Virus record (IMG/VR): IMGVR_UViG_3300033143_001962
Location: 1-64,000 of that record
DNA: 64,000 bases
Strand: one strand, 5' to 3'
Position numbers and translations under genes: made by a program. Positions within the stretch are counted from its first letter, which is position 1. Each line of letters opens with the position of its first letter. Shown here piece after piece: positions 1 to 64,000 of the stretch. The notes under the pieces are model-generated. The model saw only the letters and a program-made list of their open reading frames with translations, was not told the DNA's origin and made no database searches.

Positions 1-271
1 CATTAAATTGTATACCAACTGATAAGCCTGTGCCACGGTCAATATCGATGCCTGCTGTGCCCTCTGTAATAGATGATCCAGTTTCGCCAGCATTTAAAAC
101 GATAGTATTATCTGTAATTACAGTGTTGGTTGATTCTACTGACGTCTGTGTGCCAGAAACTATTAAATCACCATCTATTGTAATACCACCTTCGGCACGT
201 AACACAATACCATCAGTGACACCGACTGTTTCTATTGTGTAATTGCCTTTAATTCGTTTGTTTAAGCTCAT
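1..271 (-). CDS. virion structural protein (partial, runs off left edge)
   Basis: Translated by hand: MSLNKRIKGNYTIETVG...ITIDGDLIVSGTQTSVESTNTVITDNTIVLNAGETG...AGIDIDRG. This beta-rich pattern is typical of phage tail/virion proteins; GGAG RBS upstream. Confidence 0.65.
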   Translation of the reverse strand, partial: MSLNKRIKGNYTIETVGVTDGIVLRAEGGITIDGDLIVSGTQTSVESTNTVITDNTIVLNAGETGSSITEGTAGIDIDRGTGLSVGIQFN

Positions 272-284
272 TTAAGTTGCTCCG

Positions 285-857
285 TTATACGTTATTTATG
301 TGTTTTAAAAATTCATCTGTAGACATTATTTCAACATTTTTGTAATTCTTTATATTATCAACTGCGTTAGTATCCGATCCAGTTACTATCGTAAAGTGTA
401 TACCTTTATTGTGCTTAATTATGGTGTTGATTTGATGATGCCAATTGCCACCGTAGGTTGCTGGGTCTGTTGATTTCTTGTAGTACGGAGTGTCTGCAAA
501 TACGTTGTTAAATTTATCGCCTGTGCTACCAAAGTCAAATCCAAACAAGTACAAGTTCGTATGCCCGTGCAAGATAGCTAATTGTACAGCATTTGATCCG
601 CTGCTCCAATTTGCGTATGGTTGTTTAAGTTTGAAAGCACCTTTGTCTGAATACGGATTGCGGGTGTAAAATATATTATCGTGGCCGTAGCCTGTCATTT
701 GTATTAAATGTGCATGATCTGAGTCTGCTGCTACTAATACATCTGGTGTGATTTCAGTATGGATAGAGTTGCATCCGTACAAATTACCTTTGTTCTTAAC
801 TGTATGTAAGCAAATAGGTTGTCTGCTTATTCCGTTTCCTGCAATATATGCCGTCAT
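285..857 (-). CDS. DUF115/Maf-like nucleotide-sugar-handling protein
   Basis: Motif pattern YIAGNGISR, YGCN, PDVLVAAD, WSSGSNA, LYLFGFD. Confidence 0.5.
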   Translation of the reverse strand: MTAYIAGNGISRQPICLHTVKNKGNLYGCNSIHTEITPDVLVAADSDHAHLIQMTGYGHDNIFYTRNPYSDKGAFKLKQPYANWSSGSNAVQLAILHGHTNLYLFGFDFGSTGDKFNNVFADTPYYKKSTDPATYGGNWHHQINTIIKHNKGIHFTIVTGSDTNAVDNIKNYKNVEIMSTDEFLKHINNV

Positions 858-858
858 T

Positions 859-897
859 AAAAAACCCCTTATACTGTAATTATCAATATAAGAGGTT
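859..897 (-). terminator. intrinsic terminator hairpin after 922..1515
   Basis: Minus strand AACCTCTTATATTG-loop-CAGTATAAGGGGTT followed by a U run. Confidence 0.65.
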
Positions 898-921
898 AGT
901 TAAAATTTAATTAAAAATTAT

Positions 922-1515
922 TTAGATACCGAAAGCATCACCTGCGTCATCAGCTGTTGCAATGACTGTGCCATCACCTAGCGGAGTAACATCATTCATA
1001 GTGAATACTGTATCAGCTACGCTATCTGCTGCACCAAGTAATACAAAGTTAGTTGTACCAGGTACAACAATCTTGTACTCAACACCTTCTACACCTGCTG
1101 TTACATTAATGATATTAGTTGGATCACCAGCTTCTTCTGCTTCTGCTGCACCATCTGTAGTTGAATCACTGAAGTTCCATTTGATGCTATCATTTGCGTC
1201 AGCAATATCATATACATTACCTGCGCCATCACCTAATGTTACTTTGCGAGCTGCTATCTTAATAATACGTTTAACCGTAGTATCATCTAACTTCATTGAT
1301 ATTGACATTTCATTATCAGATAATGAAGCTGCATCAACGTCAACTAAGTAACAATCAGCTTCAGTAGTGCCATCTGAACAACGGAACTCCTTAGTTGCTA
1401 ATTGCTTAACAATCCAGCCATCTACAGATGCCGAGCCGTTGTAAAATTGTACTTTAAGTTCGTTGCCACCAGCTGTTGGTGCTCCGAAAAATCGTTTGTT
1501 TAGAGGTCTTCCCAT
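922..1515 (-). CDS. probable virion structural protein (MGRPLNKRFFG N-terminus)
   Basis: Late-type promoter and strong AAGGAG RBS upstream; acidic, beta-rich sequence. Confidence 0.55.
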   Translation of the reverse strand: MGRPLNKRFFGAPTAGGNELKVQFYNGSASVDGWIVKQLATKEFRCSDGTTEADCYLVDVDAASLSDNEMSISMKLDDTTVKRIIKIAARKVTLGDGAGNVYDIADANDSIKWNFSDSTTDGAAEAEEAGDPTNIINVTAGVEGVEYKIVVPGTTNFVLLGAADSVADTVFTMNDVTPLGDGTVIATADDAGDAFGI

Positions 1516-1597
1516 TTTAAAATTCTCCTTTGTTTAAGAATTGCCGTTCTAAGGCTACGCGGTTGGTTCCGCATAAACTAGCTTATTCTAGCACTCT

Positions 1598-1605
1598 TAT
1601 TTATC
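1598..1605 (-). promoter_or_regulatory. T4-type late promoter variant GATAAATA
   Basis: Matches the T4 late consensus TATAAATA at 7/8 positions; about 80 nt upstream of 922..1515. Confidence 0.55.
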
Positions 1606-2401
1606 AAGTTTCAGCATTTGGGTTGGCAATTAAGTTATCAATAATTCCTAATGATTCATTGAAGAAATGATCTGCTACCCGTTCATGCCAATCTGAATCA
1701 GGATGCATTCCATCTCGTGCGCCTGTGTTCATTACAAAAGGATTGTTGTCTTGCATTTGGTGCTGTATTAGTGTTTCAACTACCGGGTTGCAGAAGAATG
1801 ACGAGTAGTGGCTGTGGAACATCGTTCTCAAAAAACTTAAATTTTTTCTAAAATTAAATAACAAGTAGTCTTCATCTACAAGTTGTTTCGGAAAGCCTGA
1901 ATCTTCAATGGCAGTCTGGATTATTTTTCCATCGTTGTGTTCGTACGGTAATTCTAAACGTGTAATTGGTGGCCAGTACACAAAGACTAAGTGAGGCTTT
2001 AAGTCTGCATCGACTTTGTAAATAGTACGAGTAACATAATCAGAACTTGCGCCGCTTGTGGATAGATTATACGCTACTACAGACTGCGTGGTATAATCTG
2101 CTATTTTTTGTTTTAACTTATTAGCCCAAATTTCATGCTGATCAACACCAACACCAACTGACATACTACACCCTACGATAAGAATTCTAAAGGCCGCTTC
2201 ATCGTAAAAACTATCTGATCTAAAGCCGTGCTCGTTAAATGTGTACTTGATATCTTTTTCGTACTGTGCGTTCTCAGGCGTGTCAGTATCCAACCAATCC
2301 ACTGTCATGTTAGGCGGATACATGTTACTTGTTGGTAGTTCCTTATCCCATGCTGTCCTTGCGCTTGTATTGTAAAGCCGTTCCCTTTGCTTCCAGGTCA
2401 T
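1604..2401 (-). CDS. SGNH/GDSL-hydrolase-like protein
   Basis: FNEHGFRSD, IVGCSMSVGVG (block I), NLSTSGAS (block II), RDGMHP (DxxH). Start moved to MTWK at 2401, which gives an ATGA overlap with the upstream gene. Confidence 0.6.
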   Translation of the reverse strand: MTWKQRERLYNTSARTAWDKELPTSNMYPPNMTVDWLDTDTPENAQYEKDIKYTFNEHGFRSDSFYDEAAFRILIVGCSMSVGVGVDQHEIWANKLKQKIADYTTQSVVAYNLSTSGASSDYVTRTIYKVDADLKPHLVFVYWPPITRLELPYEHNDGKIIQTAIEDSGFPKQLVDEDYLLFNFRKNLSFLRTMFHSHYSSFFCNPVVETLIQHQMQDNNPFVMNTGARDGMHPDSDWHERVADHFFNESLGIIDNLIANPNAET

Positions 2402-2577
2402 ACTTTTTTCACCGGGCTTCCAAAATACAATATCACCGGCCATGCTAATGCCCACGCTATTAATCGTATTATGTAATTTATAATGCTACTTGAAACACCA
2501 GACGTGTGTTGAATATACACCCAACATACTGCACCAATCACACAATACAGTAAAACAAAAATATCTATTTCAATCAT
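2398..2577 (-). CDS. small two-helix membrane protein, 59 aa (not in ORF track)
   Basis: MIEIDIFVLLYCVIGAVCWVYIQHTSGVSSSIINYIIRLIAWALAWPVILYFGSPVKKV; ATGA overlaps on both sides. Confidence 0.7.
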   Translation of the reverse strand: MIEIDIFVLLYCVIGAVCWVYIQHTSGVSSSIINYIIRLIAWALAWPVILYFGSPVKKV

Positions 2578-2924
2578 CGCACGTTCGGCTGTGGGTGTGG
2601 TAGACGTTCCGGTTGTGCTATCGTGTTGTATATAATTGTTAACCAGTGCTTATCTGAATTCTCAATAACATTACCAGTTTCGTCTAAGTAACCGGGTTGT
2701 ACTTCTTCGGTCATTTTATTAATAACGTCACATGGTACTGCCAGTGTGTCATTACCACTGTTGTAATAATTTATCATTTCCATCACGGTATCGTGATCGT
2801 ACTTGCCTGCGGCTTCTGTTCTAAAACAGTATCCAGCATTTTTTGGATTCCATAATGTAATATACGGGTCTTCTTCTTTAGTGTGCTTTACGCTTACTAT
2901 GTAGTACTTACTTATGTTTTTCAT
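2574..2924 (-). CDS. hypothetical phage protein
   Basis: YYIVSVKHT..DPYITLW.P.NAGY motif; overlaps its neighbours in the operon. Confidence 0.6.
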   Translation of the reverse strand: MKNISKYYIVSVKHTKEEDPYITLWNPKNAGYCFRTEAAGKYDHDTVMEMINYYNSGNDTLAVPCDVINKMTEEVQPGYLDETGNVIENSDKHWLTIIYNTIAQPERLPHPQPNVR

Positions 2925-3156
2925 TTGCTAGGCCTTTTAGTTGTTCAATCAACTCTTTATCAAGTTCTTCTCGGATTCCAATGGCTAATTCTCTTGCCAT
3001 GAAGTCTTGGAATGTTTCTGTTGGCGCTCCATGTTGTAATCTGTGCCATACCTTTTCTTCTTCGGTCATGCCCGCTTCGTCATCAGAAGGCATTATGTCT
3101 GTACCTCTGATATCCCAATTAGCCATTAGTGGGTTAGCTGGTTTTTTATTAGTCAC
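2908..3156 (-). CDS. WxRL-tagged mini-protein with major-capsid backbone-helix fragment
   Basis: EEEKVWHRLQ tag. FMARELAIGIREELDKELIEQLKGLA resembles MCP EIMAALAQEITAEIDQEILLSLRSLA. Confidence 0.65.
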   Translation of the reverse strand: MTNKKPANPLMANWDIRGTDIMPSDDEAGMTEEEKVWHRLQHGAPTETFQDFMARELAIGIREELDKELIEQLKGLANEKHK

Positions 3157-3454
3157 TCATCTTTCCTCTTAATTCGCTTCTGCGTCCTGATATTATAATT
3201 AAATTATTACTTTTTGCAAAGTCCATTAAATGTTTGTACATTCCAGGCGCTTCTTCTTCGAGTCTATCGTCGATACATAATCCTGATGCACTGTGCTCGT
3301 CTACGAAACACGGGTGTACGTACTTGTGATATTGCATACGTTTATTAGCTCCGAATGATGCGGCGGTTCCTGCTAATCGTTTACACCAATCGCTTGGTCT
3401 GAACTTTTTACCTTCTGTAGTTATTCCTACTATTAATTTTGTCGGGTCTGGCAT
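3149..3454 (-). CDS. DUF3579-like protein
   Basis: GITTEGKKFRPSDWCKRL...DDRLEE..P.MY..LMDFAKSNNL matches the proteobacterial DUF3579 pattern as recalled. Confidence 0.7.
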   Translation of the reverse strand: MPDPTKLIVGITTEGKKFRPSDWCKRLAGTAASFGANKRMQYHKYVHPCFVDEHSASGLCIDDRLEEEAPGMYKHLMDFAKSNNLIIISGRRSELRGKMSD

Positions 3455-3474
3455 TTTAATCCTAAATGTTTCTG

Positions 3475-3666
3475 CTATTTAGCCCCGGATAATAACTTCC
3501 AATCTTTTCCATCATACGTCCACATGTCATCCGAACTGTGATCGAAGTAGATGCTGCCGGCTATAGGTTTAGCAAGCGGGTCACTAGTGAATTTTGGACC
3601 AGTGTATTTTAATCTATCCCAGACTTCTTGCTGCTCTTTAGTTAATTGTGGTGTACGTACTGACAT
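3475..3666 (-). CDS. WxRL-tagged mini-protein with tail-fibre repeat unit
   Basis: Likely start MSVRTPQ. Tag EQQEVWDRLK followed by GSIYFDHSSDDMWTYDGKDW. Confidence 0.65.
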   Translation of the reverse strand: MSVRTPQLTKEQQEVWDRLKYTGPKFTSDPLAKPIAGSIYFDHSSDDMWTYDGKDWKLLSGAK

Positions 3667-3946
3667 GCAAGTCTGCTCCGTCAGGTGGAGTTGATTTGAA
3701 CTGTATGGTAGTTGTTGCATTACTTTCAATACTGTAATCAAGTTTATGGCGTAGTTTGCAGCCGTCTTTAAAGACTTCGAATCGCACCTTCTCCAATGTA
3801 AGTGATGGTAATGCAAATACATCGCCCCAACCGTTACCTGTGAAGTGGTTTACACTTATTAGCCGGTCGCTAGCCTGCCTTAGTATATTCCACATTTCCT
3901 TTTTAGACTTAAATGCTTTTGTTATTGTTTTCTTAGGAAGTTTCAT
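3638..3946 (-). CDS. WxxL-tagged mini-protein with virion beta-repeat domain
   Basis: Likely start MKLPKK. Tag KKEMWNILR followed by FTGNG..F...V..DG...DYSI...F..PPDGA. Confidence 0.65.
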   Translation of the reverse strand: MKLPKKTITKAFKSKKEMWNILRQASDRLISVNHFTGNGWGDVFALPSLTLEKVRFEVFKDGCKLRHKLDYSIESNATTTIQFKSTPPDGADLHVSTYTTIN

Positions 3947-4218
3947 TTTAGTCTGCGCCACATTTCCCTTTTGTGATTCTCTTTACGCTCAGCTTTATTT
4001 CTTACATGCACAAAACGTTTATGCTCTACTATCTCATCTAAGTACGGGCAGTTAAACGCAATTTTATCTATGTCATAACTTTGCCCTACTGCTTGACAGG
4101 AGGTAGCAATGTACACACCATCTTGTGATCCGTCAGGCGAGCAGGCATCAATCTCCCACTCAATGTACTCCTGGCATTGTTTATTCCAGCAAAATTCGTT
4201 AAAGACTATGTCAGACAT
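3943..4218 (-). CDS. 4-Cys mini-protein with C-terminal WxRL tag
   Basis: Likely start MSDIV. FNEFCWNKQC...SC...NCPY; ends KREMWRRLK. Confidence 0.65.
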   Translation of the reverse strand: MSDIVFNEFCWNKQCQEYIEWEIDACSPDGSQDGVYIATSCQAVGQSYDIDKIAFNCPYLDEIVEHKRFVHVRNKAERKENHKREMWRRLK

Positions 4219-4522
4219 ATTGTAGTATCCTCCAAATCTTTTCCTTTTTCTTTTGCTTCTGCTCTTCTGCCCATTCCTTTTCAAACAGAAATTTTGCGCG
4301 GGCGTTAGTAACATGCCAATCAACCATACCTTGCAAATGCACACAATTATGCGGGTACGTAGGAATGTTTTCGTCGTTGTCTAAGATCTTAGAGCATGAT
4401 GCATATTCAACAGTGGACACATGAGTTATAAAACCATCTTCCATAATTAATTCTTCGCCGTACTCACTATAGCACTCGCACTCAAAATGATCTCTGCAAA
4501 GTTCGTACCAATTATAACTCAT
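4211..4522 (-). CDS. 4-Cys mini-protein with C-terminal WxxL tag
   Basis: YELCRDHFEC...SC...NCVH; ends KEKIWRILQYV. Confidence 0.65.
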   Translation of the reverse strand: MSYNWYELCRDHFECECYSEYGEELIMEDGFITHVSTVEYASCSKILDNDENIPTYPHNCVHLQGMVDWHVTNARAKFLFEKEWAEEQKQKKKEKIWRILQYV

Positions 4523-4731
4523 TTTAATTTATCCTCAGGGATGGACATTGCATCGTGTATCCTCTGCATGTACTGTTCTCTGAATTTATGCATCGTTGGC
4601 TGCACTGCTGTTTTAATAACATCTATATCTATATCTGCCCATCTATGCCAGCCAGTCTTAGGCTTGTTATCACCTTTAAGCTTATCCCACATTATCCACT
4701 TAGCTGTCTTTGTTTTCTTCGTCTTTTTCAT
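4519..4731 (-). CDS. WxKL-tagged mini-protein
   Basis: Likely start MKKTKK. Contains IMWDKLKGDNKPKTGW, shared with 6000..6311. Confidence 0.6.
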   Translation of the reverse strand: MKKTKKTKTAKWIMWDKLKGDNKPKTGWHRWADIDIDVIKTAVQPTMHKFREQYMQRIHDAMSIPEDKLK

Positions 4732-4969
4732 ATTCTGCTCTGGCTTGTGCAAACTGTTTGTTAGTAATCGGGAGGCCGTGTATCGTCCCGTAAATATCAT
4801 CGTCAGACATTGGCTGTATGCCTACTATATCATTTGCTAATAGTGTTGGCATTACCTTTCTAATCATTGGTATCACTATACTATCAAACCCGGGCTTGTG
4901 TACTTTCTTCAAAGCCCTGAATGTTTTTTGTGCGTCACTTATTGTCTTTTTAGTTAGTTTAAAAGACAT
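4700..4969 (-). CDS. mini-protein carrying the major-capsid Gol-region fragment
   Basis: IVIPMIRKVMPTLLANDIVGIQPMS is 15/25 identical to MCP residues 60-84 in this window. Confidence 0.75.
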   Translation of the reverse strand: MSFKLTKKTISDAQKTFRALKKVHKPGFDSIVIPMIRKVMPTLLANDIVGIQPMSDDDIYGTIHGLPITNKQFAQARAEYEKDEENKDS

Positions 4970-5234
4970 CTATGTACACCGGCATGTTGTTGATCCTTTT
5001 TAAGCTCTTTTCGGGCTCTAATAATTTCTTCCACATCATATCTTTTTTCTTTGCTTCATGCTTTGCTTTCTTAATATCTTCCATGTGTGGGCAATTTTCC
5101 GCTATCTTTAAAATATTAAATGTAATCTTGCTGGTGCCGATGCTGCATGTTATACACCTACCTACTTGCATTTTAATATCAGCGAAGTGCTTACACTCCT
5201 TTGCTCTGCAAAATTCGTTAAAGTTATACGCCAT
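4959..5234 (-). CDS. 4-Cys mini-protein with WxKL tag
   Basis: Likely start MAYNF. FNEFCRAKEC...TC...NCPH, tag KDMMWKKLL, tail INNMPVYIDVF. Confidence 0.65.
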   Translation of the reverse strand: MAYNFNEFCRAKECKHFADIKMQVGRCITCSIGTSKITFNILKIAENCPHMEDIKKAKHEAKKKDMMWKKLLEPEKSLKRINNMPVYIDVF

Positions 5235-5457
5235 TCCTATCATTATACACTTGATTGAGCAATGGTTCTACACCTTTGGATACATCGCGTATAACGCCAG
5301 GGTAGAATGAACTAATATCGTAATCGACTATATGCACACCTGGTTTCATTACGTGTCCTGTCTGTGACAGACGTTTCCACATTGCATCTTGCTCGCGTTT
5401 TAATTGCTTGCGCAAGCCGTTGCGTATTTTACGTTTAGTAATTTCTATTGCATTCAT
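5224..5457 (-). CDS. WxRL-tagged mini-protein with family B DNA polymerase motif A fragment
   Basis: Tag QDAMWKRLS followed by IVDYDISSFYPGVIR (compare PolB DxxSLYPSII). Confidence 0.65.
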   Translation of the reverse strand: MNAIEITKRKIRNGLRKQLKREQDAMWKRLSQTGHVMKPGVHIVDYDISSFYPGVIRDVSKGVEPLLNQVYNDRNGV

Positions 5458-5585
5458 TTATCATCTGGCTCGTTGAATATTATTTTAGCATTTTGGTAAT
5501 CTACCTGAAGCGGTATATACGGGCAATATATATAACCTGCGTTTACCTCTACTTCCACTGGAACGAATTTTAATTTGTCCCACAT
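5454..5585 (-). CDS. 43-aa WxKL-tagged mini-protein with capsid YCPYIPL fragment (not in ORF track)
   Basis: MWDKLKFVPVEVEVNAGYIYCPYIPLQVDYQNAKIIFNEPDDK; AAGGA RBS; ATGA overlap with the next gene. Confidence 0.7.
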   Translation of the reverse strand: MWDKLKFVPVEVEVNAGYIYCPYIPLQVDYQNAKIIFNEPDDK

Positions 5586-5601
5586 TATTTCCTTATCTGT
5601 T

Positions 5602-6003
5602 TTATTCGTGTTGTCCAAACTCTACTCTCTCGGCCATATTTTTCTTAATTTGATTCTGACGGTTCATATTATGAATTGTTCTAGCAAACGATGAGCGACA
5701 TAATACTGTTAAATACGAATACGCATTGCTACTCTTAGTTTCATCGTATCTGTGATAGTACCGTAACATATTAGTAATTGCGTCTTGTATTAAGTCCTCA
5801 GCGTATGTAAACGATTGAAAATTTTTCCTAGTTAATTCTTTCTCTGCTAAATGTACAAGGTACTTTGCTAAGTTGCCAGTCGTTTGTTTAATCAGTTTCG
5901 AGTGACGTATTGCTTCGCGTAACTCTGCGTTGGTTGTGATCTCAACTTGGTTGTACCATGGTGCTTTTAACTTACGCCAAAATAATTTTTGTTCTTTGTT
6001 CAT
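5602..6003 (-). CDS. compact gp55-like (late sigma) paralogue with N-terminal WxKL tag
   Basis: TTGNLAKYL..L.E...R.N...FTY.ED....A......Y DETKSSNAYSY.T....SF.R aligns with 28673..29653. Confidence 0.75.
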   Translation of the reverse strand: MNKEQKLFWRKLKAPWYNQVEITTNAELREAIRHSKLIKQTTGNLAKYLVHLAEKELTRKNFQSFTYAEDLIQDAITNMLRYYHRYDETKSSNAYSYLTVLCRSSFARTIHNMNRQNQIKKNMAERVEFGQHE

Positions 6004-6311
6004 ACAGAAGACGATTCAAAGTCTATTAGAATGGGGCTGTTTTTAGTACGTACTGCCCGGCCAAGACTCTGGAAAGCGATCATACTTTTCCCTACACCAG
6101 ACTGTGCTGTGAATCCATTTATGAAGCTACGGTTAATACCGTGCATGAAGTTTGATGCTTCTGCAAGATTCCGCCAACCTGTTTTCTTAGGTGTATTATC
6201 GCCACTAAGCTTGTTCCATATTTGCGAGGGTGTGCCGTGTATCTTTTCAAACTGCTTACGTTTGCCGTTTGCTATCTTACGTTTATTAATCTGTACTTTA
6301 CTTTCTTTCAT
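6000..6311 (-). CDS. WxKL-tagged mini-protein with RecA/DnaB-type Walker A fragment
   Basis: SQIWNKLS...TGWRNL...GINRSFINGFTAQSGVGKSMI...ILIDFE, then the protein ends. Confidence 0.65.
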   Translation of the reverse strand: MKESKVQINKRKIANGKRKQFEKIHGTPSQIWNKLSGDNTPKKTGWRNLAEASNFMHGINRSFINGFTAQSGVGKSMIAFQSLGRAVRTKNSPILIDFESSSV

Positions 6312-6463
6312 CGTGGTCCTGTATTCTTTGTTGGCTGTTTCATCGACAAAAATATACTAGATAGTAATTTCCATTCTTTCTGTGCTTCGGTGAGTGGAGG
6401 AGTGCTTAACTTCTTCCACATTTCGTGCTGTTCTCTTTCTTCTTTTGTTTTAAATATTTTCAC
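6308..6463 (-). CDS. WxKL-tagged mini-protein
   Basis: Likely GTG start after an AGGA RBS; EREQHEMWKKLS. Confidence 0.55.
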   Translation of the reverse strand: MKIFKTKEEREQHEMWKKLSTPPLTEAQKEWKLLSSIFLSMKQPTKNTGPR

Positions 6464-6743
6464 GGTGCTTCCTGAGTTTTGCTTTTGCTTGTACCCGTGT
6501 ACTAAAATCCGTAGATTCCACATCACGCATCAAATTTGCCAGTGCATCCCTTTCTTGTGCTAATCGTTTTTCTTCTTCGTAGTCAACATCAGCAGACATC
6601 ATTCGTGCTCTAATTCTGACAGACATATCCTGATCTTTACATAATAAATCCAAGTGCTTGCGGGTATGGATTAGCTCAATCTTTTCTTCTTGCGTCAGTG
6701 CTGAAATACGTAGCACATCAAATAAGTCTGTTTCAGTTGTCAT
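6450..6743 (-). CDS. small helical-repeat-like protein, paralogue of 8065..8268
   Basis: DLF..L...ALTQ.EK...I...KHLD....D.D..VR..AR. Confidence 0.6.
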   Translation of the reverse strand: MTTETDLFDVLRISALTQEEKIELIHTRKHLDLLCKDQDMSVRIRARMMSADVDYEEEKRLAQERDALANLMRDVESTDFSTRVQAKAKLRKHRENI

Positions 6744-6900
6744 ATAACGTTTTCTTCTTGCCCATTGTTGCCATTAAGTACGATCTGACTAGATAATTAT
6801 CTTGTACCGCGAAGTTAGGATCAATCCAATATGACTCAACGGCATGCTGAATGCTTCCGTACTTTAATTTTAAAAATGTTACCACTTGTTCAATTTCCAT
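6733..6900 (-). CDS. FLxLKYGS-family mini-protein, 55 aa (not in ORF track)
   Basis: MEIEQVVTFLKLKYGSIQHAVESYW...; directly downstream of a promoter. Confidence 0.65.
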   Translation of the reverse strand: MEIEQVVTFLKLKYGSIQHAVESYWIDPNFAVQDNYLVRSYLMATMGKKKTLYDN

Positions 6901-6949
6901 TTCTAATCGCCAATAGCCGCTTGTTTATGAGGTTGCGCTTTTAAGCTAC

Positions 6950-6979
6950 ATAATAACATTTTATGTTATAAAAAGTCAA
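6950..6979 (-). promoter_or_regulatory. sigma70-type early promoter
   Basis: TTGACT-18 nt-TATTAT with TGn extension. Confidence 0.6.
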
Positions 6980-6986
6980 GTATTTG

Positions 6987-7328
6987 CTAAACATCATTTG
7001 CCAAAATTGCTGTGGCTGATGGCTTTATGCGTTTACGATCGTTGTCGTACTGAGCTGTAGCAATTTCAATACTGCTTAAATGTTTTAATAATGAGTGGAG
7101 TTTTTTATCTTCGTTGCCTAACTTTGACCACATAATGTCTTTGCTGAACAAGGTGCGAATCGCGTTAACGTTTGTTTCAATTCTTTCTAACCTGCCATTG
7201 AACTCGCCTACGTTTCCATTGTGCTGCCGGACCGTGTGTGCGAGCTTAGTTTTCAACCCCGAAATTTCATCGTCTTTGTCACGGAGTTGTTGTTGCAGGT
7301 CTCTAATTAAATTCTTCTTAGCTGTCAT
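6987..7328 (-). CDS. coiled-coil protein with internal WxKL tag
   Basis: Heptad-rich N-half; KDIMWSKLG. Confidence 0.6.
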   Translation of the reverse strand: MTAKKNLIRDLQQQLRDKDDEISGLKTKLAHTVRQHNGNVGEFNGRLERIETNVNAIRTLFSKDIMWSKLGNEDKKLHSLLKHLSSIEIATAQYDNDRKRIKPSATAILANDV

Positions 7329-7380
7329 AAATCACCTAAATGTTATCAATACTACGCTTTCTTACTACGACTACGAGCTA

Positions 7381-7409
7381 AGTATAACATTTTTTGGTGC
7401 AGAAGTCAA
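7381..7409 (-). promoter_or_regulatory. sigma70-type early promoter
   Basis: TTGACT-17-TATACT with TGn extension. Confidence 0.75.
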
Positions 7410-7582
7410 GCTTTTCGCTTATTTAGGTTAATAAAGTTGTAATTATTGTATTGTTCTTTGGAGTACAGTAGGAGTGCTTTGTGTTCGTCGTTGGATAGAT
7501 TGATATCATTGTTGACCCAAAGGTCGAATGCGTTTGTCATGCTGCCGTACTTGAGAATTAGAAAGGTTTTTGCCTGGTCCAT
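7406..7582 (-). CDS. FLxLKYGS-family mini-protein, 58 aa (not in ORF track)
   Basis: MDQAKTFLILKYGSMTNAFDLW... Confidence 0.65.
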   Translation of the reverse strand: MDQAKTFLILKYGSMTNAFDLWVNNDINLSNDEHKALLLYSKEQYNNYNFINLNKRKA

Positions 7583-7634
7583 AGTAAATATTTACCATAG
7601 TACGGCTTTTTACGTGGGGGCGCTTTTGACCCTA

Positions 7635-7663
7635 AGTATAACGTTTTGTTATTTAAAAGTCAA
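7635..7663 (-). promoter_or_regulatory. sigma70-type early promoter
   Basis: TTGACT-17-TATACT. Confidence 0.75.
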
Positions 7664-7869
7664 GTTTTTATTAGCAGTTTGAAGAACATTGCGTCTTGCT
7701 CTTGCTCAAACCAGAAGACTGGGGCGGTGTACTGATATATAAATTTGCCAGTGGTGTGCTTGCTGCACCATGCGGATAGTTCTAATAGATTATTTTTACT
7801 ATGTGTGAATGATACTTTATACCATGTGTTTCTATCAAAGGCATCGTAACATTCTTGATTCTTTTTCAT
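7660..7869 (-). CDS. small hypothetical phage protein (W-C...FWFEQEQDAMFFKL type)
   Basis: Overlaps the upstream gene (ATGA); motif style common in small phage proteins. Confidence 0.6.
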   Translation of the reverse strand: MKKNQECYDAFDRNTWYKVSFTHSKNNLLELSAWCSKHTTGKFIYQYTAPVFWFEQEQDAMFFKLLIKT

Positions 7870-8072
7870 CGGAAGTTATTTATTTTTTTCAGTATATCAA
7901 GCAACTCCGGAATGTCCGGGTGTAAGTCCGGATCAATGCTATCCAGCCAGTGCTTGAACTCTTGGTCGTATTTTTGTATATTGATTTCTTTAATGAGCTC
8001 TAATTTCTGCTCGGTGGTTAAATACTCTTTGGTTAATCTATGCCACAGTTCTTTCTTTTCTTCTTCACTCAC
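7866..8072 (-). CDS. mini-protein with N-terminal WxRL tag
   Basis: MSEEEKKELWHRLT. Confidence 0.6.
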   Translation of the reverse strand: MSEEEKKELWHRLTKEYLTTEQKLELIKEINIQKYDQEFKHWLDSIDPDLHPDIPELLDILKKINNFR

Positions 8073-8268
8073 TTTGCCATCCTAGCGTTTTAAGTTGTTT
8101 GTTTATTCTAACGTACTCTTGTTTATGCTTTTGCTTTCTTGCGTATCTTCTAACTTCACTATCATCATCGTTTTCAAAATAATCTAAGTGCTTGTTACTA
8201 GCAATGCATAACATCTTTTCGTACTGAGTGAGGGCGTTTAATTTTATAATTGTGAATAAATCTTCCAT
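8065..8268 (-). CDS. paralogue of 6450..6743
   Basis: Likely start MEDLF; ALTQYEK...KHLDYFENDDDSEVRRYAR. Confidence 0.6.
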   Translation of the reverse strand: MEDLFTIIKLNALTQYEKMLCIASNKHLDYFENDDDSEVRRYARKQKHKQEYVRINKQLKTLGWQSE

Positions 8269-8373
8269 AGCTATGTCTGTGTTTTTGCGCTTGGGCAACT
8301 CACTTCGTGCCTTGCGTTCTCTCTGTAAGTTACAGTCGAACCTACTCACCAAGCTCCTTGCTTTCGCAGACTA

Positions 8374-8403
8374 AGCATAACATATTTTAGAGGCAAAAGT
8401 CAA
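8374..8403 (-). promoter_or_regulatory. sigma70-type early promoter
   Basis: TTGACT-18-TATGCT with TGn extension. Confidence 0.6.
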
Positions 8404-8418
8404 CCGAGGTTTGCCAAA

Positions 8419-8859
8419 CTAAACGTTGTCGTTTTCATGTAGGCGTGTGTATAATGATAGTGCTAAATCAAATTGCATAATATGTGACATTATCCAGGGA
8501 CGGATTATCGATACTAAGTAGTATCCCATAACTTTTGGATTATGCGATAACTGTGATGTGTCAGCAACTTGATGACGTATATCATTGTGTGATTCTTTGT
8601 GACAATCGGCTGCTAATTTAGGAAATCCAATTCTATGCATTAGTGCTTCTTCGTGTTCTAAATGTGTGTCAACGTAGTCAACTAGCTCATCGTAGTACTG
8701 CTGAATGTGCTCTATTGTTGGGTCATCGTGTGTAATTTCGTTAATAATATTATTGCATAATTTAAACAGATTTCGGTGTTCGTTATCTATTTGTAAGTCG
8801 CCTGTTTCAAGGTCAGGTTGCCATTCTAACGGCGTTAGATTATCGGATTGTGGGGTCAT
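8419..8859 (-). CDS. bacteriohemerythrin
   Basis: W...LETGDLQIDNEH..LF, HLEHEEALM, HKESH, WIMSHIMQFD: complete hemerythrin di-iron ligand set (H, HxxxE, HxxxH, HxxxxD). Confidence 0.9.
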   Translation of the reverse strand: MTPQSDNLTPLEWQPDLETGDLQIDNEHRNLFKLCNNIINEITHDDPTIEHIQQYYDELVDYVDTHLEHEEALMHRIGFPKLAADCHKESHNDIRHQVADTSQLSHNPKVMGYYLVSIIRPWIMSHIMQFDLALSLYTRLHENDNV

Positions 8860-8891
8860 TGTATAGTCCTATTTTAAGTTAGCTATTAGTA

Positions 8892-8920
8892 ATTGTAGCA
8901 CGGAATCGCACCAAAGTCTA
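8892..8920 (-). promoter_or_regulatory. sigma70-type promoter for hemerythrin
   Basis: TAGACT-17-TACAAT with TGn; a GATAAATA late-type box also lies at 8930..8937. Confidence 0.55.
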
Positions 8921-8942
8921 GTAGTTTTTTATTTATCGTGTT

Positions 8943-9089
8943 TCATTTTAATGCAAAAAATTCGTTAAGCATATTGAATTCTGCTACTGGCATTTTAGCG
9001 ACTGCTGACCAATTCATCATCATATCATATGCTTTTTGTTGTGATCCGTACTTAATAACAATGAATGATTTTATTTCTTCAGTACTCAT
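8943..9089 (-). CDS. FLxLKYGS-family mini-protein
   Basis: Likely start MSTEEIKSFIVIKYGSQQKAYD. Confidence 0.6.
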   Translation of the reverse strand: MSTEEIKSFIVIKYGSQQKAYDMMMNWSAVAKMPVAEFNMLNEFFALK

Positions 9090-9261
9090 AAGTGTACGCT
9101 CCTGTTCGGCGATTATTGTCTTTTGCCCATTGTGCAATCAGATCTGATTCTTCTTGTGTAAATGAGGTATCATCAAATTTATACATCCATTCTTCATAAG
9201 CAAGTATCATACTACCGTACTTTAGTACAAGAATTAGTTCAGTGTCTTTACCCGTTTTCAT
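9079..9261 (-). CDS. FLxLKYGS-family mini-protein
   Basis: ELILVLKYGSMILAYEEW. Confidence 0.65.
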   Translation of the reverse strand: MKTGKDTELILVLKYGSMILAYEEWMYKFDDTSFTQEESDLIAQWAKDNNRRTGAYTYEY

Positions 9262-9403
9262 CTGACCACCATTCCATAAATTCAGTTAGCATTGCGTCGA
9301 GATCTGTACCTAAATCGTCACCTGTAAAATTACAATACACCATTACAATGTCATCATTGGACCCGTAACGTAATCTTAAATATGTTAGTACCGCTGGATT
9401 CAT
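9248..9403 (-). CDS. FLxLKYGS-family mini-protein, 51 aa (not in ORF track)
   Basis: MNPAVLTYLRLRYGSNDDIVMVY...; ATGA overlap with 9400..9618. Confidence 0.6.
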   Translation of the reverse strand: MNPAVLTYLRLRYGSNDDIVMVYCNFTGDDLGTDLDAMLTEFMEWWSDENG

Positions 9404-9618
9404 GCTTTTAACTTTGCCCACATGTACAATCTATTAATTTCTTCGTCAAACTCAGGTGTGCGTATCGTGTACCCTTTGCCGTTAATTCTATACTGGTAAT
9501 TATCAAAATCGTAAGTCTTAGGTGCAGAGACTCTGTAGTGTCTGACCCAGAACAATGTGCCATTTAAGCATTCGTATACTACATCACGTTGGTGCATTAT
9601 AACCGAGACACTATTCAT
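9400..9618 (-). CDS. RINGxxY-family mini-protein with C-terminal WxKL tag
   Basis: YRINGKGY...EFDEEINRLYMWAKLKA. Confidence 0.6.
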   Translation of the reverse strand: MNSVSVIMHQRDVVYECLNGTLFWVRHYRVSAPKTYDFDNYQYRINGKGYTIRTPEFDEEINRLYMWAKLKA

Positions 9619-9940
9619 CTTTCTTCTCCGGGACGTGGTCTACTACTAATCTAAGTTCATGCATTGTTAAACGTGTGTACATACCAGGTGGTAGATTTAT
9701 CCAGTAATGATATGCATTAAACACTGACCCGTACTTCCAAATTAGTACCATCTCGGCGTTATCTTTAGTAACATCCAATGTCTCCAGGCAGCCCTGTTCG
9801 CACCATAAATTTAATAGTGGTGGTACATTTTCAACTGTTCTGACTCCTGGCATGTTAACTGCTACTTCAAACGCTGTGATCACTTCTCCGATTGAAGAGT
9901 ACTTAAGTGACAGGAATACTTGCTGTTCATCTTCAGTCAC
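9611..9940 (-). CDS. tandem two-domain FLxLKYGS-family protein
   Basis: VFLSLKYSS and MVLIWKYGSVFNAY. Confidence 0.65.
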   Translation of the reverse strand: MTEDEQQVFLSLKYSSIGEVITAFEVAVNMPGVRTVENVPPLLNLWCEQGCLETLDVTKDNAEMVLIWKYGSVFNAYHYWINLPPGMYTRLTMHELRLVVDHVPEKKDE

Positions 9941-10124
9941 TTAGCTTCTCCCACACACGTTCTTTCTTACGTTCTTCATAAAATGCTTTTCTGTACTCAA
10001 GTGTATTTTCACTGTACAGTACATCGTTAATACGAAGTGTAACCCAGCTTTGTGAAATTGCACTTTGTCGTAGCGTACTGCATACTTGCGCAAATTTACC
10101 ACTGCTTAATTCAATTTCAATCAC
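9933..10124 (-). CDS. RINGxxY-family mini-protein with C-terminal WxKL tag
   Basis: LRINDVLY...KERVWEKLSD. Confidence 0.6.
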   Translation of the reverse strand: MIEIELSSGKFAQVCSTLRQSAISQSWVTLRINDVLYSENTLEYRKAFYEERKKERVWEKLSD

Positions 10125-10311
10125 TTAGCTTCTGCCATATCTCTGCTTTTTCAATAAATTCTGTTGCTGCTCGTCTAAATGCGTACGAATCTTTTTTGTA
10201 AATAACACCTTTAATTCTGAACGTGTGCCACGCAAAATTAGGATTCTTTAAACGTGGCACATTAGCCTTCACCCAATACCCGCAGTACTTTTCTCTATAA
10301 TGTGCTTTCAT
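10117..10311 (-). CDS. RINGxxY-family mini-protein with C-terminal WxKL tag
   Basis: FRIKGVIY...KAEIWQKLSD. Confidence 0.6.
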   Translation of the reverse strand: MKAHYREKYCGYWVKANVPRLKNPNFAWHTFRIKGVIYKKDSYAFRRAATEFIEKAEIWQKLSD

Positions 10312-10320
10312 ACCCGCCTA

Positions 10321-10497
10321 CTAATAGTTGTGCTCTTGCTGAACAAATCGATAATACCAATCTAACATCTCGTGTCGTTGTACTGTAGTAAACAAATCAT
10401 AATCGCTTCGTAAGTCGCCGTCACGCATTGCGTCGTAAGCGTTAGCCATGCTCCCGTACTTTAATATTAAGAATGTTCTAGTCTTTTCAGGACTCAT
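10321..10497 (-). CDS. FLxLKYGS-family mini-protein, 58 aa (not in ORF track)
   Basis: MSPEKTRTFLILKYGSMANAYDAM... Confidence 0.65.
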   Translation of the reverse strand: MSPEKTRTFLILKYGSMANAYDAMRDGDLRSDYDLFTTVQRHEMLDWYYRFVQQEHNY

Positions 10498-10696
10498 TGT
10501 ACAATTCCTTTATGAAGAAGTCAAGCATCAATTCTTCTTGTTGATTAACATTCATTAAATGGTATGCTATCTGGTCTCCGAATTCAAGCGAGTCATGAAA
10601 CGCATCAGCTAACTGTTCTAAGCCGCCGTGTTTAAGTGCTAAGAATGTGTATTCCTCGGTTGTTATAAAATCATCAAGTTCAACGGTTTCAGTCAT
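10487..10696 (-). CDS. FLxLKYGS-family mini-protein
   Basis: YTFLALKHGGLEQLADAF. Confidence 0.6.
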   Translation of the reverse strand: MTETVELDDFITTEEYTFLALKHGGLEQLADAFHDSLEFGDQIAYHLMNVNQQEELMLDFFIKELYNES

Positions 10697-10697
10697 T

Positions 10698-10886
10698 TTA
10701 ATCCCACATGTACCTGCGTCTGTTCAATTCACTGTCAGTTGCGTAGTAAAAGTAATTGTTCATTATTGTGTAGTCATCCGGCACTTGCTTTCCAACAACG
10801 GTACTAGTATTCATAAAGACTTGATAGGCTTTGTACACCGTACCGTACTTTAAAATTAAATAAGATTTAGTTGCTGCGTAGTTCAT
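10698..10886 (-). CDS. FLxLKYGS-family mini-protein
   Basis: KSYLILKYGTVYKAYQVF. Confidence 0.65.
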   Translation of the reverse strand: MNYAATKSYLILKYGTVYKAYQVFMNTSTVVGKQVPDDYTIMNNYFYYATDSELNRRRYMWD

Positions 10887-11086
10887 AATATGATCTTCTG
10901 TACACGTTCAGGAATTATTAAATCACCTTGTTCCTTTTTAGATTTAATATGCGATTGAATAAAGCTTAGTAATTTGTAGTAGTCTGGATCACTGTCGAGT
11001 CCTAGTGATCGCAATGCACTGTACCTAGAAAAGATATGTGCTACGCTTCCATATTTAAGCATAAGGAATGTGTCTTCAGAATTCAT
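10883..11086 (-). CDS. FLxLKYGS-family mini-protein
   Basis: DTFLMLKYGSVAHIF. Confidence 0.65.
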   Translation of the reverse strand: MNSEDTFLMLKYGSVAHIFSRYSALRSLGLDSDPDYYKLLSFIQSHIKSKKEQGDLIIPERVQKIIL

Positions 11087-11277
11087 TAAATTAAATCCAT
11101 TGCATATTCCATTGCAGATTTAGTTCTTATCGCAAGATGGTGTGCCCAAGCATACCCTACTATCATGCATTGTTCATCTTCTGTAAAATCAGCATCCCAA
11201 TCATCAGATATGTTATAAGCATCAATGGCATTTTCCATGCTACCGTACTTTAATATTAAGAATGTTTTAATTGGCAT
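11086..11277 (-). CDS. FLxLKYGS-family mini-protein
   Basis: KTFLILKYGSMENAIDAY. Confidence 0.65.
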   Translation of the reverse strand: MPIKTFLILKYGSMENAIDAYNISDDWDADFTEDEQCMIVGYAWAHHLAIRTKSAMEYAMDLI

Positions 11278-11516
11278 TATGATTTACCGTACACTGTGGT
11301 AATTGTAGGGGCAAATACCCCATTCAATGCTGCCCAAGCTTCTAATGGTTTTACTACTTCATCGAACTCATCGGATGGTTTTTCATATATAAACCCATTT
11401 ATTTTAAAGTCAAACCTCTTAAAATTGTACTGGCGATCAGCCATTATTGTTGACTCTCTCCATACGCTGTCAAAGATTTCTCTATTTTTTGAGTACAAAA
11501 TGTCCTGATTAGCCAT
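11277..11516 (-). CDS. RINGxxY-family mini-protein
   Basis: Likely start MANQD, downstream of the promoter; FKINGFIY...EFDEVVKPLEAWAALN. Confidence 0.6.
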   Translation of the reverse strand: MANQDILYSKNREIFDSVWRESTIMADRQYNFKRFDFKINGFIYEKPSDEFDEVVKPLEAWAALNGVFAPTITTVYGKS

Positions 11517-11546
11517 GGTTATTACCCTTCTGAACGAATATAATGT

Positions 11547-11575
11547 AGTGTAACAGGTTATTTTGGGAAAGTCAA
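11547..11575 (-). promoter_or_regulatory. sigma70-type early promoter heading the mini-gene array
   Basis: TTGACT-17-TACACT with TGn extension. Confidence 0.7.
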
Positions 11576-11608
11576 GCTTTTGATAGGCACTCATTAATAA
11601 ATATATTA

Positions 11609-12091
11609 GTGAACTACTTAATACTAATTGACGTTTGGGGACGATTGTCAACACCGTTAGAGATCATTTGTAAAACTAATATAGCATTATTAATATCTGA
11701 TGTCTCAGACAATCCAAATTGGAAAATAATATATCAGGATTTTGATCCTGATATCGATCCTAAAATTCAGCACGTTTGCAACAATTCAAATAATGCAATA
11801 CCCGAGCACGATTGGGCTAATTTAAAATTAGATTCAAAAGACATAGTGTACTTTGCTGGGTTTCATGCTAATCACTGTTTGTTTGAGAAACCGTTAGGTA
11901 TTGATAATCTATTAAGTTTGCACCCTGCTCAAGAATTTTTTGTGTTATCCGACCTAACATGTGGGCTGAATCAACACACTCCTGTACCTATCAGTGACTT
12001 ATCTATTATTAATTTCAATAATGATTATAGTGTAAAAATGAACATGCGGCGCGCAATGCTGCTCGATAATTTACTTAGTATACAAATTTAA
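11609..12091 (+). CDS. isochorismatase/cysteine-hydrolase-like protein
   Basis: LILIDVW ... VYFAGFHANHCL ... VLSDLT. Confidence 0.55.
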   Translation: MNYLILIDVWGRLSTPLEIICKTNIALLISDVSDNPNWKIIYQDFDPDIDPKIQHVCNNSNNAIPEHDWANLKLDSKDIVYFAGFHANHCLFEKPLGIDNLLSLHPAQEFFVLSDLTCGLNQHTPVPISDLSIINFNNDYSVKMNMRRAMLLDNLLSIQI

Positions 12092-12094
12092 GTC

Positions 12095-12123
12095 AAAAAA
12101 AAGCACTCCGAAGAGTGCTTTTT
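12095..12123 (-). terminator. intrinsic terminator after major capsid gene (likely bidirectional)
   Basis: Minus strand AAAAAGCACTC-TTCG-GAGTGCTTTTTTTT with a UUCG tetraloop. Confidence 0.9.
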
Positions 12124-12146
12124 AGATATTGCTTTACTACCTGGTC

Positions 12147-13337
12147 TTAGCTGAAAGACAAGTTGCTTACGCTGATTTCGCCTAAGTAATCACCAGCATT
12201 ACCAAAAGATGATGCAGTGTTAGTGAGTTCCACGTAACCATAACGTGTCATGAAGCTTACAACTGGTTCGAACGTAGACGGATCTAAAACAACGCCTGAG
12301 CTCATTAAAGGAATGTAAGGGCAGTAGAACGCTGGAGCGTCTGCTTCACTTGAACCTTTATAACCAATAAGTACCGGAGTACTATCAGCAGCATATGAAT
12401 CAACATATACTTTCATAGCACTGTTTAATGTACCAACTAACTTAGTGTTAGTAGGAGCTTCAAAAGTACCTTCAGTTGTACGTGCAAATGCAGATGTAGT
12501 AGCTGATTGTAATACTGTTAATGCAGCTGGACTAACAACGGCATAGTTACCTGCGCCACGACGTGTACGTTGTGCGATAAGGTTAGCAGTACGGTTAACT
12601 AATACAGCAAGTGCCGCATGTTCATCACCTACGAATGTAGCAGTACCAGATACAGCAGCTTGATCGTAGTTGAATTCAGTTGACGCTAAAGAACGTAAAG
12701 ATAATAAAATCTCTTGATCGATTTCAGCGGTAATTTCTTGTGCTAATGCAGCCATGATTTCAGCTTCGACATCAATGCCGTGCATTGATTGTGCATCTTG
12801 AGCAGCTTCAAAAGTCCAACGCGCTTGTAACTTACGTGTCTTCGCTTCAACAGCTTGCTTTAAGATTTGAACGGAAATGTTACGACCGCCTTCACCTTCC
12901 ATTTGCGCTGTAGCAGCACCACGGTAGTCAGTCTGTGTAGCACCAACGCCTGCAGAGTATGCTTGAGCAATTTTGAAAGGACTTAACGCTTCATCACCAG
13001 CTGTAGTTGGTGTACCAGCAGCAGATGTATCGTTCATTGTTGAACCGTAACGTACACGTAAAGTATGGATCTGGCTTACTGGACCAGACATTGGTTGAAC
13101 ACCTACTAATTCGTTTGCAATTACCGTAGGCATTACACGTCGAATTACTGGTAAAATTACACGGTTTAATGTTGCAACGTTACCAGCGGCAGTAGCGCCA
13201 CTTGTAGCAGATTCTGCTAAGTGGTTACGAGTGTTTTCTAGGATTACGCCCATTGTAGAACGTTTAGTACCGTCTAGACCTTCAAGCAATGCTTCTTTAG
13301 TCTCTCCCCAACGGCCTTCTAATAGTGCTTGTGACAT
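12147..13337 (-). CDS. gp23: major capsid protein (T4 gp23-like)
   Basis: RRVMPTVIANELVGVQPMSGP, KTRKLQARWTFEAAQD..HGID.EAE, FYCPYIPL, FMTRYG. Confidence 0.95.
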   Translation of the reverse strand: MSQALLEGRWGETKEALLEGLDGTKRSTMGVILENTRNHLAESATSGATAAGNVATLNRVILPVIRRVMPTVIANELVGVQPMSGPVSQIHTLRVRYGSTMNDTSAAGTPTTAGDEALSPFKIAQAYSAGVGATQTDYRGAATAQMEGEGGRNISVQILKQAVEAKTRKLQARWTFEAAQDAQSMHGIDVEAEIMAALAQEITAEIDQEILLSLRSLASTEFNYDQAAVSGTATFVGDEHAALAVLVNRTANLIAQRTRRGAGNYAVVSPAALTVLQSATTSAFARTTEGTFEAPTNTKLVGTLNSAMKVYVDSYAADSTPVLIGYKGSSEADAPAFYCPYIPLMSSGVVLDPSTFEPVVSFMTRYGYVELTNTASSFGNAGDYLGEISVSNLSFS

Positions 13338-13359
13338 ATCTAATTTTCTCCTGTTTAGA

Positions 13360-14454
13360 TTATAGCCCTGCTAACTTTTTAATGTCGATTACATTTGTAT
13401 CTTCATTTTTGTTAACAGCTTTATCACCAGTTACTGCAACGCGACTTTCTGTAACTACTTTACGTTTCTTAGGCGTAGTAGCTTCGATTGTTTTATTGGC
13501 AAGTACCGCTGGTAAATATTTTTCGAAAGTTTTATTCAAACGCGAAGTTTGAACGTTTTCGAGTAAATCCTGCATAACTACACGTTTGTCATCGTTGAGT
13601 GGACCTAACAAATCAGCTAATGTATCAGCACGTTTGTTATTTTCTGTAATTACTTTAATTTCATTATCTTTGCTTTCTGTAAGCTTTTGTAGTTTTGTAG
13701 CAATAACAACAGACTCTTTAATTTCTGTTTTCTGTGCTGCAACTTGATCCTTTAGCTTACGGATTTCTGCATTTTCGTTTAAGTGAGTACTTGTAAATTC
13801 ACTTGAGAACGCTTCAAATATTGTACGACCAAATGCGTTTTCACGCGCTGATTTAATATCTTCTTGTAATGCAGTTAGTTCAGATGACAGTTTTAACTTA
13901 ACATGGTTTTTAACTTTCGCAGCAGATTCTGTTACAAAGCGACTCTTAAGTGCTTTGAGTTGATCACGTGCTTCTGCAACTAGCTTAACCTTAGTATCAA
14001 CTAAGTCTTGCTTGTCTTGTGCAAATTCACGTATTTCTGTTGCTAACTTCTTAGAAACAAATTTTTCAATTGATTCTAAACCTTCGTTTTGCTTTTTGCG
14101 GTCATTGCGTAGTTCTTTAATTTCTTCAGCTAACTTAGCTGTCATGAAGTTATTAAACTTAGCACCACTCTCTGACATTTTCTTAATGAACTTAACACGA
14201 TCTTCTGCTAATGCAGATTTCTCTTCTTTAAATTCAACAATTTCAGAGTGCAAACCTTCGGTAACCATTTTGTCAAGAGCTTCAACCATCACTTTCTTAT
14301 CATGATCATAACGCTGTGCAAATTCTTCACGTAATTCAGTACGTAACTCTTCACGGGCTTCATTTAATTTTGAATCCCAAGCTTCCATAATTTCTGAATG
14401 TGTGTCTTCATTGATAACATTACTATCAAGCAACTGTTTGATTGCTTCTAACAT
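13360..14454 (-). CDS. gp22: prohead core scaffold protein (gp22-like)
   Basis: Long charged coiled coil located between protease and MCP. Confidence 0.75.
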   Translation of the reverse strand: MLEAIKQLLDSNVINEDTHSEIMEAWDSKLNEAREELRTELREEFAQRYDHDKKVMVEALDKMVTEGLHSEIVEFKEEKSALAEDRVKFIKKMSESGAKFNNFMTAKLAEEIKELRNDRKKQNEGLESIEKFVSKKLATEIREFAQDKQDLVDTKVKLVAEARDQLKALKSRFVTESAAKVKNHVKLKLSSELTALQEDIKSARENAFGRTIFEAFSSEFTSTHLNENAEIRKLKDQVAAQKTEIKESVVIATKLQKLTESKDNEIKVITENNKRADTLADLLGPLNDDKRVVMQDLLENVQTSRLNKTFEKYLPAVLANKTIEATTPKKRKVVTESRVAVTGDKAVNKNEDTNVIDIKKLAGL

Positions 14455-14465
14455 ATTTCAGTCTC

Positions 14466-15098
14466 CTAAATTTTAAGATCTTTGATAAACTTCATTACTT
14501 CAGTCTTCAAATATCTTTGTACACGTTTGTCCGTACTAGCTTCTTCTGCTATACCTAACATTTTAAGTCCGCCATTAAAATTCATAATGCCTTCGTATAT
14601 TGCTGTAGGGTACGCTTCAGGCGCACTAGGTTGGGCAACTATATCAACAGTGATTATTTCGAAATCACTGACGTGTCCGTTGGCTTCGTTAACATTGCCG
14701 CTTCCGCGACTTGATACACCTAACTTAACACCTGCTTCAAGCATAGTTTGAATAACTGTTCCTGAAGGTGTTGGTAGTATCTTTAACTTGCCATAACCGT
14801 TTGCGCCTTCCATCCACATATCTGTAATCATGTGCGACACACGGTCTAAATTTATTTTCAAATCTTCTGGATGATCTATTTCGCCTAAGACGCTATAGCC
14901 ACCCTTGATTTGTTCTTTTAGTGTTTGTACTGCGGTTGATATTTCATTTACTGGATATACACGTTGGTTTGCATTACGTTGGTCTCCCTGTATGCAAATG
15001 CCTTTCATGTATAAGTCTTTGCCGCCTGTGTCGTTAGCTTCGTTTAAAAGCTCGACTCTAGCAGCATCAAAAGATAAATGTTCCTGTAAAATTCCCAT
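14466..15098 (-). CDS. gp21: prohead protease (gp21-like)
   Basis: RNANQRVYP, LGEIDHP, VSHMIT, LGVSSRGSG, TVDIVAQPSAPEAY. Confidence 0.93.
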   Translation of the reverse strand: MGILQEHLSFDAARVELLNEANDTGGKDLYMKGICIQGDQRNANQRVYPVNEISTAVQTLKEQIKGGYSVLGEIDHPEDLKINLDRVSHMITDMWMEGANGYGKLKILPTPSGTVIQTMLEAGVKLGVSSRGSGNVNEANGHVSDFEIITVDIVAQPSAPEAYPTAIYEGIMNFNGGLKMLGIAEEASTDKRVQRYLKTEVMKFIKDLKI

Positions 15099-15105
15099 CG
15101 TAGTA

Positions 15106-15900
15106 TTAAGAACCGCTTAAGCTTTTCTTATTAACACCAGCATCTTCGCCCTTCTTCTTAGGCTCAGTTACTTTGCTTTCGTTTGGCTCAGTTGTACCAT
15201 CGCCTGGCTTAACACTAGGTGTTGCAACATTACCTTCTTCACCAGTTGTTTGGTGTGGCTTAGCTACTGCTCCAAGACCTTTCTTACCGCTGTTATCAGC
15301 GTTAACTGTAGTCTTGTTAGTACCTTCGCTTTCAGTGCTGTTTGAAATACCTTTAGTTACTTTAGTTAAAGCAACGTTTTCGTTAAAACCTTCAAGTTCT
15401 GGTTCCATACCCATGTCACCACCCATTTCAGCGTCCATACCCATGTCATCGCCCATTTCTGGTTCCATGCCCATTTCGTCGCCCATGCCTTCATCACCAC
15501 CCATCATTGAGTCGAATTCAGCCATTAATGAATCTAATTGATCTTCTAAATCAACTACACGGTCTTCTAATTCTGCGTCTTCTTCGTCGCCTGCAACGTG
15601 ATCCATTTCATGTGAATCCATATCACCTGAATCATCAAAGTCATTATGACTTTCGCCAGCTTCGTCACCAATTTCAGGTGCCATCATATCGTCGTCTTCT
15701 GCTTCACTCATACCTTCTTCATCAGCTGCAATGTCGTTGACTAATTCGTCAGCTTGATCACCACCAAAGTTATCTTGGTCCATAAGTGACTCATAAATGT
15801 CACGAGATTTTTCAACTACGATTTCGTGGAAGAGGTCCGAAGCTTTTGCTTCTTCTTCATTGATAACGTACTCAATTAATTTTTCAAATTTATTACTCAT
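15106..15900 (-). CDS. acidic prohead core protein (gp67-like position)
   Basis: Very acidic, low complexity, with MGDEMGMEPE-type repeats; lies in the head module. Confidence 0.55.
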   Translation of the reverse strand: MSNKFEKLIEYVINEEEAKASDLFHEIVVEKSRDIYESLMDQDNFGGDQADELVNDIAADEEGMSEAEDDDMMAPEIGDEAGESHNDFDDSGDMDSHEMDHVAGDEEDAELEDRVVDLEDQLDSLMAEFDSMMGGDEGMGDEMGMEPEMGDDMGMDAEMGGDMGMEPELEGFNENVALTKVTKGISNSTESEGTNKTTVNADNSGKKGLGAVAKPHQTTGEEGNVATPSVKPGDGTTEPNESKVTEPKKKGEDAGVNKKSLSGS

Positions 15901-16026
15901 TCTTAAATCTCCTAAAAGTATACTTTCTATGACTGTATTTAATAGCTAAAGTCTAAAAGTACGTATTTAATAGGAGAAAAGGTGTGAAAAGGTATATCTT
16001 TTGTGAAATCTACTAGAAATAGTAGA

Positions 16027-16323
16027 TTATTGTTGTGCTTCTACTTCCGCTGCAAGTGCCTGTGGATCGCCACTTACTAAAATTATTTGGCCGTTAACTT
16101 GGAATTCTCTGACGCCGCGCTCTATCGGAAAGTCAAATACAGATGATGAATCGAAGCCGTACTTCTCATCAAAGTGTGCCATTGCTGTGTCGTTATGTGT
16201 ATCAAGTTCTTCTATACTAACACCGTCAAATACATATAAAATTCTACTTTCACCGTATTCATTTAACGATTCGATACGCTGCATTGATTCTGTTAATTTC
16301 TTAAGTTGGTCTAGCTCTTTCAT
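16027..16323 (-). CDS. hypothetical protein, possible internal head protein
   Basis: Head module; LKKLTES/LNE leader resembling gp21 cleavage-site-rich propeptides. Confidence 0.45.
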   Translation of the reverse strand: MKELDQLKKLTESMQRIESLNEYGESRILYVFDGVSIEELDTHNDTAMAHFDEKYGFDSSSVFDFPIERGVREFQVNGQIILVSGDPQALAAEVEAQQ

Positions 16324-16550
16324 TAGAAAGGTTCTCCCATATCTACTTCGCCCTCTGCTGGAGCTCCATATTGTTTTTGGATTGACGTAAGCTTTGCTTC
16401 TTTTTCATACTCTCGTATATCATTCATCTTTCTTAATTTATTAATTTGCTTTAATGTAAGACGTGTTTGACGTAAGGCATACTTAGTAGACTCGTCGTCT
16501 TCTAAACTTTGCATGCCTGGTATGTGTTGCTCTACTTCGTTAATAATCAT
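16323..16550 (-). CDS. small head-module protein
   Basis: RQTRLTLKQINKLRKMND; CATAAATA late box at 16556..16563. Confidence 0.6.
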   Translation of the reverse strand: MIINEVEQHIPGMQSLEDDESTKYALRQTRLTLKQINKLRKMNDIREYEKEAKLTSIQKQYGAPAEGEVDMGEPF

Positions 16551-16558
16551 AATACTAT

Positions 16559-18259
16559 TTATGGTAAGTCAACATCTACAGTATCAGGACCTTCTGCGTC
16601 CATACTGTCCATGTCTTCCATGTCTTCCATATCTTCGAAGTCACTCATGTCGCCTAAGTCGCCATCCATACCGCCCGGACTAACACCTACGCCACGTAAA
16701 TCAGATCCACTAGTGCCGCCCTCTTCGTCGTCTACAGCATTTTCTTCGCGCCATAGTTCTTCGTTCTCTGTCATTTCTTCTTCAGTTAAACCTAAGTAAC
16801 GTTTAAGTGCGAAGCGTTTAGACATATAAGGTATGTCCGCTGTACTGCCGAAGTTACCTAAACGTGCAGTATCAAGCTCACTTTGTCGGTAGCTTGCAAA
16901 GTTCTGTGGGTTATTAAACTTAATATCAAATAAGCCTGCGTCAATGTTAAAGCCTCTCCAGCGTAAAAACATCTTAAACTCTTCGTTTAATTGTGTTACA
17001 AGTACGTTTTGTAAGCGTTCGCAGTACTGGTTAAATCTAAATTCTTGTATTAATGCGCCAGTACCACCATCTTGTTTAGTAGTTTGATCTGCGCTGTCGT
17101 CTGGGCCGCTTGGCAAGTAACTGCTAGGTACACGTAAGCCACGTGCCATTTTGTTGTTAAAGTAACGTAAGTCATCTATCTCACTTAAGTTTTGTCCACC
17201 CGGTAATGTATCTACTGTAGAGCCACGTCCGTCTGCATCCTTAGGGAAGAAGTAATCTTCATTCATTGATATAGGATTATAGCTTGCATCAAGCATATTC
17301 TGCCCACCGCCGTTCTGTGTAGGTATACGTCGTTGATGCATTTCATTCTTAATACGTTCCACAAAGCCCATAGCTAAGTGACTAGGCATATTACCAGTAT
17401 CAATGTTAAACACTCTACGTTCTGGTGCGCGTTGGATACGATAAATTAATATAGCATCTTCTAATAATTCTTTTTGTTTATACACTTTAAACACTTGTTC
17501 AAGTATACTTTGTCCAAATGGCCAGTTATAATCCATGCCTTCTGTTAAGCTTAAGTGCATAATATGAGCAGCATCAATAGCTACTTCTTGTTGATTAAGA
17601 CTAAAACGTCCATGACTTCCGCCGTCTTGATTTGGAATTGTGTACGATTGTGGTGCAGTGGCGCCTTGCCCTGGTGCTCCGTTTTGGAAATCACTTGTTG
17701 TCTTTGCGGCTACTGTTAAGTTCTCAAAGTTAGGGTTAATGTCTTGTATAATGTACTGCTCTGGCTTTTTACCTTCACTTTCATTTACAATAACTCTTGT
17801 TACTTTATTAGTTTCAATCCAAAATAGTTTAAATGTTTCTGGATCACGGATAAACACTTGGTCTCCGTATTTAATAGAGTTACGGAATACTTTAAAGATA
17901 CGCTTGTCGAACTCGTTAAGCTTAACCCATTGTGTTAACTGTTCAGCTAGTATTTTAACTTCGTTGTCTGTAGGTTTTTCACTGTAGCTTATTTCAAATG
18001 CAGTTTTGTTTTGTTCATTTTGTTGTGTACTGAACTCAGCAATAATATCTAAACATGCATTGATTTCGCTGTCCATATCCATTGTCTCGTACTGATTGTA
18101 ACGTTCAATACGATTAGGGTGCCCAGTGTACACTTCCGGTAATGTGTTCTTGTAGTTTTGAAAACCAAAGTTCTTACCGTCGGGTCCGTGACTCGCTCCG
18201 CTTATTGGGCTCATCATTCCTGTTGTGTCTGCTACTTTGAAATACTTTTTCCATGCCAT
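16559..18259 (-). CDS. gp20: portal protein (gp20-like)
   Basis: LLEDAILIYRIQRAPERRVFNIDTGNMP, SMNEDYFFP, TVDTLPGGQNLSEIDDLRYF. Confidence 0.95.
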   Translation of the reverse strand: MAWKKYFKVADTTGMMSPISGASHGPDGKNFGFQNYKNTLPEVYTGHPNRIERYNQYETMDMDSEINACLDIIAEFSTQQNEQNKTAFEISYSEKPTDNEVKILAEQLTQWVKLNEFDKRIFKVFRNSIKYGDQVFIRDPETFKLFWIETNKVTRVIVNESEGKKPEQYIIQDINPNFENLTVAAKTTSDFQNGAPGQGATAPQSYTIPNQDGGSHGRFSLNQQEVAIDAAHIMHLSLTEGMDYNWPFGQSILEQVFKVYKQKELLEDAILIYRIQRAPERRVFNIDTGNMPSHLAMGFVERIKNEMHQRRIPTQNGGGQNMLDASYNPISMNEDYFFPKDADGRGSTVDTLPGGQNLSEIDDLRYFNNKMARGLRVPSSYLPSGPDDSADQTTKQDGGTGALIQEFRFNQYCERLQNVLVTQLNEEFKMFLRWRGFNIDAGLFDIKFNNPQNFASYRQSELDTARLGNFGSTADIPYMSKRFALKRYLGLTEEEMTENEELWREENAVDDEEGGTSGSDLRGVGVSPGGMDGDLGDMSDFEDMEDMEDMDSMDAEGPDTVDVDLP

Positions 18260-18280
18260 GTTATAATGTTCTCTTTATGC

Positions 18281-18288
18281 TATTTATA
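18281..18288 (-). promoter_or_regulatory. T4-type late promoter TATAAATA
   Basis: Exact consensus about 20 nt upstream of the portal start. Confidence 0.75.
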
Positions 18289-18322
18289 GGTTCTATTGCT
18301 TTGGTTGTTAAATTGTTAACCG

Positions 18323-20350
18323 TTATGAGTTTGTGTTGTCTTTAATCTTGCGTAACATATCAAGCTTTTTACTAATATCGCCTAGTAGTGCCCGCATTGC
18401 TGATTGTTCACCAAATTCAGCTGCTGAAATAGCTCTCCCGCCATCACTGTCGGCTTTATTATGAGCACGTTGCATTTCTATCCATTCAGCTTTTACTTTT
18501 TCTTGCTGTGCTGCTAAGTCGGTTGTATTTGCTGCGAGTGGTTGTTGTTTTTCTCTCGCTTTAACAAAGGATGCTGATTTTGTTTTTGTTACATTAGCTC
18601 GTTTAATATCGTTCTTAGCATTAGTAATAGCATTTTTCGTTAACCATTTGTCTAACCCACTTTCTGTAAACAAATCTTTTTTGTATTGTTCAATTTCTGC
18701 TTTTTTATTTTTTATTTTTAAGTCGTTTACTTTAATTCGTAACTTGTGTGCTGTTAATTGCCCGGCTTTTAATTTTTTCTCATCGGCTGCTACTAAGTTT
18801 CTCAACTCTTCTTTTAAACTTTCCGGTGCGTCTGGATTAGCTATTGCATTCTCAAGTTTCTTTCTATTGCTTTTTAAATTTGATTTAGTGTCAGCATTTG
18901 TGCCTGTGACCGCTTTAAGTGAGCCAGCAGTACCGGGTGAATCATGCGCCCATTCATTAATCTTACCTGTAATTAGCTCTAATGCACCCGCGAACTTGTT
19001 TAAGCCGGTTATAACAATACCACTGTCCATAAACATACTGTTCATATTAGCGGTAGCTTGTTGTAATGTCGTCATTGTCTTTACTATGTCTTTAGTAGCT
19101 TTATCAGCACCTTTACCTTGTGCATCACGCTGTTTAACTATGTCTTCGTACTCTAATAAATTCCTACCAGCTGTATTAGCAAGCTCAGCAAAGTTAATGA
19201 ACGGTGAGTCTGAACCTAATATTTTAGCAAGACTTTGATGCATCCCGCCAGTCTTGGCAAGTTCTTTAGCTTTTATAGTTACACCATTAATTGCTTTAGC
19301 TTGTGCTTCAGCAGCTTGTTTAGTAGTCATATCATTCTTTTTAAACTGTTTCAATGATGCTACAATGGTCTCGCCCATTGATGACTTGTATACTTTTTGT
19401 GCTGCGGCAGTGTTAATATATCCAGCTGCGATATCAGCTGCGCCTTGTGCAAGCTCAGGGGATTTCGTACGTAAGGTAGTAACAAAATCACTCATTGCGT
19501 TAGAAGCTGCAAGACCGTACTTAGATTGATGTTCGTTTAATGTTGCTCTGAATCTTGCGTCTGACATGTTTGATTCACGTTGTTTCTGCAATTCTTTTCT
19601 ACTAACACCAGACAGTTTAGCAATAGTATCTAATTCATATGCATAACGTTTAGTGCCTTGTATTATTTCTTCTTGTGACATTTGTGAACGCATGCCTAAC
19701 TTTCGTTGCATTACCTGGAAGTCAACAGATGCTTCGCCTATTTCAGCAATGCTGAAACCTAAGTTACGCATAGCTTGACCTTCAGCACCTTTCATTTCTT
19801 TCATTGTCGTGGTAAATGTTTTGCCACCTTTTAACGCAGAACTAGACAAGTACGATAAATTCTCTGAGTTTTCTTGTAGTAATTTTGAGTAAGTAGCAAG
19901 TGGTATTCCTGCTTTCTTAATATCTTTAGCTAATCCTGTTATACCTTCAGCACCCATTTGGCCAGCTTCACTTAACTGTTGGAAGTTATCAAAACCTGCT
20001 TGTATCTGCCCTATAGAAAATGTTGCTAACTCTTGCGCAGCTTCGCCTAGACCACTAAACACATCACCAAGTAATGGAATCTTACCAAGTAAGCCTGTTA
20101 TAGCGCCTATTGTAGCGTTAATGACAGGTGTTAAGTCGTTAAAGTTACCTGTACTTTTATCAACAGCCTTTGCTGAGTCTTTAAACCCTTTTGCTACTTC
20201 GCCTGTTGCGGTTCCGAATGTTTTAACTACCTTGCCTGAAGTTGTTACAGCAAGCTTGAACTTAATCATCTCTTCTACTGTAATTTTACCGGCATCAGCC
20301 AGCTCTTGCATGTGTTCAAACCATTCTTCTTCTGATCTTTCGTCTGCCAT
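18323..20350 (-). CDS. probable tape measure / tail length protein
   Basis: 675-aa Ala/Lys-rich helical protein, divergent from the baseplate hub gene. Confidence 0.55.
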   Translation of the reverse strand: MADERSEEEWFEHMQELADAGKITVEEMIKFKLAVTTSGKVVKTFGTATGEVAKGFKDSAKAVDKSTGNFNDLTPVINATIGAITGLLGKIPLLGDVFSGLGEAAQELATFSIGQIQAGFDNFQQLSEAGQMGAEGITGLAKDIKKAGIPLATYSKLLQENSENLSYLSSSALKGGKTFTTTMKEMKGAEGQAMRNLGFSIAEIGEASVDFQVMQRKLGMRSQMSQEEIIQGTKRYAYELDTIAKLSGVSRKELQKQRESNMSDARFRATLNEHQSKYGLAASNAMSDFVTTLRTKSPELAQGAADIAAGYINTAAAQKVYKSSMGETIVASLKQFKKNDMTTKQAAEAQAKAINGVTIKAKELAKTGGMHQSLAKILGSDSPFINFAELANTAGRNLLEYEDIVKQRDAQGKGADKATKDIVKTMTTLQQATANMNSMFMDSGIVITGLNKFAGALELITGKINEWAHDSPGTAGSLKAVTGTNADTKSNLKSNRKKLENAIANPDAPESLKEELRNLVAADEKKLKAGQLTAHKLRIKVNDLKIKNKKAEIEQYKKDLFTESGLDKWLTKNAITNAKNDIKRANVTKTKSASFVKAREKQQPLAANTTDLAAQQEKVKAEWIEMQRAHNKADSDGGRAISAAEFGEQSAMRALLGDISKKLDMLRKIKDNTNS

Positions 20351-20388
20351 TTTAAATCCTAAAATAATATTGGGTTATAACTCCCAAG

Positions 20389-20396
20389 TATAAATA
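20389..20396 (+). promoter_or_regulatory. T4-type late promoter TATAAATA (divergent CATAAATA at 20406..20413 on minus)
   Basis: Exact consensus upstream of 20424. Confidence 0.75.
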
Positions 20397-20423
20397 CGTT
20401 TATACTATTTATGAGAAAAGATT

Positions 20424-21263
20424 ATGAGTGAAAATCCTTTAAAGCAATATTTTAGAACAGCAGCGATACATTTAGATTTACCGTCAAAAGGTAAGTTCTA
20501 CCCAGATGACACTTTAGAAATGCCCGAGACAGGTGAAGTTGAAGTGTTTCCTATGACAGCGTTAGATGAAATAACATACAAAACACCAGACGCATTATTT
20601 AACGGTTCAGCCGTAGTTGATGTTATACAAAGCTGTATACCTGCAATTAAAAATGCATGGGAGATGCCCATTATAGATTTAACTGCGGTACTAACTGCAA
20701 TCAGAATTGCAAGTTTCGGACATCAAATTGACATCGAAACTAAATGTCCTGAGTGCGGTGAGAAGAGTGATTATGGTCTTGATTTACGCAATGTACTTGA
20801 TTCTGTTACTCCACCTGATTACTCTAAATCACTTAGTATTGGTGATCTTAAAATTATGTACAAGCCAATGTCGTACAGAGACTTAAACGAAAATAGTAAA
20901 TTACAATTCGAAGAAGCAAAGATAGAACAGTTACTTGTTACAGATGAAGCCGAAATGAGTAATGAGGAACAGTTAAAAATTATGTCTGATGCATTTAAAA
21001 AAGTATCTTTATATACATTAACTGCATTATCTAATAATATTAGTAAAATCATTACACCAGACGTGACAGTCTCCGACAACGAACACATTGTTGAATTCTT
21101 AGAAAACTGCGAACGTGATAGGTTTAAGCTTATTAAGAAAGAAGTTACTGACAGTCAGTCTGACAGTATTATAAAACCGTTACATATTAAATGCATCAAA
21201 TGTGAACATGAATACGATGAACCGTTCACTTTGGATATGTCATCTTTTTTCGCGCAAGACTAG
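20424..21263 (+). CDS. gp26: baseplate hub assembly protein (gp26-like)
   Basis: LPSKGKFY, PMTALDE, IRIASFG, CPEC ... CIKC zinc motifs. Confidence 0.75.
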   Translation: MSENPLKQYFRTAAIHLDLPSKGKFYPDDTLEMPETGEVEVFPMTALDEITYKTPDALFNGSAVVDVIQSCIPAIKNAWEMPIIDLTAVLTAIRIASFGHQIDIETKCPECGEKSDYGLDLRNVLDSVTPPDYSKSLSIGDLKIMYKPMSYRDLNENSKLQFEEAKIEQLLVTDEAEMSNEEQLKIMSDAFKKVSLYTLTALSNNISKIITPDVTVSDNEHIVEFLENCERDRFKLIKKEVTDSQSDSIIKPLHIKCIKCEHEYDEPFTLDMSSFFAQD

Positions 21264-21268
21264 TAATC

Positions 21269-21481
21269 TTGGATTCTGACGGTATTGAGGGGTACATCAA
21301 TCAATTGGAAGATGAAGTTAAAGACATTAAAAATTCAGCACTACAACTAACATGGGCTATGCGTGGCGGTGTGCAATATCACGACACACTTAACATGTGT
21401 TTTGACGAACGCAAAATGATAGCCGACATATCAAAAGAAAATCTAGAAGTTACTAAGAAGTCAGGGCTTCCGTTCTTTTAA
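21269..21481 (+). CDS. small baseplate assembly protein (gp51-like position)
   Basis: Follows gp26; LTWAMRGGVQY...ER motif. Confidence 0.5.
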   Translation: MDSDGIEGYINQLEDEVKDIKNSALQLTWAMRGGVQYHDTLNMCFDERKMIADISKENLEVTKKSGLPFF

Positions 21482-21722
21482 GCAAGTCCTTACGTGTTTG
21501 CTTACCATCCTCCCAAGACACACACATAGCACCATCTAATATATTAGCTACTGCAATCTTCCTAGGAATCTGAATTACTTCATTATGTTCTACACAATAA
21601 AGTCTGTAATGATGACTTTTATCTTTGTACGTGAGCTCACGGTAGTAATGTGTGCAATTATCATTACACAAATGTTCTACTCGCTTTTCAAATCTAATGT
21701 AAAAGTCTTTGATGTTGCTCAT
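21453..21722 (-). CDS. hypothetical protein
   Basis: C/H-containing 89-aa ORF with a GATAAGTA late-like box upstream. Confidence 0.45.
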   Translation of the reverse strand: MSNIKDFYIRFEKRVEHLCNDNCTHYYRELTYKDKSHHYRLYCVEHNEVIQIPRKIAVANILDGAMCVSWEDGKQTRKDLLKRTEALTS

Positions 21723-21779
21723 ACATGTACTTATCAGAATTTAATGTCATGGCTATGAAATAATGTATTAAATGACTTA

Positions 21780-22538
21780 AGATCTAGCTGCGCAGATCTA
21801 TTCGTTTGTTTACTTCGTGAAACAAACTCATCTGTTTTCAGACTAATTAGTATAGATATTTTTGAAAGAGTAATTACTTAATGTATGATAGATGGAGCAC
21901 TTACTGATACTCGAACAGAGTCAGTGGCCATACTTCACCCACCCTAGGGTAAGTGAAAAAGAATTCGAACGTCCTCGTTAGTCCAAGTACATAAAATCTG
22001 ATCCCATGCGGAAATTCTAGCACAAGCCGTAAATCAAACCATGTTTCTACACGATAGGTATGTGTTACTGTTAAGTAACATGAAGGCGGTCGTCCTCAAA
22101 CCTTCTCATATCCCGACTCACACGACGGAACCCGTACACACCTCGTTGTAGTCACCAGCGTGTACTGAGTCGACGGTTGTATCTTTTTCACAGAGCCGTC
22201 ATCTTTTAGCCTAAACACTTATATCTCCCATATTGATTTATTTTCACAGTTAAACGCATTACATGGTAGGCGTATTGCATCATCGTCCTTTGGTAGGATA
22301 GTAACTGTTAATCCCGCTATTGCTCGGAACGTTTAGGTGTCCTTCTCATCATTTGGCTGAGGAAGTTTTACCGCGTGTAGTATCCGCCCCACGCAAAGGC
22401 TTTCAATAGTGTTTAGGCTAAAATCAATAAATTGCTGGTATGTATTGTGTCCCACATAACTTTTCCGTTATGCATTTCGCTGGGTGCGTATTTTGAGAAT
22501 AAGATTTTATAGAGTTTGCTCTCTTTATGTAACGTATG
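21780..22538 (-). ncRNA. candidate large structured non-coding RNA (~750 nt)
   Basis: No ORF of 60 aa or more; perfect 16-bp long-range stem; more than 10 hairpins, with G-U pairs mostly favouring the minus strand; upstream promoters. Boundaries approximate. Confidence 0.6.
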
Positions 22539-22544
22539 TGTTAC

Positions 22545-22601
22545 ATTATAGCATCTTCTGTACAAAATGCAACTAATAAGTTACATTTAATGATATTTAT
22601 A
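22545..22601 (-). promoter_or_regulatory. sigma70-type promoter (TTGCAT-16-TATAAT, TGn extension) plus late promoter TATAAATA (22594..22601), both pointing into the non-coding region
   Basis: Direct motif matches. Confidence 0.6.
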
Positions 22602-22634
22602 TTATCAATTGTCTGTACAAAAATAAATACTAAC

Positions 22635-23165
22635 ATGGCATATATAGAGCTTAAAACAAAGGACATTAAAATCCTAAAAGAAAAACTCCACAAGCAAAAT
22701 GAAGGCATCTGCCCTTTGCTTGGTGTCCAAGTGCCACCTGAACAAATGGCATTAGATCATATACATAAGCTTAAGTCCGAAGACTACGCTGATGATAAAG
22801 GAACTATACGCAATGCTATAGAGTTCCGAGCTAATGCACTAGAAGGTAAAATAACAAATAATTGGAAACGTTATTACGGTGCTGATACTTCTAAGCACTT
22901 AACAGATCTTCCAACTTTCTTACGCAACCTTGCTGACTACTTAGAAGCTGGAGCTTACACAGAAGACGGAGATTTTTATATCCATCCTAGTGAAGTACCT
23001 AAACTTCCAAAAGTCAAAAAATCATCTTATAATAAAATGATTAAACTCTTCAAGATAAAATATCCCAAAAAGAAAGTACCACCTTATCCAAAATCTAAAA
23101 AATTAACTAAACTTATGGACAAGCTGTTTACTGAATTTGATATAACTGATTTTTATTACAGTTAA
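22635..23165 (+). CDS. endonuclease VII (gp49)-like nuclease
   Basis: Likely start MAYIEL. QNEGICPLLG...ALDHIH...GTIRNAI..RANALEGKI...FLRNLADYL. Confidence 0.75.
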   Translation: MAYIELKTKDIKILKEKLHKQNEGICPLLGVQVPPEQMALDHIHKLKSEDYADDKGTIRNAIEFRANALEGKITNNWKRYYGADTSKHLTDLPTFLRNLADYLEAGAYTEDGDFYIHPSEVPKLPKVKKSSYNKMIKLFKIKYPKKKVPPYPKSKKLTKLMDKLFTEFDITDFYYS

Positions 23166-24146
23166 TCACCACTCGGTGATATGATTGATGTCACCGAGTT
23201 TTTCTTGTGTACATTTGTTCTTGCACTCCGACGATGTAAATAGTAATTCTTCGTACCAACTATCTAATTCTGTAATTGGTGTATTGTACAAATTTAACGC
23301 ATTACTTGTCCATGCATCGTTGTGTTCGTATCTATTAGCAACCCAGCAACACGGATAAAGCTCACCTCGGCTATTTAAAAATACACCCTTGTTACCAATA
23401 GAACATAAGCCGCTATTTGATGTTAATGCCGCAGCACGTTCTTTAAAGATTACTTTCAAGTCAGCGCCAGGTCTGACTTTATTAGTAATATAAGCTAACT
23501 CTCTTTCGTACCGTTTACTACTTGATAGTAAATTAGGATCAGTGGGTTTTAATTTATCGTCTTTTATCCACTTAGTACTTTTTGTTAGCTGGAATAAATC
23601 AAATTTATATTCTATAGCTAGATTTAATAAATCTTGTATGTTGTCTTGATTAAACTTAAAACCTATTGAGGCCCATACTTTATAAGTTGAGTTATTAACA
23701 CTAGTGAACGCATCAATCCCATCCATGATACCCGCCCAATCTGAATTAATGCGATACATCTTGTTTGAGGCATGATCGAATCCGTCAATACTCCAATGCA
23801 TTTCATCATTTTCATTAAGCACCTCACCAAGTGCTGTCCACCAATTCAGTGGTCTGTAGCTTCCGTTTGTTATAATAACAAACATAATGTCTGGGTTACA
23901 CGCCTTAAACCATTCAATGATTTGAATTAATTCAGTGGCATATATTGGATCACCGTCGTTACCGCATAACGTTATCTTCTTAATATTTTTAGCAACATTT
24001 GCACCTACCGTATCTTTAAAGAAATCTAGTGTTAGCTGCTTATTAAGCAACGACTCAGGCACCTCGGCCCTAGGACATCGCGGACACTGCAACGGACAAC
24101 GACTGCTTAGTTCTATATGCCAGTGGTCTAATGCTATACTAGTCAT
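23166..24146 (-). CDS. radical SAM protein with C-terminal SPASM/twitch-like domain
   Basis: CPLQCPRC (CxxxCxxC), CGNDGDP, ITNGS, SIDG, G.LYPCCW; start approximate. Confidence 0.85.
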   Translation of the reverse strand: MTSIALDHWHIELSSRCPLQCPRCPRAEVPESLLNKQLTLDFFKDTVGANVAKNIKKITLCGNDGDPIYATELIQIIEWFKACNPDIMFVIITNGSYRPLNWWTALGEVLNENDEMHWSIDGFDHASNKMYRINSDWAGIMDGIDAFTSVNNSTYKVWASIGFKFNQDNIQDLLNLAIEYKFDLFQLTKSTKWIKDDKLKPTDPNLLSSSKRYERELAYITNKVRPGADLKVIFKERAAALTSNSGLCSIGNKGVFLNSRGELYPCCWVANRYEHNDAWTSNALNLYNTPITELDSWYEELLFTSSECKNKCTQEKLGDINHITEW

Positions 24147-26124
24147 CGACGCCTTCGTATGATGTAAAGCCACCCTCTTTAATTACTTTAATTGTATTAT
24201 GCACACGACTTATTAGTTCGTCTTTGTGTGATACAAGCCATACAGACTTGTTACGCTCACGCGCCATACTCTTAAGTATTTTAATAGACGAATCAACGCC
24301 GTTAGCATCTAATCCATTGTCTAGTAGTTCGTCTACAAACAATAGGTTTATATGACTATATAGCGATTCCCATACATCTCTAAACGCCCAACTTAATGAT
24401 AATATTAAACGTGTACGCTCGCCACGACTTAAGTTATCAAAGTCTAACTCGCGGCCCATGTCGCTAATCTCTACAGTTAAGTCACTCATGAACCTAACTT
24501 GATGCGGTAATCCAATTTCGTCTAAGTAGTGTGTTAATCTATTGTTTAAGTAAGCTAAGTTCTGCTCTATAATCTTCTTACGTATAAAGCTATCCTTGCT
24601 TGTTAATAATTTAAGTAAGAATGCTTGATGTTCCTGCATTTCAGTTAATCGATTCATTTCATCGTAACTAACATCTTGTATACCACTGTCTTGCATAGTT
24701 TCAATCTGTGCAGTATATGGATCTGTTTCAAGTGCTGATACTTCTAACTGTGCTATTAATGTATTAAGTGAACTCTTGTGTTCGTGTGCTTCGTCAATAT
24801 CTTTATAAAAAGTTTTGAGTACTACAGGCTCTATGCGTGGCACTTCATCTTCAAATGGAACAGTAGGATCATCTTGTTTACTTACTGCCATCCCTTTAAC
24901 TTCAGGCGGCGATCCTAGCTCTGCAAGTTTTAATTTGTATTCATCTTCTTTAGTAGTGTTATCTGCTAACTGAGTACTGTAGTCAGTCATCTCAGTTTGC
25001 TTTGCAGTTATGTTTTCTTCTTGCTTTTCATCGTGTAGCTCTTGCCCGCATGAATGACACTTGTGGTCTACGAGTAAATCAATATCTTTTTGTAAGCCTT
25101 GCATTCTGCGTTCGCATTTTGTATTATCTGTTTCTAATTGCGTGATCCATTTGTTACAATCGAGTACTGCGGTATTGTATTCTGTTACTACTGCATCCTT
25201 AGATGCTTCTTCTGCGTCTATTACAGCATTGAACTTAGTTACTTTTTCTTTTTCAACGTGATATGCAGCCATAGCTACTTTGTGTGCTTCTTTGCTTGCG
25301 TCAGAGAGTGCGTACCACTCAGTCTTTGCATCTTCTCTTGCTTGCGTGTTGTCTTTGTGATTGCTAATTTCTTTTTCAATGTTTATGTCCATTAACTTAT
25401 TAATGGCCGTGCCAAGATTGGTGTCTTTTGTGTGTTTGTCAGTTTGCCACATTGTTTGTCTGTCTTGAAGATTCTCAATTTGCTCTTCAATGTGTAAATT
25501 AGACTTTAATATAGCACTTAGTAAGAACTCTTCTTCTTTTAAACCATCCTTTGTACTCTTGTTTGCAACTTTAAGTGCCTCTGCCTTCTCAGACAGTACA
25601 GTAATACCAAGTAGTTGTTCTATAATGTTCTTTTGATCGTTGTTACGCATTGATAAGAACGGTTCAGTGTACGTATTAAGTGCTACACTGTGCTTAAACA
25701 TATCGTGACTAAGATTTAGTAACTCTTCAATCTCTCGTTGCGTTTCTCTGTTCTCACCTTGTGCTTCATCACCTTCTGTATCTTCACCATTCTTATAAAA
25801 TTTTAATAAGTTTGGCTTACGACCGCGCTCGATTCTGTACTCAACATCATCAATGTCAAAGTCCACAGAAACAAGCATGTTCTTTTCATTTGTTTTGTTT
25901 ATTAGATTGTTAACACGAATCTTAGTAAGTGCATCACCGTAAAATGCATAACTTAATGCATTAATTAACGTAGTCTTACCAGTACCATTCTTACTGCCAT
26001 TAGCACCTAAGTCTAAGTTTTCACCTAGTACAAGTGTTAAGTCTTGTCTATCGAAATTTACTGCTTGTGTTGCATTACCAACACTCATAAAGTTTTTTAC
26101 TGTTAAATTCTTAATACGAATCAA
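24139..26124 (-). CDS. gp46: recombination exonuclease ATPase subunit (gp46/SbcC/Rad50-like)
   Basis: KNFMSVGN, Walker A GSKNGTGKTT, zinc hook CHSCGQ, signature LSRGE, Walker B LLFVDE, VSH. Likely TTG start at 26124. Confidence 0.93.
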   Translation of the reverse strand: MIRIKNLTVKNFMSVGNATQAVNFDRQDLTLVLGENLDLGANGSKNGTGKTTLINALSYAFYGDALTKIRVNNLINKTNEKNMLVSVDFDIDDVEYRIERGRKPNLLKFYKNGEDTEGDEAQGENRETQREIEELLNLSHDMFKHSVALNTYTEPFLSMRNNDQKNIIEQLLGITVLSEKAEALKVANKSTKDGLKEEEFLLSAILKSNLHIEEQIENLQDRQTMWQTDKHTKDTNLGTAINKLMDINIEKEISNHKDNTQAREDAKTEWYALSDASKEAHKVAMAAYHVEKEKVTKFNAVIDAEEASKDAVVTEYNTAVLDCNKWITQLETDNTKCERRMQGLQKDIDLLVDHKCHSCGQELHDEKQEENITAKQTEMTDYSTQLADNTTKEDEYKLKLAELGSPPEVKGMAVSKQDDPTVPFEDEVPRIEPVVLKTFYKDIDEAHEHKSSLNTLIAQLEVSALETDPYTAQIETMQDSGIQDVSYDEMNRLTEMQEHQAFLLKLLTSKDSFIRKKIIEQNLAYLNNRLTHYLDEIGLPHQVRFMSDLTVEISDMGRELDFDNLSRGERTRLILSLSWAFRDVWESLYSHINLLFVDELLDNGLDANGVDSSIKILKSMARERNKSVWLVSHKDELISRVHNTIKVIKEGGFTSYEGVDD

Positions 26125-26726
26125 TCGAAATTCCTCATTAAATTTTCCTTCCATGGCAGCATTCTTAGGTTGCTTACCGCTGATGCATCTTCTACACTCA
26201 TACCTTTTTCAAAACATTCTTTTATTGTTTTGATATGATCTAACTGCCATCCACCTTCTACACCACATAACGTTCTTGGGTAATTTTGTGGGTTAATTAT
26301 TTTCTTGTGTACATTATACACTTTTCCGCTCAGTCCGTGTACCTTTCTGGCATATTTTGTATATTCCTTAATATTAGGGTTTCTTATTTTTCTTGACCCT
26401 AATCCTTTTGCAGCAACATTATTTGTTTTTTGCTGACACGAGTGCGAACAATACTTCTTTTTCAGCTTAATCATAACTTCAAATGTAGTTGTGCAATCCG
26501 GGTTAATGCATTCTCTAGTTTCACGAGGCAGTTTATTAGATCTTGTTGCTCTAGATCTACCTGTCATTGCTTTTGACTGGTTGCCTTTAATTCCCAACGC
26601 ATATCTTTTATTTCTTACTGTGCCTTCTCTGAGTCTCAACTTTTCAGCAATTTCACGCACACTTTTAGTTGTATCGTGTAATAAATTAATTTCTTCGTCG
26701 GTCCAGTTATGTGGTTTTATCATCAT
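26121..26726 (-). CDS. free-standing HNH homing-endonuclease-like protein
   Basis: N-terminal WTDEE HTH, C-x4-C/C-x3-C zinc motif, LDHIK...NLRMLPWKEN; inserted between gp47 and gp46. Confidence 0.7.
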   Translation of the reverse strand: MMIKPHNWTDEEINLLHDTTKSVREIAEKLRLREGTVRNKRYALGIKGNQSKAMTGRSRATRSNKLPRETRECINPDCTTTFEVMIKLKKKYCSHSCQQKTNNVAAKGLGSRKIRNPNIKEYTKYARKVHGLSGKVYNVHKKIINPQNYPRTLCGVEGGWQLDHIKTIKECFEKGMSVEDASAVSNLRMLPWKENLMRNFD

Positions 26727-26783
26727 AATATTAAGTCTCCTTAATATTATTTACCGTTTTACTGCTTAATCGTTAAGGTTAAT

Positions 26784-27797
26784 CTATAAATTGTTGTAAA
26801 TTTCCATTAGTAATGCAGGCTTGTAGAAATCACTTTCAATTGCTGTGATTTGCTCGCTTATAATAGTATCTACACTATTAAAGGATACTTCTGCATTATT
26901 GTCTTGTTCGAACTCGCCATCTTTAACAGGAATTAAACTTATTTCACGTAAGTTGTATTTCTTATTAAACGTTTCTTTGATAAAGTTTGCTTCTTCATAA
27001 CTTACGTCGATATCTAAGTTAACTTTAAGTGACATGCCCGGTGAAAGTAGTTCGTCACCTTTATCGATTAGCTCGCTTAGGTTTACTACCCTGTATAAGG
27101 GTTGATCTGGCCACGAATGGAATGTCGGTTCTTTATCCCATTCGAGAACCATAGCACCACGTTTATCATCACCAGCATCGGCGAAGTTATGCGGAAAGCA
27201 ATTACCAATGTATGTAACATTGCCACGTTCTTGTCGCATATGAAAGTGCCCACTGAACACTTGTTCAACGTTAGCCATTTGATCTGCATTTACGGTACCA
27301 CTGTCAGGCATTTCAACCAAAGCATTCATTTTAAAATGCGGTAGTTCGAAATGACCGAACATATACTTGGCTTTAATCTTCGTTAATTTTTTATAATCAT
27401 CGCCCACCAACCAAGGAACAATGGCAACATCATCTTGCTTAAACCAGTCATTACATATTGTAATATTCGGTAAATGTTTTGCCCATTCAATCCCGTGAAT
27501 GTCACGTTTATCTCTATAGTAAAGATCATGATTCCCAGGTATAAAGTAAAAGTTTTCAAATGCATCGTTAAGTTTCTCCAGACTTCTCAAACTGAAGTTA
27601 AGAGTCTGGAGATTAATAGACGCGCGGTGGTGATGCCAATCGCCTAAGAATAGGCCTGTTTCACAGCCTTGTTCTTTTGCAGTAGCTATAGCAAAGTCTA
27701 CGAAAGCTTCACAATCCTCATTGTGCCGCTGACTATTGCTTTTTAAACCGAAATGTATATCTGTAAATATTAGTGCTTTATTAAATAGGTTACTCAT
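26784..27797 (-). CDS. gp47: recombination exonuclease nuclease subunit (gp47/SbcD/Mre11-like)
   Basis: TDIHFG, LGDW, GNHD, GHFE, SGHFH metallophosphoesterase motifs; likely start MSNLF. Confidence 0.93.
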   Translation of the reverse strand: MSNLFNKALIFTDIHFGLKSNSQRHNEDCEAFVDFAIATAKEQGCETGLFLGDWHHHRASINLQTLNFSLRSLEKLNDAFENFYFIPGNHDLYYRDKRDIHGIEWAKHLPNITICNDWFKQDDVAIVPWLVGDDYKKLTKIKAKYMFGHFELPHFKMNALVEMPDSGTVNADQMANVEQVFSGHFHMRQERGNVTYIGNCFPHNFADAGDDKRGAMVLEWDKEPTFHSWPDQPLYRVVNLSELIDKGDELLSPGMSLKVNLDIDVSYEEANFIKETFNKKYNLREISLIPVKDGEFEQDNNAEVSFNSVDTIISEQITAIESDFYKPALLMEIYNNL

Positions 27798-28686
27798 GAA
27801 GCTCCTTTGGGTATGTATATGTCCATAATTCTGTTGTTGTTTTGGGAAAGTCGTCACCAATGTCATTACATCTTAATTCGAGATTTAATTCTTCTCTAAG
27901 ATATTTTTGTATGTATGCTTCGTCGTATACGGTACTGTCGTCTGGCATGTTGCAATTAATGTGTTTAGTAAAGTTATCTAAGAACAGTGCTATATCTTTG
28001 TCCTTATTAAGGTGCTTTTGTAAGCTTAACATTTCATTGTGATTTGTCATTATAGTGTCGTAACTTTCGGTTACGTCGAAGTTAAGTTCACGCGCTAACC
28101 GCATTAATGTATTTTTAAAATCAAATAATAAATCTTTGATGTTGATTTCAATACACTTGTCCTTGCTATTATATTCGCCAACTGAATTTACGCCTTTGAT
28201 AAATTCTTTATAACTGTAAAATTCTCGCATGTTTGCAACTTTTGAAAAATCCTCATCATTGATTTCTTTTCTATGCTGGTCTATTAGATATCTGTCATGA
28301 ACTTTATCGTGCTTGTTGTTGCGAATTAATAAATGCATGTCTGCGTCGGATCTAATTAATATACCTTTGACAACTTTTGATAAAATGTAATCAACACTTT
28401 CACCAGCACTCGAATCGGTTAAGTCACGCTCGTCATTAAATACATGATGCATTCGGAAAAACGGAAGTGTGTCTGGCCCGTGTACATGTTGCTCGAACGT
28501 AGGCATGTTAATCCTTGAGTTATATATTGTGAAATTTTTCTGCGTGTGAGAATTGCCATTCTTTCCCCACGGCAATTCCGGACTATCACAAAGCCCAATG
28601 CTGGTAAAATTGTTAAGTACCCAATAAAGATACGACCCGTATGCTCCAGGCTCGTATATTATAGGTATTGTTTTACTTTTTGTCAA
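27790..28686 (-). CDS. hypothetical protein, possible sulfotransferase-like P-loop fold
   Basis: N-terminal IIYEPGAYGSYL loop. Confidence 0.35.
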   Translation of the reverse strand: MTKSKTIPIIYEPGAYGSYLYWVLNNFTSIGLCDSPELPWGKNGNSHTQKNFTIYNSRINMPTFEQHVHGPDTLPFFRMHHVFNDERDLTDSSAGESVDYILSKVVKGILIRSDADMHLLIRNNKHDKVHDRYLIDQHRKEINDEDFSKVANMREFYSYKEFIKGVNSVGEYNSKDKCIEINIKDLLFDFKNTLMRLARELNFDVTESYDTIMTNHNEMLSLQKHLNKDKDIALFLDNFTKHINCNMPDDSTVYDEAYIQKYLREELNLELRCNDIGDDFPKTTTELWTYTYPKELHE

Positions 28687-29653
28687 GTTTCTCGTCTGTT
28701 AAATGTTTGTCGTCTGAGTTGTCATTACTAAACTGTCTAGTCCAGCTAGGAGTTAGTCCGTTAGCTTCTAAAATGTCATCACGTATGTTCTGCATCTTCT
28801 TCTCGATGTTTAGTACCCTGGTAAAGCTGTTAGTAACTGCGGCAGTGTAGTACGCAAATGGATTTTGTGATTTCATTTCATTAAACTGTAGTCCAATTTG
28901 ACTAAGCTGTAATAAAGCTTGCCCTTGCATCTCATCATTGTAAGTATAACCACGCCAGTTACTGCGCGTTCCGTAACGTTCGCATAACTTCATGTACATC
29001 ATTGCTAAGTTGCCAGTCGTCCGCCCGTGATCTTTATTAAATGCACCAGTTTCTAAATCACCTTTCCAATGACTCTTACCTACTAGCTGTACTGCCATAG
29101 CATTATCGCCTTCCATAGCAAACCCGTGGTCTGCTAACTTTGAAACACGGTAGTGATAAAATGCAGGAAAGCCACAACGCATAGGAATCATTTCTACTTC
29201 GAGCCCAGTGCCGTCTAGTAACTCTAATTCATCGTCGTTTAATAAATCATCAAACACTGCATTAGCTTTTGCCTGCTTAGCCGCTTTAGCAGTAGCAGCT
29301 TTTGATTTCTTTTTAGGTACAAGTGGAATGTGTTCTGTAGTCATTACTCTGTAAACTACATCTTCTAATTTGATATCTTCTAATTCGGTGGGAATGTCAA
29401 GCTTTGTTAAGCGTGTTGCCCTTGCCTGTCTGCCAAGTAGTGTAACCGGTACGTCTTCCATGATGGGCTTTCCATCTTTGTCTTTGCTTACTTCGACATT
29501 TTGTGTACCCCAAATGTCCGATAAGTTTTCTACTATGAAGTCTTGTTGATTGTCTTCTACTTTGTCCAGAAAAGAACAGTATGAAATTTTACTTAAGTGT
29601 ATCTCTTTCAACATATCCTTGTTATTTAAATAATTCTTTTTACGTTTAGCCAT
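28673..29653 (-). CDS. gp55: late transcription sigma factor (gp55-like)
   Basis: NYLNNKDML, RSNWRGYTYNDEM, FNEMKSQNPFAYYT; adjacent to gp47/gp46 as in T4; likely start MAKRKK. Confidence 0.85.
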   Translation of the reverse strand: MAKRKKNYLNNKDMLKEIHLSKISYCSFLDKVEDNQQDFIVENLSDIWGTQNVEVSKDKDGKPIMEDVPVTLLGRQARATRLTKLDIPTELEDIKLEDVVYRVMTTEHIPLVPKKKSKAATAKAAKQAKANAVFDDLLNDDELELLDGTGLEVEMIPMRCGFPAFYHYRVSKLADHGFAMEGDNAMAVQLVGKSHWKGDLETGAFNKDHGRTTGNLAMMYMKLCERYGTRSNWRGYTYNDEMQGQALLQLSQIGLQFNEMKSQNPFAYYTAAVTNSFTRVLNIEKKMQNIRDDILEANGLTPSWTRQFSNDNSDDKHLTDEKLDKK

Positions 29654-29681
29654 ACATCTCCTTGTAGCTTTAGATTTAACT

Positions 29682-29709
29682 ATTATAGCACATAAGCATA
29701 ATAAGTCAA
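29682..29709 (-). promoter_or_regulatory. sigma70-type promoter for gp55-47-46 operon
   Basis: TTGACT-16-TATAAT with TGn extension. Confidence 0.7.
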
Positions 29710-29743
29710 CCATAATTTATTATATTGGGTTATAATATGTACT

Positions 29744-29751
29744 CATAAATA
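29744..29751 (+). promoter_or_regulatory. late promoter variant CATAAATA
   Basis: Upstream of the baseplate operon; the same variant occurs at 35670..35677, and GATAAATA at 52146..52153 and 52817..52824. Confidence 0.6.
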
Positions 29752-29773
29752 CGTTAAACAGGAAAGTAAGTTA

Positions 29774-30601
29774 ATGGCAGATTCAATTAAAACTATAGCG
29801 GCAGCAGCGGCAGCAGAAGCACGTAAATTAAAATCAGCAACCCTGCAACAATACGCAGTGGATGAACAGAAAAAGGAAAAAGATTGGCGTGTACGATTAC
29901 ATCTGGCACCAGGTGCTGATTACTTGTATAAATCAGACAATCCTGGAATACTAGCCCCGCTTAAGGCGACAGACGGCCTTATATTTCCTTATACTCCTGA
30001 GATAGCAGTTCAGTACAATGCTAACTACCAGAACTACGAGTTAACTCACAGTAACTACAAAGGTTATTTTTATCAAGGCAGTAAGGTAGAAAATTTAATT
30101 ATAACAGCAACATTCACAGCACAGGATAGAGCAGAAGCCAACTACATGTTAGCAGCAATGCACTTCTTACGTAGTGCAACTAAAATGTTTTATGGTCAAG
30201 ACGATAGCAAGCGTGGAGTTCCGCCCCCAATATTATTCTTAACAGGCTTAGGCGAATTTCAATTTAAAAATCACCCATGTGCATTAACAATGGTGAACTA
30301 CAACTTAGAAACAGATGTGGATTATATCGCAGCAGGCTCTATGCAAACACCACCACCTCGCAAGACTAGCACTAGTGCCAGAGTGAATAAATCATTAGCG
30401 AAAGGTGCCAGAATTATTACAGGTCGGTCCGAACCAGAAGCTAACGATCCGATAGAAGTACACGACGATGTTACTTATGTGCCTACTAAGATAATAATAA
30501 ACTTCACAGCTATTCCGATACAAACACGAGATCAAGTTAGCAACGAGTTCAGCTTAGAAAAATATGCAAGTGGTGAACTACTTAAGAAAGGATTTTGGTA
30601 A
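29774..30601 (+). CDS. tail-tube-fold baseplate protein (tube initiator-like)
   Basis: IFPYTP, FTAQ, GVPPPILFL; located before gp53. Confidence 0.55.
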   Translation: MADSIKTIAAAAAAEARKLKSATLQQYAVDEQKKEKDWRVRLHLAPGADYLYKSDNPGILAPLKATDGLIFPYTPEIAVQYNANYQNYELTHSNYKGYFYQGSKVENLIITATFTAQDRAEANYMLAAMHFLRSATKMFYGQDDSKRGVPPPILFLTGLGEFQFKNHPCALTMVNYNLETDVDYIAAGSMQTPPPRKTSTSARVNKSLAKGARIITGRSEPEANDPIEVHDDVTYVPTKIIINFTAIPIQTRDQVSNEFSLEKYASGELLKKGFW

Positions 30602-30897
30602 TGAGTTACAAGAATTCAAGTGCGTACAGTAATACAGGTATCAGTGATTACTATTTAGATTTAATGGTAAACAGGTCAATACCGAAGTTATCCGACGATA
30701 CTATTTTTACAATTACAGAAACGTATAACATGCGCCCAGACTTATTAGCGTATGATGTGTACGGTGATGCAGACTTGTGGTGGGTATTTGCTCAACGCAA
30801 TCCAGACACATTAAAAAATCCGTTAATTGATTTTAAACCAGGTACTGATATTTTTGTACCGCAGATAGCAACATTGCGCACAGTGCTAGGAATTTAA
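30601..30897 (+). CDS. gp53: baseplate wedge LysM-like protein (gp53-like)
   Basis: RPDLLAYDVYGDADLWWVFAQRN ... G..IFVP. Confidence 0.8.
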   Translation: MSYKNSSAYSNTGISDYYLDLMVNRSIPKLSDDTIFTITETYNMRPDLLAYDVYGDADLWWVFAQRNPDTLKNPLIDFKPGTDIFVPQIATLRTVLGI

Positions 30898-30898
30898 T

Positions 30899-33034
30899 AT
30901 GGCTGACTTTGAACCGTTACCTAATAAGTTTAAGAAGTTTAATAACTTCACTTATTCTGTATCTATATACATTCAATCTCCCGCACATTATGCAGACATG
31001 ATTAATAGTGTCGATGGCTACACGGATCTGAGTAGGCTAACTTTACTCTTACAAAGTGGTGGTATAACTAATAGCACACTCGGAGCAAAGCGTAGCAGGC
31101 ATTTTAAAAATGACTTTTATATAAACGACATACAAATAGAAAGTTTAATAAGTGGCACAGCCACCGGCAGTCCGAGTAACTCGTACGAATTGAACTTTAC
31201 AGTTACAGAACCAATGGGGTTAACATTCCTTGAAAGCTTAAACAATGCAGTACAAGAATATAATCAGGAATTAGGGTACGCAGATGGTGAGGTCAACTTC
31301 GTAGCACAAACATACTTAATGGTAGTCCGTTTTTATGGCTATGACAAGGATGGTAATATCCAAACAGGCGACAGTATCGAAACGTCAGACGCAGATGCCT
31401 CAGTTGAAAAATATATTCCGTTTATGTTTAGTAACATTACATTTACAATGGAAGCAGCACAGGTTGTATATAGGTGTGAAGCGGTATGCCCGCAATCACA
31501 TATAGCAAACGATAAAGCACATGGAGTTATACAGAAGACAATCGGACTGAAAGGTGCAACCCTTGCAGATTTACTGTCTTCTAATAGCTCTACAAGTTTA
31601 AAAACAGTATTAAATGATCACCAAAAGCAACTAAAGAAAAACCACATGTTCACTCATGTAGACAGTTATGATTTTGAATTTGACAAAAAAGGCGGCGCCC
31701 TGGCTATAGCTGAAATGAAACAGAAAGGCGCATTAGACGTAACCCGTAATGCTTCAAAAATAGATCCTACGACGATAATAAGTACAGCTGAGTTAGACAC
31801 AAAGGCACAAGCATTATCAGCACATGCAGGAACAAGCATAATTAAGTTCTTAGACACAGCAATACGTTCTAGCGACTACATACTGAGTCAGTTCACTGAG
31901 GTAGACGATCCGGCTGTCAAGGGCAAAAAGCATTATGTACAGAAGACTGAAGGCCCGCTGAAGTGGTTCAAAATACAACCAAGACTTAAAGCTGATGTTA
32001 ACAAGTACGATAAAAAACGCAACGACTTCGCGTATCACATTACATACGTTATATCAGAATACGATGTACCGAGTTTAGGTACAGTATCACCAGTGTTCGA
32101 CGGCGTTGATTGTTTTAAAGTACACAAGGAATACGACTTTTGGTTCACTGGTGCTAATACAGAAGTACTTGATTTTAGACAAGAGTACAATGCATTTTAT
32201 CTAACATCGTTTAGTAATTCGCATTCAGAGAATAAAACAGGCTCACAAGTAAACTTTAATAATTTAATAAGCAACACAACACGTACAGCAAACATAGCAA
32301 CTTCAAATCAAGTTGCTCGCGGTGGAACAAATGATAGCACACAACAATCAGCTAACGCGGCAAGTATATTATACTCACCTGCTGATCAAGCTAATGCAGA
32401 AATTGATATAGTTGGCGACCCAGATTGGATCTGTCAGAGTGAATTGTATTACGGTCCAGGTGAAGATAAGAATTATGGTCCAGTTATGAACGATGGGTCG
32501 ATTAATCCGAACGTGGCTGAAGTATTTTTTAGTATTAGTTTTAATACAGTAGTTGATTACGATTTAACGACAGGCTTAGCAGATACAAGACACAACGGCC
32601 AAACATTATCGCAATATAAATTAGTGTACAGAGCAAACCAGATAACTACACAATTACACGATGGACAGTTTAAGCAGAAGTTGTTAGGTACTATTATGTT
32701 TATACCTGATAGATGTACAGCCGGCACTAGTAACGGATCAGGTAACGGATCAGGTAACGGATCAGGTAACGGATCAGGTAACGGATCAGGTAACGGATCA
32801 GGTAACGGATCAGGTAACGGATCACAGGGAGTATCTATTAGAGCTACAGACACAGACGCAAAACCTGCTCCGGTACTTAGTAAGGTAGGTAAGTCTAATA
32901 AAATAACTAATACACCGAGTCTCGTCAGCAAAAGAACCGATCGCTCAGCGAAGGAAGCTCTTGACTTGAAAGGCAGTACAGTTACTCAAAGTGGCTCAGG
33001 CTTTGCAAACGAATTTGATGATGACCAAGGATAA
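30899..33034 (+). CDS. baseplate hub-like protein
   Basis: Lies between gp53 and gp5; IVGDPDWI and GQFKQ.L motifs of hub/gp27-type proteins. Confidence 0.5.
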   Translation: MADFEPLPNKFKKFNNFTYSVSIYIQSPAHYADMINSVDGYTDLSRLTLLLQSGGITNSTLGAKRSRHFKNDFYINDIQIESLISGTATGSPSNSYELNFTVTEPMGLTFLESLNNAVQEYNQELGYADGEVNFVAQTYLMVVRFYGYDKDGNIQTGDSIETSDADASVEKYIPFMFSNITFTMEAAQVVYRCEAVCPQSHIANDKAHGVIQKTIGLKGATLADLLSSNSSTSLKTVLNDHQKQLKKNHMFTHVDSYDFEFDKKGGALAIAEMKQKGALDVTRNASKIDPTTIISTAELDTKAQALSAHAGTSIIKFLDTAIRSSDYILSQFTEVDDPAVKGKKHYVQKTEGPLKWFKIQPRLKADVNKYDKKRNDFAYHITYVISEYDVPSLGTVSPVFDGVDCFKVHKEYDFWFTGANTEVLDFRQEYNAFYLTSFSNSHSENKTGSQVNFNNLISNTTRTANIATSNQVARGGTNDSTQQSANAASILYSPADQANAEIDIVGDPDWICQSELYYGPGEDKNYGPVMNDGSINPNVAEVFFSISFNTVVDYDLTTGLADTRHNGQTLSQYKLVYRANQITTQLHDGQFKQKLLGTIMFIPDRCTAGTSNGSGNGSGNGSGNGSGNGSGNGSGNGSGNGSQGVSIRATDTDAKPAPVLSKVGKSNKITNTPSLVSKRTDRSAKEALDLKGSTVTQSGSGFANEFDDDQG
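32732..32824 (+). repeat. perfect 12-bp tandem repeat (AACGGATCAGGT)x7.75 encoding (NGSG)n
   Basis: Directly visible. Confidence 0.95.
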
Positions 33035-33037
33035 TAA

Positions 33038-34507
33038 ATGAGTGATATGAATTACAGTGGCAGTAGAAAGCCGGCAAAGAATTTTAATTTAGATAGAGGC
33101 GGCGCGATAGCGCACCCTGGTCCTTTTGTGGGAGTAGTTAAAGGTACAACAGACCCTACACATGCAGGACGTATACAAGTATGGATTAAAACATTCGGTA
33201 ATATAGCTACACAAGATAATGAAGCTGATTGGATATGGGCTAGGTACATGACTCCATTCTACGGCGTAACACCACATAAAACTTACGAAACAGTACAAAA
33301 TAATCACTTCGACGAAAACGGTCAGTCGTACGGTATGTGGATGGTAGCCCCTGATGTAGAAACAGAAGTTCTTGTTGTATTTGCCGAAGGCGATCCAGAT
33401 CAAGCGTTCTATATAGGCTGTATTCCAACTCCGATGATGAACCACTCTATTCCAGCAATGGGCGCAGTGCCTGCTAGCCGTGCTAAAATTAACACCGCGG
33501 CAGATACTGTAATAGTACAAGATTTGTTTGCAGATCAAATACCAGTGTCAGACATGGACAGATCAGAACGATCACTTAATAATCCAGACTACCTTAAATC
33601 AGAGAAGCCATTTTACAAGTACCTAACGTCTCAAATGGTTAACTCAGGATTAATAGCAGATACCTTACGTGGTCCTATTACAAGTAGTGCTCAGCGAGAA
33701 ACACCAAGTCGTGTGTTTGGCTTTAATACTCCAGGCCGCCCTGTGTATAATGTACCAATGGCAGATGACGAAGTTAGGCAAAAAATAGAAGACGACGTAG
33801 CCAACGACGTAGTAACTGATACTACTGTTCATTATAGAAAAGCAGGCCATAGTTTTGTAATGGACGATGGCGACATAGATACTGATAATAACTTAGTGCG
33901 TATTCGTACATCAAGTGGCCACCAAATAACTATGTGCGATGATGAAGGCAAAGAATTTATTTACATTACACATAGTAGTGGTAATTGCTGGATAGAGTTA
34001 GGCTCTGAAGGAACTATAGATGGATGGGCTGCGAACAGTGTTAACTTCCGTACAGGTGGTGACATAAACTTACACGCCGACAAAGACATTAACTTAAATG
34101 CCGGTGAGCAGATTAACTTGCGAGCAACTAAAGACATGACACTTGAAACAGATGCTAGTTTATTACTTACAGGTAAGACAGCAGTAACAGCATACAGTTC
34201 AGCAACTATAGGACTTAAGAGTGATGGTACAATAGCACTCGATGCAGGGAGCTCGGGATCGTTTAAAGCAGGTGCAGCAATGACTATTAAAGGCTCACGC
34301 GTAGGGTTAAATGATGGCTCGGCAGCATCAGTGACAGCACCACAGGCACTATCGCAAAATAGCTGGCCAGACACGTACGAAATACCAGACAAGGGCTGGT
34401 ACGAAGAAGCTGGTAAATTCAAAAGTATTGTTTCACGCGCAACAACTCATGAACCGTACTCAGGTCATGGTGCTGGTATTGCTAACCCTAAGAAGTCAGG
34501 TAGTTAA
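33038..34507 (+). CDS. gp5: baseplate central spike (gp5/VgrG-like, OB fold plus beta helix)
   Basis: DPTHAGRIQVWI, P.V.TEVLV.F..GD, GHSFVMDD, IRTSSGHQI; C-terminal beta repeats. Confidence 0.8.
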   Translation: MSDMNYSGSRKPAKNFNLDRGGAIAHPGPFVGVVKGTTDPTHAGRIQVWIKTFGNIATQDNEADWIWARYMTPFYGVTPHKTYETVQNNHFDENGQSYGMWMVAPDVETEVLVVFAEGDPDQAFYIGCIPTPMMNHSIPAMGAVPASRAKINTAADTVIVQDLFADQIPVSDMDRSERSLNNPDYLKSEKPFYKYLTSQMVNSGLIADTLRGPITSSAQRETPSRVFGFNTPGRPVYNVPMADDEVRQKIEDDVANDVVTDTTVHYRKAGHSFVMDDGDIDTDNNLVRIRTSSGHQITMCDDEGKEFIYITHSSGNCWIELGSEGTIDGWAANSVNFRTGGDINLHADKDINLNAGEQINLRATKDMTLETDASLLLTGKTAVTAYSSATIGLKSDGTIALDAGSSGSFKAGAAMTIKGSRVGLNDGSAASVTAPQALSQNSWPDTYEIPDKGWYEEAGKFKSIVSRATTHEPYSGHGAGIANPKKSGS

Positions 34508-34509
34508 CA

Positions 34510-35274
34510 ATGTTAGAAGATAGAATATCTGAACTTGAAAGTGAAGTAGTACAAGCACCGATTAAAAAAGATGACGTGTTAAACGAAGCTGTGAAAAATT
34601 ATAATATAACAGAAGTGCAAGCACTTACAATAGAACAAGTGCTAGGTATCATTGCCTCGAGGGTGAAAGATGTTAATCAAGATACCGACGAAGTAACTGC
34701 TAGTAGTGTTGGATTATACGGACTACGCATTCCGCAATTACAAACAAGAATTGTAGTTAAACCGCATATAGCAAACGGTGATGCAAGTGTAATTTTAAAC
34801 GATTCGTCGGTGTTTACAGGCCGCGAAGGTATTACACATGTTAACGATATTCTCGATAACGAAAACGTACAAAATAAATTACTACAAGAAACAGCAACAT
34901 TTGTAATTAATAAACTAACACAAAGAAGTCTGTTAAACAATGAGGGTGCAGCTACTATGGCAGCGGTACTCGGAGCAGCAATGAAGTACAGTGTAGATGA
35001 AATTGCAAGTTGGATAAACGGTACAGATAATACAGATATAAATAAAGTAGCAAAGCAAGCACAATACGCATCAGCCCTAGTTGATCAAAAAGTAGCTGAT
35101 GAAATTGCTAAGATACAAGCAGGAACAAATGGTGCAGTAGTTGTAGTACCAACACGTAACACAGGCACTGTAGATGATAGAGCGTCTACTAAAATGATGA
35201 ACGCAATGATAAACAACAAAGCAGATCCTGTAGAATCAAGTTACGTAGAAAAAGATGATGAGGAATATTTCTAA
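34510..35274 (+). CDS. hypothetical baseplate-region protein
   Basis: Between gp5 and gp25, tightly coupled. Confidence 0.5.
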   Translation: MLEDRISELESEVVQAPIKKDDVLNEAVKNYNITEVQALTIEQVLGIIASRVKDVNQDTDEVTASSVGLYGLRIPQLQTRIVVKPHIANGDASVILNDSSVFTGREGITHVNDILDNENVQNKLLQETATFVINKLTQRSLLNNEGAATMAAVLGAAMKYSVDEIASWINGTDNTDINKVAKQAQYASALVDQKVADEIAKIQAGTNGAVVVVPTRNTGTVDDRASTKMMNAMINNKADPVESSYVEKDDEEYF

Positions 35275-35648
35275 TGCCGAATTTTATAGGCTTTAATACA
35301 ATAGGACAAGATAAGAAGTTCACACTAACTGATTATGAGTTAATTAAACGTGATTTATTAAATGCATTTAGTATAAGGTTAGGCACAATGCCAGGACGGC
35401 CTGAGGTTGGTTCGAAAATATGGGAAATGGTATATGATCCGAACGATGACATCTTAAAGCGTGAAATTGAAAATGAAATCACCCGCATTATTAACACAGA
35501 TCCACGCGCTGAGTTACAGTCTATACGTGTTACCCAAACACATAACACCGTGAACGCAGAAACAAAAGTTCTAATAGCACCGGATTCAAGTACTGAAACA
35601 CTGTACTTTATATTTAACACGGACACCCAAACAGTAACAGCACAATAA
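35274..35648 (+). CDS. gp25: baseplate wedge / sheath initiator (gp25-like)
   Basis: IKRDLLN.F....G....P.VGS.IW...YDP ... DPR. Confidence 0.85.
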   Translation: MPNFIGFNTIGQDKKFTLTDYELIKRDLLNAFSIRLGTMPGRPEVGSKIWEMVYDPNDDILKREIENEITRIINTDPRAELQSIRVTQTHNTVNAETKVLIAPDSSTETLYFIFNTDTQTVTAQ

Positions 35649-35705
35649 ACTGCATACATTATAGTTCACCATAAATACAAACAATAGTATTTAAGGGAAA
35701 ATATA

Positions 35706-38700
35706 ATGGCTACAACTACACGTCAAACGGCAATCTTCGGTACAGAGGATTGGAAAAAGCTTTATAAAACATATAAAGAAGCTGACTTCCAAAGTTATAA
35801 CTTTGAGACCATTCGTAAAACAATGGTTGACTACTTACGTCAACACCACCCAGAAAGTTTTAACGATTTTACAGAGAGTTCAGAGTACGTTGCAATTTTA
35901 AACGTAATGGCATTTATGGGCCAATCACTTGCTTTCCGCTCAGACTTAAACACTCGTGAAAACTTCTTAGATACAGCAGAACGACGTGATAGTGTTACAA
36001 ACCTTGCTAAACTAGTAGGGTATACACCAAAGCGTAACGATGCAGCAAGTGGCTATTTAAAAGTACAATCAGTAACTACAACAGAAAACATCACTGACTA
36101 CAATCGCGTTAATCTCTCTAACGTAACAGTACGCTGGAACGATAAAACAAATGACGATTGGCAAGAACAATTTAGTACAGTACTTAATGCTGCATTAATT
36201 GATTCGCAAAAAATCGGCCAGCCGGGACGTAGCGCAGATGTAGTTGGAATTAAAACAGACGAGTACGCTATTAACATGACAGCAGGCTTTTTGCCAGTAG
36301 TTCCATTTAATGCATCAGTAAGTGGTTCACAAATGGACTTTGAACTTGTTAATGCTTCATCAGTGAACAAAAATTATATTTACGAACCAGCACCAAAAGC
36401 TGATGCTAAAATTAACTTATTGTTCCGCAATGATAATAATGGTTATGCAAGCGGTAGCACAGGTTACTTTTTCCACTTTAAGCAAGGTTCATTACAGACA
36501 CAAGACTTTACACTAAGCGAGCGTATTGCAAATCATTCAGTTGAATTTGATACAGACGGTGTTAATAATAGTGACGTGTGGTTATTTAAAGTTGATGCAG
36601 AAAATGCAGTAGTAACAGATGAATGGACTGAAGTAGAAAACATTTACGCATCTAATAACTCACAACTTGATACAGAAGATAGAAAGTTCTTTAGTGTTAC
36701 AAGCAGAGCAGCAGATCAAGTTACACTTAACTTTGGCGATGGCGTGTTTAGTGATATCCCAGTAGGTACATATCGTTCTTACTTACGTGAGAGTAACGGT
36801 CTTGAGTACGTTATCAACGCAGAAGAATTACAAAACATTGATGTTAGCTTAAGCTACACAAGCAGAACTGGACGTCCAGAAACAATTACATTTACACTTA
36901 GTTTAACGACTCCAATTACTAATGCTAAGAATAGAGAAAGCTTAGACGATATTAAACGCCGCGCACCAGCACGTTTCTACACACAGAACAGAATGGTAAA
37001 CGGCGAAGATTATAACAACTTCCCTTACACTGCATACAGCTCGATTATTAAAAGCAAAGCAGTTAACAGAACAAACATAGGCGCAAGTCGCTATTTAGAT
37101 TTAGTTGATCCTACTGGCAAGTACAGTAGCATTAACACATACGCAAGCGATGGATTAATTTATAAAGACGAGAGCTTGAAGTCATTTAACTTCACGTTCA
37201 ATGATAAGAATGACATTGATTTAGTATTCCGTAATAAAGTAGAACCACTACTTGCTTCACGCGGCACTATACAATTTTACTACGAGAACTACAGTAGAAT
37301 TGACATGTCATCAATTGATATACAGTGGAGTCAGAGTACTACTATAACAAATGAAACGACCGGCTTCTTTAAGAACTCATCGGATGCTCCGCTTAGTATA
37401 GGGTCATTTGTTAACGATAATAGAGAGTACTTAATTCCTAATGCACTTATTAAATTTATTGCTCCAAACGGGTATCACTTTAACGCAACTAACAAATTAG
37501 TACCAGGTACAGTAGTAACACCAGAAGATAAAGATGAAATTTGGGCAACTATTGTTTCGGTAGATACAGACGGAACAAATCAAGGTGTTGGTAATTATGA
37601 AGACGGAACAGGTCCAGTTACATTAAATCAGTTTGTGCCAACTGAAGCAATCCCGGCAGAAATTATTCCAGTGTTTAGCACAGACTTACCAGTTGCACTT
37701 GAGCAAGAAATGTTAGCGCAAGTAGAATTGTTACGTAACTTTGGCATTAGATTTGATCACTTAACAAATACATGGTACATTATTGCAGCAGATGATTTAG
37801 ATGCACAAGGTGACTTTAGCTTAGATAACGCAGGATCAACTAATAACGTAAATGAAGATGCGAGTTGGATAGTACGCTTTATTAGTACACCACAAGGCTA
37901 CGAAGTATCAGGAAGAGTCTTACAGTACTTCTTCTCAAGTGTACTTGAAACACGTTTCTTCTTTGATGATAGCAGACAAATATTTGATCCAAGAACTGGC
38001 AAGGTAGTAAACGACTTTATTAAAGTACTTAAAACAAATAGTAAGCCAGACAATAACGAACCACTGGCTGGTGATATCATTATGGATATTATAGATCAAA
38101 GTGTAGAGACTGATGGCTATGTAAACGATTACAAAGTAGAAATAAGCTTTACTGATAGTGATAAAGACGGCATCGCAGATGACCCGGATTACTTTAATAC
38201 TTTAGTTAATGCAGAAGTAGATAGTACTCGTAAAAACGTGTACTTCCAAAGTACTGTAGATTTTGATAACTTAGAACGTTACCTGCCTATTGCGTCAGAC
38301 ACTGTTAATGCAGAGTACGCAACAGAAGCAGACATTGCTTTAGTTAAAACAGAAAACGTAAACGGTCAAATATTTTATGCTTATACAGATGATGCATTTT
38401 ACGAATTAGTAGTTGACGGTATAGACCGCAGCATAGTTTTACGTACAGACTACAATGCACAAACAGGACGTGATAAATTACACTTCCAATATAAACATAA
38501 TAGTCCAGAAACAAGACGTATTAATCCAAGTGTTACAAACATTATAGATATCTTTGTTGTTACTGCTAGTTACTATGAAGCGTTCACTCGCTACATTCAA
38601 GACAATACGAATACAGTTGAAAAACCGATCGTACCAACAACAGATGAGCTAACAGTACAGTACGAGAAGTTACAAGATAGTAAAATGGTTAGTGATAATG

Positions 38701-39098
38701 TTGTTATGAATAGTGTTAAGTTTAAAGCACTGTTCGGAGATAAAGCAGACGATAATTTACAAGCATATATAAAAGTAGTGAAACTTAATAATGTTGTAAC
38801 AAGTGATAGTGAAATTAAAAGTAATGTTATTTCAGCTATTAACGAGTACTTCGATATTGATAACTGGGACTTCGGTGATACATTCTTCTTCAGTGAACTT
38901 AGCGCATACTTACATAGTAAGCTTGGTGACGTTGTAGGATCTATTGTTATTATTCCTAAGGATCCACTTAAAACATTTGGTGATTTATATGAAATTAAAT
39001 CAGCACCGCATGAGATATTTGTAAGTGCGGCAACAGTTAACGATGTAAATATAATCGATGCTTTAACAGTAAGCAAGTTACAGAACGGAGCGGTATAA
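35706..39098 (+). CDS. gp6: baseplate wedge protein (gp6-like)
   Basis: FNDFTESSE, ENFLDTAERRDSV..LAKLVGY.P, FGDGVF, ESLDDIKRRAP..FYTQNRMVNGEDY. Confidence 0.85.
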   Translation: MATTTRQTAIFGTEDWKKLYKTYKEADFQSYNFETIRKTMVDYLRQHHPESFNDFTESSEYVAILNVMAFMGQSLAFRSDLNTRENFLDTAERRDSVTNLAKLVGYTPKRNDAASGYLKVQSVTTTENITDYNRVNLSNVTVRWNDKTNDDWQEQFSTVLNAALIDSQKIGQPGRSADVVGIKTDEYAINMTAGFLPVVPFNASVSGSQMDFELVNASSVNKNYIYEPAPKADAKINLLFRNDNNGYASGSTGYFFHFKQGSLQTQDFTLSERIANHSVEFDTDGVNNSDVWLFKVDAENAVVTDEWTEVENIYASNNSQLDTEDRKFFSVTSRAADQVTLNFGDGVFSDIPVGTYRSYLRESNGLEYVINAEELQNIDVSLSYTSRTGRPETITFTLSLTTPITNAKNRESLDDIKRRAPARFYTQNRMVNGEDYNNFPYTAYSSIIKSKAVNRTNIGASRYLDLVDPTGKYSSINTYASDGLIYKDESLKSFNFTFNDKNDIDLVFRNKVEPLLASRGTIQFYYENYSRIDMSSIDIQWSQSTTITNETTGFFKNSSDAPLSIGSFVNDNREYLIPNALIKFIAPNGYHFNATNKLVPGTVVTPEDKDEIWATIVSVDTDGTNQGVGNYEDGTGPVTLNQFVPTEAIPAEIIPVFSTDLPVALEQEMLAQVELLRNFGIRFDHLTNTWYIIAADDLDAQGDFSLDNAGSTNNVNEDASWIVRFISTPQGYEVSGRVLQYFFSSVLETRFFFDDSRQIFDPRTGKVVNDFIKVLKTNSKPDNNEPLAGDIIMDIIDQSVETDGYVNDYKVEISFTDSDKDGIADDPDYFNTLVNAEVDSTRKNVYFQSTVDFDNLERYLPIASDTVNAEYATEADIALVKTENVNGQIFYAYTDDAFYELVVDGIDRSIVLRTDYNAQTGRDKLHFQYKHNSPETRRINPSVTNIIDIFVVTASYYEAFTRYIQDNTNTVEKPIVPTTDELTVQYEKLQDSKMVSDNVVMNSVKFKALFGDKADDNLQAYIKVVKLNNVVTSDSEIKSNVISAINEYFDIDNWDFGDTFFFSELSAYLHSKLGDVVGSIVIIPKDPLKTFGDLYEIKSAPHEIFVSAATVNDVNIIDALTVSKLQNGAV

Positions 39099-39101
39099 CA
39101 A

Positions 39102-42100
39102 ATGGCAAGAATTCGTAGTGTAGATTTTTTACCTGAAATCTTTCAAACAGAGACTAACAAAAAGTTCTTGAACTCAACTCTTGATCAATTAATTCAAGAG
39201 CCAAAGTTTAAAGAAGTACAAGGTTACATCGGACGTAGGAATGCACCTGGTGCAACGCCAACTGATGGCTATGTACTAGAACCTACAGCTGATCGTACTA
39301 ACTATCAACTTGAACCGGGCGTGACATTTAAAGATAGCGATGGCAAGACAATTGATGCTCTATCTTACTTAGGACTTATTAACGGACTTAAGGCTGCAGG
39401 CGCGAATGTTGATAATCACGATCGTTTATTCCGTAGTGAGACATACAGTTGGAGTCCGTTTATAGACTTTGATAAATTTGTTAACTACTCACAGTATTTT
39501 TGGTTACCGGCTGGCCCAGATAGCGTAGACGTAGGCGAACTTGCTGACGGCGTACTGTTAACTAACGACTTTAACATGGAGCAAGAAGAAGATACATACA
39601 GCGTAGAAGACTACAGTATCGACAATCCAATCATTACAGTAGCACGTGGTGGCGAATATACATTTAATGTTAATCAACCAGGACAAGAGTTCTTTATACA
39701 AGCACAACCAGGTGCCGACGGTACCATGCCATGGGCTGCAAACATTAGTTCACGTGACGTACTTGGTGTTAGCAACAACGGCGAAGACAGCGGCGCAGTA
39801 CAATTTAACGTACCGCAAAGTAACGCACAAGACTTCTACCATAACTTAACAAGCATAGGTGATGTTGATTTAGCAACCTCAGTACGCATGGATGAGATTG
39901 CAGATCAATTATTAGATGATGTCGGTGAACACTTAGGCATACAAAACATCAACAACAATACTATTGTATTTTTAAATGATCAACTAGGCGATGCAGTCGA
40001 CTTAGGTTGGATCAATAATGGAATCCCACTGACAACATTAGCAGAACGTTATCAAGTTTTTAAAATCGTTCTCGAAGACGTCGCAGGCGATGTGTATGTT
40101 AGACTAAACCCTTACCAACTTGTAAATAACTTAGAAAAGTTTACAGTACAGTACGGTAACGAACACAGTAACAAGACATTTTATAAAACTCAACAAGGTG
40201 TGTTTAAAGAGATGCCAATTTTAACAGCATCATTGACTACACTGTACTATCAAGATTCATCACACCCGGATCGCTTTGGTGTTATAAACATAGTCGATGC
40301 AAATGAATCTCCTACACTTAATATAAGTGATATACTTGGCAGAACAGATTACACTAGCGCAAATGCAGTGGTGTTTACTAATGGATTAAAAGTTAAATTC
40401 CGCGGCAACACAAACCCAGCAGAGTACAGCGACAATGAGTACTTCGTTGAAGGCGTAGGCACTGCTATTAAGTTAGTCGCTGTCAGCGATTTAATAATAC
40501 CAGAAGCGTATGCTAAGAGTACGACAGCACCATGGGATACTAGCCCATTTGATTCAGCAGGACTCGATGGAACATTAAATGCCCCACTTGATCAAGACTA
40601 CATCACAATTAACAGATCAAGCATTGATAGAAACGCTTGGTCGCGTAGTAACAGATGGTTCCACATTGATGTAATTACTAAGACAGCAGAATATAATAAC
40701 GTTGTACTAGACTTAGATAATAACGACAGAGCAGACAGACCCGTAATAGAGTTTGATGCAGACTTACGTTTATTTAATTACGGCACTAACGGTAAGGATA
40801 GTATTAACATAGTAGACACTACAGAAGTAGATGCACTTTCAAACGTTAATGACGAAGAAAGCTATACTATAGACGGATATAACTTAGTAGAAGGATCACG
40901 GGTTGTTTTCGCAGCAGATGCGGATTTATCAGTGCGTAATAAAATTTATGTTGTTGAACTAGTTGACTTAAACAACAACGGCACAGAGACTATAAACTTA
41001 ACTCTTGCAGAAGATAGCGAAAGTGAAAACAATGACGTTGTACTTGTTACTAACGGATTAACACAACAAGGCGCAGTGTTTACATTTACTAATAATGTAT
41101 GGGTACAATCACAACAAAAAGAATCAGTTAATCAAGCTCCATTGTTTGATGTGTTTGATACAGCTGGTACCTCACTCAGTGATTTACAAGCATATCCAAG
41201 TACTTCATTTGCAGGTACTAAGGCATTTAGTTATGCAGAAGGAACTGGTCTTAAAGATAAAGTCTTAGGCTTTCCATTAAAGTACTTAAACATTGATAAC
41301 TTAGGTGACATCGTTTTCGAGAACAACCTTTACACTGATACGTTTATTTACGTAGAGAACAGTGTATCAAAAGACAATAGCCCGGTTGGCGATGGTTACT
41401 TAAGAAAGTACAGCACACGAGAAGAATACACAAATGAAATTGGTTGGTCTAAGACAGTTGAAGAATCGTACTTAGCACAAATTTTAAACTTCGAGTACAC
41501 AGGTGCAGCACTTGAATTAGATGTATTACCTAAGGTAGGATTGAGTATACCAGCTGTACATATTACTATTAACAACGAATTTATTAACCCTTCAGACTAC
41601 ACAGTAACTGATAACGTTATTACATGTTCGAATATTATTGCAGAAATAGGCGATACTATCACTGTTAATGTTATAAGTGACGAAGTAAGTAAATTAGGTT
41701 ATTACGAAATTCCAAGTAATATAGCAAGCAACATGTTTAATGAAAATACAGATTTGCTTACACTAGGTACAATCCGTAATCACTTTAATAACTTATCACA
41801 ACATATCTTAGACATTGATGGTGATGTAAACGGTGCAAACAACTTACGTGACTTAGGCGACATAAGCCGTTACGGTAATTTAATTGTACAGCAATCAGCA
41901 CCACTGGCACTTGCAGCAATGTTTATGCGCAACAAAGAATATAACTTCTTTAGTGCTACAGAGTTCAATGCAAGACAATACGAGAAATTTAAAAACCAAT
42001 TAATGGATTGGGTTAGTAAGAACGAAGTATACGGAATGGATGCAGGCGAAGTACTTGATGCCGCATTGAAAGAATTAAATGCTAACAAGCACGTAGACGG

Positions 42101-45100
42101 AAGTTTTTACTGGAGCGACATGCTTGCGACAGGTGAAGACTTCGAAGCAACAGAGTACGGTATTACTGCTATAAGCACAAATACTTTTACAACTCTTTAC
42201 TCGTACAATTACACAAGCGCAAATAGTAAAGCATTATTAGTGTACGTAAACAATGAACTACTAACTAAAGATGCAGAATACACAGTAGCGAATGATGGCC
42301 CACGTATTGAAATTTTAACTACTCTAGACGTAGGCGACATTGTTACTATAAAAGAATACAACACAACAGTTGGTTCAGGTATACCAAGTACACCTACTAA
42401 AATGGGAATGTACCCTAAGTTCAAACCAGAGCTGTACACAGATAACACATACGTTAAACCAACAGATGTTATCAGAGGACACGACGGTAGTGTTACAGTA
42501 GCGCACGGCGACTTCAGTGATGATGTTTTACTTGAATTTGAAAAACGTGTTTATAATAACATTAAAGTTAATGCTGAGATACCACTATTGTACAGTGATG
42601 TACAAGGTGGACAATTCCGCTTCACAGATTACACTGACGCTGAAATCAATCAAGTACTTGCTCCTAGCTTATTAAGCTGGTTAGGTTGGAACAGAATTGA
42701 TTACAAAACACAAGACTACAATAAGCTAGAAAGTAAAACATGGAACTACAGTTCGGCACAATGTAAAGAAGGCGACAAAGTAGCTAAAGGAAACTGGCGC
42801 GGAATTTATAACTGCTTCTACGACACAGATGCACCACATGAACGCCCGTGGGAAATGCTTGGTCTAACAGAGCAGCCAACGTGGTGGAAAAATAGATACG
42901 GCCCTGCACCTTATACAGCAGGTAACTTAGTACTATGGGACGACTTAGAAATTGGCTTAATTAAAGAGCCAGGTAACGAACGCATAGCAGAAAGATTTGT
43001 GCGCCCAGGATTAACAAACGTACTTCCTGTAGACGGTGAAGGCAAATTGTTAATGCCGCTTGATACAGTAATATCAGATTACACTGAATATGACTTTAAG
43101 AAGTCTTGGGCACTAGGCGATCACGGTCCAGCAGAAACAGCATGGCGTAAGTCAAGCGCGTTCCCTTATGCTGTACAGACTTTATTAGCATTAACTAAGC
43201 CTGCGCAGTACTTCAGCTTAATGGCAGACAGAGATAGATACACTTACAACACAGATTTTAATCAGTACTTGTACGATGAAAGACATAGAATTGATTCACG
43301 TAAGGTAGAGATACTTGAAGAAGATACATTTAAACATAGTTACATAAATTGGATTGTAGATTATAATAAGCATTACGGTTATAACTCATCTGAGAAACTA
43401 AAAGAAGATATGAGCAACTTAGGTGTTAGCTTAATGCACCACATGGCTTCATTTACAGATAAGAACAGCTTACGTATATTTACAGATAAGAGTTCCCCGG
43501 ATAGCACTAATAGTAGTTTATTACTACCAGACGAAAGTTACAACTTATTAATGTACAAGAATCAACCATTCGACGAGATTATATACTCATCTGTCATTGT
43601 ACAAAAAACAGAAGATGGCTATTCAGTGTCAGGTAACAGTGCAACGAACCCGTACTTTAAAATATTTGCAAGTGAGCCAACAGGACAGTTTAAAACTATT
43701 ACGGTAGGACGTACAGAGCGTACATCGACATCTGTTAATGTACCGAAAGACTTCACAGAAGAAGTCGTGTTTATCCCTTATGGTCACGTATTTAGAAGCA
43801 GACAAGCAGTAGCAGACTTTATCGTAAGCTATAACAAGTACTTAGTAGCACAAGGTTTGCAGTTCAATGACGCAGTAGGTACTATACAAGTTGATTGGGA
43901 AGAAATGGTTAAGGAGTTTATTTACTGGACTGACCAAGGCTGGTCAACAGGCAGTGTAGTTAATTTAAACCCATCAGCAAGCACATTAGAATTCGAACGT
44001 GAGTTAGTACTTGTAGACGACTTAAACAATTTAGAATTAAACGAACAACCACTGGATCAAAACCGCGAGCCATTACAATCCGGCGATTATGTTGTTGATA
44101 GAATTGATAATAACTTTAAAATTAGAATGTTAAACAATAACGTTATAAGTTACTTGAAGTTTAACTTAACTAACTTCGAACATTTATTAGTACTTGATAA
44201 CGTAAGTATCTTTAACGACTTAATGTACGATCCGGTTACTGGTGTTAGACAACATCGTGTTAAACTTTCTGGTTTTGCAACATATGATTGGAACGGCCAA
44301 CTTGATGCGCAAGGCTTCTTATACAACGACGATAACGTAGTTGAATGGAGCCAAACTAATAGCTACAACACAGGTGATATTGTTAAGTTTAAAAACTCGT
44401 ACTGGAGTGCAGCAGAAAAGCTACAACCAGCAGCAGAGTTTGATTTTAGTAAGTGGGTCAAGACTAATTACAATGATATTAAGAAAGGCTTGTTACCTAA
44501 TATTGCAACGAAAGCAGACCAACAACTTGATTTCTATAATAATAAAACAGCTAACTTAGAAAGTGATGTTGATTTAATGGCACTTGGCTTAACAGGCTTC
44601 AGAGCGCGTGATTACTTACGTGCATTAGATTTACATGACATAAGTCAAGCACACATATACAGTGACATGATACAGTCTAAGGGAACAGCAGATAGCTTGA
44701 ACTTATTCCAAGATGTTATACTTAACAACGAAGTTGTTGATTACGAAATATACGAAAACTGGGCAATTAAACGTGCAGAGTTCGGTGCGAGTAGTAGCAG
44801 AAGTTACATTGAATTACAATTAGATGAAACGTTCCACACAAGCAATCCGAGTATTGTAGAAGTTGTTAATGCAACCATTGACGCAGAATTTGGCGACCAA
44901 ACAATTACAACGGCAAACATATACAAGCAAAGCGAAAAGAACATAGATAAAAACATACTACCAACTAACGGTGATAAGAATTTAGATACTATGCTACCAT
45001 CAGCAGGTTTTGTTAACCCAGACGATGTAGATATTGCTATATTTGAATTAGCTGACTTCCCTGAAGTGACAGATGTCATTGATGGTACACTTGTATGGGT

Positions 45101-48100
45101 TGCTAAAGATACAGTAACAGATTGGAATGTGTACAGAGCATTTGAATTAGAAGCAGTGATAACAGATGTGCTTGATAACTTAGACGGTTCACTTACATTA
45201 ATATTTGATACTGAACACGGACTAGCAGCAAGTGAAATTTTAGTAGTACAAAATGTTGATGCAGCATTAGTAGATGGCACACATATTATAAGCTCAGTGA
45301 CTGATGACTTTAAAGTTGTTATCCCGGGCGAGTTAGCACAGAATCAAACTACTATAGATGATGTTACAGGAACAGCATTAAAGTTCCTATCAGTGCGCAT
45401 GGAAAATCCAAGCAGCATTGCAGGCTCATTTGTTGATAACAGATTATTTGCAACGGATACTGTATGGATTAACGAATACAATAGTAAAGGTGCAGTGTAC
45501 GAAAAGTCAAGTCCATTTACACCAGTGGTGTCTTACATTAGCCCAGAAGAAGAAGCTAATTCGGAGTACGGTTATGACGTAGTACAAGGTTATAACGGCG
45601 CTGGCATGATGGTAAGTGATCCGGCTATTAATACAAAAGGACAAGTGTTCTGCTTTGACAAATTTGGATCAGCCGATTATATATTAAATCAAGTACTTAA
45701 ACTTAGATCTACAGAAGTAGCACGTTATGGTGAATCACTTGCGATGTCTGAGGAATGGGCAGTAATTGGTGCACCGGGCGACGGAGCATCTATACCAGGT
45801 GTTGCAGTACTAGTATCACGTGATAAGGTTAAAGGATTGTTTAATGAAATTCAAGTTATGACTCATCCTGACGCTACTAACGCAACTCTACTAGATACAG
45901 AATTCGGTAAGAATGTTACATTAAGTACAGATGAGAATTGGTTGTACGTAAGCGAACCTAATGCAAACAAAGTTCACTCGTATCAAAAAGTAGAACATCA
46001 AGCACAAACTATTGCAACAACAATGGACGGAATTACCCAGAATATTTTTGTAGAAGATGTTATTAAAGCTGATACAAAGAATGAATTGTCGGTGACGTTA
46101 GATGGCAACTTACTTTCAACAGCAGAGTACGAATACGACGGAACAAATGTAGTATTTGATGTTACGCCAGCAGATGGTGTTATTGCCCGCGTGTCACGCT
46201 TAGACTCGAATGTGTTTGACGGTAACGGCTCAGCTCAATTCACAATAAACAATGTTTATGCATTGAATGGAATTGATTCTATTAGAGTAGCAATTGATGG
46301 CAATATACAACGTCCGCGATATGATTACACACTAGCAGGTAACGTGTTAACATTTACAACAGCACCTGACTTAGGTACTAATAATATAGTAGTTACAGTT
46401 GATACACATTTTGCTTATGTGAGCACTATTGCAGAAGCAAGTGGTGACTTCAGTACAGCAGTTGATGCAACGACAGATAGCAGTCACATTATAATTACAG
46501 CACCAGCAGATGACAAAGCATATATTTACGATAGAGTTGTTGAACGTTTTGTAGTACACAAAGATGATGCTCTATTAGAACCAATTACGTTTACCCTTAA
46601 TCCTATCGCAGGTAGAACTGTGAGCGGTAATGTATTTGTAAATGGTGTGAAGCAAATTAAAGAAGGATTCAATGTAAACCCTAATTACAGTGTAAGTGGT
46701 AATACAATTACATTTATAACAGACAATGTAAAAGTCGGCGACTTCGTTGATGTTGATACAACTGAATTTAAAGAAATACAAACATTAACAGGCCCAGCAG
46801 GTTCAAGCTTTGGTAACGATGTAAGTATTTGTAAGTCTAAGTGCTCTATATACTTCGGCGCTGAAAATGATAACGACGGCGAAGGTAGTGTTGTGCGCTA
46901 TGTTAACAAAACAAGAATGTACGGTATTATACAAAGTACAATACAGGACTTAACAGTTAGTGTAGGTGATAGTTTACGTGTCAATAATGTTGAGATCGTA
47001 TTTACAGGAACAACAATAGACCAAGTAGCACAAGATGTCAACGATGCTGCAATACCGAATGTTATTGCAAGTGTTAACGATGGTTACTTAATAATCGAAC
47101 TTAAGAACAAAACAATTACATCGATTGCTAACAAGTTAGACGTATTGCCTGGCAAAGGTACTACAATGGCATCGCTTGGCTTACAATCTTACTACAATGG
47201 ACAAACAATTACAAGTCCGCAACCAGCTGCTGGAGCACATTTTGGTAGCTCGGTGCAAATTGACTTAAACTTAAATCAATTAATTGTAGCAGCGGTAAAT
47301 GGGCCGATTGCATACGGCGCAGACACAACTGAAGTTCTCGCAGATACAACAGCGTATACAGCAGACATGGCATCAACAGGTGTAGTTTATACATACGATT
47401 TACTACCTGACGCAACAGAGTTTAGTGAAGGCAAATTAGTATTTGGCCAACAAGTTATAGATGATAAGATGGTAACTACCGGACTGTTTGGTAATGCCGT
47501 AAGCTTAGTAGACGGTACACTAGTTGTTGCATCAATTGCTTACGACACAGACACGTTAACTGATGTAGGGCGAGTTGCTATATTTGAAAATAAAGAAAAC
47601 AAGTTAAGCTGGAATGCAATTAAAACAGAAAAAGACATTGTTGATGTTAGCTTAATTAACTCAGTATTCATTTACAACAATGAAACGTTTGCTGTTGAGC
47701 AGTACCTAGATTACATCGATCCACTTAACGGTAAGATACTTGGTGTAGCTAAACAGAATATAGATTACATAGAAACAAAAGAACCAACAGTGTATGGCAG
47801 CGACTTCACAGGTGCATTATGGGGCAAACAACAAGTTGGACAAATGTGGTGGGATATTAGTACATGTAGATTTGTTGATTATAATCAAAACGATAGTGTA
47901 CAAGCAAGCAAGCTATGGGGCAAAATGTACCCAGGTAGCAGTGTTGATGTTTATCAATGGATTGAAAGTGATGTGACACCAGACTTATACGACGGCGCAG
48001 GTACAGTGTACGATGTAACTAAATTTGTTACAATGTCAGAAATAAACAATAGCGGTATTATACAAAATACTTATTACTACTGGGTTAAAGGTGTTAATGC

Positions 48101-51100
48101 AGTAGATACAAACGCTCACAAAACTTTAAGTGCAGACGCAGTAGCTCAGTACATTGAATCACCAATTAGCTCAGGCATAGCGTACTGTGCATTAATTGAT
48201 CAAAACATTGTAGGGCTGTATAACTGTAAAGAAATTATCAACAGCACTAAGTCAGTACTACATATTGAATACGATAAGATTAAAAATGATAACAATGTAT
48301 TCCACGAGTACAGCTTATTAAGAGAAAACTTTGCCAATGACTTCTTACCAGATGGGCTGTACAAAAAGTTCCAAGACAGCTTATGTGGCGTTGATAGCTT
48401 AGGCAATAAAGTACCGGATGTTAACTTAAGTTATAGTGATAGATTTGGTATTGATTTTAGACCACGTAAGTCTATGTTCATTGATAAGTTTGCAGCTCTG
48501 ACAAGTTATTTAGAGCGTGTTAATGCTATAATGAAATTAAGCACTATTGCAGAGTCTAGGGTTTATCCTTTACTTAATAGTGAAGAGCCTATCCCTGCGC
48601 AAGCATCAGGTGCATGGGATGAAAAAGTATTTAATACAGAAGAACTATCGTTCCAGGACTTAAACATTGTTCCAGCAGGGCACACGTACTTACTTGAAAC
48701 AGATAGTAATAGTAACGGCTTATGGGCAATTTACGAAGTAACAGCCACCAAGACTTTACAATTAAAACGTGTGCAAAGTTATGACACTAAACGTTTTTGG
48801 AGTACTGAGAATTGGTACGCAGAAGACTTTAGTCCGTTTACTAAATCGGATTATGTTGTAGGCACTTATGCAGAATTAGCAGCAATAGACGCAGCTAACA
48901 ACGCAGTGGCTAAAGTACTTGAGAACAGTGTTAACAAGTGGGAAATATACAGATACGAAACTGATACATGGGTACGTGTTGCGTTAGAAAGCGGAACTAT
49001 ACAGTTCAATGAACGTTTATGGAATTATGACTTAGGACGTTACGGTTGGGATACAGAAGTATTTGATGCACAATACAACGATGAAGAACCAGTAATTGAA
49101 TTAAGAAAAATTATTCAATCAATTAACGAAGAAATATTAATTGGTGACTTAGCAGTGGAACGTAACAAAGCGTTCATGTCAATGTTTAATTACATATTGT
49201 CGGAGCAACCACATGTTGATTGGTTGTACAAGACAAGTTTAATTGATGTGAATCACAGAGTACGTAGCTTAAGTCAATATGCAGTATACCAGAAAGATAA
49301 CCAAGACTACTTAGCAGATTACATCAAGGAAGCTAAGCCTTATCATACTAAGATTAAAGACTTATTACTTAGCTATGACGGCAACGATGTATTTGATGGC
49401 TCACTGACTGACTTTGATTGTCCAGCAGTGTACAGCGATGAGTACAATAAATTTATTAGCCCGATCTTAGATGATGGTGCTATCCTTACAACAGACGTAA
49501 GCAATGTACTTGCAGATGATGCACAATGGCAAACAAGCCCATGGGCTGAATGGTACAACAACTACAGATTAAATATCAGTGAAGTTGAAATAGTTAACCC
49601 AGGTAGTGGATATACATTTGCTCCTACTGTTACTGTTACAGGTGACTGTGTAAATCCTGCAGAGCTTATTGCAGTGGTATCAGGCACAGGCGAAATTAAA
49701 GAAATAGAAATTGTTAAAGCAGGCTGCGGATACATTAGCGCACCAATTATTACAATAGAAGGTGGTAACGGCAACGGCGCTACTGCATTAGCTATTACAG
49801 GTAACAACGTAGTCAGAACGCTAAACACTACTATTAAGTACGATAGGTACGAATACGAGTCAAACGTAGTAGAGTGGGAAGCACTAACTGAGTACACCGA
49901 AGACCAATTAGTACGTGTTAACAATGCAGTATATAAAGTGCTTACAACAGAAGAAAGTGCAGAAACATTTAACCCAGCATTACATGAGTTAGTTGATATC
50001 GAAACCTTAAGTGGTATTGATAGAACAACAGGCTACTATGTGAGTGATGTTAACAACCCAGGACTAGACTTATCATTATTAATTAATGGCATTGCATACC
50101 CGGGTGTTGAAGTTGACAGTGTACACTTTGCACAATCACTTGACTCAGTAGGTCCAGAAGGCTTACCGACGTACAGTGAAGAAATAATAGATACAATTTA
50201 CGAGAGCGCGTTCTTAGATACTTACTTAGGCACAACGCCTATAGATATTAATATAGACGGCGGTATGTTCATTGATACATATCACTCACATGCACCGGAC
50301 GAATTAGTTCCAGGTGCAATGTTTGATACACTTGATATTAAAGTGTTTAGTCGCCCTGGCTCAGACTACAACAATGATGGACATGGGTTTGATATACAAA
50401 GCGTAACGAATACAGCAAGTGGAACAACAGGCACGTTTAGCTTTGATGCCGCAGCAAATCACGCAATTGAGCTTGTAGTTGTTAATTTAACAACAGGAGC
50501 AACATTGTACGAAGGTGCAAATTACAGCATTAACTGGACTGACAAGACAGTAGAAGTTACTAGCGGTATTGTACAGGGTGATGAAGTTAAGATATTTGTT
50601 TATGAAATTGGCGGTGGCAATCAGTTGTACAGAGCTACAATGACAGGCGATGAAGCTAATAATACATTTACTGTACCGGCTAAACTGGACGAAATATATA
50701 ATATTGTAATGTTTGCCAATGGTGTTGAACTTACTAACGTAACAACAACCCCAATTAATAATCAGTCATCACTTGTTACTATAACAGGCACTTTACAAGC
50801 AGATGCATTTGTTACTGTTACGGTATTTGGATTTAATATTCCGCAGCGCGACGAAAGCTACCCAGTTACACAAACGTTTATATATGGTACTGATGCACTT
50901 GAAATGGACGTTGATGCATTGACTGGTAAGAACAGACATAACGCTATTGTTGAAGTAAACGGCTTACGTTTACAGCCAGAAGAAGGTGTGCGTAGTATTG
51001 CAAATGGAATAAACACAACGTTCTTATTGCCACAAGGCGGCAATTACAGTCATGACTTAGTTGCAGATAATGAAGTGTCTGTATATGTTAACGATGTGTT

Positions 51101-52130
51101 ACTTGCGAATGGAATTGATTACACATTAAGCCCAGCAGCTCCACAAGCTGCAAGATACGGCACAGCGAAGTACGGTACAGCATTGTATTATAATAGCACC
51201 GGGAACTTTATCCCGCGTTATGTAATATTAAACACTGCACCAGTTGATGGTCAGAAAGTAGAAGTATTTGTTAGTCACGAAACAGCATACGAATTTGATG
51301 TTAACACATTAATATTAGATGCAGCACCAACTAACGGTGATATTGTAGCAGTAACAACATTTAAAGATGTTAGAGAACTTGATATACTAACAGAAGTATA
51401 TGTTGGCCCAACACAAATCGAAGAAGCACAGTTAGACTTGTACGATACAGAAGGTTACGATACACTTGCTTTTGATTTAACATCAGGTGTAGACGTAGAT
51501 GTAAATGTATTCCGAAGCAGTAAGATTGCACTAGCAAATACAAATAGACTATGGGTAACATTAAACGGTGAACGTTTAGCAGCTGGCGAAGATTATAGAA
51601 TTGAGAACACTAACGAGTTAGTACTTACAATTCCAGTAATATCTGAGACAGATGTTGTAGCCGTAACTAGTATTACTGATAGTATTATTACAGATGGTTC
51701 AGAGTTCCGTATATTTAAAGATATGCGTGACAGTGTTGGTATGTACAAAATCTCAGATACTACAACTACAGAATTAATACAAGATTTAAACATAGCAGAC
51801 GACATAATACATGTACGTGATGCAAGTGTACTAGGACAGCCGAATCTAGCTATTGCTAAGTTTGGTATATTAACTATTAACGGTGAGCGCATTACATACA
51901 GAGAACGCGACTTACTTAACAATACGGTTAGTGGGTTACGTCGTGGTACAGCTGGCACAGGTGCAGCAGATTTGCACAGTGCAGATGACAGAGCTTACGA
52001 TATTAGTTCTAAGAGTTTTGTACAATGGGATTATGATAGAATATGGTACGCTGTAGGTGATGGCGAAGCGTCAAATGGAATTCCGTTACAGGACCAAGCG
52101 ACGATACCTGCTTTATTCATTAAAAAGTAA
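39102..52130 (+). CDS. giant 4342-aa baseplate/tail structural protein (gp7-like position)
   Basis: Follows gp6; repeated V.V(N/D)G...DY beta modules, FG-GAP-like propeller repeats, NPGSGYT.AP modules, KPYHTK motif. Confidence 0.7.
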   Translation: MARIRSVDFLPEIFQTETNKKFLNSTLDQLIQEPKFKEVQGYIGRRNAPGATPTDGYVLEPTADRTNYQLEPGVTFKDSDGKTIDALSYLGLINGLKAAGANVDNHDRLFRSETYSWSPFIDFDKFVNYSQYFWLPAGPDSVDVGELADGVLLTNDFNMEQEEDTYSVEDYSIDNPIITVARGGEYTFNVNQPGQEFFIQAQPGADGTMPWAANISSRDVLGVSNNGEDSGAVQFNVPQSNAQDFYHNLTSIGDVDLATSVRMDEIADQLLDDVGEHLGIQNINNNTIVFLNDQLGDAVDLGWINNGIPLTTLAERYQVFKIVLEDVAGDVYVRLNPYQLVNNLEKFTVQYGNEHSNKTFYKTQQGVFKEMPILTASLTTLYYQDSSHPDRFGVINIVDANESPTLNISDILGRTDYTSANAVVFTNGLKVKFRGNTNPAEYSDNEYFVEGVGTAIKLVAVSDLIIPEAYAKSTTAPWDTSPFDSAGLDGTLNAPLDQDYITINRSSIDRNAWSRSNRWFHIDVITKTAEYNNVVLDLDNNDRADRPVIEFDADLRLFNYGTNGKDSINIVDTTEVDALSNVNDEESYTIDGYNLVEGSRVVFAADADLSVRNKIYVVELVDLNNNGTETINLTLAEDSESENNDVVLVTNGLTQQGAVFTFTNNVWVQSQQKESVNQAPLFDVFDTAGTSLSDLQAYPSTSFAGTKAFSYAEGTGLKDKVLGFPLKYLNIDNLGDIVFENNLYTDTFIYVENSVSKDNSPVGDGYLRKYSTREEYTNEIGWSKTVEESYLAQILNFEYTGAALELDVLPKVGLSIPAVHITINNEFINPSDYTVTDNVITCSNIIAEIGDTITVNVISDEVSKLGYYEIPSNIASNMFNENTDLLTLGTIRNHFNNLSQHILDIDGDVNGANNLRDLGDISRYGNLIVQQSAPLALAAMFMRNKEYNFFSATEFNARQYEKFKNQLMDWVSKNEVYGMDAGEVLDAALKELNANKHVDGSFYWSDMLATGEDFEATEYGITAISTNTFTTLYSYNYTSANSKALLVYVNNELLTKDAEYTVANDGPRIEILTTLDVGDIVTIKEYNTTVGSGIPSTPTKMGMYPKFKPELYTDNTYVKPTDVIRGHDGSVTVAHGDFSDDVLLEFEKRVYNNIKVNAEIPLLYSDVQGGQFRFTDYTDAEINQVLAPSLLSWLGWNRIDYKTQDYNKLESKTWNYSSAQCKEGDKVAKGNWRGIYNCFYDTDAPHERPWEMLGLTEQPTWWKNRYGPAPYTAGNLVLWDDLEIGLIKEPGNERIAERFVRPGLTNVLPVDGEGKLLMPLDTVISDYTEYDFKKSWALGDHGPAETAWRKSSAFPYAVQTLLALTKPAQYFSLMADRDRYTYNTDFNQYLYDERHRIDSRKVEILEEDTFKHSYINWIVDYNKHYGYNSSEKLKEDMSNLGVSLMHHMASFTDKNSLRIFTDKSSPDSTNSSLLLPDESYNLLMYKNQPFDEIIYSSVIVQKTEDGYSVSGNSATNPYFKIFASEPTGQFKTITVGRTERTSTSVNVPKDFTEEVVFIPYGHVFRSRQAVADFIVSYNKYLVAQGLQFNDAVGTIQVDWEEMVKEFIYWTDQGWSTGSVVNLNPSASTLEFERELVLVDDLNNLELNEQPLDQNREPLQSGDYVVDRIDNNFKIRMLNNNVISYLKFNLTNFEHLLVLDNVSIFNDLMYDPVTGVRQHRVKLSGFATYDWNGQLDAQGFLYNDDNVVEWSQTNSYNTGDIVKFKNSYWSAAEKLQPAAEFDFSKWVKTNYNDIKKGLLPNIATKADQQLDFYNNKTANLESDVDLMALGLTGFRARDYLRALDLHDISQAHIYSDMIQSKGTADSLNLFQDVILNNEVVDYEIYENWAIKRAEFGASSSRSYIELQLDETFHTSNPSIVEVVNATIDAEFGDQTITTANIYKQSEKNIDKNILPTNGDKNLDTMLPSAGFVNPDDVDIAIFELADFPEVTDVIDGTLVWVAKDTVTDWNVYRAFELEAVITDVLDNLDGSLTLIFDTEHGLAASEILVVQNVDAALVDGTHIISSVTDDFKVVIPGELAQNQTTIDDVTGTALKFLSVRMENPSSIAGSFVDNRLFATDTVWINEYNSKGAVYEKSSPFTPVVSYISPEEEANSEYGYDVVQGYNGAGMMVSDPAINTKGQVFCFDKFGSADYILNQVLKLRSTEVARYGESLAMSEEWAVIGAPGDGASIPGVAVLVSRDKVKGLFNEIQVMTHPDATNATLLDTEFGKNVTLSTDENWLYVSEPNANKVHSYQKVEHQAQTIATTMDGITQNIFVEDVIKADTKNELSVTLDGNLLSTAEYEYDGTNVVFDVTPADGVIARVSRLDSNVFDGNGSAQFTINNVYALNGIDSIRVAIDGNIQRPRYDYTLAGNVLTFTTAPDLGTNNIVVTVDTHFAYVSTIAEASGDFSTAVDATTDSSHIIITAPADDKAYIYDRVVERFVVHKDDALLEPITFTLNPIAGRTVSGNVFVNGVKQIKEGFNVNPNYSVSGNTITFITDNVKVGDFVDVDTTEFKEIQTLTGPAGSSFGNDVSICKSKCSIYFGAENDNDGEGSVVRYVNKTRMYGIIQSTIQDLTVSVGDSLRVNNVEIVFTGTTIDQVAQDVNDAAIPNVIASVNDGYLIIELKNKTITSIANKLDVLPGKGTTMASLGLQSYYNGQTITSPQPAAGAHFGSSVQIDLNLNQLIVAAVNGPIAYGADTTEVLADTTAYTADMASTGVVYTYDLLPDATEFSEGKLVFGQQVIDDKMVTTGLFGNAVSLVDGTLVVASIAYDTDTLTDVGRVAIFENKENKLSWNAIKTEKDIVDVSLINSVFIYNNETFAVEQYLDYIDPLNGKILGVAKQNIDYIETKEPTVYGSDFTGALWGKQQVGQMWWDISTCRFVDYNQNDSVQASKLWGKMYPGSSVDVYQWIESDVTPDLYDGAGTVYDVTKFVTMSEINNSGIIQNTYYYWVKGVNAVDTNAHKTLSADAVAQYIESPISSGIAYCALIDQNIVGLYNCKEIINSTKSVLHIEYDKIKNDNNVFHEYSLLRENFANDFLPDGLYKKFQDSLCGVDSLGNKVPDVNLSYSDRFGIDFRPRKSMFIDKFAALTSYLERVNAIMKLSTIAESRVYPLLNSEEPIPAQASGAWDEKVFNTEELSFQDLNIVPAGHTYLLETDSNSNGLWAIYEVTATKTLQLKRVQSYDTKRFWSTENWYAEDFSPFTKSDYVVGTYAELAAIDAANNAVAKVLENSVNKWEIYRYETDTWVRVALESGTIQFNERLWNYDLGRYGWDTEVFDAQYNDEEPVIELRKIIQSINEEILIGDLAVERNKAFMSMFNYILSEQPHVDWLYKTSLIDVNHRVRSLSQYAVYQKDNQDYLADYIKEAKPYHTKIKDLLLSYDGNDVFDGSLTDFDCPAVYSDEYNKFISPILDDGAILTTDVSNVLADDAQWQTSPWAEWYNNYRLNISEVEIVNPGSGYTFAPTVTVTGDCVNPAELIAVVSGTGEIKEIEIVKAGCGYISAPIITIEGGNGNGATALAITGNNVVRTLNTTIKYDRYEYESNVVEWEALTEYTEDQLVRVNNAVYKVLTTEESAETFNPALHELVDIETLSGIDRTTGYYVSDVNNPGLDLSLLINGIAYPGVEVDSVHFAQSLDSVGPEGLPTYSEEIIDTIYESAFLDTYLGTTPIDINIDGGMFIDTYHSHAPDELVPGAMFDTLDIKVFSRPGSDYNNDGHGFDIQSVTNTASGTTGTFSFDAAANHAIELVVVNLTTGATLYEGANYSINWTDKTVEVTSGIVQGDEVKIFVYEIGGGNQLYRATMTGDEANNTFTVPAKLDEIYNIVMFANGVELTNVTTTPINNQSSLVTITGTLQADAFVTVTVFGFNIPQRDESYPVTQTFIYGTDALEMDVDALTGKNRHNAIVEVNGLRLQPEEGVRSIANGINTTFLLPQGGNYSHDLVADNEVSVYVNDVLLANGIDYTLSPAAPQAARYGTAKYGTALYYNSTGNFIPRYVILNTAPVDGQKVEVFVSHETAYEFDVNTLILDAAPTNGDIVAVTTFKDVRELDILTEVYVGPTQIEEAQLDLYDTEGYDTLAFDLTSGVDVDVNVFRSSKIALANTNRLWVTLNGERLAAGEDYRIENTNELVLTIPVISETDVVAVTSITDSIITDGSEFRIFKDMRDSVGMYKISDTTTTELIQDLNIADDIIHVRDASVLGQPNLAIAKFGILTINGERITYRERDLLNNTVSGLRRGTAGTGAADLHSADDRAYDISSKSFVQWDYDRIWYAVGDGEASNGIPLQDQATIPALFIKK

Positions 52131-52162
52131 GCAGTTAATGATTTGGATAAATAATAGCAATT

Positions 52163-52813
52163 ATGCAAGACGATAAAAAACAAGAGAGTACAGAAGAAGT
52201 GAAAAAACCAAACGAACAAAGCGGCGTACAGGTTACAGGTCACATTAAAATTACTGATCCTGTCACAGGCGAAGTAATACTTGACAAACGCAACGCTATT
52301 CATTATGAAAACTTCAGTGAGTCACTGGCTAATAGCTTGTCCAATAAGAATGTTGGGCAAATATATCAAATGTCATTTGGCAACGGCGGCACAAGTGTTG
52401 ATCCTACAGGCGTAATTACTTACTTGCCTGCTAACTCAACAGGTCAGAACGCTGATTTGTACAATCAAACATATTCAAAAGTAGTTGACGATAGTTCAAC
52501 TGCTAATACAGATACTTCAAGAAACAATTTAACAGTTATTCATACTAGTGGTAAGGTTTACACTGATATACTAGTTAGTTGCTTACTTGATTATGGTGAG
52601 CCATCAGGACAACAAGCGTTCGATAATAGTACGCAACTTGATGGAGAGTTTGTATTTGATGAACTTGGCTTAAAGAGCTGGTACGGAAGTGCCGAGGATT
52701 TGAAATTAATCACTCATGTAGTTTTCCACCCAGTGCAAAAGTCCTTGAACAGACAAATACAAATAGATTATACAGTTCGCATCCAGACGTTGACGAACTT
52801 GTCAACAACTTAA
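52163..52813 (+). CDS. virion structural protein (baseplate/tail)
   Basis: Late box upstream; FVFDELGL, THVVFHPVQKSLNR.IQIDYT. Confidence 0.55.
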   Translation: MQDDKKQESTEEVKKPNEQSGVQVTGHIKITDPVTGEVILDKRNAIHYENFSESLANSLSNKNVGQIYQMSFGNGGTSVDPTGVITYLPANSTGQNADLYNQTYSKVVDDSSTANTDTSRNNLTVIHTSGKVYTDILVSCLLDYGEPSGQQAFDNSTQLDGEFVFDELGLKSWYGSAEDLKLITHVVFHPVQKSLNRQIQIDYTVRIQTLTNLSTT

Positions 52814-52846
52814 AATGATAAATAAAGCTAATATACGGAGCAATCG

Positions 52847-54340
52847 ATGGCTTATACAATAAACAAAACAGATGGTTCTATCTTCGCAACAGTATCGGAT
52901 GGAACAATCAATACAGACAGTAGTGTTACTGTCATTGGTAAAAACTACGCTGGTTACGGCGAATTTTTAGGTGAAAACTTTTTACGCCTTTTAGAAAACG
53001 GTTCAAATGCGGCAGCACCAGCTAACCCATTACAGGGCCAGCTATGGTTTGATTCAGCAGCAGGTTTACTTAAAGTATTTAACGGTACAACATTTAAGAA
53101 CTTAGGCGCAGCGGCAGCAGACAGTGTTGCTCCACCAAGTAATGTAACAGGCGACATGTGGTTTGACACAGTTAACTCACAGTTAAACGTTTATGATGGA
53201 GCTGACTTTATATTAGTTGGTCCAGCATTTACAGCAGGCACAGGTACTTCTGGCGCCATTGTTGATACTATCCAAGATAGTTTAGCAGTTGATCACGTTG
53301 TAATTAAATTATACGCAGAAGACGACATTGTAGCTATTGTAAGCAAAGACACAGAATTTACAATTGGTACACCACTGCCAGGTTTCGCAACAACAATTAC
53401 TCCAGGTGTTCAATTAGCATCAACAGTAAACGGTGAGATTCCAACGTTTATCGGTCAAGCTACAGATTCACAATTATTAGACGGTATCGACAGCACAGGC
53501 TTTATTAGTGCTACTACTGATGACACTACAACAGGAACAATTGGCATTTTAAATGACAACGGTTTAACAGTTGGCGCAGATAGCGATGCAAAGATTACAG
53601 TAAGTGGCACAAATGTTACAGTTGGTAATACAACATTAGACGGAGACTTGATTTTACAAGTTAACGATGGAGGCGTACCAACTGACGTTATAACAATAGA
53701 TGGCGCGACAGGTAGAGCAACAGTAGCAGCACCACTTACTGCAAACGATGTAGCTAACAAAGATTATATCGATACTGCAATAACAGCAGCCGTTGATCCT
53801 GTTACAGGTACTGCATTACTTAAAGATGGTAGCAATGATGTCACTGGCGTTATTAACCCAGCAGCAGATAATGCAACAGATTTCGGTGAAGTAGCAAAAC
53901 GTTGGGCAACAGTACATGCAGTAACATTTAGCGGTAAAGCTACGACAGCACAGTACGCGGATTTGGCGGAACGCTTTGAAGCAGATGCTACAATGGTTCC
54001 AGGCACAGTAGTTGAGTTAGGCGGTATAGCAGAAATTACAGCTTCGGTAAGTGATTTATCAAGTGAAGTGTTTGGTGTTATAAGTACTAATGCAGCGTTC
54101 TTAATGAACTCAGACGCAGGCACAAATGAAACGCATCCACCAGTAGCAATGAGCGGTAGAGTACCGGTCAGAGTTATTGGAACGATAAATAAAGGACAGC
54201 GTTTAGTGTCGGCAGGCGACGGCTTAGCCAGAGCAGCTACACTAGAAGAAATTAACTCTTTCAATGTAATCGGAAGAGCACTAGAAAGTAAAACAACAAG
54301 CGGCGAAGGTGTAATTGAAGCATTCGTAACCGTTAACTAA
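52847..54340 (+). CDS. tail fibre-like protein with C-terminal chaperone-like domain
   Basis: Two G.(L/M)WFD.....L.V(F/Y).G repeats; C-terminal AQYADLAERF...PGTVV..GG..EIT...GRVPVRV. Confidence 0.7.
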   Translation: MAYTINKTDGSIFATVSDGTINTDSSVTVIGKNYAGYGEFLGENFLRLLENGSNAAAPANPLQGQLWFDSAAGLLKVFNGTTFKNLGAAAADSVAPPSNVTGDMWFDTVNSQLNVYDGADFILVGPAFTAGTGTSGAIVDTIQDSLAVDHVVIKLYAEDDIVAIVSKDTEFTIGTPLPGFATTITPGVQLASTVNGEIPTFIGQATDSQLLDGIDSTGFISATTDDTTTGTIGILNDNGLTVGADSDAKITVSGTNVTVGNTTLDGDLILQVNDGGVPTDVITIDGATGRATVAAPLTANDVANKDYIDTAITAAVDPVTGTALLKDGSNDVTGVINPAADNATDFGEVAKRWATVHAVTFSGKATTAQYADLAERFEADATMVPGTVVELGGIAEITASVSDLSSEVFGVISTNAAFLMNSDAGTNETHPPVAMSGRVPVRVIGTINKGQRLVSAGDGLARAATLEEINSFNVIGRALESKTTSGEGVIEAFVTVN

Positions 54341-54361
54341 TTAAACAGGAATTTTTAAAAC

Positions 54362-55282
54362 ATGGCTTATACATCGGGCAACACAATATTAGATGACGAG
54401 TACAACAGCTTTGCAGCAAGTGTGAACGCAGTTATGTCGACAGGTAGTGGCGAAGGCGGTTACGGGCAAGGTGCAGTGTCTACAGTATCAGCAGGTACTA
54501 TAGTGTCAGCAGCACAATGGGCAACATTGCTAAACAAAATTAGCTCAGCAGCGTCGCATCAAGGTTCTAGTATTACAGGTATTGCTAACCCAGTAACAAC
54601 AGATACTATTACAGCAGAAGCAGCACTTACTAGTAACATTTCGACTATCGGAACTAACAAGAAAAACGCAGCGGCAAGTGGTACAGCTATCACAGCTGGT
54701 GGCACTTCGTCAACTACAGCATCATGGACTACAACACGCGCAACAACACAGCGCGTAACATTTGGCAGTACTGAACAAAGACGTTTCTTTTTCAACGCAG
54801 GTGGACGTATTACGATTTCGTTCTCGCGTACTGGCGGAACAGCACATGCTAAAAATACAGGTTGGACAGATTTATGTACAGCTTGCGGCACAATTAACTT
54901 AACTGGTGGTAGTGCAGCTAAAACAATAGCAGCGGTATCATACACAGGTCTTTCAAAGAAAGGCGGAAGCGGCACAGTGTCTATACTAAACACAGGTACA
55001 GGTGAAGAAGATTTAACTGGTACGTTAGTAACTCATTTCAGACAGTACGATGCATCTGCAAATTATACAGCAAATCGAATCGATCTTGCGCTTGCTGATG
55101 GTGCAGCAACTATTGACATCAGAACAACATTCATTGATGATGCTGCTGACGAACCTGAAGATCCAAGCCTTGATATAGTAGATGGCACTTTAACTTGTAC
55201 AGTAACAGTAGTTCCACCAAGTACTGCTAATTTATCTAGCACTTGGGGCACACCTAGTATTAGTACTACTGAAGCACTATAA
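54362..55282 (+). CDS. Thr/Ser/Gly-rich tail structural protein
   Basis: MAYT start like the preceding fibre gene; RFFFNAGGRI motif. Confidence 0.6.
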   Translation: MAYTSGNTILDDEYNSFAASVNAVMSTGSGEGGYGQGAVSTVSAGTIVSAAQWATLLNKISSAASHQGSSITGIANPVTTDTITAEAALTSNISTIGTNKKNAAASGTAITAGGTSSTTASWTTTRATTQRVTFGSTEQRRFFFNAGGRITISFSRTGGTAHAKNTGWTDLCTACGTINLTGGSAAKTIAAVSYTGLSKKGGSGTVSILNTGTGEEDLTGTLVTHFRQYDASANYTANRIDLALADGAATIDIRTTFIDDAADEPEDPSLDIVDGTLTCTVTVVPPSTANLSSTWGTPSISTTEAL

Positions 55283-55302
55283 CATTTTGGTACAATCCAA
55301 TT

Positions 55303-55331
55303 AAGTAAGGGGCTTTTGCCCCTTTACTTTT
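55303..55331 (+). terminator. intrinsic terminator ending the tail operon
   Basis: AGTAAGGGGC-TTTT-GCCCCTTTACT-TTT. Confidence 0.75.
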
Positions 55332-55351
55332 GACTTCTTTTTTGCTATAAT
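55323..55351 (+). promoter_or_regulatory. sigma70-type promoter for the modification cluster
   Basis: TTTACT-17-TATAAT with TGn. ATG at 55358 follows almost immediately, so the mRNA may be leaderless. Confidence 0.55.
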
Positions 55352-55357
55352 TAGCAG

Positions 55358-55666
55358 ATGAAAGATAAACTCAAAAACGTCCGCCAGCACTTCGATCACG
55401 ATGCTGCAAAACAAATACTCAAAGAAAAGTACGAAGCCAAAATGCTATTTGCAGCTTTCGAAGGCATGTGGAAAGCAGGTCCAGAATTAATTAATACACT
55501 CAAAATTGAAATTACTGGTTGCTATGCAAACATGGTATTAATTGACGAGTACGGTAATCCATGTAGCGTTAAGAGAATGGAATTATTATCATTGGCTCAA
55601 CAACGTTGGAAAGAACAAATGAATGGTTGGCACAAAGAATTTGAAGAGTTGCAAAGTAAACGATGA
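55358..55666 (+). CDS. hypothetical protein
   Basis: VLID.YGNP motif; coupled to the next gene. Confidence 0.55.
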   Translation: MKDKLKNVRQHFDHDAAKQILKEKYEAKMLFAAFEGMWKAGPELINTLKIEITGCYANMVLIDEYGNPCSVKRMELLSLAQQRWKEQMNGWHKEFEELQSKR

Positions 55667-56478
55667 GTAGAGGCGTACTAATATTTGCGTTTAACAATAA
55701 AACGTTAGACTACTTTAAGCAAGCAGTCTGGGTAGCTGATAGAGTACAGCGATTCCTTAACCTTCCAACAACTATTGTTACTGACGAAGCAAGCTTAAGC
55801 ACAAAAACAGAGCACAATGTTATTATTAAAGAAGTACACGTTATGTCTAAACGTGTATTTGATGTTAGTAAAGGATCACAGTCTGATTTTTGGTTTAATG
55901 CTAATCGCTTCCAAGCATACGATCTTACGCCGTACGACGAAACTATAGTAATTGATAGTGACTACATTGTTAGCAGCGATCAACTTAATTTATTATTTGA
56001 TTCGCCACATGACTTCTTATGTCATAGAGATGTGTACGATGTGTCTAATAGAAATAGCTTAAGTGGGGATTGCACATTTGGTAAGGTGCAAATGCCGCAC
56101 TACTGGGCTACTGTCTTATTCTTCCGCGAGTCAGCTCTTGCAGAAGACATGTTTGAGCTAATAGAAATGATTAAAGAGAATTGGAAATTTTATAGTCAGT
56201 TGTATCAGTTCACTGGAGCATTGTTCCGTAATGACTTTGCAGTTAGTATAGCACTGTCTATTGTTTACGGGCATAGATTACATGCTATTCCTACTATACC
56301 GTGGAACTTGCCTACAGCGGTAACAGATATAGAAGCTACGCAAATAGATGATACAACATTTGAATTAACGTACGAGAAGCACTACAGGAATAAGAAACGT
56401 CCTATGAAAACAATTATTAAAGATCAAGACTTACACTTGTTTAATAAGGTAGCGTTAGAGGCAATGATAGATGCATAA
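55663..56478 (+). CDS. nucleotide-diphospho-sugar transferase-like protein (GT-A)
   Basis: GVLIFAFN, TPYDETIVIDSD (DxD), YWATVLFF, FRNDFA. Confidence 0.65.
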   Translation: MSRGVLIFAFNNKTLDYFKQAVWVADRVQRFLNLPTTIVTDEASLSTKTEHNVIIKEVHVMSKRVFDVSKGSQSDFWFNANRFQAYDLTPYDETIVIDSDYIVSSDQLNLLFDSPHDFLCHRDVYDVSNRNSLSGDCTFGKVQMPHYWATVLFFRESALAEDMFELIEMIKENWKFYSQLYQFTGALFRNDFAVSIALSIVYGHRLHAIPTIPWNLPTAVTDIEATQIDDTTFELTYEKHYRNKKRPMKTIIKDQDLHLFNKVALEAMIDA

Positions 56479-57307
56479 GTTAGACCCAAACGGTTACTTA
56501 ATAGTAGCAACTAACACAGATGATGTAGACTACATTGATTGTGCGGTTGCATGTGCGCGTAGTATTAGATTGCACACACCAGACGCTAAGATATGCTTAT
56601 TAACTACTAGCGATGTGAAATTGGTCGCACATACAGTATTTGATTACATTAAGTTATTTCCGTACCCAGTCAATAAAGAAAATCCATTTGCAAACGATTG
56701 GCAAATATACCACGCAAGTCCATTCCGTGAAACGATTAAAATAGAAGCGGATATGATTATCCCGCATAGTATCGAACATTGGTTTAGTATGCTTAGACAC
56801 AAAGATGTTGTACTAACACTTGGAGCAAGGAACTACAAAAATGAAAAAACAAATGAAAGACATTATAGAAAAATATTTGATGCAAATAATTTACCTGACG
56901 TATATAATGCGATTACTTACTGGCGCGTAAGTCAAACAGCACATGACTTCTTTGCGTTAGTTAAGCATTTATTTGATGCATGGCCAGACGTGCAGCAGCA
57001 AATTAAATTAGGCAGTACTGACATTGGCACTACAGATTTAGTGTACGCAATAGCGGCAAGGTCTATGGGTGTAGAAAAAGTAACTTTGCCAGAAACATCA
57101 TATCCTACGCTTATACATATGAAAGGAAGGATAAATAAGCTTGTAGGCGAAGACTGGACAAAAGAATGCGTTTACGAATTCGATAAATCAAACATTCGTA
57201 TTAACACTATCGATCAACAATATCCCTTTCATTACCAAGTCAAAGAATTTAGCAAGGAATTAAACAAATATTATGACGAACTTCTTCAAAGCCCTGAGCC
57301 AAGTTAA
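56471..57307 (+). CDS. GT-A-like paralogue
   Basis: GYLIVA.N, SPFRETIKIEADM, LPDVYNA..Y. Confidence 0.6.
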   Translation: MHKLDPNGYLIVATNTDDVDYIDCAVACARSIRLHTPDAKICLLTTSDVKLVAHTVFDYIKLFPYPVNKENPFANDWQIYHASPFRETIKIEADMIIPHSIEHWFSMLRHKDVVLTLGARNYKNEKTNERHYRKIFDANNLPDVYNAITYWRVSQTAHDFFALVKHLFDAWPDVQQQIKLGSTDIGTTDLVYAIAARSMGVEKVTLPETSYPTLIHMKGRINKLVGEDWTKECVYEFDKSNIRINTIDQQYPFHYQVKEFSKELNKYYDELLQSPEPS

Positions 57308-57596
57308 CGAGCCAGTCTATCAAAAAATAGAATTTAGGCTGTACTACGACGACGAAAATAAGCCAACGTTCTACACCATGGAAGAACTTGAAGGCAATTA
57401 CATTAACATAACAGCACTAGAGTTTGCAGAAGGCAGGCAAGATGTAGTTATCAAAGATGGCAAAATTAAACGTGTTAGTGGTATAAGCATAGGTAAATTA
57501 GTACCATCGCAGGATGGATATGGCACACTACGAGACGATGTCAGTATAGTAGGATTAGAAACATTATGGAGTATGAAAACGTATGAGAACGATTAA
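57273..57596 (+). CDS. hypothetical protein
   Basis: FRLYYD motif; in operon. Confidence 0.5.
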   Translation: MTNFFKALSQVNEPVYQKIEFRLYYDDENKPTFYTMEELEGNYINITALEFAEGRQDVVIKDGKIKRVSGISIGKLVPSQDGYGTLRDDVSIVGLETLWSMKTYEND

Positions 57597-57834
57597 AATA
57601 AAGAAAGCATTCACTGAAGACTTAGTGCCAGTGGTAAAAATAATATTCGATGATCAAGAAGCATCAGCGACATGGAAGCCACACATTGTTGAAGATATGG
57701 AAAAGTATCACCCTGGGATTGATGTCACGGACGAAATTGTAAAGGCTCTAGTTGGAGAGTTAGATTTTGAATTTACATTAACTGAAGATGAAAAGGTTAT
57801 GTGTTTGGAAAAATTATCAGAAACCTTTAAATGA
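57583..57834 (+). CDS. mini-protein with major-capsid fragment
   Basis: SATWKPHIVEDMEKYHPGIDVTDEIVKALVGEL vs MCP QARWTFEAAQDAQSMH-GIDVEAEIMAALAQEI. Confidence 0.65.
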   Translation: MRTIKIKKAFTEDLVPVVKIIFDDQEASATWKPHIVEDMEKYHPGIDVTDEIVKALVGELDFEFTLTEDEKVMCLEKLSETFK

Positions 57835-58769
57835 GTGAATACAGCATGGACATAGCTGATATGGACGTTGTTTATCTTAGTTACGACGAGCCGCAGAAAG
57901 AAGAGTTCTGGGTTAAGATTAAAAACATGGTGCCATGGGCAGTACGTGTAGACGGAGTTAAAGGCAGCGACGCAGCACATAAAGCCGCAGCTGATGCAAG
58001 TCAAACAGATCGCTTCGTTCTAATAGATGGCGACAACATGCCAGACTTAGACTTCTTTAATCAGTCTATAAATTTTGTAGACGCTGATTACGAAAAAGCA
58101 GTATTCCGTTGGAGAGCACGTAACGAAATAAATGGCTTAATGTACGGCAACGGTGGACTTAGTTGTTGGACTAAAGAGTTTATATACAACATGAAAACAC
58201 ACGAGGCGAGTGAAGGCGATGATGAAACCGATGTCGAATTTTGTTTCGATCCTAATTACTGGGCTATGCATGATTGTTTCAGTACTACTTTTCCTAATGG
58301 CAGTCAGTACCAAGCATGGCGTGCCGGTTTCAGAGAAGGCGTTAAAATGTGTCTTATTAAGGGCACTAAGCCGAGCATTATAGAATTTAAAGATCAAGTA
58401 CATAAGCGTAACATGGATAACCTAAGCATTTGGCATAATATAGGGCTAGACGTAAAGAACGGCGAATGGGCCATAGCAGGAGCAAGACAAGGTACGTACA
58501 TGACTATGCTAGACGACACGTGGGATTATAAAGACGTACAAGACTTCGATAAAGTAGAAGAAATTTACAATACAAGTGTACGTGGATTTAATGCTGAAGG
58601 CTTAATGGATGATATAGGTGACGAGCTTGAAGCACAATTAGACATGACTATATTGCTACCAGACACCGCTAACAGTAGATTCTTTAAGCATCATTACAAA
58701 GCTAACTTTCATAATAAAGGTATCGGCGTTAAAGAAATTGATGTCATACGGGAGCAAGAAGGATGGTAA
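57831..58769 (+). CDS. glycosyltransferase-like protein
   Basis: LSYDEP, RVDGVKGSDAAHK, LIDGDN (DxD), YGNGG, AWRAGFREGVK. Confidence 0.6.
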   Translation: MSEYSMDIADMDVVYLSYDEPQKEEFWVKIKNMVPWAVRVDGVKGSDAAHKAAADASQTDRFVLIDGDNMPDLDFFNQSINFVDADYEKAVFRWRARNEINGLMYGNGGLSCWTKEFIYNMKTHEASEGDDETDVEFCFDPNYWAMHDCFSTTFPNGSQYQAWRAGFREGVKMCLIKGTKPSIIEFKDQVHKRNMDNLSIWHNIGLDVKNGEWAIAGARQGTYMTMLDDTWDYKDVQDFDKVEEIYNTSVRGFNAEGLMDDIGDELEAQLDMTILLPDTANSRFFKHHYKANFHNKGIGVKEIDVIREQEGW

Positions 58770-59323
58770 GTTGGCTAGACACAAACATATCTTTTAATAA
58801 TGCATTGTCAGATAACGGCCACAAATTAATCAATAAATTAATGATACAGTCACTTAGTGAGTCAGAAGGGAAGATGGACAAGTATTATTTTGACGATGTT
58901 GATTTTGTCAATGAAGCATGGCTTAACTCTCTTAAAGATGCAGGATTGTATCCGTATGTTGCTCTAGCAGTATATCGACGCGAAGGTGCACACGGTTTAG
59001 AATTTGCACATACTGATTCACTTACTACGTATGCGGCCTTAAATTGGGTAGAGTGTACAGGACTAAGTGAAATGGTATGGTACACCCCAACAAAAGACCC
59101 GACAATGATTGAAGCAATAGATACATTAGTATACGAACACGATGACCTAATAGAGATAGATAGTAAGGACATTCATGGTGATAATATGACACTAGTTCAA
59201 ACGAATATACCTCACGACGTCCGCCGTGACGGTGCAGCTCGTCTGACAATTAGTGTACGTTTCCGCAACGGATGGCAATCTTGGGAAGAAGCAGTAGAAT
59301 TTTTTAAAGGTAATAACTTATGA
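58763..59323 (+). CDS. HxD..H cupin / 2OG-Fe(II) oxygenase-like protein (paralogue 1)
   Basis: AHTD, ALNW, MVWY, TNIPHDV, RLTISVRF. Confidence 0.6.
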   Translation: MVSWLDTNISFNNALSDNGHKLINKLMIQSLSESEGKMDKYYFDDVDFVNEAWLNSLKDAGLYPYVALAVYRREGAHGLEFAHTDSLTTYAALNWVECTGLSEMVWYTPTKDPTMIEAIDTLVYEHDDLIEIDSKDIHGDNMTLVQTNIPHDVRRDGAARLTISVRFRNGWQSWEEAVEFFKGNNL

Positions 59324-59934
59324 ACCCGTATTACGCAACAACAAATATAGATTTTATGAACGGTATCTCAAATTACGGCGCAGAAGAAATTAGACGCTTA
59401 GACGCTGAGAGTATAACTAACCCGGAACAATTCTCAATTGAGAAGTACTTCATTGATTACGATGATAAAGAAAAGAACTTCCTGACACTTGAATGGAAAG
59501 ACAAACTAGTAGCAGCAGGTCTAGAGCCGTATTACGCTTTGGTGTTTGTTAGACAAAACACAGAACACAATAATGCAGACGGCCCGCACGTTGACGCACA
59601 GCCCGACGGTATATTCACAGCATTAAATTATGCGCATTGTTTAGGTGAAGAGAAAATGGTTTGGTACAAGGCGAATGAAACAGTTACAGACCTTAGTAAG
59701 GTGCCAGTACATGATACGCTGCCTTATATACAGTACGAAAAAAGTAAAGTCCGTGAAGTCGCATCAGCACCTACAGCAAGCCGTGGAAGCTTAATGTCGT
59801 TAGTGCGAACAGACATTCCGCATGACATTATTATTAAAGGTAACAGCAGACGCTTGTCAGTTAGCTTGCGCTTTCACAATAAATTTAAAGATTGGGAAGA
59901 AGCAGTAGAATTTTTTAAAGGTATTAAAATATGA
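59320..59934 (+). CDS. HxD..H cupin / 2OG-Fe(II) oxygenase-like protein (paralogue 2)
   Basis: PHVD, ALNY, MVWY, TDIPHDI, RLSVSLRF. Confidence 0.6.
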   Translation: MNPYYATTNIDFMNGISNYGAEEIRRLDAESITNPEQFSIEKYFIDYDDKEKNFLTLEWKDKLVAAGLEPYYALVFVRQNTEHNNADGPHVDAQPDGIFTALNYAHCLGEEKMVWYKANETVTDLSKVPVHDTLPYIQYEKSKVREVASAPTASRGSLMSLVRTDIPHDIIIKGNSRRLSVSLRFHNKFKDWEEAVEFFKGIKI

Positions 59935-60566
59935 TATACAATAACAACGGTAAACACTTAATGATAATTGGCTTCAATGCAAGCACAATTACACAAGAGA
60001 TAACGTACATGTTTGAAGAAGGCATTATGCGTGGTGATGCACCTGGTCTTAATTTTGATGTTATTACACCTGACGAATTCTTTAAGATTGGCCAGAAGGA
60101 AGTATTCCAGTACCTTGTTATGTTTAACAAAGATCAGAAAGTACGTAAAGACGTTATAGATACAATAAACTGCGAAGGTTTAAATTGTGTTAGTGCAGTA
60201 CATCATACAGCCTGGATGCCAGCAAATGCATACATTGGCAAAGGAACAGTTATAGGTCCATTTGCATCATTGTACCAGCATACTAAACTAGGAGACCACG
60301 TTGTCTTAGAAGCATACAGTATGGTAGGACATCACTCAGAGGTTGGAGACAATGTGCATATACGTCCTAATGTAATGATATCTGGCAATGTAACAATAGG
60401 TGATAATTGTATGATCAACTCGCGGAGTACAGTACTTGAAGGTTATAGTATTTGCGACGGAGTAGCATTAGGGGCAATGACTTGTGTGCGTAAGCATATA
60501 ACAGAGTCCGGTATATACTTGGGTACAAGTGCTAAACGTGTTGGTGAATTTGCTGATGCGACTTGA
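59931..60566 (+). CDS. hexapeptide-repeat sugar acetyltransferase (NeuD/PglD-like)
   Basis: AVHHTA, IGKGTVIG, VGHHSEVGDNVHI, IGDNCMI hexapeptide repeats. Confidence 0.85.
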   Translation: MIYNNNGKHLMIIGFNASTITQEITYMFEEGIMRGDAPGLNFDVITPDEFFKIGQKEVFQYLVMFNKDQKVRKDVIDTINCEGLNCVSAVHHTAWMPANAYIGKGTVIGPFASLYQHTKLGDHVVLEAYSMVGHHSEVGDNVHIRPNVMISGNVTIGDNCMINSRSTVLEGYSICDGVALGAMTCVRKHITESGIYLGTSAKRVGEFADAT

Positions 60567-61536
60567 GATACAAAAACATATCGGCAATGACGAGTTAGTT
60601 GATACAACTACATTAATTATTTCAATAATTGACATCATGCACGAGCACGGTGAAATCACAATGGTAACCGATGAGGTATTTTCAGCTGTTAACACTGGCT
60701 TCGTTGATGTACTAGATAAACTAATCCGGCACTATAATTGGGACAGGAAAAAGATTACACTCGAGTATGTTAATAGAAAAGAAATGGAAACTATTACGCA
60801 ATTTAATGCCGTGATGTTCTCGGATTTTAAGTCTGGTACATTAGCCGGTAGTCGCACATTTGATGTTCCTACATCGTTACCGTGGAATAAGGAAATGGAT
60901 TTTGGTATGTTTATTGGTCGGCTTAATTTTACAAGACTGTGCGCATTGGATAGTTACCGGAATTTTAAATATAAAGAATTTGGCATCACGTCGATGAATC
61001 AGGCACCTTACGAGGATTCCGTTAACGATAAGTTTATCTTACAATATTTAAAAGCCACAGATACGAAGTGGGCAGACATAAAGGATCTCCAGCCGTACAG
61101 CGATCTCGGCGAAGTAATAAAGCCACCTATAATTCCACCCGCAAGTTTAATAGGATGGGAGAAGGTATACGAAAAAATAGCAATTGAAATCATATGCGAA
61201 ACTAATGATTCGTACGGTAATATGGCTATTACTGAAAAGTTTCTCAGGTGTTGTTTGTATAAGCGACCATTTTTATTAATAGGCAGCCCGGGTATTCTGC
61301 TTAGTTTAAAAACCGATTACTGGCATACTGATGAGAAACCGAGATTCTTTGAGGATGTAATACCATTGAACTATGATAACTTATACGGCAAGGAACGAGT
61401 GGACGCCGTGTTTGATTTACTTGCTAATTTAATTAGTACAGGTAAAATTAATACAATACTTGAAGATTGCAAAGAAGACATTGAACACAATTTCAAGATA
61501 GTAAGTGAAAACATACAAGGATTATCAAATGCATAG
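60556..61536 (+). CDS. hypothetical protein, possible glycosyltransferase-like
   Basis: IEIICET...ITEKF.R....KRPFLLIG motif; likely start MRLEIQ. Confidence 0.45.
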   Translation: MRLEIQKHIGNDELVDTTTLIISIIDIMHEHGEITMVTDEVFSAVNTGFVDVLDKLIRHYNWDRKKITLEYVNRKEMETITQFNAVMFSDFKSGTLAGSRTFDVPTSLPWNKEMDFGMFIGRLNFTRLCALDSYRNFKYKEFGITSMNQAPYEDSVNDKFILQYLKATDTKWADIKDLQPYSDLGEVIKPPIIPPASLIGWEKVYEKIAIEIICETNDSYGNMAITEKFLRCCLYKRPFLLIGSPGILLSLKTDYWHTDEKPRFFEDVIPLNYDNLYGKERVDAVFDLLANLISTGKINTILEDCKEDIEHNFKIVSENIQGLSNA

Positions 61537-62128
61537 CAACAACTTACCAGACTGGTATAAAACAGAAATAGTATTTAGTGAGCAGTTCTCACTTAGTGAG
61601 TTTGGACACGAAGCAGTAAAAACAATGAAAGAACGTGCAGAAAAAGAATACGTGTGTCACGTAGTATATGAAGAAGACACACGTATCTTTAGTGACAGTT
61701 GGTTGCAGTACCTTGCAGAATTTGGACTACATCCTACAAGTGTGCTAATTATATGTAGGCTATCCCAAGCCCAACACCCACACGCACATTTAGATAAGTC
61801 ACTGGGCATACATGATAGCGGAGCACTTAATTGGGTAGAAGATAATAACGATGACAGCGAAATGATATGGTACGAGATGCCAGCATTAGATGTTGACCGT
61901 TACGACTTTGAAAGCGATCCACGCTATACTAATTTTAGAAGCGAGCAGTTAACAGAACGTTCTCGTGCTACACTTGGCGGTAGCGATAATATGGCATTAG
62001 TCAGAACAGACATTCCGCATAATATTATAATGGGTGACGTGCCTAGGCTGGCTGTTAGTGTACGCTTTAGTGAAGGTGAGTACACATGGGCAGAGTCCGT
62101 AGAAAGAATGAAGGAGTACATAGTATGA
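61529..62128 (+). CDS. HxD..H cupin / 2OG-Fe(II) oxygenase-like protein (paralogue 3)
   Basis: AHLD, ALNW, MIWY, TDIPHNI, RLAVSVRF; likely start MHSNN. Confidence 0.6.
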   Translation: MHSNNLPDWYKTEIVFSEQFSLSEFGHEAVKTMKERAEKEYVCHVVYEEDTRIFSDSWLQYLAEFGLHPTSVLIICRLSQAQHPHAHLDKSLGIHDSGALNWVEDNNDDSEMIWYEMPALDVDRYDFESDPRYTNFRSEQLTERSRATLGGSDNMALVRTDIPHNIIMGDVPRLAVSVRFSEGEYTWAESVERMKEYIV

Positions 62129-62718
62129 GTGAATGTATGCACAGAACAAACATAAGTTTTAAAGGCGCGCTATCCGAGTTAGGTGGAATAGAAATAAATC
62201 GTATCAGGCGACTAGTTGACAAAAAAACATTCCATCATCAAAAGTTTATATTAGATAAAGAAAAGATATTTACAGATGAATGGATGCAGTACGTACATGA
62301 TAAGTTAGGAATGACTCCTACTACTGCAATGGCATTTTGTCGTAACCCGCACGTACAATTAGGCGCAGCACATATAGATGGCGGCCGAGACCGTGAAATA
62401 TTTATGGGTCTGAATTGGGTGCAAGGCGAAGACGATAGTGAAATGATATGGTACGACATGCCCGACGTACTCAACGATATGCTTGAAGATGAATATGTTA
62501 AGTACTGGACGTTCCCAGAAGATGAATACGACTTAAAAGAAATACATAGAGAGTGTGTTGGCAATAGTGATAACTTAGCACTTGTACGCGCAGACATACC
62601 GCATGATGTTATTATGGGAGACAAACAACGTTTCGGGTTTACAATACGTTTCTGGAAAGACTACGAAAGTTGGGATGATGTTGTAGAACAATTTAAGGAC
62701 GTTATAGTTGAAGAGTAA
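62125..62718 (+). CDS. HxD..H cupin / 2OG-Fe(II) oxygenase-like protein (paralogue 4)
   Basis: AHID, GLNW, MIWY, ADIPHDV, RFGFTIRF; likely start MSECM. Confidence 0.6.
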   Translation: MSECMHRTNISFKGALSELGGIEINRIRRLVDKKTFHHQKFILDKEKIFTDEWMQYVHDKLGMTPTTAMAFCRNPHVQLGAAHIDGGRDREIFMGLNWVQGEDDSEMIWYDMPDVLNDMLEDEYVKYWTFPEDEYDLKEIHRECVGNSDNLALVRADIPHDVIMGDKQRFGFTIRFWKDYESWDDVVEQFKDVIVEE

Positions 62719-64000
62719 ATTTTTAACAGATGCAGAAAACATGAAGGAAAAGTTGGATACAGTATCTCCTTCATTTTGTTTAGCAAAGTGGAAGCAAGTA
62801 TCCTTGCACTTAACAAATGGCATGAATAACTCTTGCTACCATCCTCCATTGCATAAAATTAATGTAGACGATATAATAAAAGATCCAAGCGCACTACATA
62901 ATACAGCAGAAAAAGCTATAGCCAGAAAACAAATGGTGAGCGGCGAGCGACCCTCTGAATGTAGCTACTGTTGGGCAATGGAGGATAACGGTGAGTTAAG
63001 TGACAGGCATTACAGAAGTGGAGAACCATGGGCAGCACAGGACTTTGATACAATAGTCGCAAACCCAGAAGCTTCTGTAACGCCATCGTATGTAGAGGTT
63101 AATTTTAACCACTCATGTAACTTAGCTTGCTCTTATTGCAGCCCACAATTTTCGAGTACGTGGGGGGTTGAAGCAAGAAAGTTCGGAGCTTACCCTACTT
63201 CAACTCCACATAACGATCCTGCTTATTTTGCAGGTAATCGTAAACCAATTCCTAATCGCGAATACAATCCATACGTAGAAGCATTTTGGAAATGGTGGCC
63301 CGAGCTTTACAAAGACTTAGTACATTTCCGCATGACAGGCGGCGAACCATTACAAGATAAAAATACTTACAAAGTCTTTGATTATGTTTTGGAAAATCCA
63401 AAACCTGATTTACATTTGAATGTAACTTCAAACCTGTCTGTAGATCAGAAGCTGTGGGACAAATATTTAGGGTACGTTAAGCAATTAACTACTGGCAAGA
63501 TTGAACACTTCATGCAGTACGTATCAGTAGACACATGGGGTGAACAAGCAGAGTACATACGGCACGGGTTAGACTTTGATTTACTTTGGAAACGAGTAGA
63601 CCAGTACTTGACAGAAGTGCCTGAGTACTGTAGTATTACATTTATAATTACTATGAATAACTTGTCGATATACAGTTTGGATAAGTTAATGGAAGGCATC
63701 TTAGAGTTGCGTAAGAAGCACAGTAAAACATATCAGCGTGTATGGTTTGATACTCCAGTCTTGCGTACACCAGAATGGCAGAGCTTACAAATTCTGCCAG
63801 AGTACTATGCAACTAAGTTGATGGATATAAAAGAATTCATGATAGACAACGCGGAGACAGCTGATGAGCTGTATCATGGATTCAAAGATTATGAAATACA
63901 ACGTATGAGCAGAGACATAGCTTGGATGAGACAAGGAACTGATAACGTGGAACAAAAGAAAGCGGACTTTTATCGCTTCTTTAACGAAGCAGACAAACGT
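62708..64000 (+). CDS. radical SAM protein with N-terminal Cys cluster (partial, runs off right edge; not in ORF track)
   Basis: Translated by hand from TTG 62708: FCLAKWKQVSLHL..G...SCYHPP, ECSYCW, NHSCNLACSYCSP (CxxxCxxC), MTGGEPL. Confidence 0.85.
   Translation, partial: MKSKFLTDAENMKEKLDTVSPSFCLAKWKQVSLHLTNGMNNSCYHPPLHKINVDDIIKDPSALHNTAEKAIARKQMVSGERPSECSYCWAMEDNGELSDRHYRSGEPWAAQDFDTIVANPEASVTPSYVEVNFNHSCNLACSYCSPQFSSTWGVEARKFGAYPTSTPHNDPAYFAGNRKPIPNREYNPYVEAFWKWWPELYKDLVHFRMTGGEPLQDKNTYKVFDYVLENPKPDLHLNVTSNLSVDQKLWDKYLGYVKQLTTGKIEHFMQYVSVDTWGEQAEYIRHGLDFDLLWKRVDQYLTEVPEYCSITFIITMNNLSIYSLDKLMEGILELRKKHSKTYQRVWFDTPVLRTPEWQSLQILPEYYATKLMDIKEFMIDNAETADELYHGFKDYEIQRMSRDIAWMRQGTDNVEQKKADFYRFFNEADKR

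What the first reader, a model, noticed from the sequence alone, without database searches (positions are those of the whole stretch)
5602..6003. Second, compact gp55-like late sigma factor expressed from the early array
NAELREAIRHSK...TTGNLA...R.N...TY...KS.N.Y.Y.T....SF.R aligns along its length with the gp55 at 28673..29653, but lacks that protein's large internal insertion and begins with a WRKL tag. It could be an alternative sigma, a competitor for core RNA polymerase, or a decoy.
Basis: partly seen in the sequence, partly recalled or inferred. Interest (0 to 1): 0.6.

Follow-up and report, generated by a model that had tools for sequence, protein, structure and literature searches.

The report
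Tagged, truncated second gp55 sigma-like protein
An uncultured jumbo phage carries, besides its normal late sigma factor, a 133-residue cut-down copy that keeps the part that grips the host RNA polymerase but lacks the tail of a working T4-type late sigma; it carries a short tag shared with neighbouring mini-proteins, so it is more likely a polymerase-occupying modulator than a second full sigma.

Summary
ORF 5602..6003 (minus strand, 133 aa) is a real gp55-family protein: BLASTP E 3e-12 to the window's long gp55, phrog_234 E 8e-22, and T4 gp55 (7D7C) as top sequence and fold match. It holds helices H1-H4 of the sigma region-2-like domain. It lacks the long form's ~185-aa insertion, helix H5 of the helix-loop-helix motif, and any C-terminal clamp-binding tail. 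It is not an orphan: about 25 metagenomic cluster representatives of 124-145 aa share its architecture and N-terminal tag (L-x-K-x-Q-x-x-x-W-x-x-L-K-x-P-Y). They form an old lineage separate from the long forms. The RNA-polymerase contact residue (T4 E70 position) is acidic in all members, but the -8/-9 promoter-pocket residues have relaxed. The ortholog in the closest complete genome is 36% identical, against 77% for the long gp55, although both genomes share the same promoter motifs. A controlled complex model places helix H3 on the beta-prime clamp helices (0.71 against 0.00). The gene lies in a clade-specific array of small tagged proteins, several of which are fragments of the major capsid protein. 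Best reading: a polymerase-docking competitor or modulator. A true minimal sigma and a decoy role are not excluded. It is a new variant of a known kind.

The parts
5602..6003 (-). Gene for the short gp55-like protein (133 aa, P0001), stop codon included
5956..6000 (-). N-terminal tag, residues 2-16 (N-K-E-Q-K-L-F-W-R-K-L-K-A-P-W). W9 and L12 are at least 90% conserved in the subfamily. Predicted helix 3-13.
5620..5931 (-). Sigma region-2 homology core, residues 25-128 = gp55 helices H1-H4 with a long H4 (94-128). There is no H5, linker or clamp-binding motif after it.
5749..5802 (-). Helix H3 (residues 68-85), the predicted contact with the beta-prime clamp helices. It holds D70 (T4 E70 position, acidic in 100% of the subfamily) and D74.
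6950..6979 (-). Nearest upstream sigma70-like promoter match (TTGACT-18-TATTAT with TG), in the 6900-6987 intergenic gap
   Evidence: consensus match only
6000..6311 (-). Upstream, translationally coupled small gene (103 aa) carrying the tag internally (Q-I-W-N-K-L-S-G)
5454..5618 (-). Downstream mini-gene, with a likely real start at ATG 5585 after AGGA: tag (M-W-D-K-L-K) followed by the capsid-protein-like strand Y-C-P-Y-I-P-L. The same gene pair follows the short gp55 in distant contigs (L099, L119).
2908..11654 (-). Array of small minus-strand genes with 15 copies of phi-W-x-[KR]-L. It starts after the capsid gene's terminator.
4700..4969 (-). Array gene (89 aa, P0153) that copies the N-arm of the major capsid protein (PF07068 positions 4-61, E 2e-9, above the Pfam cut-off)
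12147..13337 (-). True major capsid protein (gp23 type, 396 aa), immediately upstream of the array
12098..12123 (-). Terminator-like hairpin between the capsid gene and the array, followed by a TTGACT promoter match at 12096
28673..29653 (-). Long gp55 (326 aa, P0002; phrog_12791 E 5e-72), the conserved single-copy late sigma of this jumbo-phage group
29682..29709 (-). Sigma70-type promoter match (TTGACT-16-TATAAT with TG) upstream of the long gp55

Best explanation
The ORF encodes a truncated, tagged paralog of the T4-type late sigma gp55. It consists of the sigma region-2-like four-helix domain only. It is probably made from sigma70-type promoters of the small-gene array. It then docks through helix H3 on the beta-prime clamp helices of the host RNA polymerase core, which is the site used by sigma70 and by the phage's own long gp55. 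It lacks helix H5 of the helix-loop-helix motif and has no sliding-clamp-binding tail. Its lineage has also let the -8/-9 promoter-pocket residues drift. So it most likely acts as a clamp-independent occupant of the sigma site: a competitor or modulator that lowers sigma70-dependent (host and early) transcription or tunes access of the long gp55. It probably does not read a promoter class of its own. The N-terminal tag is a separate short docking motif shared with neighbouring mini-proteins, and its partner is unknown. Shown: homology, fold, truncation, the conservation pattern, the existence of the subfamily, and co-occurrence with the long form in two genomes. Inferred: RNA polymerase binding (model only), timing, and the competitor role.
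For: - Family and fold. The AlphaFold model has pLDDT 92 and T4 gp55 7d7c_F as top Foldseek match (probability 1.00, TM 0.63/0.61).
- Truncation: a median of 25 residues follows the F106 position, against 77 in canonical and 50 in long forms.
- T4 experiments: gp55 without the HLH motif still binds RNAP but is impaired in open-complex formation and transcription, and loss of the clamp-binding motif leaves basal transcription intact (PMC7892883).
- RNAP contact: the E70-equivalent residue is D or E in 100% of 24 short forms, the best-kept position.
- Complex model with E. coli beta-prime 240-330: score 0.71, best control 0.00. That mark was reached by 58 of 80 solved complexes and 2 of 110 mismatched pairs. 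Runs agree in at least 91% of contacts and partner pLDDT is at least 74. The interface is P0001 69-81 with beta-prime 263-298.
- Relaxed DNA pockets: the T99 position is T in 25% of short forms, against 92% of canonical and 100% of long forms, and the H95 position is diversified.
- Fast evolution: 36% identity between the G000 and G001 orthologs, against 77% for their long gp55s. Both genomes keep the same motifs: ATAAATA-N5-ATG 22 and 16 times, GGTTGACC..TATAAT 10 and 10 times.
- Accessory status: three relatives at least 99% complete have only the long form, and no deposited phage record shows two gp55-like places.
- Sigma70-like promoters sit in the array's gaps.
Against: - P0001 itself keeps most T4 promoter-pocket residues (N13, R57, F86 as Y, Y97, T99). 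The subfamily keeps an aromatic at Y97 in 100% and at F86 in 96%, and a basic residue at 114/115. That fits continued DNA binding.
- The long H4 is retained. The exact boundaries of the T4 'HLH truncation' are not in the paper's main text, so the analogy is imperfect.
- The complex score may reflect memory of solved sigma-beta-prime complexes, and it used E. coli beta-prime because the host is unknown.
- A pure competitor would also compete with the phage's own long gp55.
- Timing is inferred from consensus matches only.
- The shared tag and the capsid-fragment neighbours hint at a function not centred on transcription.
Confidence: 0.45

Rival explanations
1. It is a genuine minimal sigma factor. 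It binds core and initiates, without clamp help, at ATAAATA-type promoters or a subset of them (for example before replication starts), or at a lineage-specific variant element, giving the phage a two-step gp55 cascade.
For: - P0001 keeps N13, R57, Y97 and T99, with Y at the F86 and H95 positions.
- The subfamily keeps aromatics at the stacking positions and a basic residue near R114.
- It is the only gene in G000 and G001 that reaches Pfam's Sigma70_r2 cut-off in the genome search.
- In T4, gp55 without its clamp-binding motif supports normal basal transcription.
- The long H4 is retained.
- No gp33 homolog was detected, so the clamp-coupled T4 scheme may not apply here (though the control was silent).
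Against: - H5 of the HLH motif is missing, and truncating that motif impairs open-complex formation in T4.
- The -8/-9 pocket residues are not conserved across the subfamily.
- The orthologs are 36% identical while the promoter repertoire is unchanged.
- K-mer enrichment found only sigma70-type motifs and ATAAATA, with no third promoter class.
- It is absent from close, complete relatives that use the same long gp55.
Confidence: 0.3
2. It is one member of a clade-specific set of tagged miniatures of late proteins (capsid-protein pieces, a tail-fibre-like piece, the gp55 core). The members act as decoys or dominant-negative fragments against host sensors of late proteins, against co-infecting related phages, or in assembly timing. 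The tag brings them all to one common partner. Transcription control by this member is secondary.
For: - The tag is enriched 15 against 0.24 in this array, and 14, 12, 9, 6 and 4 against at most 0.24 in five other contigs.
- Array genes copy capsid-protein segments above the Pfam cut-off.
- Capsid fragments and the short gp55 co-occur: G000 and G001 have both, and G002, G007 and G008 have neither.
- The gene pair 'short gp55 + tagged Y-C-P-Y-I-P-L mini-protein' is conserved in distant contigs.
- Among the top 150 profile hits the tag occurs in 25 of 65 short forms and in 0 of 85 longer gp55s.
- Fast evolution fits a conflict role.
Against: - No partner for the tag is known.
- No defence system that senses gp55 is known to me.
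- The best-conserved residue of the subfamily is the RNA polymerase contact, which points to the polymerase as the target.
- A decoy of a trigger would be expected to fire a sensor rather than block it.
Confidence: 0.17
3. It is a decaying duplicate of gp55 with no function.
For: It is short, lacks C-terminal parts, and is 36% identical between two related genomes.
Against: - The frame is intact in both genomes.
- About 25 cluster representatives below 50% mutual identity keep the same length, the same ends, the tag (W9 and L12 at least 90%) and D70.
- Monophyly is not rejected, and the lineage is separate from the long forms.
- The model is confident (pLDDT 92).
Confidence: 0.03

Closest known systems
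Bacteriophage T4 gp55 (late sigma factor; PDB 7D7C/7D7D; phrog_234)
   Same: Same family by sequence profile and fold. It has helices H1-H4 of the sigma region-2 homology domain with an unusually long H4. It has an acidic residue at the clamp-helix contact (E70 position). In P0001, most pocket residues for the -10-like element are kept.
   Different: 52 residues shorter: no H5 (so no complete helix-loop-helix motif), no linker and no C-terminal sliding-clamp-binding motif. It has an added conserved N-terminal tag. It is a second copy beside another gp55, it evolves fast, and the pocket residues at the T99 and H95 positions are relaxed across its subfamily.
Long gp55 of gp23-type jumbo phages (phrog_12791; RaK2, PA5oct, Atu_ph07, Phosso group) = window 28673..29653
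   Same: Same genome, same family, and a shared core (29% identity over 86 residues). Both have sigma70-type promoter matches upstream.
   Different: The long form has a ~185-residue insertion between H1 and H2 and about 50 residues after the core. It is single-copy in every relative checked and slow-evolving (77% between G000 and G001), with 100% conserved pocket residues. The short form is a separate old lineage, not a recent copy of it.
Region 2 of cellular sigma70-family factors (Pfam Sigma70_r2)
   Same: It reaches or borders the Pfam cut-off (23.7 and 24.5 bits against 24). Structural matches to region 2 of many sigma factors follow T4 gp55 in the fold search. The predicted docking on the beta-prime clamp helices is the region-2 mode.
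   Different: No regions 1.1, 3 or 4, and no -35 recognition. There is no Sigma70_r4 anywhere in G000 or G001.
Capsid-targeting sequence of T4 internal proteins (a short N-terminal tag shared by several unrelated small proteins). This is a comparison from general knowledge, not tested here.
   Same: The concept only: one short peptide shared by otherwise unrelated small phage proteins, here next to the head-gene operon.
   Different: The sequence is unrelated. The tag here also occurs internally and at extreme C-termini, with no conserved protease site after it. The array has sigma70-like promoters. No virion proteome is available.

Membership tests
T4-type late sigma gp55 (phrog_234) | Significant sequence or profile similarity to gp55 | tested here: met
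   phrog_234 E 8e-22 over residues 27-127; T4 gp55 chain 7d7c_F E 1e-6; whole-record search E 7e-23
T4-type late sigma gp55 (phrog_234) | Sigma region-2-like fold, helices H1-H4 with an extended H4 | tested here: met
   AlphaFold2 pLDDT 92 with helices 25-38, 43-57, 68-85 and 94-128; Foldseek top hit 7d7c_F, probability 1.00, TM 0.63
T4-type late sigma gp55 (phrog_234) | Acidic residues of H3 that bind the beta-prime clamp helices (T4 E70, D74, E77) | tested here: inconclusive
   P0001 has D, D, T. In the subfamily the E70 position is 100% acidic, the D74 position 46% acidic and the E77 position not acidic. The long form has E, Q, L. The complex model puts 69-81 on beta-prime 263-298 at 0.71 against 0.00 for controls. 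No binding was measured.
T4-type late sigma gp55 (phrog_234) | Pocket residues for the -10-like element (N13, L54, R57, F86, H95, Y97, T99) | tested here: inconclusive
   P0001 has N, E, R, Y, Y, Y, T: five kept or conservative, two changed. In the subfamily Y97 is aromatic in 100% and F86 in 96%, N13 is kept in 71%, and T99 is T in only 25%.
T4-type late sigma gp55 (phrog_234) | Complete helix-loop-helix motif (long H4 + H5), needed in T4 for normal open-complex formation and transcription | tested here: not met
   The protein ends about 5 residues after H4. The subfamily has a median of 25 residues after the F106 position, against 77 in canonical forms. Requirement from PMC7892883.
T4-type late sigma gp55 (phrog_234) | C-terminal sliding-clamp-binding motif | tested here: not met
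   There is no C-terminal tail. The phage's polymerase ends in a T4-like F-G-N-L-F-E-F motif that resembles neither the short protein's ends nor the tag.
T4-type late sigma gp55 (phrog_234) | Directs RNA polymerase to TATAAATA-type late promoters | not testable with these tools
   ATAAATA is the enriched late-type motif of this genome (35 upstream regions against 5 expected), but which gp55 reads it cannot be computed.
Cellular sigma70 family | Region 2 plus region 4 (-10 and -35 recognition) | tested here: not met
   Sigma70_r2 is borderline (23.7 bits, 24.5 bits, cut-off 24). There is no Sigma70_r4 in G000 or G001, while the control genomes all matched.
Tagged short gp55 subfamily (defined here) | 124-145 aa; N-terminal L-x-K-x-Q-x-x-x-W-x-x-L-K-x-P-Y/W; ends about 25 residues after the core | tested here: met
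   25 tagged members among the top 150 profile hits; 0 of 85 longer hits carry the tag; 22 of 24 in one supported set, monophyly not rejected

The most novel reading that the evidence does not exclude
The phi-W-x-x-L peptide is a docking tag that marks a whole module of miniatures of the phage's own late proteins: the polymerase-gripping core of gp55, the N-arm and two other segments of the major capsid protein, and a tail-fibre-like piece. It delivers them to one common partner, which could be a host immune sensor or protease, a hub protein of the phage, or the prohead for injection into the next cell. The short gp55 would then be the polymerase-directed member of a previously undescribed 'tagged miniature' strategy of jumbo phages.
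Probability: 0.17. Interest if true: 0.85.

Novelty: new variant of a known kind. Interest (0 to 1): 0.55.

Why it matters
In every deposited phage matched here, gp55 occupies a single place in the genome. A second, conserved, truncated copy with its own tag shows that the sigma region-2 module has been reused as a small stand-alone polymerase binder. If it competes for the clamp helices, it would be a phage-encoded 'sigma mimic' way of shutting off sigma70 transcription or timing late transcription. That would differ from AsiA-type anti-sigmas, which bind sigma itself. If it initiates, it would be the smallest known working sigma and would show that H5 and the clamp link are dispensable. The shared tag and the capsid-fragment neighbours make a larger question testable: what early-region arrays of small ORFan genes in jumbo phages are for.

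Tried and rejected
- The exact T4 octamer TATAAATA is not enriched (20 found against ~33 expected). The enriched core is ATAAATA.
- I looked for a third promoter class that a second sigma could read. The other enriched 7-mers showed no coherent motif in context.
- Tag as clamp-binding motif: rejected as unlikely, because the polymerase's C-terminal tail is T4-like and unlike the tag. An exonuclease C-terminal W-K-K-L is only loosely conserved in orthologs.
- Tag derived from the capsid protein's N-terminus: the capsid protein lacks it.
- DNA-level repeat: rejected, because the codons of the tag vary.
- The 1130-aa protein with W-K-K-L at residue 16 looks coincidental.
- The word-index protein search found only the query itself. 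The near-DNA search in phages found nothing.
- The search for related loci with the 26-sequence alignment failed for lack of a conserved stretch.
- Most other members lie on contigs of 1-4 kb, so co-occurrence with a long gp55 could be checked only in G000 and G001. The close fragments L003 and L004 end before the expected position.
- The gp33 (phrog_254) and gp45 C-domain (PF09116) searches found nothing, but their controls were silent, so they are uninformative.
- No sequencing run was listed, so no reads were laid and expression is untested.
- The literature searches found no description of a tagged short gp55 or of leaderless late mRNAs with this motif.
- dN/dS was not computed: at 36-51% identity, synonymous sites are saturated.

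Full report
**What is there.** The window is the first 64 kb of a 249,797-bp IMG/VR virus record, about 72% complete. On the minus strand, 5602..6003 is an intact ORF of 133 codons. Its ATG overlaps the stop of the upstream gene as ATGA. The product (P0001) matches the window's long gp55 (P0002, 28673..29653 minus) with BLASTP E 3e-12. It also matches PHROG 234 'late sigma transcription factor' at E 8e-22, T4 gp55 in PDB 7D7C at E 1e-6, and Pfam Sigma70_r2 at the cut-off (23.7 bits; 24.5 bits). In a family alignment it aligns from its first helix to its end with T4, cyanophage, pelagiphage and long jumbo-phage gp55s. The long forms carry about 185 extra residues between H1 and H2.

**The genome and its sigma complement.** The long gp55 is closest to those of Phosso, RaK2, PA5oct and Atu_ph07 (34-41% identity) and to many uncultured contigs. 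These are the gp23-capsid jumbo phages that lack an RNA polymerase of their own (group 2 of PMC7824862). The record holds exactly two gp55-like genes, no other Sigma70_r2 match and no Sigma70_r4. The closest complete relative is G001 (344,483 bp, terminal repeats, long gp55 77% identical). It has the same two genes in the same arrangement. Three relatives at least 99% complete, with long gp55s about 51-53% identical, have only the long one. In 50,697 deposited phage records, every record that matches any of the three queries has a single matching place (628/628, 423/423, 551/551).

**Anatomy against T4 gp55.** The cryo-EM study of T4 late transcription (PMC7892883) defines the functional parts:
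- E70, D74 and E77 on H3 bind the beta-prime clamp helices.
- N13, L54, R57, F86, H95, Y97 and T99 form pockets for bases -12, -9 and -8 of the -10-like element.
- A clamp-binding motif starts near residue 175.
- Without the HLH motif gp55 still binds RNA polymerase but is impaired in open-complex formation and transcription. Without the clamp-binding motif basal transcription is normal.

P0001 has D, D, T at the three H3 positions and N, E, R, Y, Y, Y, T at the pocket positions. Its AlphaFold2 model (26-sequence alignment, mean pLDDT 92) has a tag helix at 3-13 and then four helices at 25-38, 43-57, 68-85 and 94-128. The best structural match in the PDB is T4 gp55 itself (7d7c_F, probability 1.00, TM 0.63/0.61), followed by region 2 of many sigma factors. 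The protein ends five residues after H4. So H5, the linker and the clamp-binding motif are absent. The main text of the paper does not give the boundaries of the 'HLH truncation', so the experimental analogy is approximate.

**A subfamily, not an orphan.** The word-index search found only the query. The exhaustive profile search found 2478 gp55-like representatives. The best ~25 of these are 124-145 aa and match from the first residues to the last. Their alignment shows a conserved N-terminal tag, L-x-K-x-Q-x-x-x-W-x-x-L-K-x-P-Y/W, with W9 and L12 at least 90% conserved, and a near-invariant D70. Among the top 150 hits the tag is present in 25 of the 65 proteins of 150 aa or less and in none of the 85 longer ones. 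On a core-only tree, 22 of 24 short forms fall in one supported set (SH-aLRT 95). Holding all 24 together gives a better likelihood than the free search (p-AU 0.82). The long forms are a separate branch with support 94. The short form is thus an old lineage, not a recent copy of the resident long gene. The ESM Atlas also holds viral clusters of 128-150-aa region-2-only proteins with tens to hundreds of members.

**What selection keeps and what it lets go.** I compared 24 short, 75 canonical and 63 long forms.

| T4 position | Short forms | Canonical forms | Long forms |
|---|---|---|---|
| E70 (clamp-helix contact) | acidic 100% | acidic 99% | E 100% |
| Y97 (stacks on base -12) | aromatic 100% | aromatic 100% | Y 100% |
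| F86 | aromatic 96% | aromatic 100% | F 100% |
| T99 (base -8) | T 25% | T 92% | T 100% |
| H95 (base -9) | diversified (Y 38%, F 21%) | F 97% | F 100% |
| Residues after F106 (median) | 25 | 77 | 50 |

The G000 and G001 orthologs are 36% identical, with Y97 to F and T99 to V in G001, while their long gp55s are 77% identical. Yet both genomes use the same regulatory motifs. ATAAATA followed by exactly five bases and ATG occurs 22 and 16 times, and other spacings occur 0-4 times. GGTTGACC..TATAAT occurs 10 and 10 times. A factor that reads dozens of fixed promoters should be constrained, as the long form is. The short form is not.

**Binding to RNA polymerase.** A controlled complex prediction of P0001 with E. 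coli beta-prime residues 240-330 gave a score of 0.71 against 0.00 for the best of three controls. That mark was reached by 58 of 80 solved complexes and 2 of 110 mismatched pairs. The three runs agree in at least 91% of contacts, and the partner's pLDDT is at least 74. The interface is P0001 40-50, 69-81, 116 and 120 with beta-prime 263-298, which is the H3-clamp-helix mode of gp55 and region 2. Because such complexes are solved, this shows likeness and not proof. The host is unknown, so E. coli served as a surrogate. The tag helix is not in the interface.

**Expression context.** The array of small minus-strand genes (about 2908..11654) begins after a terminator-like hairpin that follows the major capsid gene (12147..13337). 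Its short intergenic gaps hold recurrent TTGACT-17/18-TAnnnT matches, often with TG. The nearest one upstream of P0001 is at 6979..6950. The long gp55 has TTGACT-16-TATAAT, an AGGAG and then its ATG. Both sigma genes therefore look sigma70-driven. However, the total count of matches is not above shuffles, and the ortholog's array in G001 has no clear consensus sites. Two ATAAATA sites also lie inside the array at 7883 and 8936. No sequencing run was listed. 'Early' is an inference of moderate strength.

**The neighbourhood changes the picture.**
- The tag phi-W-x-[KR]-L occurs 15 times in the array, against 0.24 expected. It occurs 14, 12, 9, 6 and 4 times in five other contigs that carry a short gp55, against at most 0.24 expected. 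The codons vary, so it is a peptide motif. It can sit near the N-terminus, inside a protein, or at the extreme C-terminus.
- Several tagged neighbours are fragments of the major capsid protein. ORF 4700..4969 copies the N-arm (PF07068 positions 4-61, E 2e-9). The gene just downstream of P0001 carries Y-C-P-Y-I-P-L from the capsid protein's C-terminal part. A third fragment lies at 156.8 kb. Other contigs show the same above the Pfam cut-off. Another neighbour type matches DUF7360 or DUF2793 in its C-terminal part.
- G000 and G001 have both the short gp55 and the capsid fragments. G002, G007 and G008 have neither.
- The pair 'short gp55 + tagged Y-C-P-Y-I-P-L mini-protein' recurs in a distant contig.
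- The tag is unlike the polymerase's T4-style clamp-binding tail and is absent from the capsid protein's own N-terminus. Its partner is unknown.

**Interpretation.** It is well supported that this is a conserved, functional, truncated gp55 paralog whose best-kept surface is the polymerase contact. I rank a polymerase-occupying competitor or modulator first (0.45). The reasons are the missing H5, the missing clamp link, the relaxed pockets, fast evolution against a fixed promoter set, and accessory distribution. A true minimal sigma comes second (0.30), because P0001 itself keeps most pocket residues and the long H4. A decoy or hub role within the tagged-miniature module comes third (0.17). Pseudogene decay is very unlikely (0.03). 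None of these can be settled without binding and transcription assays.

**Novelty and score.** gp55 and its long jumbo-phage form are known. Neither the review read here nor the two full-text searches turned up a tagged, H5-less second gp55, and the 50,697 deposited phage records showed no second gp55-like place. It is a new variant of a known kind. Interest is 0.55: moderate for the sigma itself, raised by the shared tag and the capsid-fragment array.

Noticed in passing
window 2908-11654 (minus strand); also L094, L100, L102, L103, L104: A short peptide motif, phi-W-x-[KR]-L (fuller N-terminal form M-x-K-L-[ST]-K-E-Q-x-E-V-W-D-[KR]-L-K-x-G), is shared by most small proteins of the array: 15 copies against 0.24 expected here, and 4-14 copies against at most 0.24 in five other contigs. 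The codons vary and the position in the protein varies. The partner is unknown.
   Followed up: partly
window 4700-4969, 5454-5618; G000 156733-156831; L088, L100, L102-L104, L119: Small array genes encode fragments of the phage's own major capsid protein (the N-arm, an H-G-I-D-V-E helix segment, a Y-C-P-Y-I-P-L strand), several above Pfam's Gp23 cut-off and usually fused to the tag. They occur only in the genomes that also have the short gp55 (G000 and G001, not G002, G007 or G008).
   Followed up: partly
whole record G000 (e.g. window 16562, 11597; G000 128032, 131260, 137092, 139953, 146578, 155699, 169236, 226597, 227301): The late-type motif ATAAATA lies exactly 5 bases before an ATG 22 times (other spacings 0-4 times), and 16 times in 240 kb of G001. 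With T4 late-promoter geometry the transcript would start on the A of the ATG, so many late mRNAs would be leaderless. The full-text search found no paper holding these terms together.
   Followed up: partly
G000 83419-183100, minus strand (outside the window): About 17 copies of a near-perfect extended sigma70 promoter with a conserved upstream part (A-A-A-A-G-G-T-T-G-A-C-C-T-T-T, spacer, T-G-n-T-A-T-A-A-T). The core GGTTGACC..TATAAT is equally frequent in G001 (10 and 10). It is a promoter class distinct from the TTGACT type of the array.
   Followed up: partly
window 863-897 (minus) and L094 6632-6664: A conserved terminator-like hairpin (A-A-C-C-T-C-T-T ... A-A-G-R-G-G-T-T followed by a T run) closes the small-gene array in both G000 and G001.
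   Followed up: no
G000 185381-186451 (minus): The RNase H/FEN-type exonuclease (phrog_107) ends in F-Q-T-W-K-K-L-E-R-K-Q, which resembles the tag. The G001 and G002 orthologs end in W-K-T-Y-[RK]-[RK]-L, and G008 lacks it. The DNA polymerase (214604-217375) ends in a T4-like clamp-binding F-G-N-L-F-E-F.
   Followed up: partly
L119 1684-5389: A distant contig carrying a short gp55 holds about a dozen tandem paralogs of another small protein family that begins M-I-K-I-D-W-K-Q-F ... W-F-G-W.
   Followed up: no
window 13360-18259 (minus): Upstream of the capsid gene lies a run of minus-strand genes of 566, 75, 264, 210 and 364 aa, with ATAAATA sites at 18287 and 16562. By size and order it looks like a T4-style head-morphogenesis operon (portal, protease, scaffold), but the genes were not identified here.
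   Followed up: no

What the first reader, a model, noticed from the sequence alone, without database searches (positions are those of the whole stretch)
6733..11277. Expanded family of 11 mini-genes (12 domains) with a FLxLKYGS..AY motif
Copies at 6733, 7406, 8943, 9079, 9248, 9611 (twice), 10321, 10487, 10698, 10883 and 11086; four of them are below the ORF-track cutoff. The conserved N-terminal motif is followed by highly divergent 30-45 aa tails. A constant head with variable tails suggests a second adaptor class with diversified target specificity (inference). No ORF here carries both this motif and the WxKL tag.
Basis: partly seen in the sequence, partly recalled or inferred. Interest (0 to 1): 0.65.

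Follow-up and report, generated by a model that had tools for sequence, protein, structure and literature searches.

The report
Expanded three-helix mini-protein family in jumbo phage
An uncultured T4-like jumbo phage carries a dozen copies of a previously undescribed 50-70 residue three-helix protein, apparently made early in infection; the family is real and selected, and copy number among relatives runs from 1 to at least 24, but its function is still only inferred.

Summary
Eleven minus-strand genes (12 domains) at 6733-11277 share the FLxLKYGS..A(Y/F)..W motif. A profile built only from other phages' proteins recovers all eleven, plus a twelfth gene at genome 107413-107616. Conservation is at protein level, and orthologue dN/dS is 0.14-0.18.

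AlphaFold2 gives one compact three-helix bundle (pLDDT 95). The "head" is helix 1, a Gly-Ser turn and helix 2. The "tail" keeps a conserved helix-3 signature, F-[TS]-x-[DE]-E...L..Y. So this is one small domain with variable surface, loop and C-terminal end, not a tag plus free tails.

No Pfam, PHROG, PDB, BFVD or cultured-phage relative was found. About 80 representative clusters exist, all metagenomic.

The genes lie in a variable region downstream of the major capsid gene. A repeated sigma-70-type promoter cassette precedes them, and they are packed with overlapping starts and stops.

Relatives carry 1, 3, 11 and at least 24 copies. Most window paralogues are old, with positional orthologues elsewhere.

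The proteins are mostly acidic.

Best reading: early, diversified protein-binding modules aimed at host or phage proteins. That function is inferred; expression and partners are untested.

The parts
6733..6900 (-). LKYGS-family gene, 55 aa, with its own promoter-like site upstream
   Evidence: external-profile E 4.8e-9; positional orthologue in L025
7406..7582 (-). LKYGS-family gene, 58 aa
   Evidence: E 1.6e-19; orthologue P0039 at 60% identity
8943..9089 (-). LKYGS-family gene, 48 aa from the ATG at 9089 (the longer TTG frame runs to 9137); last gene of the 13-gene block
   Evidence: (P0001 is the same 48-aa call); orthologue in L025 at 77% identity, dN/dS 0.14
9079..9261 (-). LKYGS-family gene, 60 aa
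   Evidence: E 4.5e-16; orthologue P0030/L025 at 70% identity, dN/dS 0.18
9248..9403 (-). LKYGS-family gene (LRLRYGS variant), 51 aa from the ATG at 9403, which overlaps the upstream stop as ATGA
   Evidence: P0005; E 1e-4
9611..9940 (-). Two-domain gene, 109 aa: a divergent N-terminal unit (LKYSSIGE) plus a canonical C-terminal unit (IWKYGS)
   Evidence: eight two-domain orthologues; two three-helix units, pLDDT 84.5, pTM 0.72; each unit forms its own clade
10321..10497 (-). LKYGS-family gene, 58 aa; the member that was folded
   Evidence: pLDDT 95; helices 3-14, 17-29, 38-56; E 3.9e-14
10487..10696 (-). LKYGS-family gene (LALKHGG variant), 69 aa, net charge -14
   Evidence: E 3.5e-3; E 3e-17 with the window profile
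10698..10886 (-). LKYGS-family gene (LKYGT), 62 aa
   Evidence: E 1.7e-12
10883..11086 (-). LKYGS-family gene, 67 aa
   Evidence: E 8.7e-6
11086..11277 (-). LKYGS-family gene, 63 aa
   Evidence: E 1.1e-16; orthologue P0007 at 70% identity, clade support 96
11547..11575 (-). Sigma-70-type promoter-like cassette (TTGACT, spacer, TGTTACACT) heading the block of 13 overlapping mini-genes, 11516 down to 8943
6950..6979 (-). Promoter-like cassette upstream of gene 6733-6900
7635..7663 (-). Promoter-like cassette upstream of gene 7406-7582
7381..7409 (-). Promoter-like cassette upstream of the non-family gene 6987-7328
8374..8403 (-). Promoter-like cassette upstream of 8065-8352; kept at the same relative position in L025
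12068..12123 (-). Terminator stem-loop after the capsid gene (12098-12123), directly followed by a TTGACT promoter-like site (12068-12096); this is the boundary between the head module and the variable region
   Evidence: stem-loop -15.7 kcal/mol
9400..9618 (-). Interleaved gene of the other (WxKL) family; further members at 9933-10124, 10117-10311 and 11277-11516

Best explanation
The LKYGS genes encode a phage-specific, autonomous domain of about 50 residues that folds as a three-helix bundle.

How the domain is built:
- The motif T-F-L-x-L-K-Y-G-S...A-(Y/F)..W is helix 1, a two-residue Gly-Ser turn, and helix 2.
- It packs against helix 3, which has its own signature F-(T/S)-x-(D/E)-E...L..(Y/F/W).
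- The conserved 'head' is therefore the folding core (shown by prediction and column statistics).
- What varies is the exposed faces of helix 2, the helix 2-3 loop and the C-terminal extension.

Where the genes sit:
- They lie in a variable (hyperplastic) region just downstream of the T4-type head module.
- They follow a terminator and a repeated host-type (sigma-70-like) promoter cassette.
- They are strung together with overlapping stops and starts, so they are probably made together early in infection (inferred from sequence signals).

How the family evolved:
- Most window paralogues are old and have their own orthologues, some of them positional, in related phages.
- Orthologues evolve under purifying selection.
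- Copy number differs strongly between relatives (1, 3, 11, at least 24), by indels and by tandem bursts.

Most likely function (inference): each paralogue is a small, mostly acidic protein-binding module. Each would bind a different host protein, or possibly a phage protein, during takeover or counter-defence, using one stable scaffold with diversified surfaces.
For: Family and protein-level selection; dN/dS 0.14-0.18 against orthologues in L025.

Fold: pLDDT 95, pTM 0.78, three helices. The two-domain member folds as two such units.

Core-like conservation, including helix 3.

No known family or fold:
- Pfam and PHROGs, for all 79 members.
- PDB sequences.
- Foldseek on PDB and BFVD, E > 3.
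- VIA-align wide search, best Z 4.6.

Only small proteins among 84 hits in 1.84 billion representatives, with no fusions.

Acidic: 84% have pI below 7, median 5.2.

Promoter cassette:
- Six strict matches in the genome against 0.37 in shuffles, five of them inside 6950-11575.
- The flanks are alignable.
- The same motif occurs in the arrays of L001, L024, L025 and L002.
- A terminator follows the capsid gene.

Old paralogues: 7 of 12 have a closer external homologue than any in-genome paralogue. Window members are scattered on the tree, whereas 15 of 24 L001 members form one clade. Gene order is shared with L025.

Copy-number variation in the same syntenic interval.
Against: - No expression data.
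- No binding partner is known.
- Three-helix bundles are generic, so the fold says little about function.
- Six consecutive conserved residues in helix 1 are more than a monomeric core strictly needs. This leaves room for a conserved interaction surface.
- Synonymous sites are saturated among paralogues, so diversifying selection on the variable parts is not shown.
- Early timing rests on promoter resemblance only.
Confidence: 0.45

Rival explanations
1. Adaptor model. The conserved helix-1/turn/helix-2 face docks every paralogue onto one common partner, such as a host machine like RNA polymerase or a protease, or a phage complex. The variable parts then recruit or block different targets.
For: - Six consecutive conserved positions in helix 1, including position 11, which is 92% hydrophobic and should point away from the bundle core.
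- A nearly invariant Lys13.
- A similar short string, T-(Y/F)-F-x-L-(K/R)-Y-G, at the C-terminal end of an unrelated mini-gene family in the same genome. Profile comparison gives it only 9.7% probability.
- A conserved tandem two-domain gene suggests that the units can sit side by side.
Against: - Head and tail are one folded domain.
- Conserved residues follow a core pattern, and Lys13 can pair with conserved Glu40 on the buried face of helix 3. This is an inference from helical periodicity.
- In the window, position 11 is K, R, S or A in four members.
- No partner has been identified.
Confidence: 0.17
2. Small nucleic-acid-binding proteins. The Lys-Tyr-Gly-Ser hairpin and the N-terminus of helix 2 would contact phosphate backbones, like a helix-hairpin-helix unit. 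The family would then act as transcription factors or DNA/RNA-coating proteins.
For: - Three of the ten nearest ESM-Atlas shapes are HhH or SAM-fold clusters, with TM 0.50-0.60.
- There is a conserved Lys next to a Gly-Ser helix cap.
- Precedent: a roughly 35-copy zinc-ribbon expansion in Bacillus phage G, proposed to be transcription factors or DNA-binding proteins (PMC7824862).
Against: - The family is acidic: 84% have pI below 7, and window members range from net charge -14 to +2.
- Only one conserved basic residue.
- The hairpin is one residue shorter than the HhH consensus and lacks its first Gly (consensus from my own knowledge, compared).
- No PDB match: Foldseek E > 6, best Z 4.6.
- TM around 0.5 for 50 helical residues means little.
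Confidence: 0.1
3. Packaged internal head proteins. As with T4 IPI-III, a conserved N-terminal string would target the proteins to the prohead core, and the variable remainder would be injected to counter host defences.
For: - The array lies directly downstream of the portal, protease, scaffold and major capsid module, in this phage and in L001, L024 and L011.
- The pattern of a conserved N-terminus and a variable rest resembles the T4 internal-protein locus (own knowledge).
Against: - A strong terminator separates the array from the capsid gene, and the array has host-type promoters.
- Only 6 of 82 members have an (L/I)-x-E string in the first 25 residues, at no fixed position.
- The motif is part of the fold rather than a leader peptide.
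Confidence: 0.07
4. Non-functional ORFs or decaying duplicates with no role of their own.
For: - Very short genes with weak ribosome-binding sites for several members.
- No expression data.
Against: - dN/dS is 0.14-0.18, similar to neighbouring genes and to the capsid gene at 0.12.
- Positional orthologues exist in other phages.
- Synonymous codon turnover under a fixed motif.
- A confident fold.
- About 80 representative clusters in independent samples.
Confidence: 0.03

Closest known systems
Hyperplastic regions of T4-type phages with promoter-early/stem-loop (PeSL) cassettes (Arbiol et al. 2010, PMC2839356; Comeau et al. 2014, PMC4122927)
   Same: - A block of small genes of unknown function between conserved core modules.
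- Gene content differs between close relatives.
- A repeated early-type promoter cassette lies between genes.
- A terminator stem-loop is fused to a promoter at the module border.
   Different: - Here one protein family fills much of the region: 11 of about 25 genes.
- Most internal cassettes lack a convincing stem-loop.
- The phage is a distant jumbo relative, with capsid protein 64-68% identical to PA5oct and Vibrio phage 2.275.O.
Lineage-specific expansion of a small domain in a jumbo phage: about 35 zinc-ribbon copies in Bacillus phage G (Iyer et al. 2021, PMC7824862)
   Same: Many paralogous copies of a tiny domain in one large phage genome, with function only guessed.
   Different: - Different fold: an all-helical bundle with no Cys/His metal site.
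- Acidic rather than DNA-binding in character.
- Most window copies are old orthologue groups rather than one recent burst.
T4 internal proteins IPI, IPII and IPIII (own knowledge)
   Same: - Small phage proteins with a shared N-terminal string and a variable remainder.
- The locus is polymorphic between relatives.
- The locus lies near head genes here.
   Different: - No conserved protease site.
- The motif is a folded core.
- The promoters are host-type.
Three-helix-bundle binder scaffolds such as the protein A Z domain and its engineered 'affibody' derivatives (own knowledge; a functional analogy only)
   Same: A domain of about 58 residues and three helices, where a fixed core can carry many different binding surfaces.
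   Different: - No sequence or significant structural match.
- Binding has not been shown for any member.
Helix-hairpin-helix motif
   Same: Two antiparallel helices joined by a tight Gly-containing turn, followed by a conserved Ala. The nearest Atlas shapes include HhH clusters.
   Different: - The turn is shorter and lacks the G-h-G pattern.
- The proteins are acidic.
- The scores are not significant.

Membership tests
Any Pfam-A or PHROGs family | Profile match at or near the family threshold | tested here: not met
   Window members scored singly gave nothing below E 0.02. All 79 members of A2 gave 0 Pfam families at E <= 0.01, and only four single-member PHROG hits with E between 9e-4 and 6e-3.
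Helix-hairpin-helix (HhH) | Hairpin consensus h-x-x-h-x-G-h-G-x-x-x-A-x-x-h-h | tested here: not met
   The family columns read L-K-Y-G-S-h-x-x-A. That is one Gly only, and the Ala is five residues after it rather than four. The consensus is recalled from my own knowledge.
Helix-hairpin-helix (HhH) | Significant structural superposition on HhH domains | tested here: inconclusive
   Atlas TM is 0.50-0.60 to HhH and SAM-fold clusters. No HhH chain appears among the PDB matches: Foldseek E > 6, best VIA Z 4.6.
Helix-hairpin-helix (HhH) | Binds nucleic acid | not testable with these tools
   The only indirect evidence is that 84% of members have pI below 7.
T4-type internal head proteins | N-terminal targeting peptide ending in an (L/I)-x-E prohead-protease site | tested here: not met
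   6 of 82 members have such a string in the first 25 residues, at no fixed position.
T4-type internal head proteins | Present in virions | not testable with these tools
   The phage is uncultured and no proteome is available.
Hyperplastic-region genes with PeSL cassettes (T4-type phages) | Variable gene content between conserved core blocks in close relatives | tested here: met
   The interval from the capsid gene to the 283-aa gene is 3.1 kb in L011, 9.1 kb in L024 and 9.7 kb in the window, with 1, 3 and 11 family genes. Indels relative to L025 are shown.
Hyperplastic-region genes with PeSL cassettes (T4-type phages) | Repeated early (sigma-70-like) promoter between genes | tested here: met
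   The strict motif occurs 6 times against 0.37 expected, 5 of them within 6950-11575. The cassettes are alignable and the same motif occurs in related arrays. Promoter activity itself was not tested.
Hyperplastic-region genes with PeSL cassettes (T4-type phages) | Stem-loop terminator joined to the promoter | tested here: inconclusive
   Clear at 12098-12123 (-15.7 kcal/mol) and at genome 106425 (-12.9). Weak or absent at the other five.
Anti-CRISPR / anti-defence loci | Small acidic proteins next to an HTH regulator (aca-like) gene | tested here: not met
   The proteins are small and acidic. No neighbour in 5600-11650 has an HTH match; the Pfam hits there at E below 0.001 are Sigma70_r2 (5602-6003), hemerythrin (8419-8859) and a below-threshold coiled-coil match on 6987-7328.
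Anti-CRISPR / anti-defence loci | Inhibits a host defence system | not testable with these tools
   The host is unknown.

The most novel reading that the evidence does not exclude
The family is a natural, phage-encoded library of miniature three-helix binders. There is one rigid core, dozens of diversified surfaces, and each neutralises a different host defence or housekeeping protein in the first minutes of infection. Copy number (1 to at least 24) would then track the defence repertoire of each phage's hosts, and the conserved two-domain gene would be a fixed heterodimer of two such binders.
Probability: 0.2. Interest if true: 0.7.

Novelty: new member of a known kind. Interest (0 to 1): 0.4.

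Why it matters
Variable regions of large phages are full of tiny early genes that nobody can name. Here one such region turns out to be dominated by a single, confidently folded and selectively maintained domain. It is absent from Pfam, PHROGs, the PDB and all cultured phages searched.

This gives a defined family of about 80 representative clusters. It also gives a clear profile, a structural model and natural copy-number contrasts (1, 3, 11, at least 24). Together these make the question 'what do these mini-genes do?' testable by expression, pull-down and toxicity screens.

If the members prove to be diversified binders, they would be a source of new host-takeover or counter-defence factors, and of a compact natural binding scaffold. 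If not, the result is still a clean example of how paralogue families build up in phage hyperplastic regions.

Tried and rejected
- Self-association: a two-copy complex-prediction job on the folded member gave 'no answer'. It is not evidence either way.
- Fold relatives: Foldseek on PDB and BFVD, VIA-align wide, and ESM-Atlas by shape and by features all gave nothing significant.
- The PDB sequence profile search gave only a chance ankyrin-like LLKYGA string, at E 1.2.
- Cultured phages: tblastn with three members found no match at E <= 1. The megablast of the region also found nothing. Vibrio phage 2.275.O, the nearest cultured capsid relative, has no copy.
- Bacterial and archaeal species genomes: no relative at the pattern [TA]FLILKYGS.
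- IMG/VR:
  - Alignment A2 was too divergent for the locus finder.
  - The two-domain pattern found nothing.
  - A first DNA pattern had too few fixed bases.
  - The corrected pattern found L009, a 99.88% identical fragment of this phage, and L011.
- The whole record behind L024 is not held, so its total copy number is unknown.
- The contig carrying P0007 had no DNA available.
- P0019 and P0082 among the 84 profile hits are repetitive proteins. I treated them as false positives.
- Positive selection: synonymous sites are saturated among paralogues, even in the L001 burst (pS 0.55-0.72). The high pN/pS of 0.8-0.9 in helix 2, the loop and the tail therefore cannot be read as positive selection.
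- Nucleotide-level motif (a promoter or repeat masquerading as a peptide motif): rejected because of the synonymous codon variation.
- Link to the C-terminal F-x-L-K-Y-G string of the 80815-82065 family: hhalign probability 9.7% over 13 columns, so it is kept only as a lead.
- A literature search found nothing on this family.

Full report
**Setting**

The window is the first 64 kb of a single-contig virus record of 249,797 bp. It has a T4-type head module on the minus strand:
- portal, 16559-18259;
- prohead protease, 14466-15098, Peptidase_S77 at E 7e-25;
- scaffold-sized gene, 13360-14454;
- major capsid protein, 12147-13337.

The capsid protein is 68% identical to that of Vibrio phage 2.275.O and 64% identical to the PA5oct group. 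No cultured phage matches the region at the DNA level. Much closer uncultured relatives exist:
- a 344-kb metagenome contig (L024), capsid 93% identical;
- a 110-kb IMG/VR fragment (L011/G001), capsid 89% identical;
- a 37-kb contig (L001), about 74% nucleotide identity over the head genes;
- a 5.1-kb IMG/VR fragment (L009) that is 99.88% identical to window 10620-15740.

Yes. All eleven ORFs are present on the minus strand at the stated coordinates, and they align around T-F-L-x-L-K-Y-G-S...A-(Y/F)..W.

To avoid circularity I built a profile from 70 single-domain proteins of other phages only.
- It recovers all eleven window genes, plus a twelfth at genome 107413-107616.
- E-values run from 1.6e-19 to 3.5e-3.
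- The next hit among 4,779 stop-to-stop frames has E 0.47.

The motif is conserved as protein, not as DNA.
- Ser alternates between the AGY and TCN codon boxes.
- Gly uses all four codons.
- Leu uses five codons.
- Lys to Arg occurs as AAG to CGT.

Qualifications:
- The first unit of the two-domain gene is a divergent variant. It lacks the Gly at the usual place and scores only iE 1.7 with the external profile. It is conserved as such in eight two-domain orthologues and is modelled with the same helix pattern.
- Two genes probably start later than the longest frame, at 9089 and 9403. These starts agree with independent gene calls in the protein collection.
- The 'tails' are not wholly unrelated. 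Columns 36-47 carry a second signature: F 65%, T/S 71%, D/E 75%, E 70%, L/I/M 92% and Y/F/W 90%.

**What the protein is**

AlphaFold2, run with a 79-row alignment, gives a three-helix bundle for the 58-residue member at 10321-10497. Mean pLDDT is 95 and pTM 0.78. The helices span residues 3-14, 17-29 and 38-56.
- The motif is helix 1, a two-residue Gly-Ser turn, and the first half of helix 2.
- The second signature is the N-cap and the buried face of helix 3.
- From helical periodicity I infer that the nearly invariant Lys13 and Glu40 both lie on the inward faces. They could form an ion pair; no coordinates were available to check this.

The 109-residue gene folds as two such units (pLDDT 84.5, pTM 0.72).

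The family is mostly acidic. The median pI is 5.2, 84% of members are below pI 7, and window members range from net charge -14 to +2.

**Is it a known family?**

No.
- Pfam and PHROGs give nothing, for the window members or for all 79 aligned members.
- A profile search of PDB sequences gives only a chance ankyrin-like string.
- Foldseek against the PDB and BFVD has no match below E 3.
- The Foldseek-independent search of 48,161 chains peaks at Z 4.6, far below the level the tool itself calls meaningful for helical bundles.
- The Atlas shape search gives TM 0.5-0.6 to helix-hairpin-helix, SAM-fold and TPR pieces, which is generic.

An exhaustive profile search of 1.84 billion representatives finds 84 proteins, two of them repetitive false positives.
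- All the rest are 48-117 residues long.
- None is fused to another domain.
- The ten looked up are unnamed singletons from metagenome assemblies.

Three tblastn searches of 50,697 phage records found nothing. A scan of one genome per prokaryotic species also found nothing.

**Genomic anatomy**

A strong terminator follows the capsid gene (12098-12123, 11-bp stem). It runs straight into a TTGACT promoter-like site.

Inside the array, a cassette with the core TTGACT, 14-16 nt, (T/C)GTTAnnnT recurs.
- There are six strict matches in the genome, against 0.37 in shuffles.
- Five lie at 6950-11575, on the coding strand.
- The sixth lies in front of another mini-gene array at 106 kb.
- The cassettes also align beyond the hexamers.
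- The same motif stands in the arrays of L001, L024, L025 and L002. In L025 it sits at the same relative position as the window's site at 8374-8403.

The site at 11547-11575 falls inside the longest frame of ORF 11277-11654, whose real start is therefore probably the ATG at 11516. From there down to 8943, thirteen mini-genes follow with overlapping or abutting stops and starts. Eight are single-domain LKYGS genes, one is the two-domain gene, and four are WxKL genes.

I read this as one early, translationally coupled transcription unit plus several single-gene units. That reading is an inference from sequence signals.

**Evolution**

For seven of the twelve genes, the best homologue in other phages is clearly closer than any paralogue in the same genome: 40-73% identity against 21-52%.

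On a quick and weakly supported tree:
- The window copies are scattered (11 label changes for 12 rows, no better than shuffles).
- They pair with outside sequences.
- Fifteen of the 24 copies in L001 form one clade (support 90), and the L001 label is clustered (1 of 500 shuffles as low).
- The two units of the two-domain gene each form their own clade, with support 99 and 92.

A 3.25-kb contig of another relative (L025) keeps gene order with window 9421-6450. It includes orthologues of the genes at 9248, 9079, 8943, 7406 and 6733. It differs by an extra 269-aa gene, an extra family member, loss of the hemerythrin gene, and one local rearrangement.

Orthologue pairs give dN/dS of 0.18 and 0.14 at dS about 1.2. 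This is like the neighbouring genes (0.15) and the capsid gene (0.12).

The syntenic interval from the capsid gene to the conserved 283-aa gene (window 1604-2455) varies as follows:

| Genome | Interval length | Family genes |
|---|---|---|
| L011 | 3.1 kb | 1 |
| L024 | 9.1 kb | 3 |
| Window | 9.7 kb | 11 |
| L001 | more than 9 kb after the capsid gene | at least 24 |

In a six-member subclade of the L001 burst, pN/pS is 0.27 in helix 1 and 0.24 at the start of helix 3. It is 0.80-0.89 in helix 2, the loop and the C-tail. Synonymous sites are saturated, so this shows where constraint lies but does not show positive selection.

**Interpretation**

The architecture matches what Krisch and colleagues described for T4-type phages: hyperplastic regions of small early genes between core modules, with repeated promoter/stem-loop cassettes at which genes are swapped (PMC4122927; PMC2839356). 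Here only the border cassettes have a clear stem-loop.

What is unusual is that a single, well-folded domain family supplies 11 of the roughly 25 genes of the region. It has also expanded further in a relative.

The most economical mechanism is a stable three-helix scaffold whose exposed parts have diversified, made early and acting by binding proteins. The features behind this are small size, acidity, absence of catalytic or metal motifs, absence of fusions, and old, individually conserved paralogues. I put this at 0.45, because the function step is inference only.

Helix 1 is conserved on more faces than a core requires, and a look-alike string ends another mini-gene family. That resemblance is not significant, however, and the model shows no detachable head.

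The other rivals are weaker:
- Nucleic-acid binding, 0.10: argued against by charge and by the hairpin geometry.
- Packaged internal proteins, 0.07: argued against by the promoters and the lack of a protease site.
- Non-functional ORFs, 0.03: argued against by the selection results.

**Novelty and verdict**

This is a real, previously undescribed protein family, confined so far to an uncultured clade of T4-like jumbo phages. It belongs to a known kind of thing: lineage-specific expansions of tiny early genes in phage hyperplastic regions. The roughly 35 zinc-ribbon copies of phage G are a comparable case (PMC7824862).

Interest is moderate. The family is cleanly defined and experimentally tractable, but nothing yet shows an unusual mechanism.

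Noticed in passing
genome 104008-105903(-) and 212019-212869(-), outside the window: A second expanded mini-gene family of nine ORFs. They share a C-terminal motif close to H-P-x-(L/V)-K-D-A-W-E-K-Y-Q-x-x-L-K-L. The sixth strict promoter cassette (106397-106425) lies just upstream of the first block.
   Followed up: partly
window 7660-7869(-); genome 80815-82065(-) (L027): A four-member small family that ends in D-A-x-x-F-x-L-(K/R)-(Y/F)-G-(K/R). This resembles helix 1 of the LKYGS domain. The profile comparison aligns 13 columns at only 9.7% probability, so it may be chance or a shared short motif.
   Followed up: yes
window 9400-9618, 9933-10124, 10117-10311, 11277-11516 (all -): The WxKL genes are interleaved with the LKYGS genes. 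In 9933-10124 the C-terminal W-E-K-L-S-D codons contain the Shine-Dalgarno-like GGGAGAAG and the GTG start of the next gene. The paralogous 10117-10311 (W-Q-K-L-S-D) ends in a similar 8-nt overlap with the next gene's GTG start. Part of that 'tag' may therefore be constrained at the nucleotide level.
   Followed up: partly
window 4700-4969(-): An 89-aa ORF carries a stretch of about 28 residues that is 54% identical to residues 57-83 of the major capsid protein. The same feature appears in the related contig L024.
   Followed up: no
window 5602-6003(-) and 28673-29713(-): A 133-aa ORF with a Sigma-70 region 2 match (E 4e-5, just below the Pfam cut-off) is paralogous to part of a 346-aa ORF. 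It is conserved in L024 at 37% identity. It could be a phage sigma-like factor.
   Followed up: no
window 8419-8859(-): A hemerythrin-domain gene (E 5e-13) sits inside the mini-gene array behind its own promoter-like site. It is absent from the syntenic contig L025.
   Followed up: partly
window 39102-52130(+): A single open frame of 4,342 codons. It was not examined.
   Followed up: no
window 6450-6743(-) and 8065-8352(-): These two array genes are paralogues of each other, and both have positional orthologues in L025.
   Followed up: partly
L001 9492-16468 (NCBI assembly GCA_044343285.1, contig of 36,976 bp): A related phage contig carries at least 24 LKYGS-family genes in about 7 kb. Many share M-T-D-E-Q-I-K-M-M-L-I-L-K-Y-G-S and G-W-T-x-E-E-I. 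It is the largest expansion seen.
   Followed up: yes

Follow-up and report, generated by a model that had tools for sequence, protein, structure and literature searches.

A large structured non-coding RNA gene of an uncultured T4-like jumbo phage, inferred from comparative sequence analysis, contains a Polynucleobacter-1-like domain

The longest ORF-free stretch in the first 64 kb of an uncultured T4-like jumbo phage record encodes, on the minus strand, a conserved, multi-domain structured RNA of roughly 700 nt. Its core recurs in at least 119 viral contigs and is not in Rfam 15, whereas one of its domains is a divergent homologue of a known motif, Polynucleobacter-1 (Rfam RF01718; Weinberg et al. 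2010, PMC2864571). The 141-nt motif described previously is, on this evidence, an optional module of a much larger and apparently undescribed phage RNA family. We suggest that the RNA folds independently and acts as RNA, as a ribonucleoprotein scaffold or a ribozyme, and that it is expressed with the early recombination-nuclease operon, although this role is inferred from sequence alone.

Results

The ORF-free region and its stems

The window analysed here is positions 1 to 64,000 of the 249,797-bp IMG/VR record IMGVR_UViG_3300033143_001962, which is estimated to be 72% complete and has a GC content of 0.386. It carries T4-type genes, listed with the features of the RNA in Table 1. An initial annotation, made from the sequence alone, had proposed a large ornate non-coding RNA with its own early and late promoters in the only long ORF-free stretch of the window. 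The observation itself holds: 21723-22535 has no ATG-ORF of 60 aa or more, GC rises to 0.43-0.475, and the perfect 16-bp inverted repeat and every other stem that had been listed are present, each with a counterpart in relatives and most with compensatory changes. The stretch is the longest such gap in the window but not the only one, as a second lies at 11595-12146. Folding of the single sequence is only weakly better than that of shuffles, with a z-score of -2.10 for the minus strand and -1.11 for the plus strand, and this alone would not be convincing; it is the comparative data that show the stems to be more than chance.

The minus strand, which had been favoured on the basis of G-U pairs, is correct, as the conserved helices hold many G-U pairs that would be A-C on the other strand. 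ARAGORN found no tRNA or tmRNA. A search of the 64-kb window with the Rfam models gave no hit at gathering score, and within 21400-22900 there was no match at E up to 10 to GOLLD, ROOL, HEARO, group I/II introns, RNase P, 6S, tmRNA or tRNA. A strong match to a known family had been named beforehand as a result that would remove the novelty, and none was found at gathering score; the finding is not wholly novel, because one domain is a known Rfam motif of unknown function.

Table 1. Coordinates of the RNA, its parts and the neighbouring genes in the window
Position	Strand	Feature	Evidence and remarks
16559-18259	-	Portal gp20	
20424-21263	+	Baseplate hub gp26	
21453-21722	-	89-aa ORF downstream of the RNA on the same strand, with a CxxxC...HxxxxC..H pattern	No homologue in 5.8 billion proteins apart from itself; weak similarity to a 70-aa ORF at the same place in L025 (E 3e-6, pairwise); absent in the other clades
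21780-21832	-	3' module: AUGAG, hairpin 1 (21804-21827), GAAUAG, hairpin 2 (21780-21799)	Same layout with covarying stems in L025, L061 and L071; may be the terminator or 3' end
21894-21929	-	H14 hairpin (ACUGA/UCAGU core)	Hairpin of variable sequence at the same place in all clades
21928-21954 (stem listed as 21934-21957)	-	H13 conserved hairpin (ACUUACCC/GGGUGAAGU) followed by AUGG	Eight pairs in a sequence-only alignment with compensatory changes, for example GC:9 CG:8 UA:4 at one pair; the string AAGUAUG is present in 56 of 111 relatives
21955-22063	-	Variable insertion domain	Roughly 30-110 nt or more in relatives; only weak conservation (the ...AUGG... string), structure not resolved
22064-22079	-	H9 tetraloop hairpin GUUACU-UAAC-AGUAAC	Hairpin at the same place in all clades, with GAAA, GUAA, UAAC and similar loops; 4 of 4 pairs compensatory
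22082-22130	-	H7/H8 H-type pseudoknot: UUCCG-GUCGU (22122-22126) pairs with ACGAC (22089-22093) inside the H8 hairpin GAAGG (22101-22105)/CCUUC (22082-22086); ACCGCC near-invariant	H7: 95.1% of cells paired, 73 changed on both sides, shuffle maximum 34; H8: 95.3% paired, 29 changed on both sides, shuffle maximum 14; both recovered by an unbiased scan
22114-22172	-	H6: outer helix CGACUCA (22166-22172)/UGAGUCG (22114-22120), inner helix GUACAC/GUGUAC (22134-22165)	Hairpin of variable sequence, 8 of 8 pairs compensatory in the freshwater clades; present in all clades
22172-22200	-	H5 hairpin: stem GACGG/CCGUC around the loop CUCUGUGAAAAAGAUACAA; the searched 20-mer, which adds the first C of the 3' arm, is 22176-22195	20-mer exact in at least 119 IMG/VR contigs; stem 91.7% of cells paired, 99 changed on both sides, shuffle maximum 42
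22204-22219	-	3' strand of the closing helix of domain I; contains the family-wide string UAGGCUAAAA	Perfect 16-bp inverted repeat with 22408-22423
22252-22399	-	Domain I: Polynucleobacter-1-like module, helices P1-P4, strings GCAAUAGC, ACUAUCC and GGACGA; stem at 22243-22252/22302-22311 also present	RF01718 at 21.3 bits, E 0.046, full-length; domain enclosed by the 16-bp helix, 22204-22423
22404-22409	-	CUAUUG, 5' strand of a pseudoknot with the P3 loop CAAUAG (22317-22322)	Strands covary: CUACUG/CAGUAG in the main clade, CUAUUG/CAAUAG in the window and L025, CUAUCG/CGAUAG in L061, CUAUUA/UAAUAG in L071; outside the Rfam model
22408-22423	-	5' strand of the long-range closing helix of domain I	Helices of 19-20 bp with compensatory changes in L061, L071 and L025
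22449-22487	-	Upstream conserved module: GCACCCAGCGAAAUG, hairpin CAUAAC/GUUAUG (22455-22472), then UGGGAC	Motif shared with L061 and L025; hairpin covaries: CAUAAC/GUUAUG in the window, CACC/GGUG in L061, GCCGU/ACGGU in L025
22527-22622		Direct and inverted repeats	
22545-22553	-	TGCTATAAT, putative extended -10 sigma70-like element; predicted start near 22539	Sequence match only; not listed by the generic scan because its -35 element is weak
22594-22601	-	TATAAATA, T4 late-promoter-like octamer pointing into the RNA	Sequence match only; the same octamer sits 27 nt before the ATG of gp26 and 21 nt before the ATG of the portal gene
22636-23165	+	Endonuclease VII/HNH-like gene, transcribed away from the RNA	phrog_423 at 2e-20, phrog_36860 at 4e-16, Pfam Endonuclease_7 at 21 bits; occupies the nuclease slot that holds GIY-YIG or PD-(D/E)XK genes in relatives
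23166-24173	-	Radical-SAM gene	
24139-26154	-	SbcC/Rad50-like gp46	

Domain I is related to Polynucleobacter-1

With relaxed thresholds, the only notable Rfam match is RF01718, and it covers the domain enclosed by the 16-bp helix. The match is below the curated gathering score of 37 bits, and the window copy does not therefore qualify as a member by score; however, it has the P1, P2 and P3 hairpins, the P4 three-way region and the conserved strings GCARUAGC, ACUAUCC(U) and AGGACGA. A 23-base pattern built from the strings shared by the window and the Rfam consensus found 18 IMG/VR contigs, all of which are RF01718 at 54-101 bits. One of these loci (L016/L025, 54 bits) matches the window directly by blastn, with 72.8% identity over 158 nt (E 1.5e-14), and a second intermediate locus (L061), which scores 38.7 bits, is 69.6% identical to the window over 289 nt. 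The homology is thus traceable through intermediates and is supported by conserved gene order. Two further patterns built from the window and L025 found only L016 in IMG/VR, and a pattern specific to the clade of the window gave 0 hits in metagenomes.

In the contigs found with the pattern, the order is gp46, a small nuclease, the RNA on the same strand, and then a convergent small ORF and gp26. The nuclease is a SegE-type GIY-YIG protein, except in L016, where a radical-SAM gene plus a PD-(D/E)XK nuclease is found. The discoverers of Polynucleobacter-1 reported 16 examples, none in a purified phage, downstream of GOS11034 genes with possible homology to PSSM2_218 of cyanophage P-SSM2 (PMC2864571, Additional file 1), and typical members lie downstream of this same GIY-YIG gene. 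In the window, the slot holds the endonuclease VII-like gene on the other strand, while the wider order (gp46, nuclease, RNA, convergent gp26) is kept.

The RNA is much larger than the Rfam motif

An alignment of 22 distinct sequences from six clades shows conserved blocks and helices well outside the 141-nt model, namely a 5' strand, CUACUG, that pairs with the P3 loop CAGUAG, and, further downstream, H5, H6, H8, H9, H13 and H14. RNAalifold on the full 662-column MAFFT alignment gave only a partial structure, and we defined the helices per segment instead. A covariance model (R1) built only from freshwater clades and only from sequence outside the Rfam model hits window 22064-22210 on the minus strand at 24.1 bits, with E of 6e-4 to 1e-3 in searches of 106-169 kb and 8e-6 in a search of 1.4 kb; the next window hit scores 10.8 bits. 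On the resulting alignment, which has the caveat of being fitted to the model, 94.7% of cells are paired, 17 of 22 pairs have changes on both sides, 0 of 500 shuffles reach this, and slid partners pair at 49% at most. R1 is too insensitive for relatives that lack domain I, which makes its negatives uninformative, and it was replaced by a second model (R2).

The 20-nt sequence CTCTGTGAAAAAGATACAAC, consisting of the H5 loop plus the first base of the 3' arm and taken from the window, occurs exactly in at least 119 IMG/VR contigs. These give 94 unique sequences in 49 clusters at 85% identity, and mean column identity in the core region is about 41%. Only one of 17 scanned loci (L061) passes RF01718. 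In most loci, H5 begins about 100 nt after the upstream stop codon, so domain I is absent, and L002 and L003, the closest gp26 relatives of the window, also lack it; L045 is an example of a core-only relative. On a sequence-only alignment of 53 sequences, an unbiased scan recovered H5, H7 and H8 as the top covarying helices (Table 1). H7 is formed by the 5 nt after an invariant CCG pairing with the 3' part of the H8 loop just before CCGCC; we had considered a simple local hairpin for H7 but rejected it in favour of this H-type pseudoknot. Frequent G-U pairs fix the strand as the one that carries gp46. R2, built from 48 sequences without the window, scores the window at 78.4 bits (E 1.2e-19).

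R2 finds one copy in a complete 328-kb genome and one in a 186-kb record, and none in Methylophilales phage Melnitz-3 or Synechococcus phage S-RIM2. Genomes of 185,579 prokaryote species gave a single hit, on a 1.3-kb MAG contig. DNA searches of GenBank phages returned no match for the window region, for the RNA of the relative or for the H5 region, and hence no cultured carrier.

The window, L025, L061 and a further locus (L071) form a subclade that shares the closing helix of domain I (16-20 bp, with compensatory changes), the domain I pseudoknot, for which the freshwater clade has CUACUG/CAGUAG, and the two-hairpin 3' module. The upstream motif, GCACCCAGCnAAAnUG followed by a covarying hairpin, is also shared but is missing from L071. 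The conserved RNA in the window therefore runs from 22487 to 21780, about 708 nt, which is close to the approximately 750 nt initially estimated, and would be about 760 nt if transcription starts near 22539.

Expression and promoter-like sequences

Only DNA runs hold the window sequence, at a share of 0.05. The freshwater relative L014, which has an RNA of roughly 540 nt, occurs in many lake metatranscriptomes, whose assembled contigs, which give neither ends nor strand, cover the RNA region at the same or lower depth than the flanking genes; a discrete abundant RNA is therefore not shown, and DNA carry-over is not excluded. The early and late promoters proposed for the window are sequence matches only. 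A generic promoter scan is at chance level, with 5 found against 5.4 expected, and TATAAATA is not enriched in the genome, where we count 20 copies, about 7 of them just upstream of an ORF. In most relatives, the RNA starts right after the stop codon of the upstream nuclease gene with no room for a promoter, which implies co-transcription there. The inverted endonuclease VII-like gene of the window would make a separate promoter necessary.

Discussion

The interpretation initially given is partly supported. It is right that this is a large structured non-coding RNA with about 700 nt conserved on the minus strand, that the listed stems are RNA helices, that it is not a tRNA, tmRNA, RNase P RNA or intron, and that it has no Rfam match to GOLLD or ROOL. 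It is not fully right in that the identity is not wholly unknown, since the domain within the 16-bp helix is a divergent homologue of Polynucleobacter-1, and that the rest belongs to a widespread family of phage RNAs and is not a one-off.

We regard it as shown by the analysis that the region is a single-copy gene for a large structured RNA with a strand-specific, multi-domain fold, that it is phage-specific within the searches above, and that its core always lies at the 3' end of the gp47-gp46-nuclease gene string, on the strand of gp46 and facing gp26. From 5' to 3', it consists of an upstream hairpin module; domain I, closed by the 16-bp helix and tied to its own P3 loop by a pseudoknot; a core made of H5, H6, the H7/H8 pseudoknot and H9; a variable insert; H13 and H14; and the 3' module. 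Its expression as a discrete transcript in the window and its mode of action are, in contrast, inferred. We suggest, with reasonable but not high confidence, that it works as RNA, not as DNA and not as a leader, and that it folds into a compact tertiary structure whose conserved unpaired nucleotides (the H5 loop, CCG...ACCGCC, GCARUAGC, ACUAUCC and GGACGA) form an active or binding site. It would act during early or middle infection as a ribonucleoprotein scaffold or a ribozyme. In most relatives, it would be made by read-through from the nuclease operon; in the window, where the inverted gene interrupts that operon, it is probably driven by its own putative promoters (TGCTATAAT and/or TATAAATA). 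A leader role is disfavoured because most family members have no same-strand gene downstream and convergent genes follow. No Rfam ribozyme or riboswitch matched, and no catalytic or binding activity can be inferred from sequence.

Of the alternatives, a cis-acting mRNA element is the one that survives best, although we consider it unlikely. In this view, the structure would be the 3' UTR of the gp47-gp46-nuclease operon, or in the window the 5' leader of the 89-aa ORF, and would control stability, processing or translation of those messages. The RNA begins within about 0-40 nt of the nuclease stop codon in most relatives, metatranscriptome depth equals that of the neighbouring genes, the window and L025 have a small same-strand ORF just downstream, and Weinberg et al. 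(2010) rated Polynucleobacter-1 as probably cis-regulatory. However, the RNA of the window is cut off from the operon by an oppositely oriented gene yet is fully conserved, the downstream ORF is absent in most clades, and a fold of 300-700 nt with two pseudoknots and long invariant single strands is far more than known 3'-end stabilisers need.

A link with the neighbouring nuclease is more doubtful, either with the RNA as its partner (guide, inhibitor or regulator) or with the ultra-conserved RNA gene merely as the landing site of free-standing homing endonuclease genes. Three unrelated nuclease families occupy the slot: SegE-type GIY-YIG (some with NUMOD3), PDDEXK_15 and, in the window, endonuclease VII/HNH. 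In S-RIM2, the GIY-YIG homologue sits beside a tRNA gene, and T4 SegB in the tRNA cluster is a precedent. A specific RNA partner would not be expected to serve three unrelated folds, there is no Rfam HEARO or omega-RNA match, and the GIY-YIG homologue occurs without the RNA in Melnitz-3 and S-RIM2. The landing-site reading best explains the neighbours but does not say what the RNA does.

A replication origin with a primer transcript, as at T4 oriF and oriG and as named initially as the alternative, is very unlikely. The region is the longest non-coding one in the window, lies beside the baseplate genes as T4 oriF does, has promoter-like sites pointing into it and has repeats nearby (Table 1). 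However, conservation follows RNA rules (compensatory pairs and strand-specific G-U pairs), GC is raised rather than lowered, so there is no AT-rich unwinding element, and there is no iteron array. A chance set of stems in a spacer, or a decayed gene, would fit the modest folding z-scores but is already refuted by the comparative data, since the 20-mer is identical in at least 119 contigs whose flanks have diverged to about 41% column identity, the helices covary, R2 scores the window significantly, and there is no ORF and no protein homologue for the adjacent ORFan.

Relative to Polynucleobacter-1, the window RNA aligns full-length through domain I but adds a 5' strand that makes a pseudoknot with the P3 loop and a closing helix, and the motif is here one module of an RNA of about 700 nt; most members of the larger family lack the module altogether. 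With GOLLD and ROOL, large ornate RNAs often carried by phages, it shares size class (hundreds of nucleotides), a phage location, many conserved helices and pseudoknots and an unknown biochemical function, and multimer formation has been seen for both of those RNAs, but there is no sequence or structure match to any Rfam family beyond RF01718, and the neighbourhood is recombination nuclease and baseplate genes, not tRNA clusters; the resemblance is by kind only. HEARO and the omega-RNA of IscB and TnpB nucleases are also structured RNAs of several hundred nucleotides next to a nuclease gene, but the nucleases here are small GIY-YIG, PD-(D/E)XK or endonuclease VII proteins, not RuvC/HNH effectors, and there are no transposon ends. 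The T4 oriF/oriG transcripts likewise come from a non-coding region with promoters beside baseplate or recombination genes, but the T4 origins are a promoter plus a DNA-unwinding element without conserved RNA tertiary structure, whereas here selection is on RNA base pairs.

We think it somewhat more likely than not that the window carries a member of a previously undescribed class of large, modular phage RNAs, with a core of about 300 nt and a full form of about 700 nt, conserved as a single-copy gene in a large group of uncultured T4-like (Kyanoviridae-like) phages from marine, estuarine and fresh water. The published Polynucleobacter-1 'sRNA' would then be only an optional plug-in domain. 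A 20-nt loop that stays identical across genomes whose proteins have diverged to below 40% identity, together with two pseudoknots, suggests a catalytic RNA or an RNA that grips an invariant host or phage component. RF01718, which for 16 years has had 16 original examples, no function and no known phage carrier, now has a host (T4-like jumbo phages), a fixed genomic address and a much larger parent structure. The larger RNA joins a short list, as few large, intricately folded bacterial or phage RNAs of unknown function are known, and such RNAs have repeatedly turned out to be ribozymes, guides or self-assembling particles. As more than a hundred contigs and many lake metatranscriptomes hold it, structure determination, covariation analysis and biochemical assays can start from sequence alone. 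The turnover of nuclease families in the neighbouring slot offers a natural system for studying how homing endonucleases exploit conserved RNA genes.

Several other readings were considered and not adopted. The sbcD motif (Weinberg et al. 2010) was considered because gp47 is SbcD-like, but it had no Rfam hit in 17 loci and is described as a 5' UTR element. That domain I is an insertion into a small hairpin of the core fits some relatives but not all, and we do not claim it. An antisense target for the H5 loop is not supported, as the 250-kb genome holds no complementary site other than the loop's own gene; a perfect 10-nt match to the H5 loop, a complement at 21953-21962, is unique to the window and not conserved. 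Outside the window, the genome holds 32 tRNA genes.

Neighbouring genes and sequence elements

The gene slot next to the RNA is filled by three unrelated nuclease families in different phages: an endonuclease VII / HNH-like gene in the window, and SegE-type GIY-YIG (some with NUMOD3) and PDDEXK_15 genes among the related viral contigs that carry the RNA (L013, L016, L045 and L057 in the table). This looks like turnover of free-standing homing endonucleases beside a very conserved RNA gene. In Synechococcus phage S-RIM2, the GIY-YIG homologue sits next to tRNA-Arg. The closest gp26 relatives of the window, the contigs L002 and L003, carry a reduced RNA without domain I. In these two, the RNA lies between an endonuclease VII-like gene and the GIY-YIG/gp46 genes, and the endonuclease VII-like gene is therefore on the other side of the RNA than in the window.

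The divergent promoter region between the RNA and the endonuclease VII-like gene holds an imperfect inverted repeat, which overlaps the putative -10 element, as well as two exact copies of TCTGTACAAAA. We suggest only that these could be regulator binding sites. Within the RNA, there is a perfect 10-nt complementarity between the H5 loop (GUGAAAAAGA) and the strand just 5' of H13 (UCUUUUUCAC). The match is unique to the window among 94 relatives and is thus either lineage-specific or due to chance.

On the other side, the RNA is followed by a small ORF with a CxxxC...HxxxxC..H pattern, both in the window (89 aa) and in the related contig L025 (70 aa; pairwise E 3e-6). A search of 5.8 billion proteins revealed no other homologue, and the ORF is absent from the other clades.

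Coordinates of the features noted around the RNA and elsewhere in the genome
Sequence	Position	Strand	Feature
Window	22636-23165	+	Gene in the nuclease slot, endonuclease VII / HNH-like
L013	4775-5203		Gene in the nuclease slot
L016	729-1262		Gene in the nuclease slot
L045	5961-6392		Gene in the nuclease slot
L057	6045-6587		Gene in the nuclease slot
L002	4752-5192	-	Reduced RNA without domain I
L003	5640-6080	-	Reduced RNA without domain I
Window	22527-22622		Divergent promoter region
Window	22527-22547 / 22566-22586		Imperfect inverted repeat
Window	22545-22553		Putative -10 element
Window	22557 and 22612		Exact copies of TCTGTACAAAA
Window	21953-21962 and 22182-22191		10-nt complementarity, strand 5' of H13 and H5 loop
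Window	21453-21722	-	Small ORF following the RNA
L025	756-968	-	Small ORF following the RNA
Window	39102-52130	+	Single open reading frame of 4,342 aa
Window	11595-12146		Second stretch without ATG-ORFs
Genome, outside the window	92-150 kb and 199221-199294		tRNA genes
Genome, outside the window	136-150 kb		Cluster holding most of the tRNA genes

Other features of the genome and its relatives

The long open reading frame lies within the structural gene block. The second stretch without ATG-ORFs is 552 nt long with a GC content of 0.33; GTG-start ORFs overlap it, so it may be coding. The genome has 32 tRNA genes, one of which has the anticodon CUA (an amber-reading tRNA, called ‘Pyl’ by ARAGORN) and one of which has an odd anticodon loop. 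The only ‘cellular’ hit of the Polynucleobacter-1 pattern, RFUY01000287.1, is a contig of 1,320 bp binned into a Gammaproteobacteria MAG and is most likely phage DNA in the bin.
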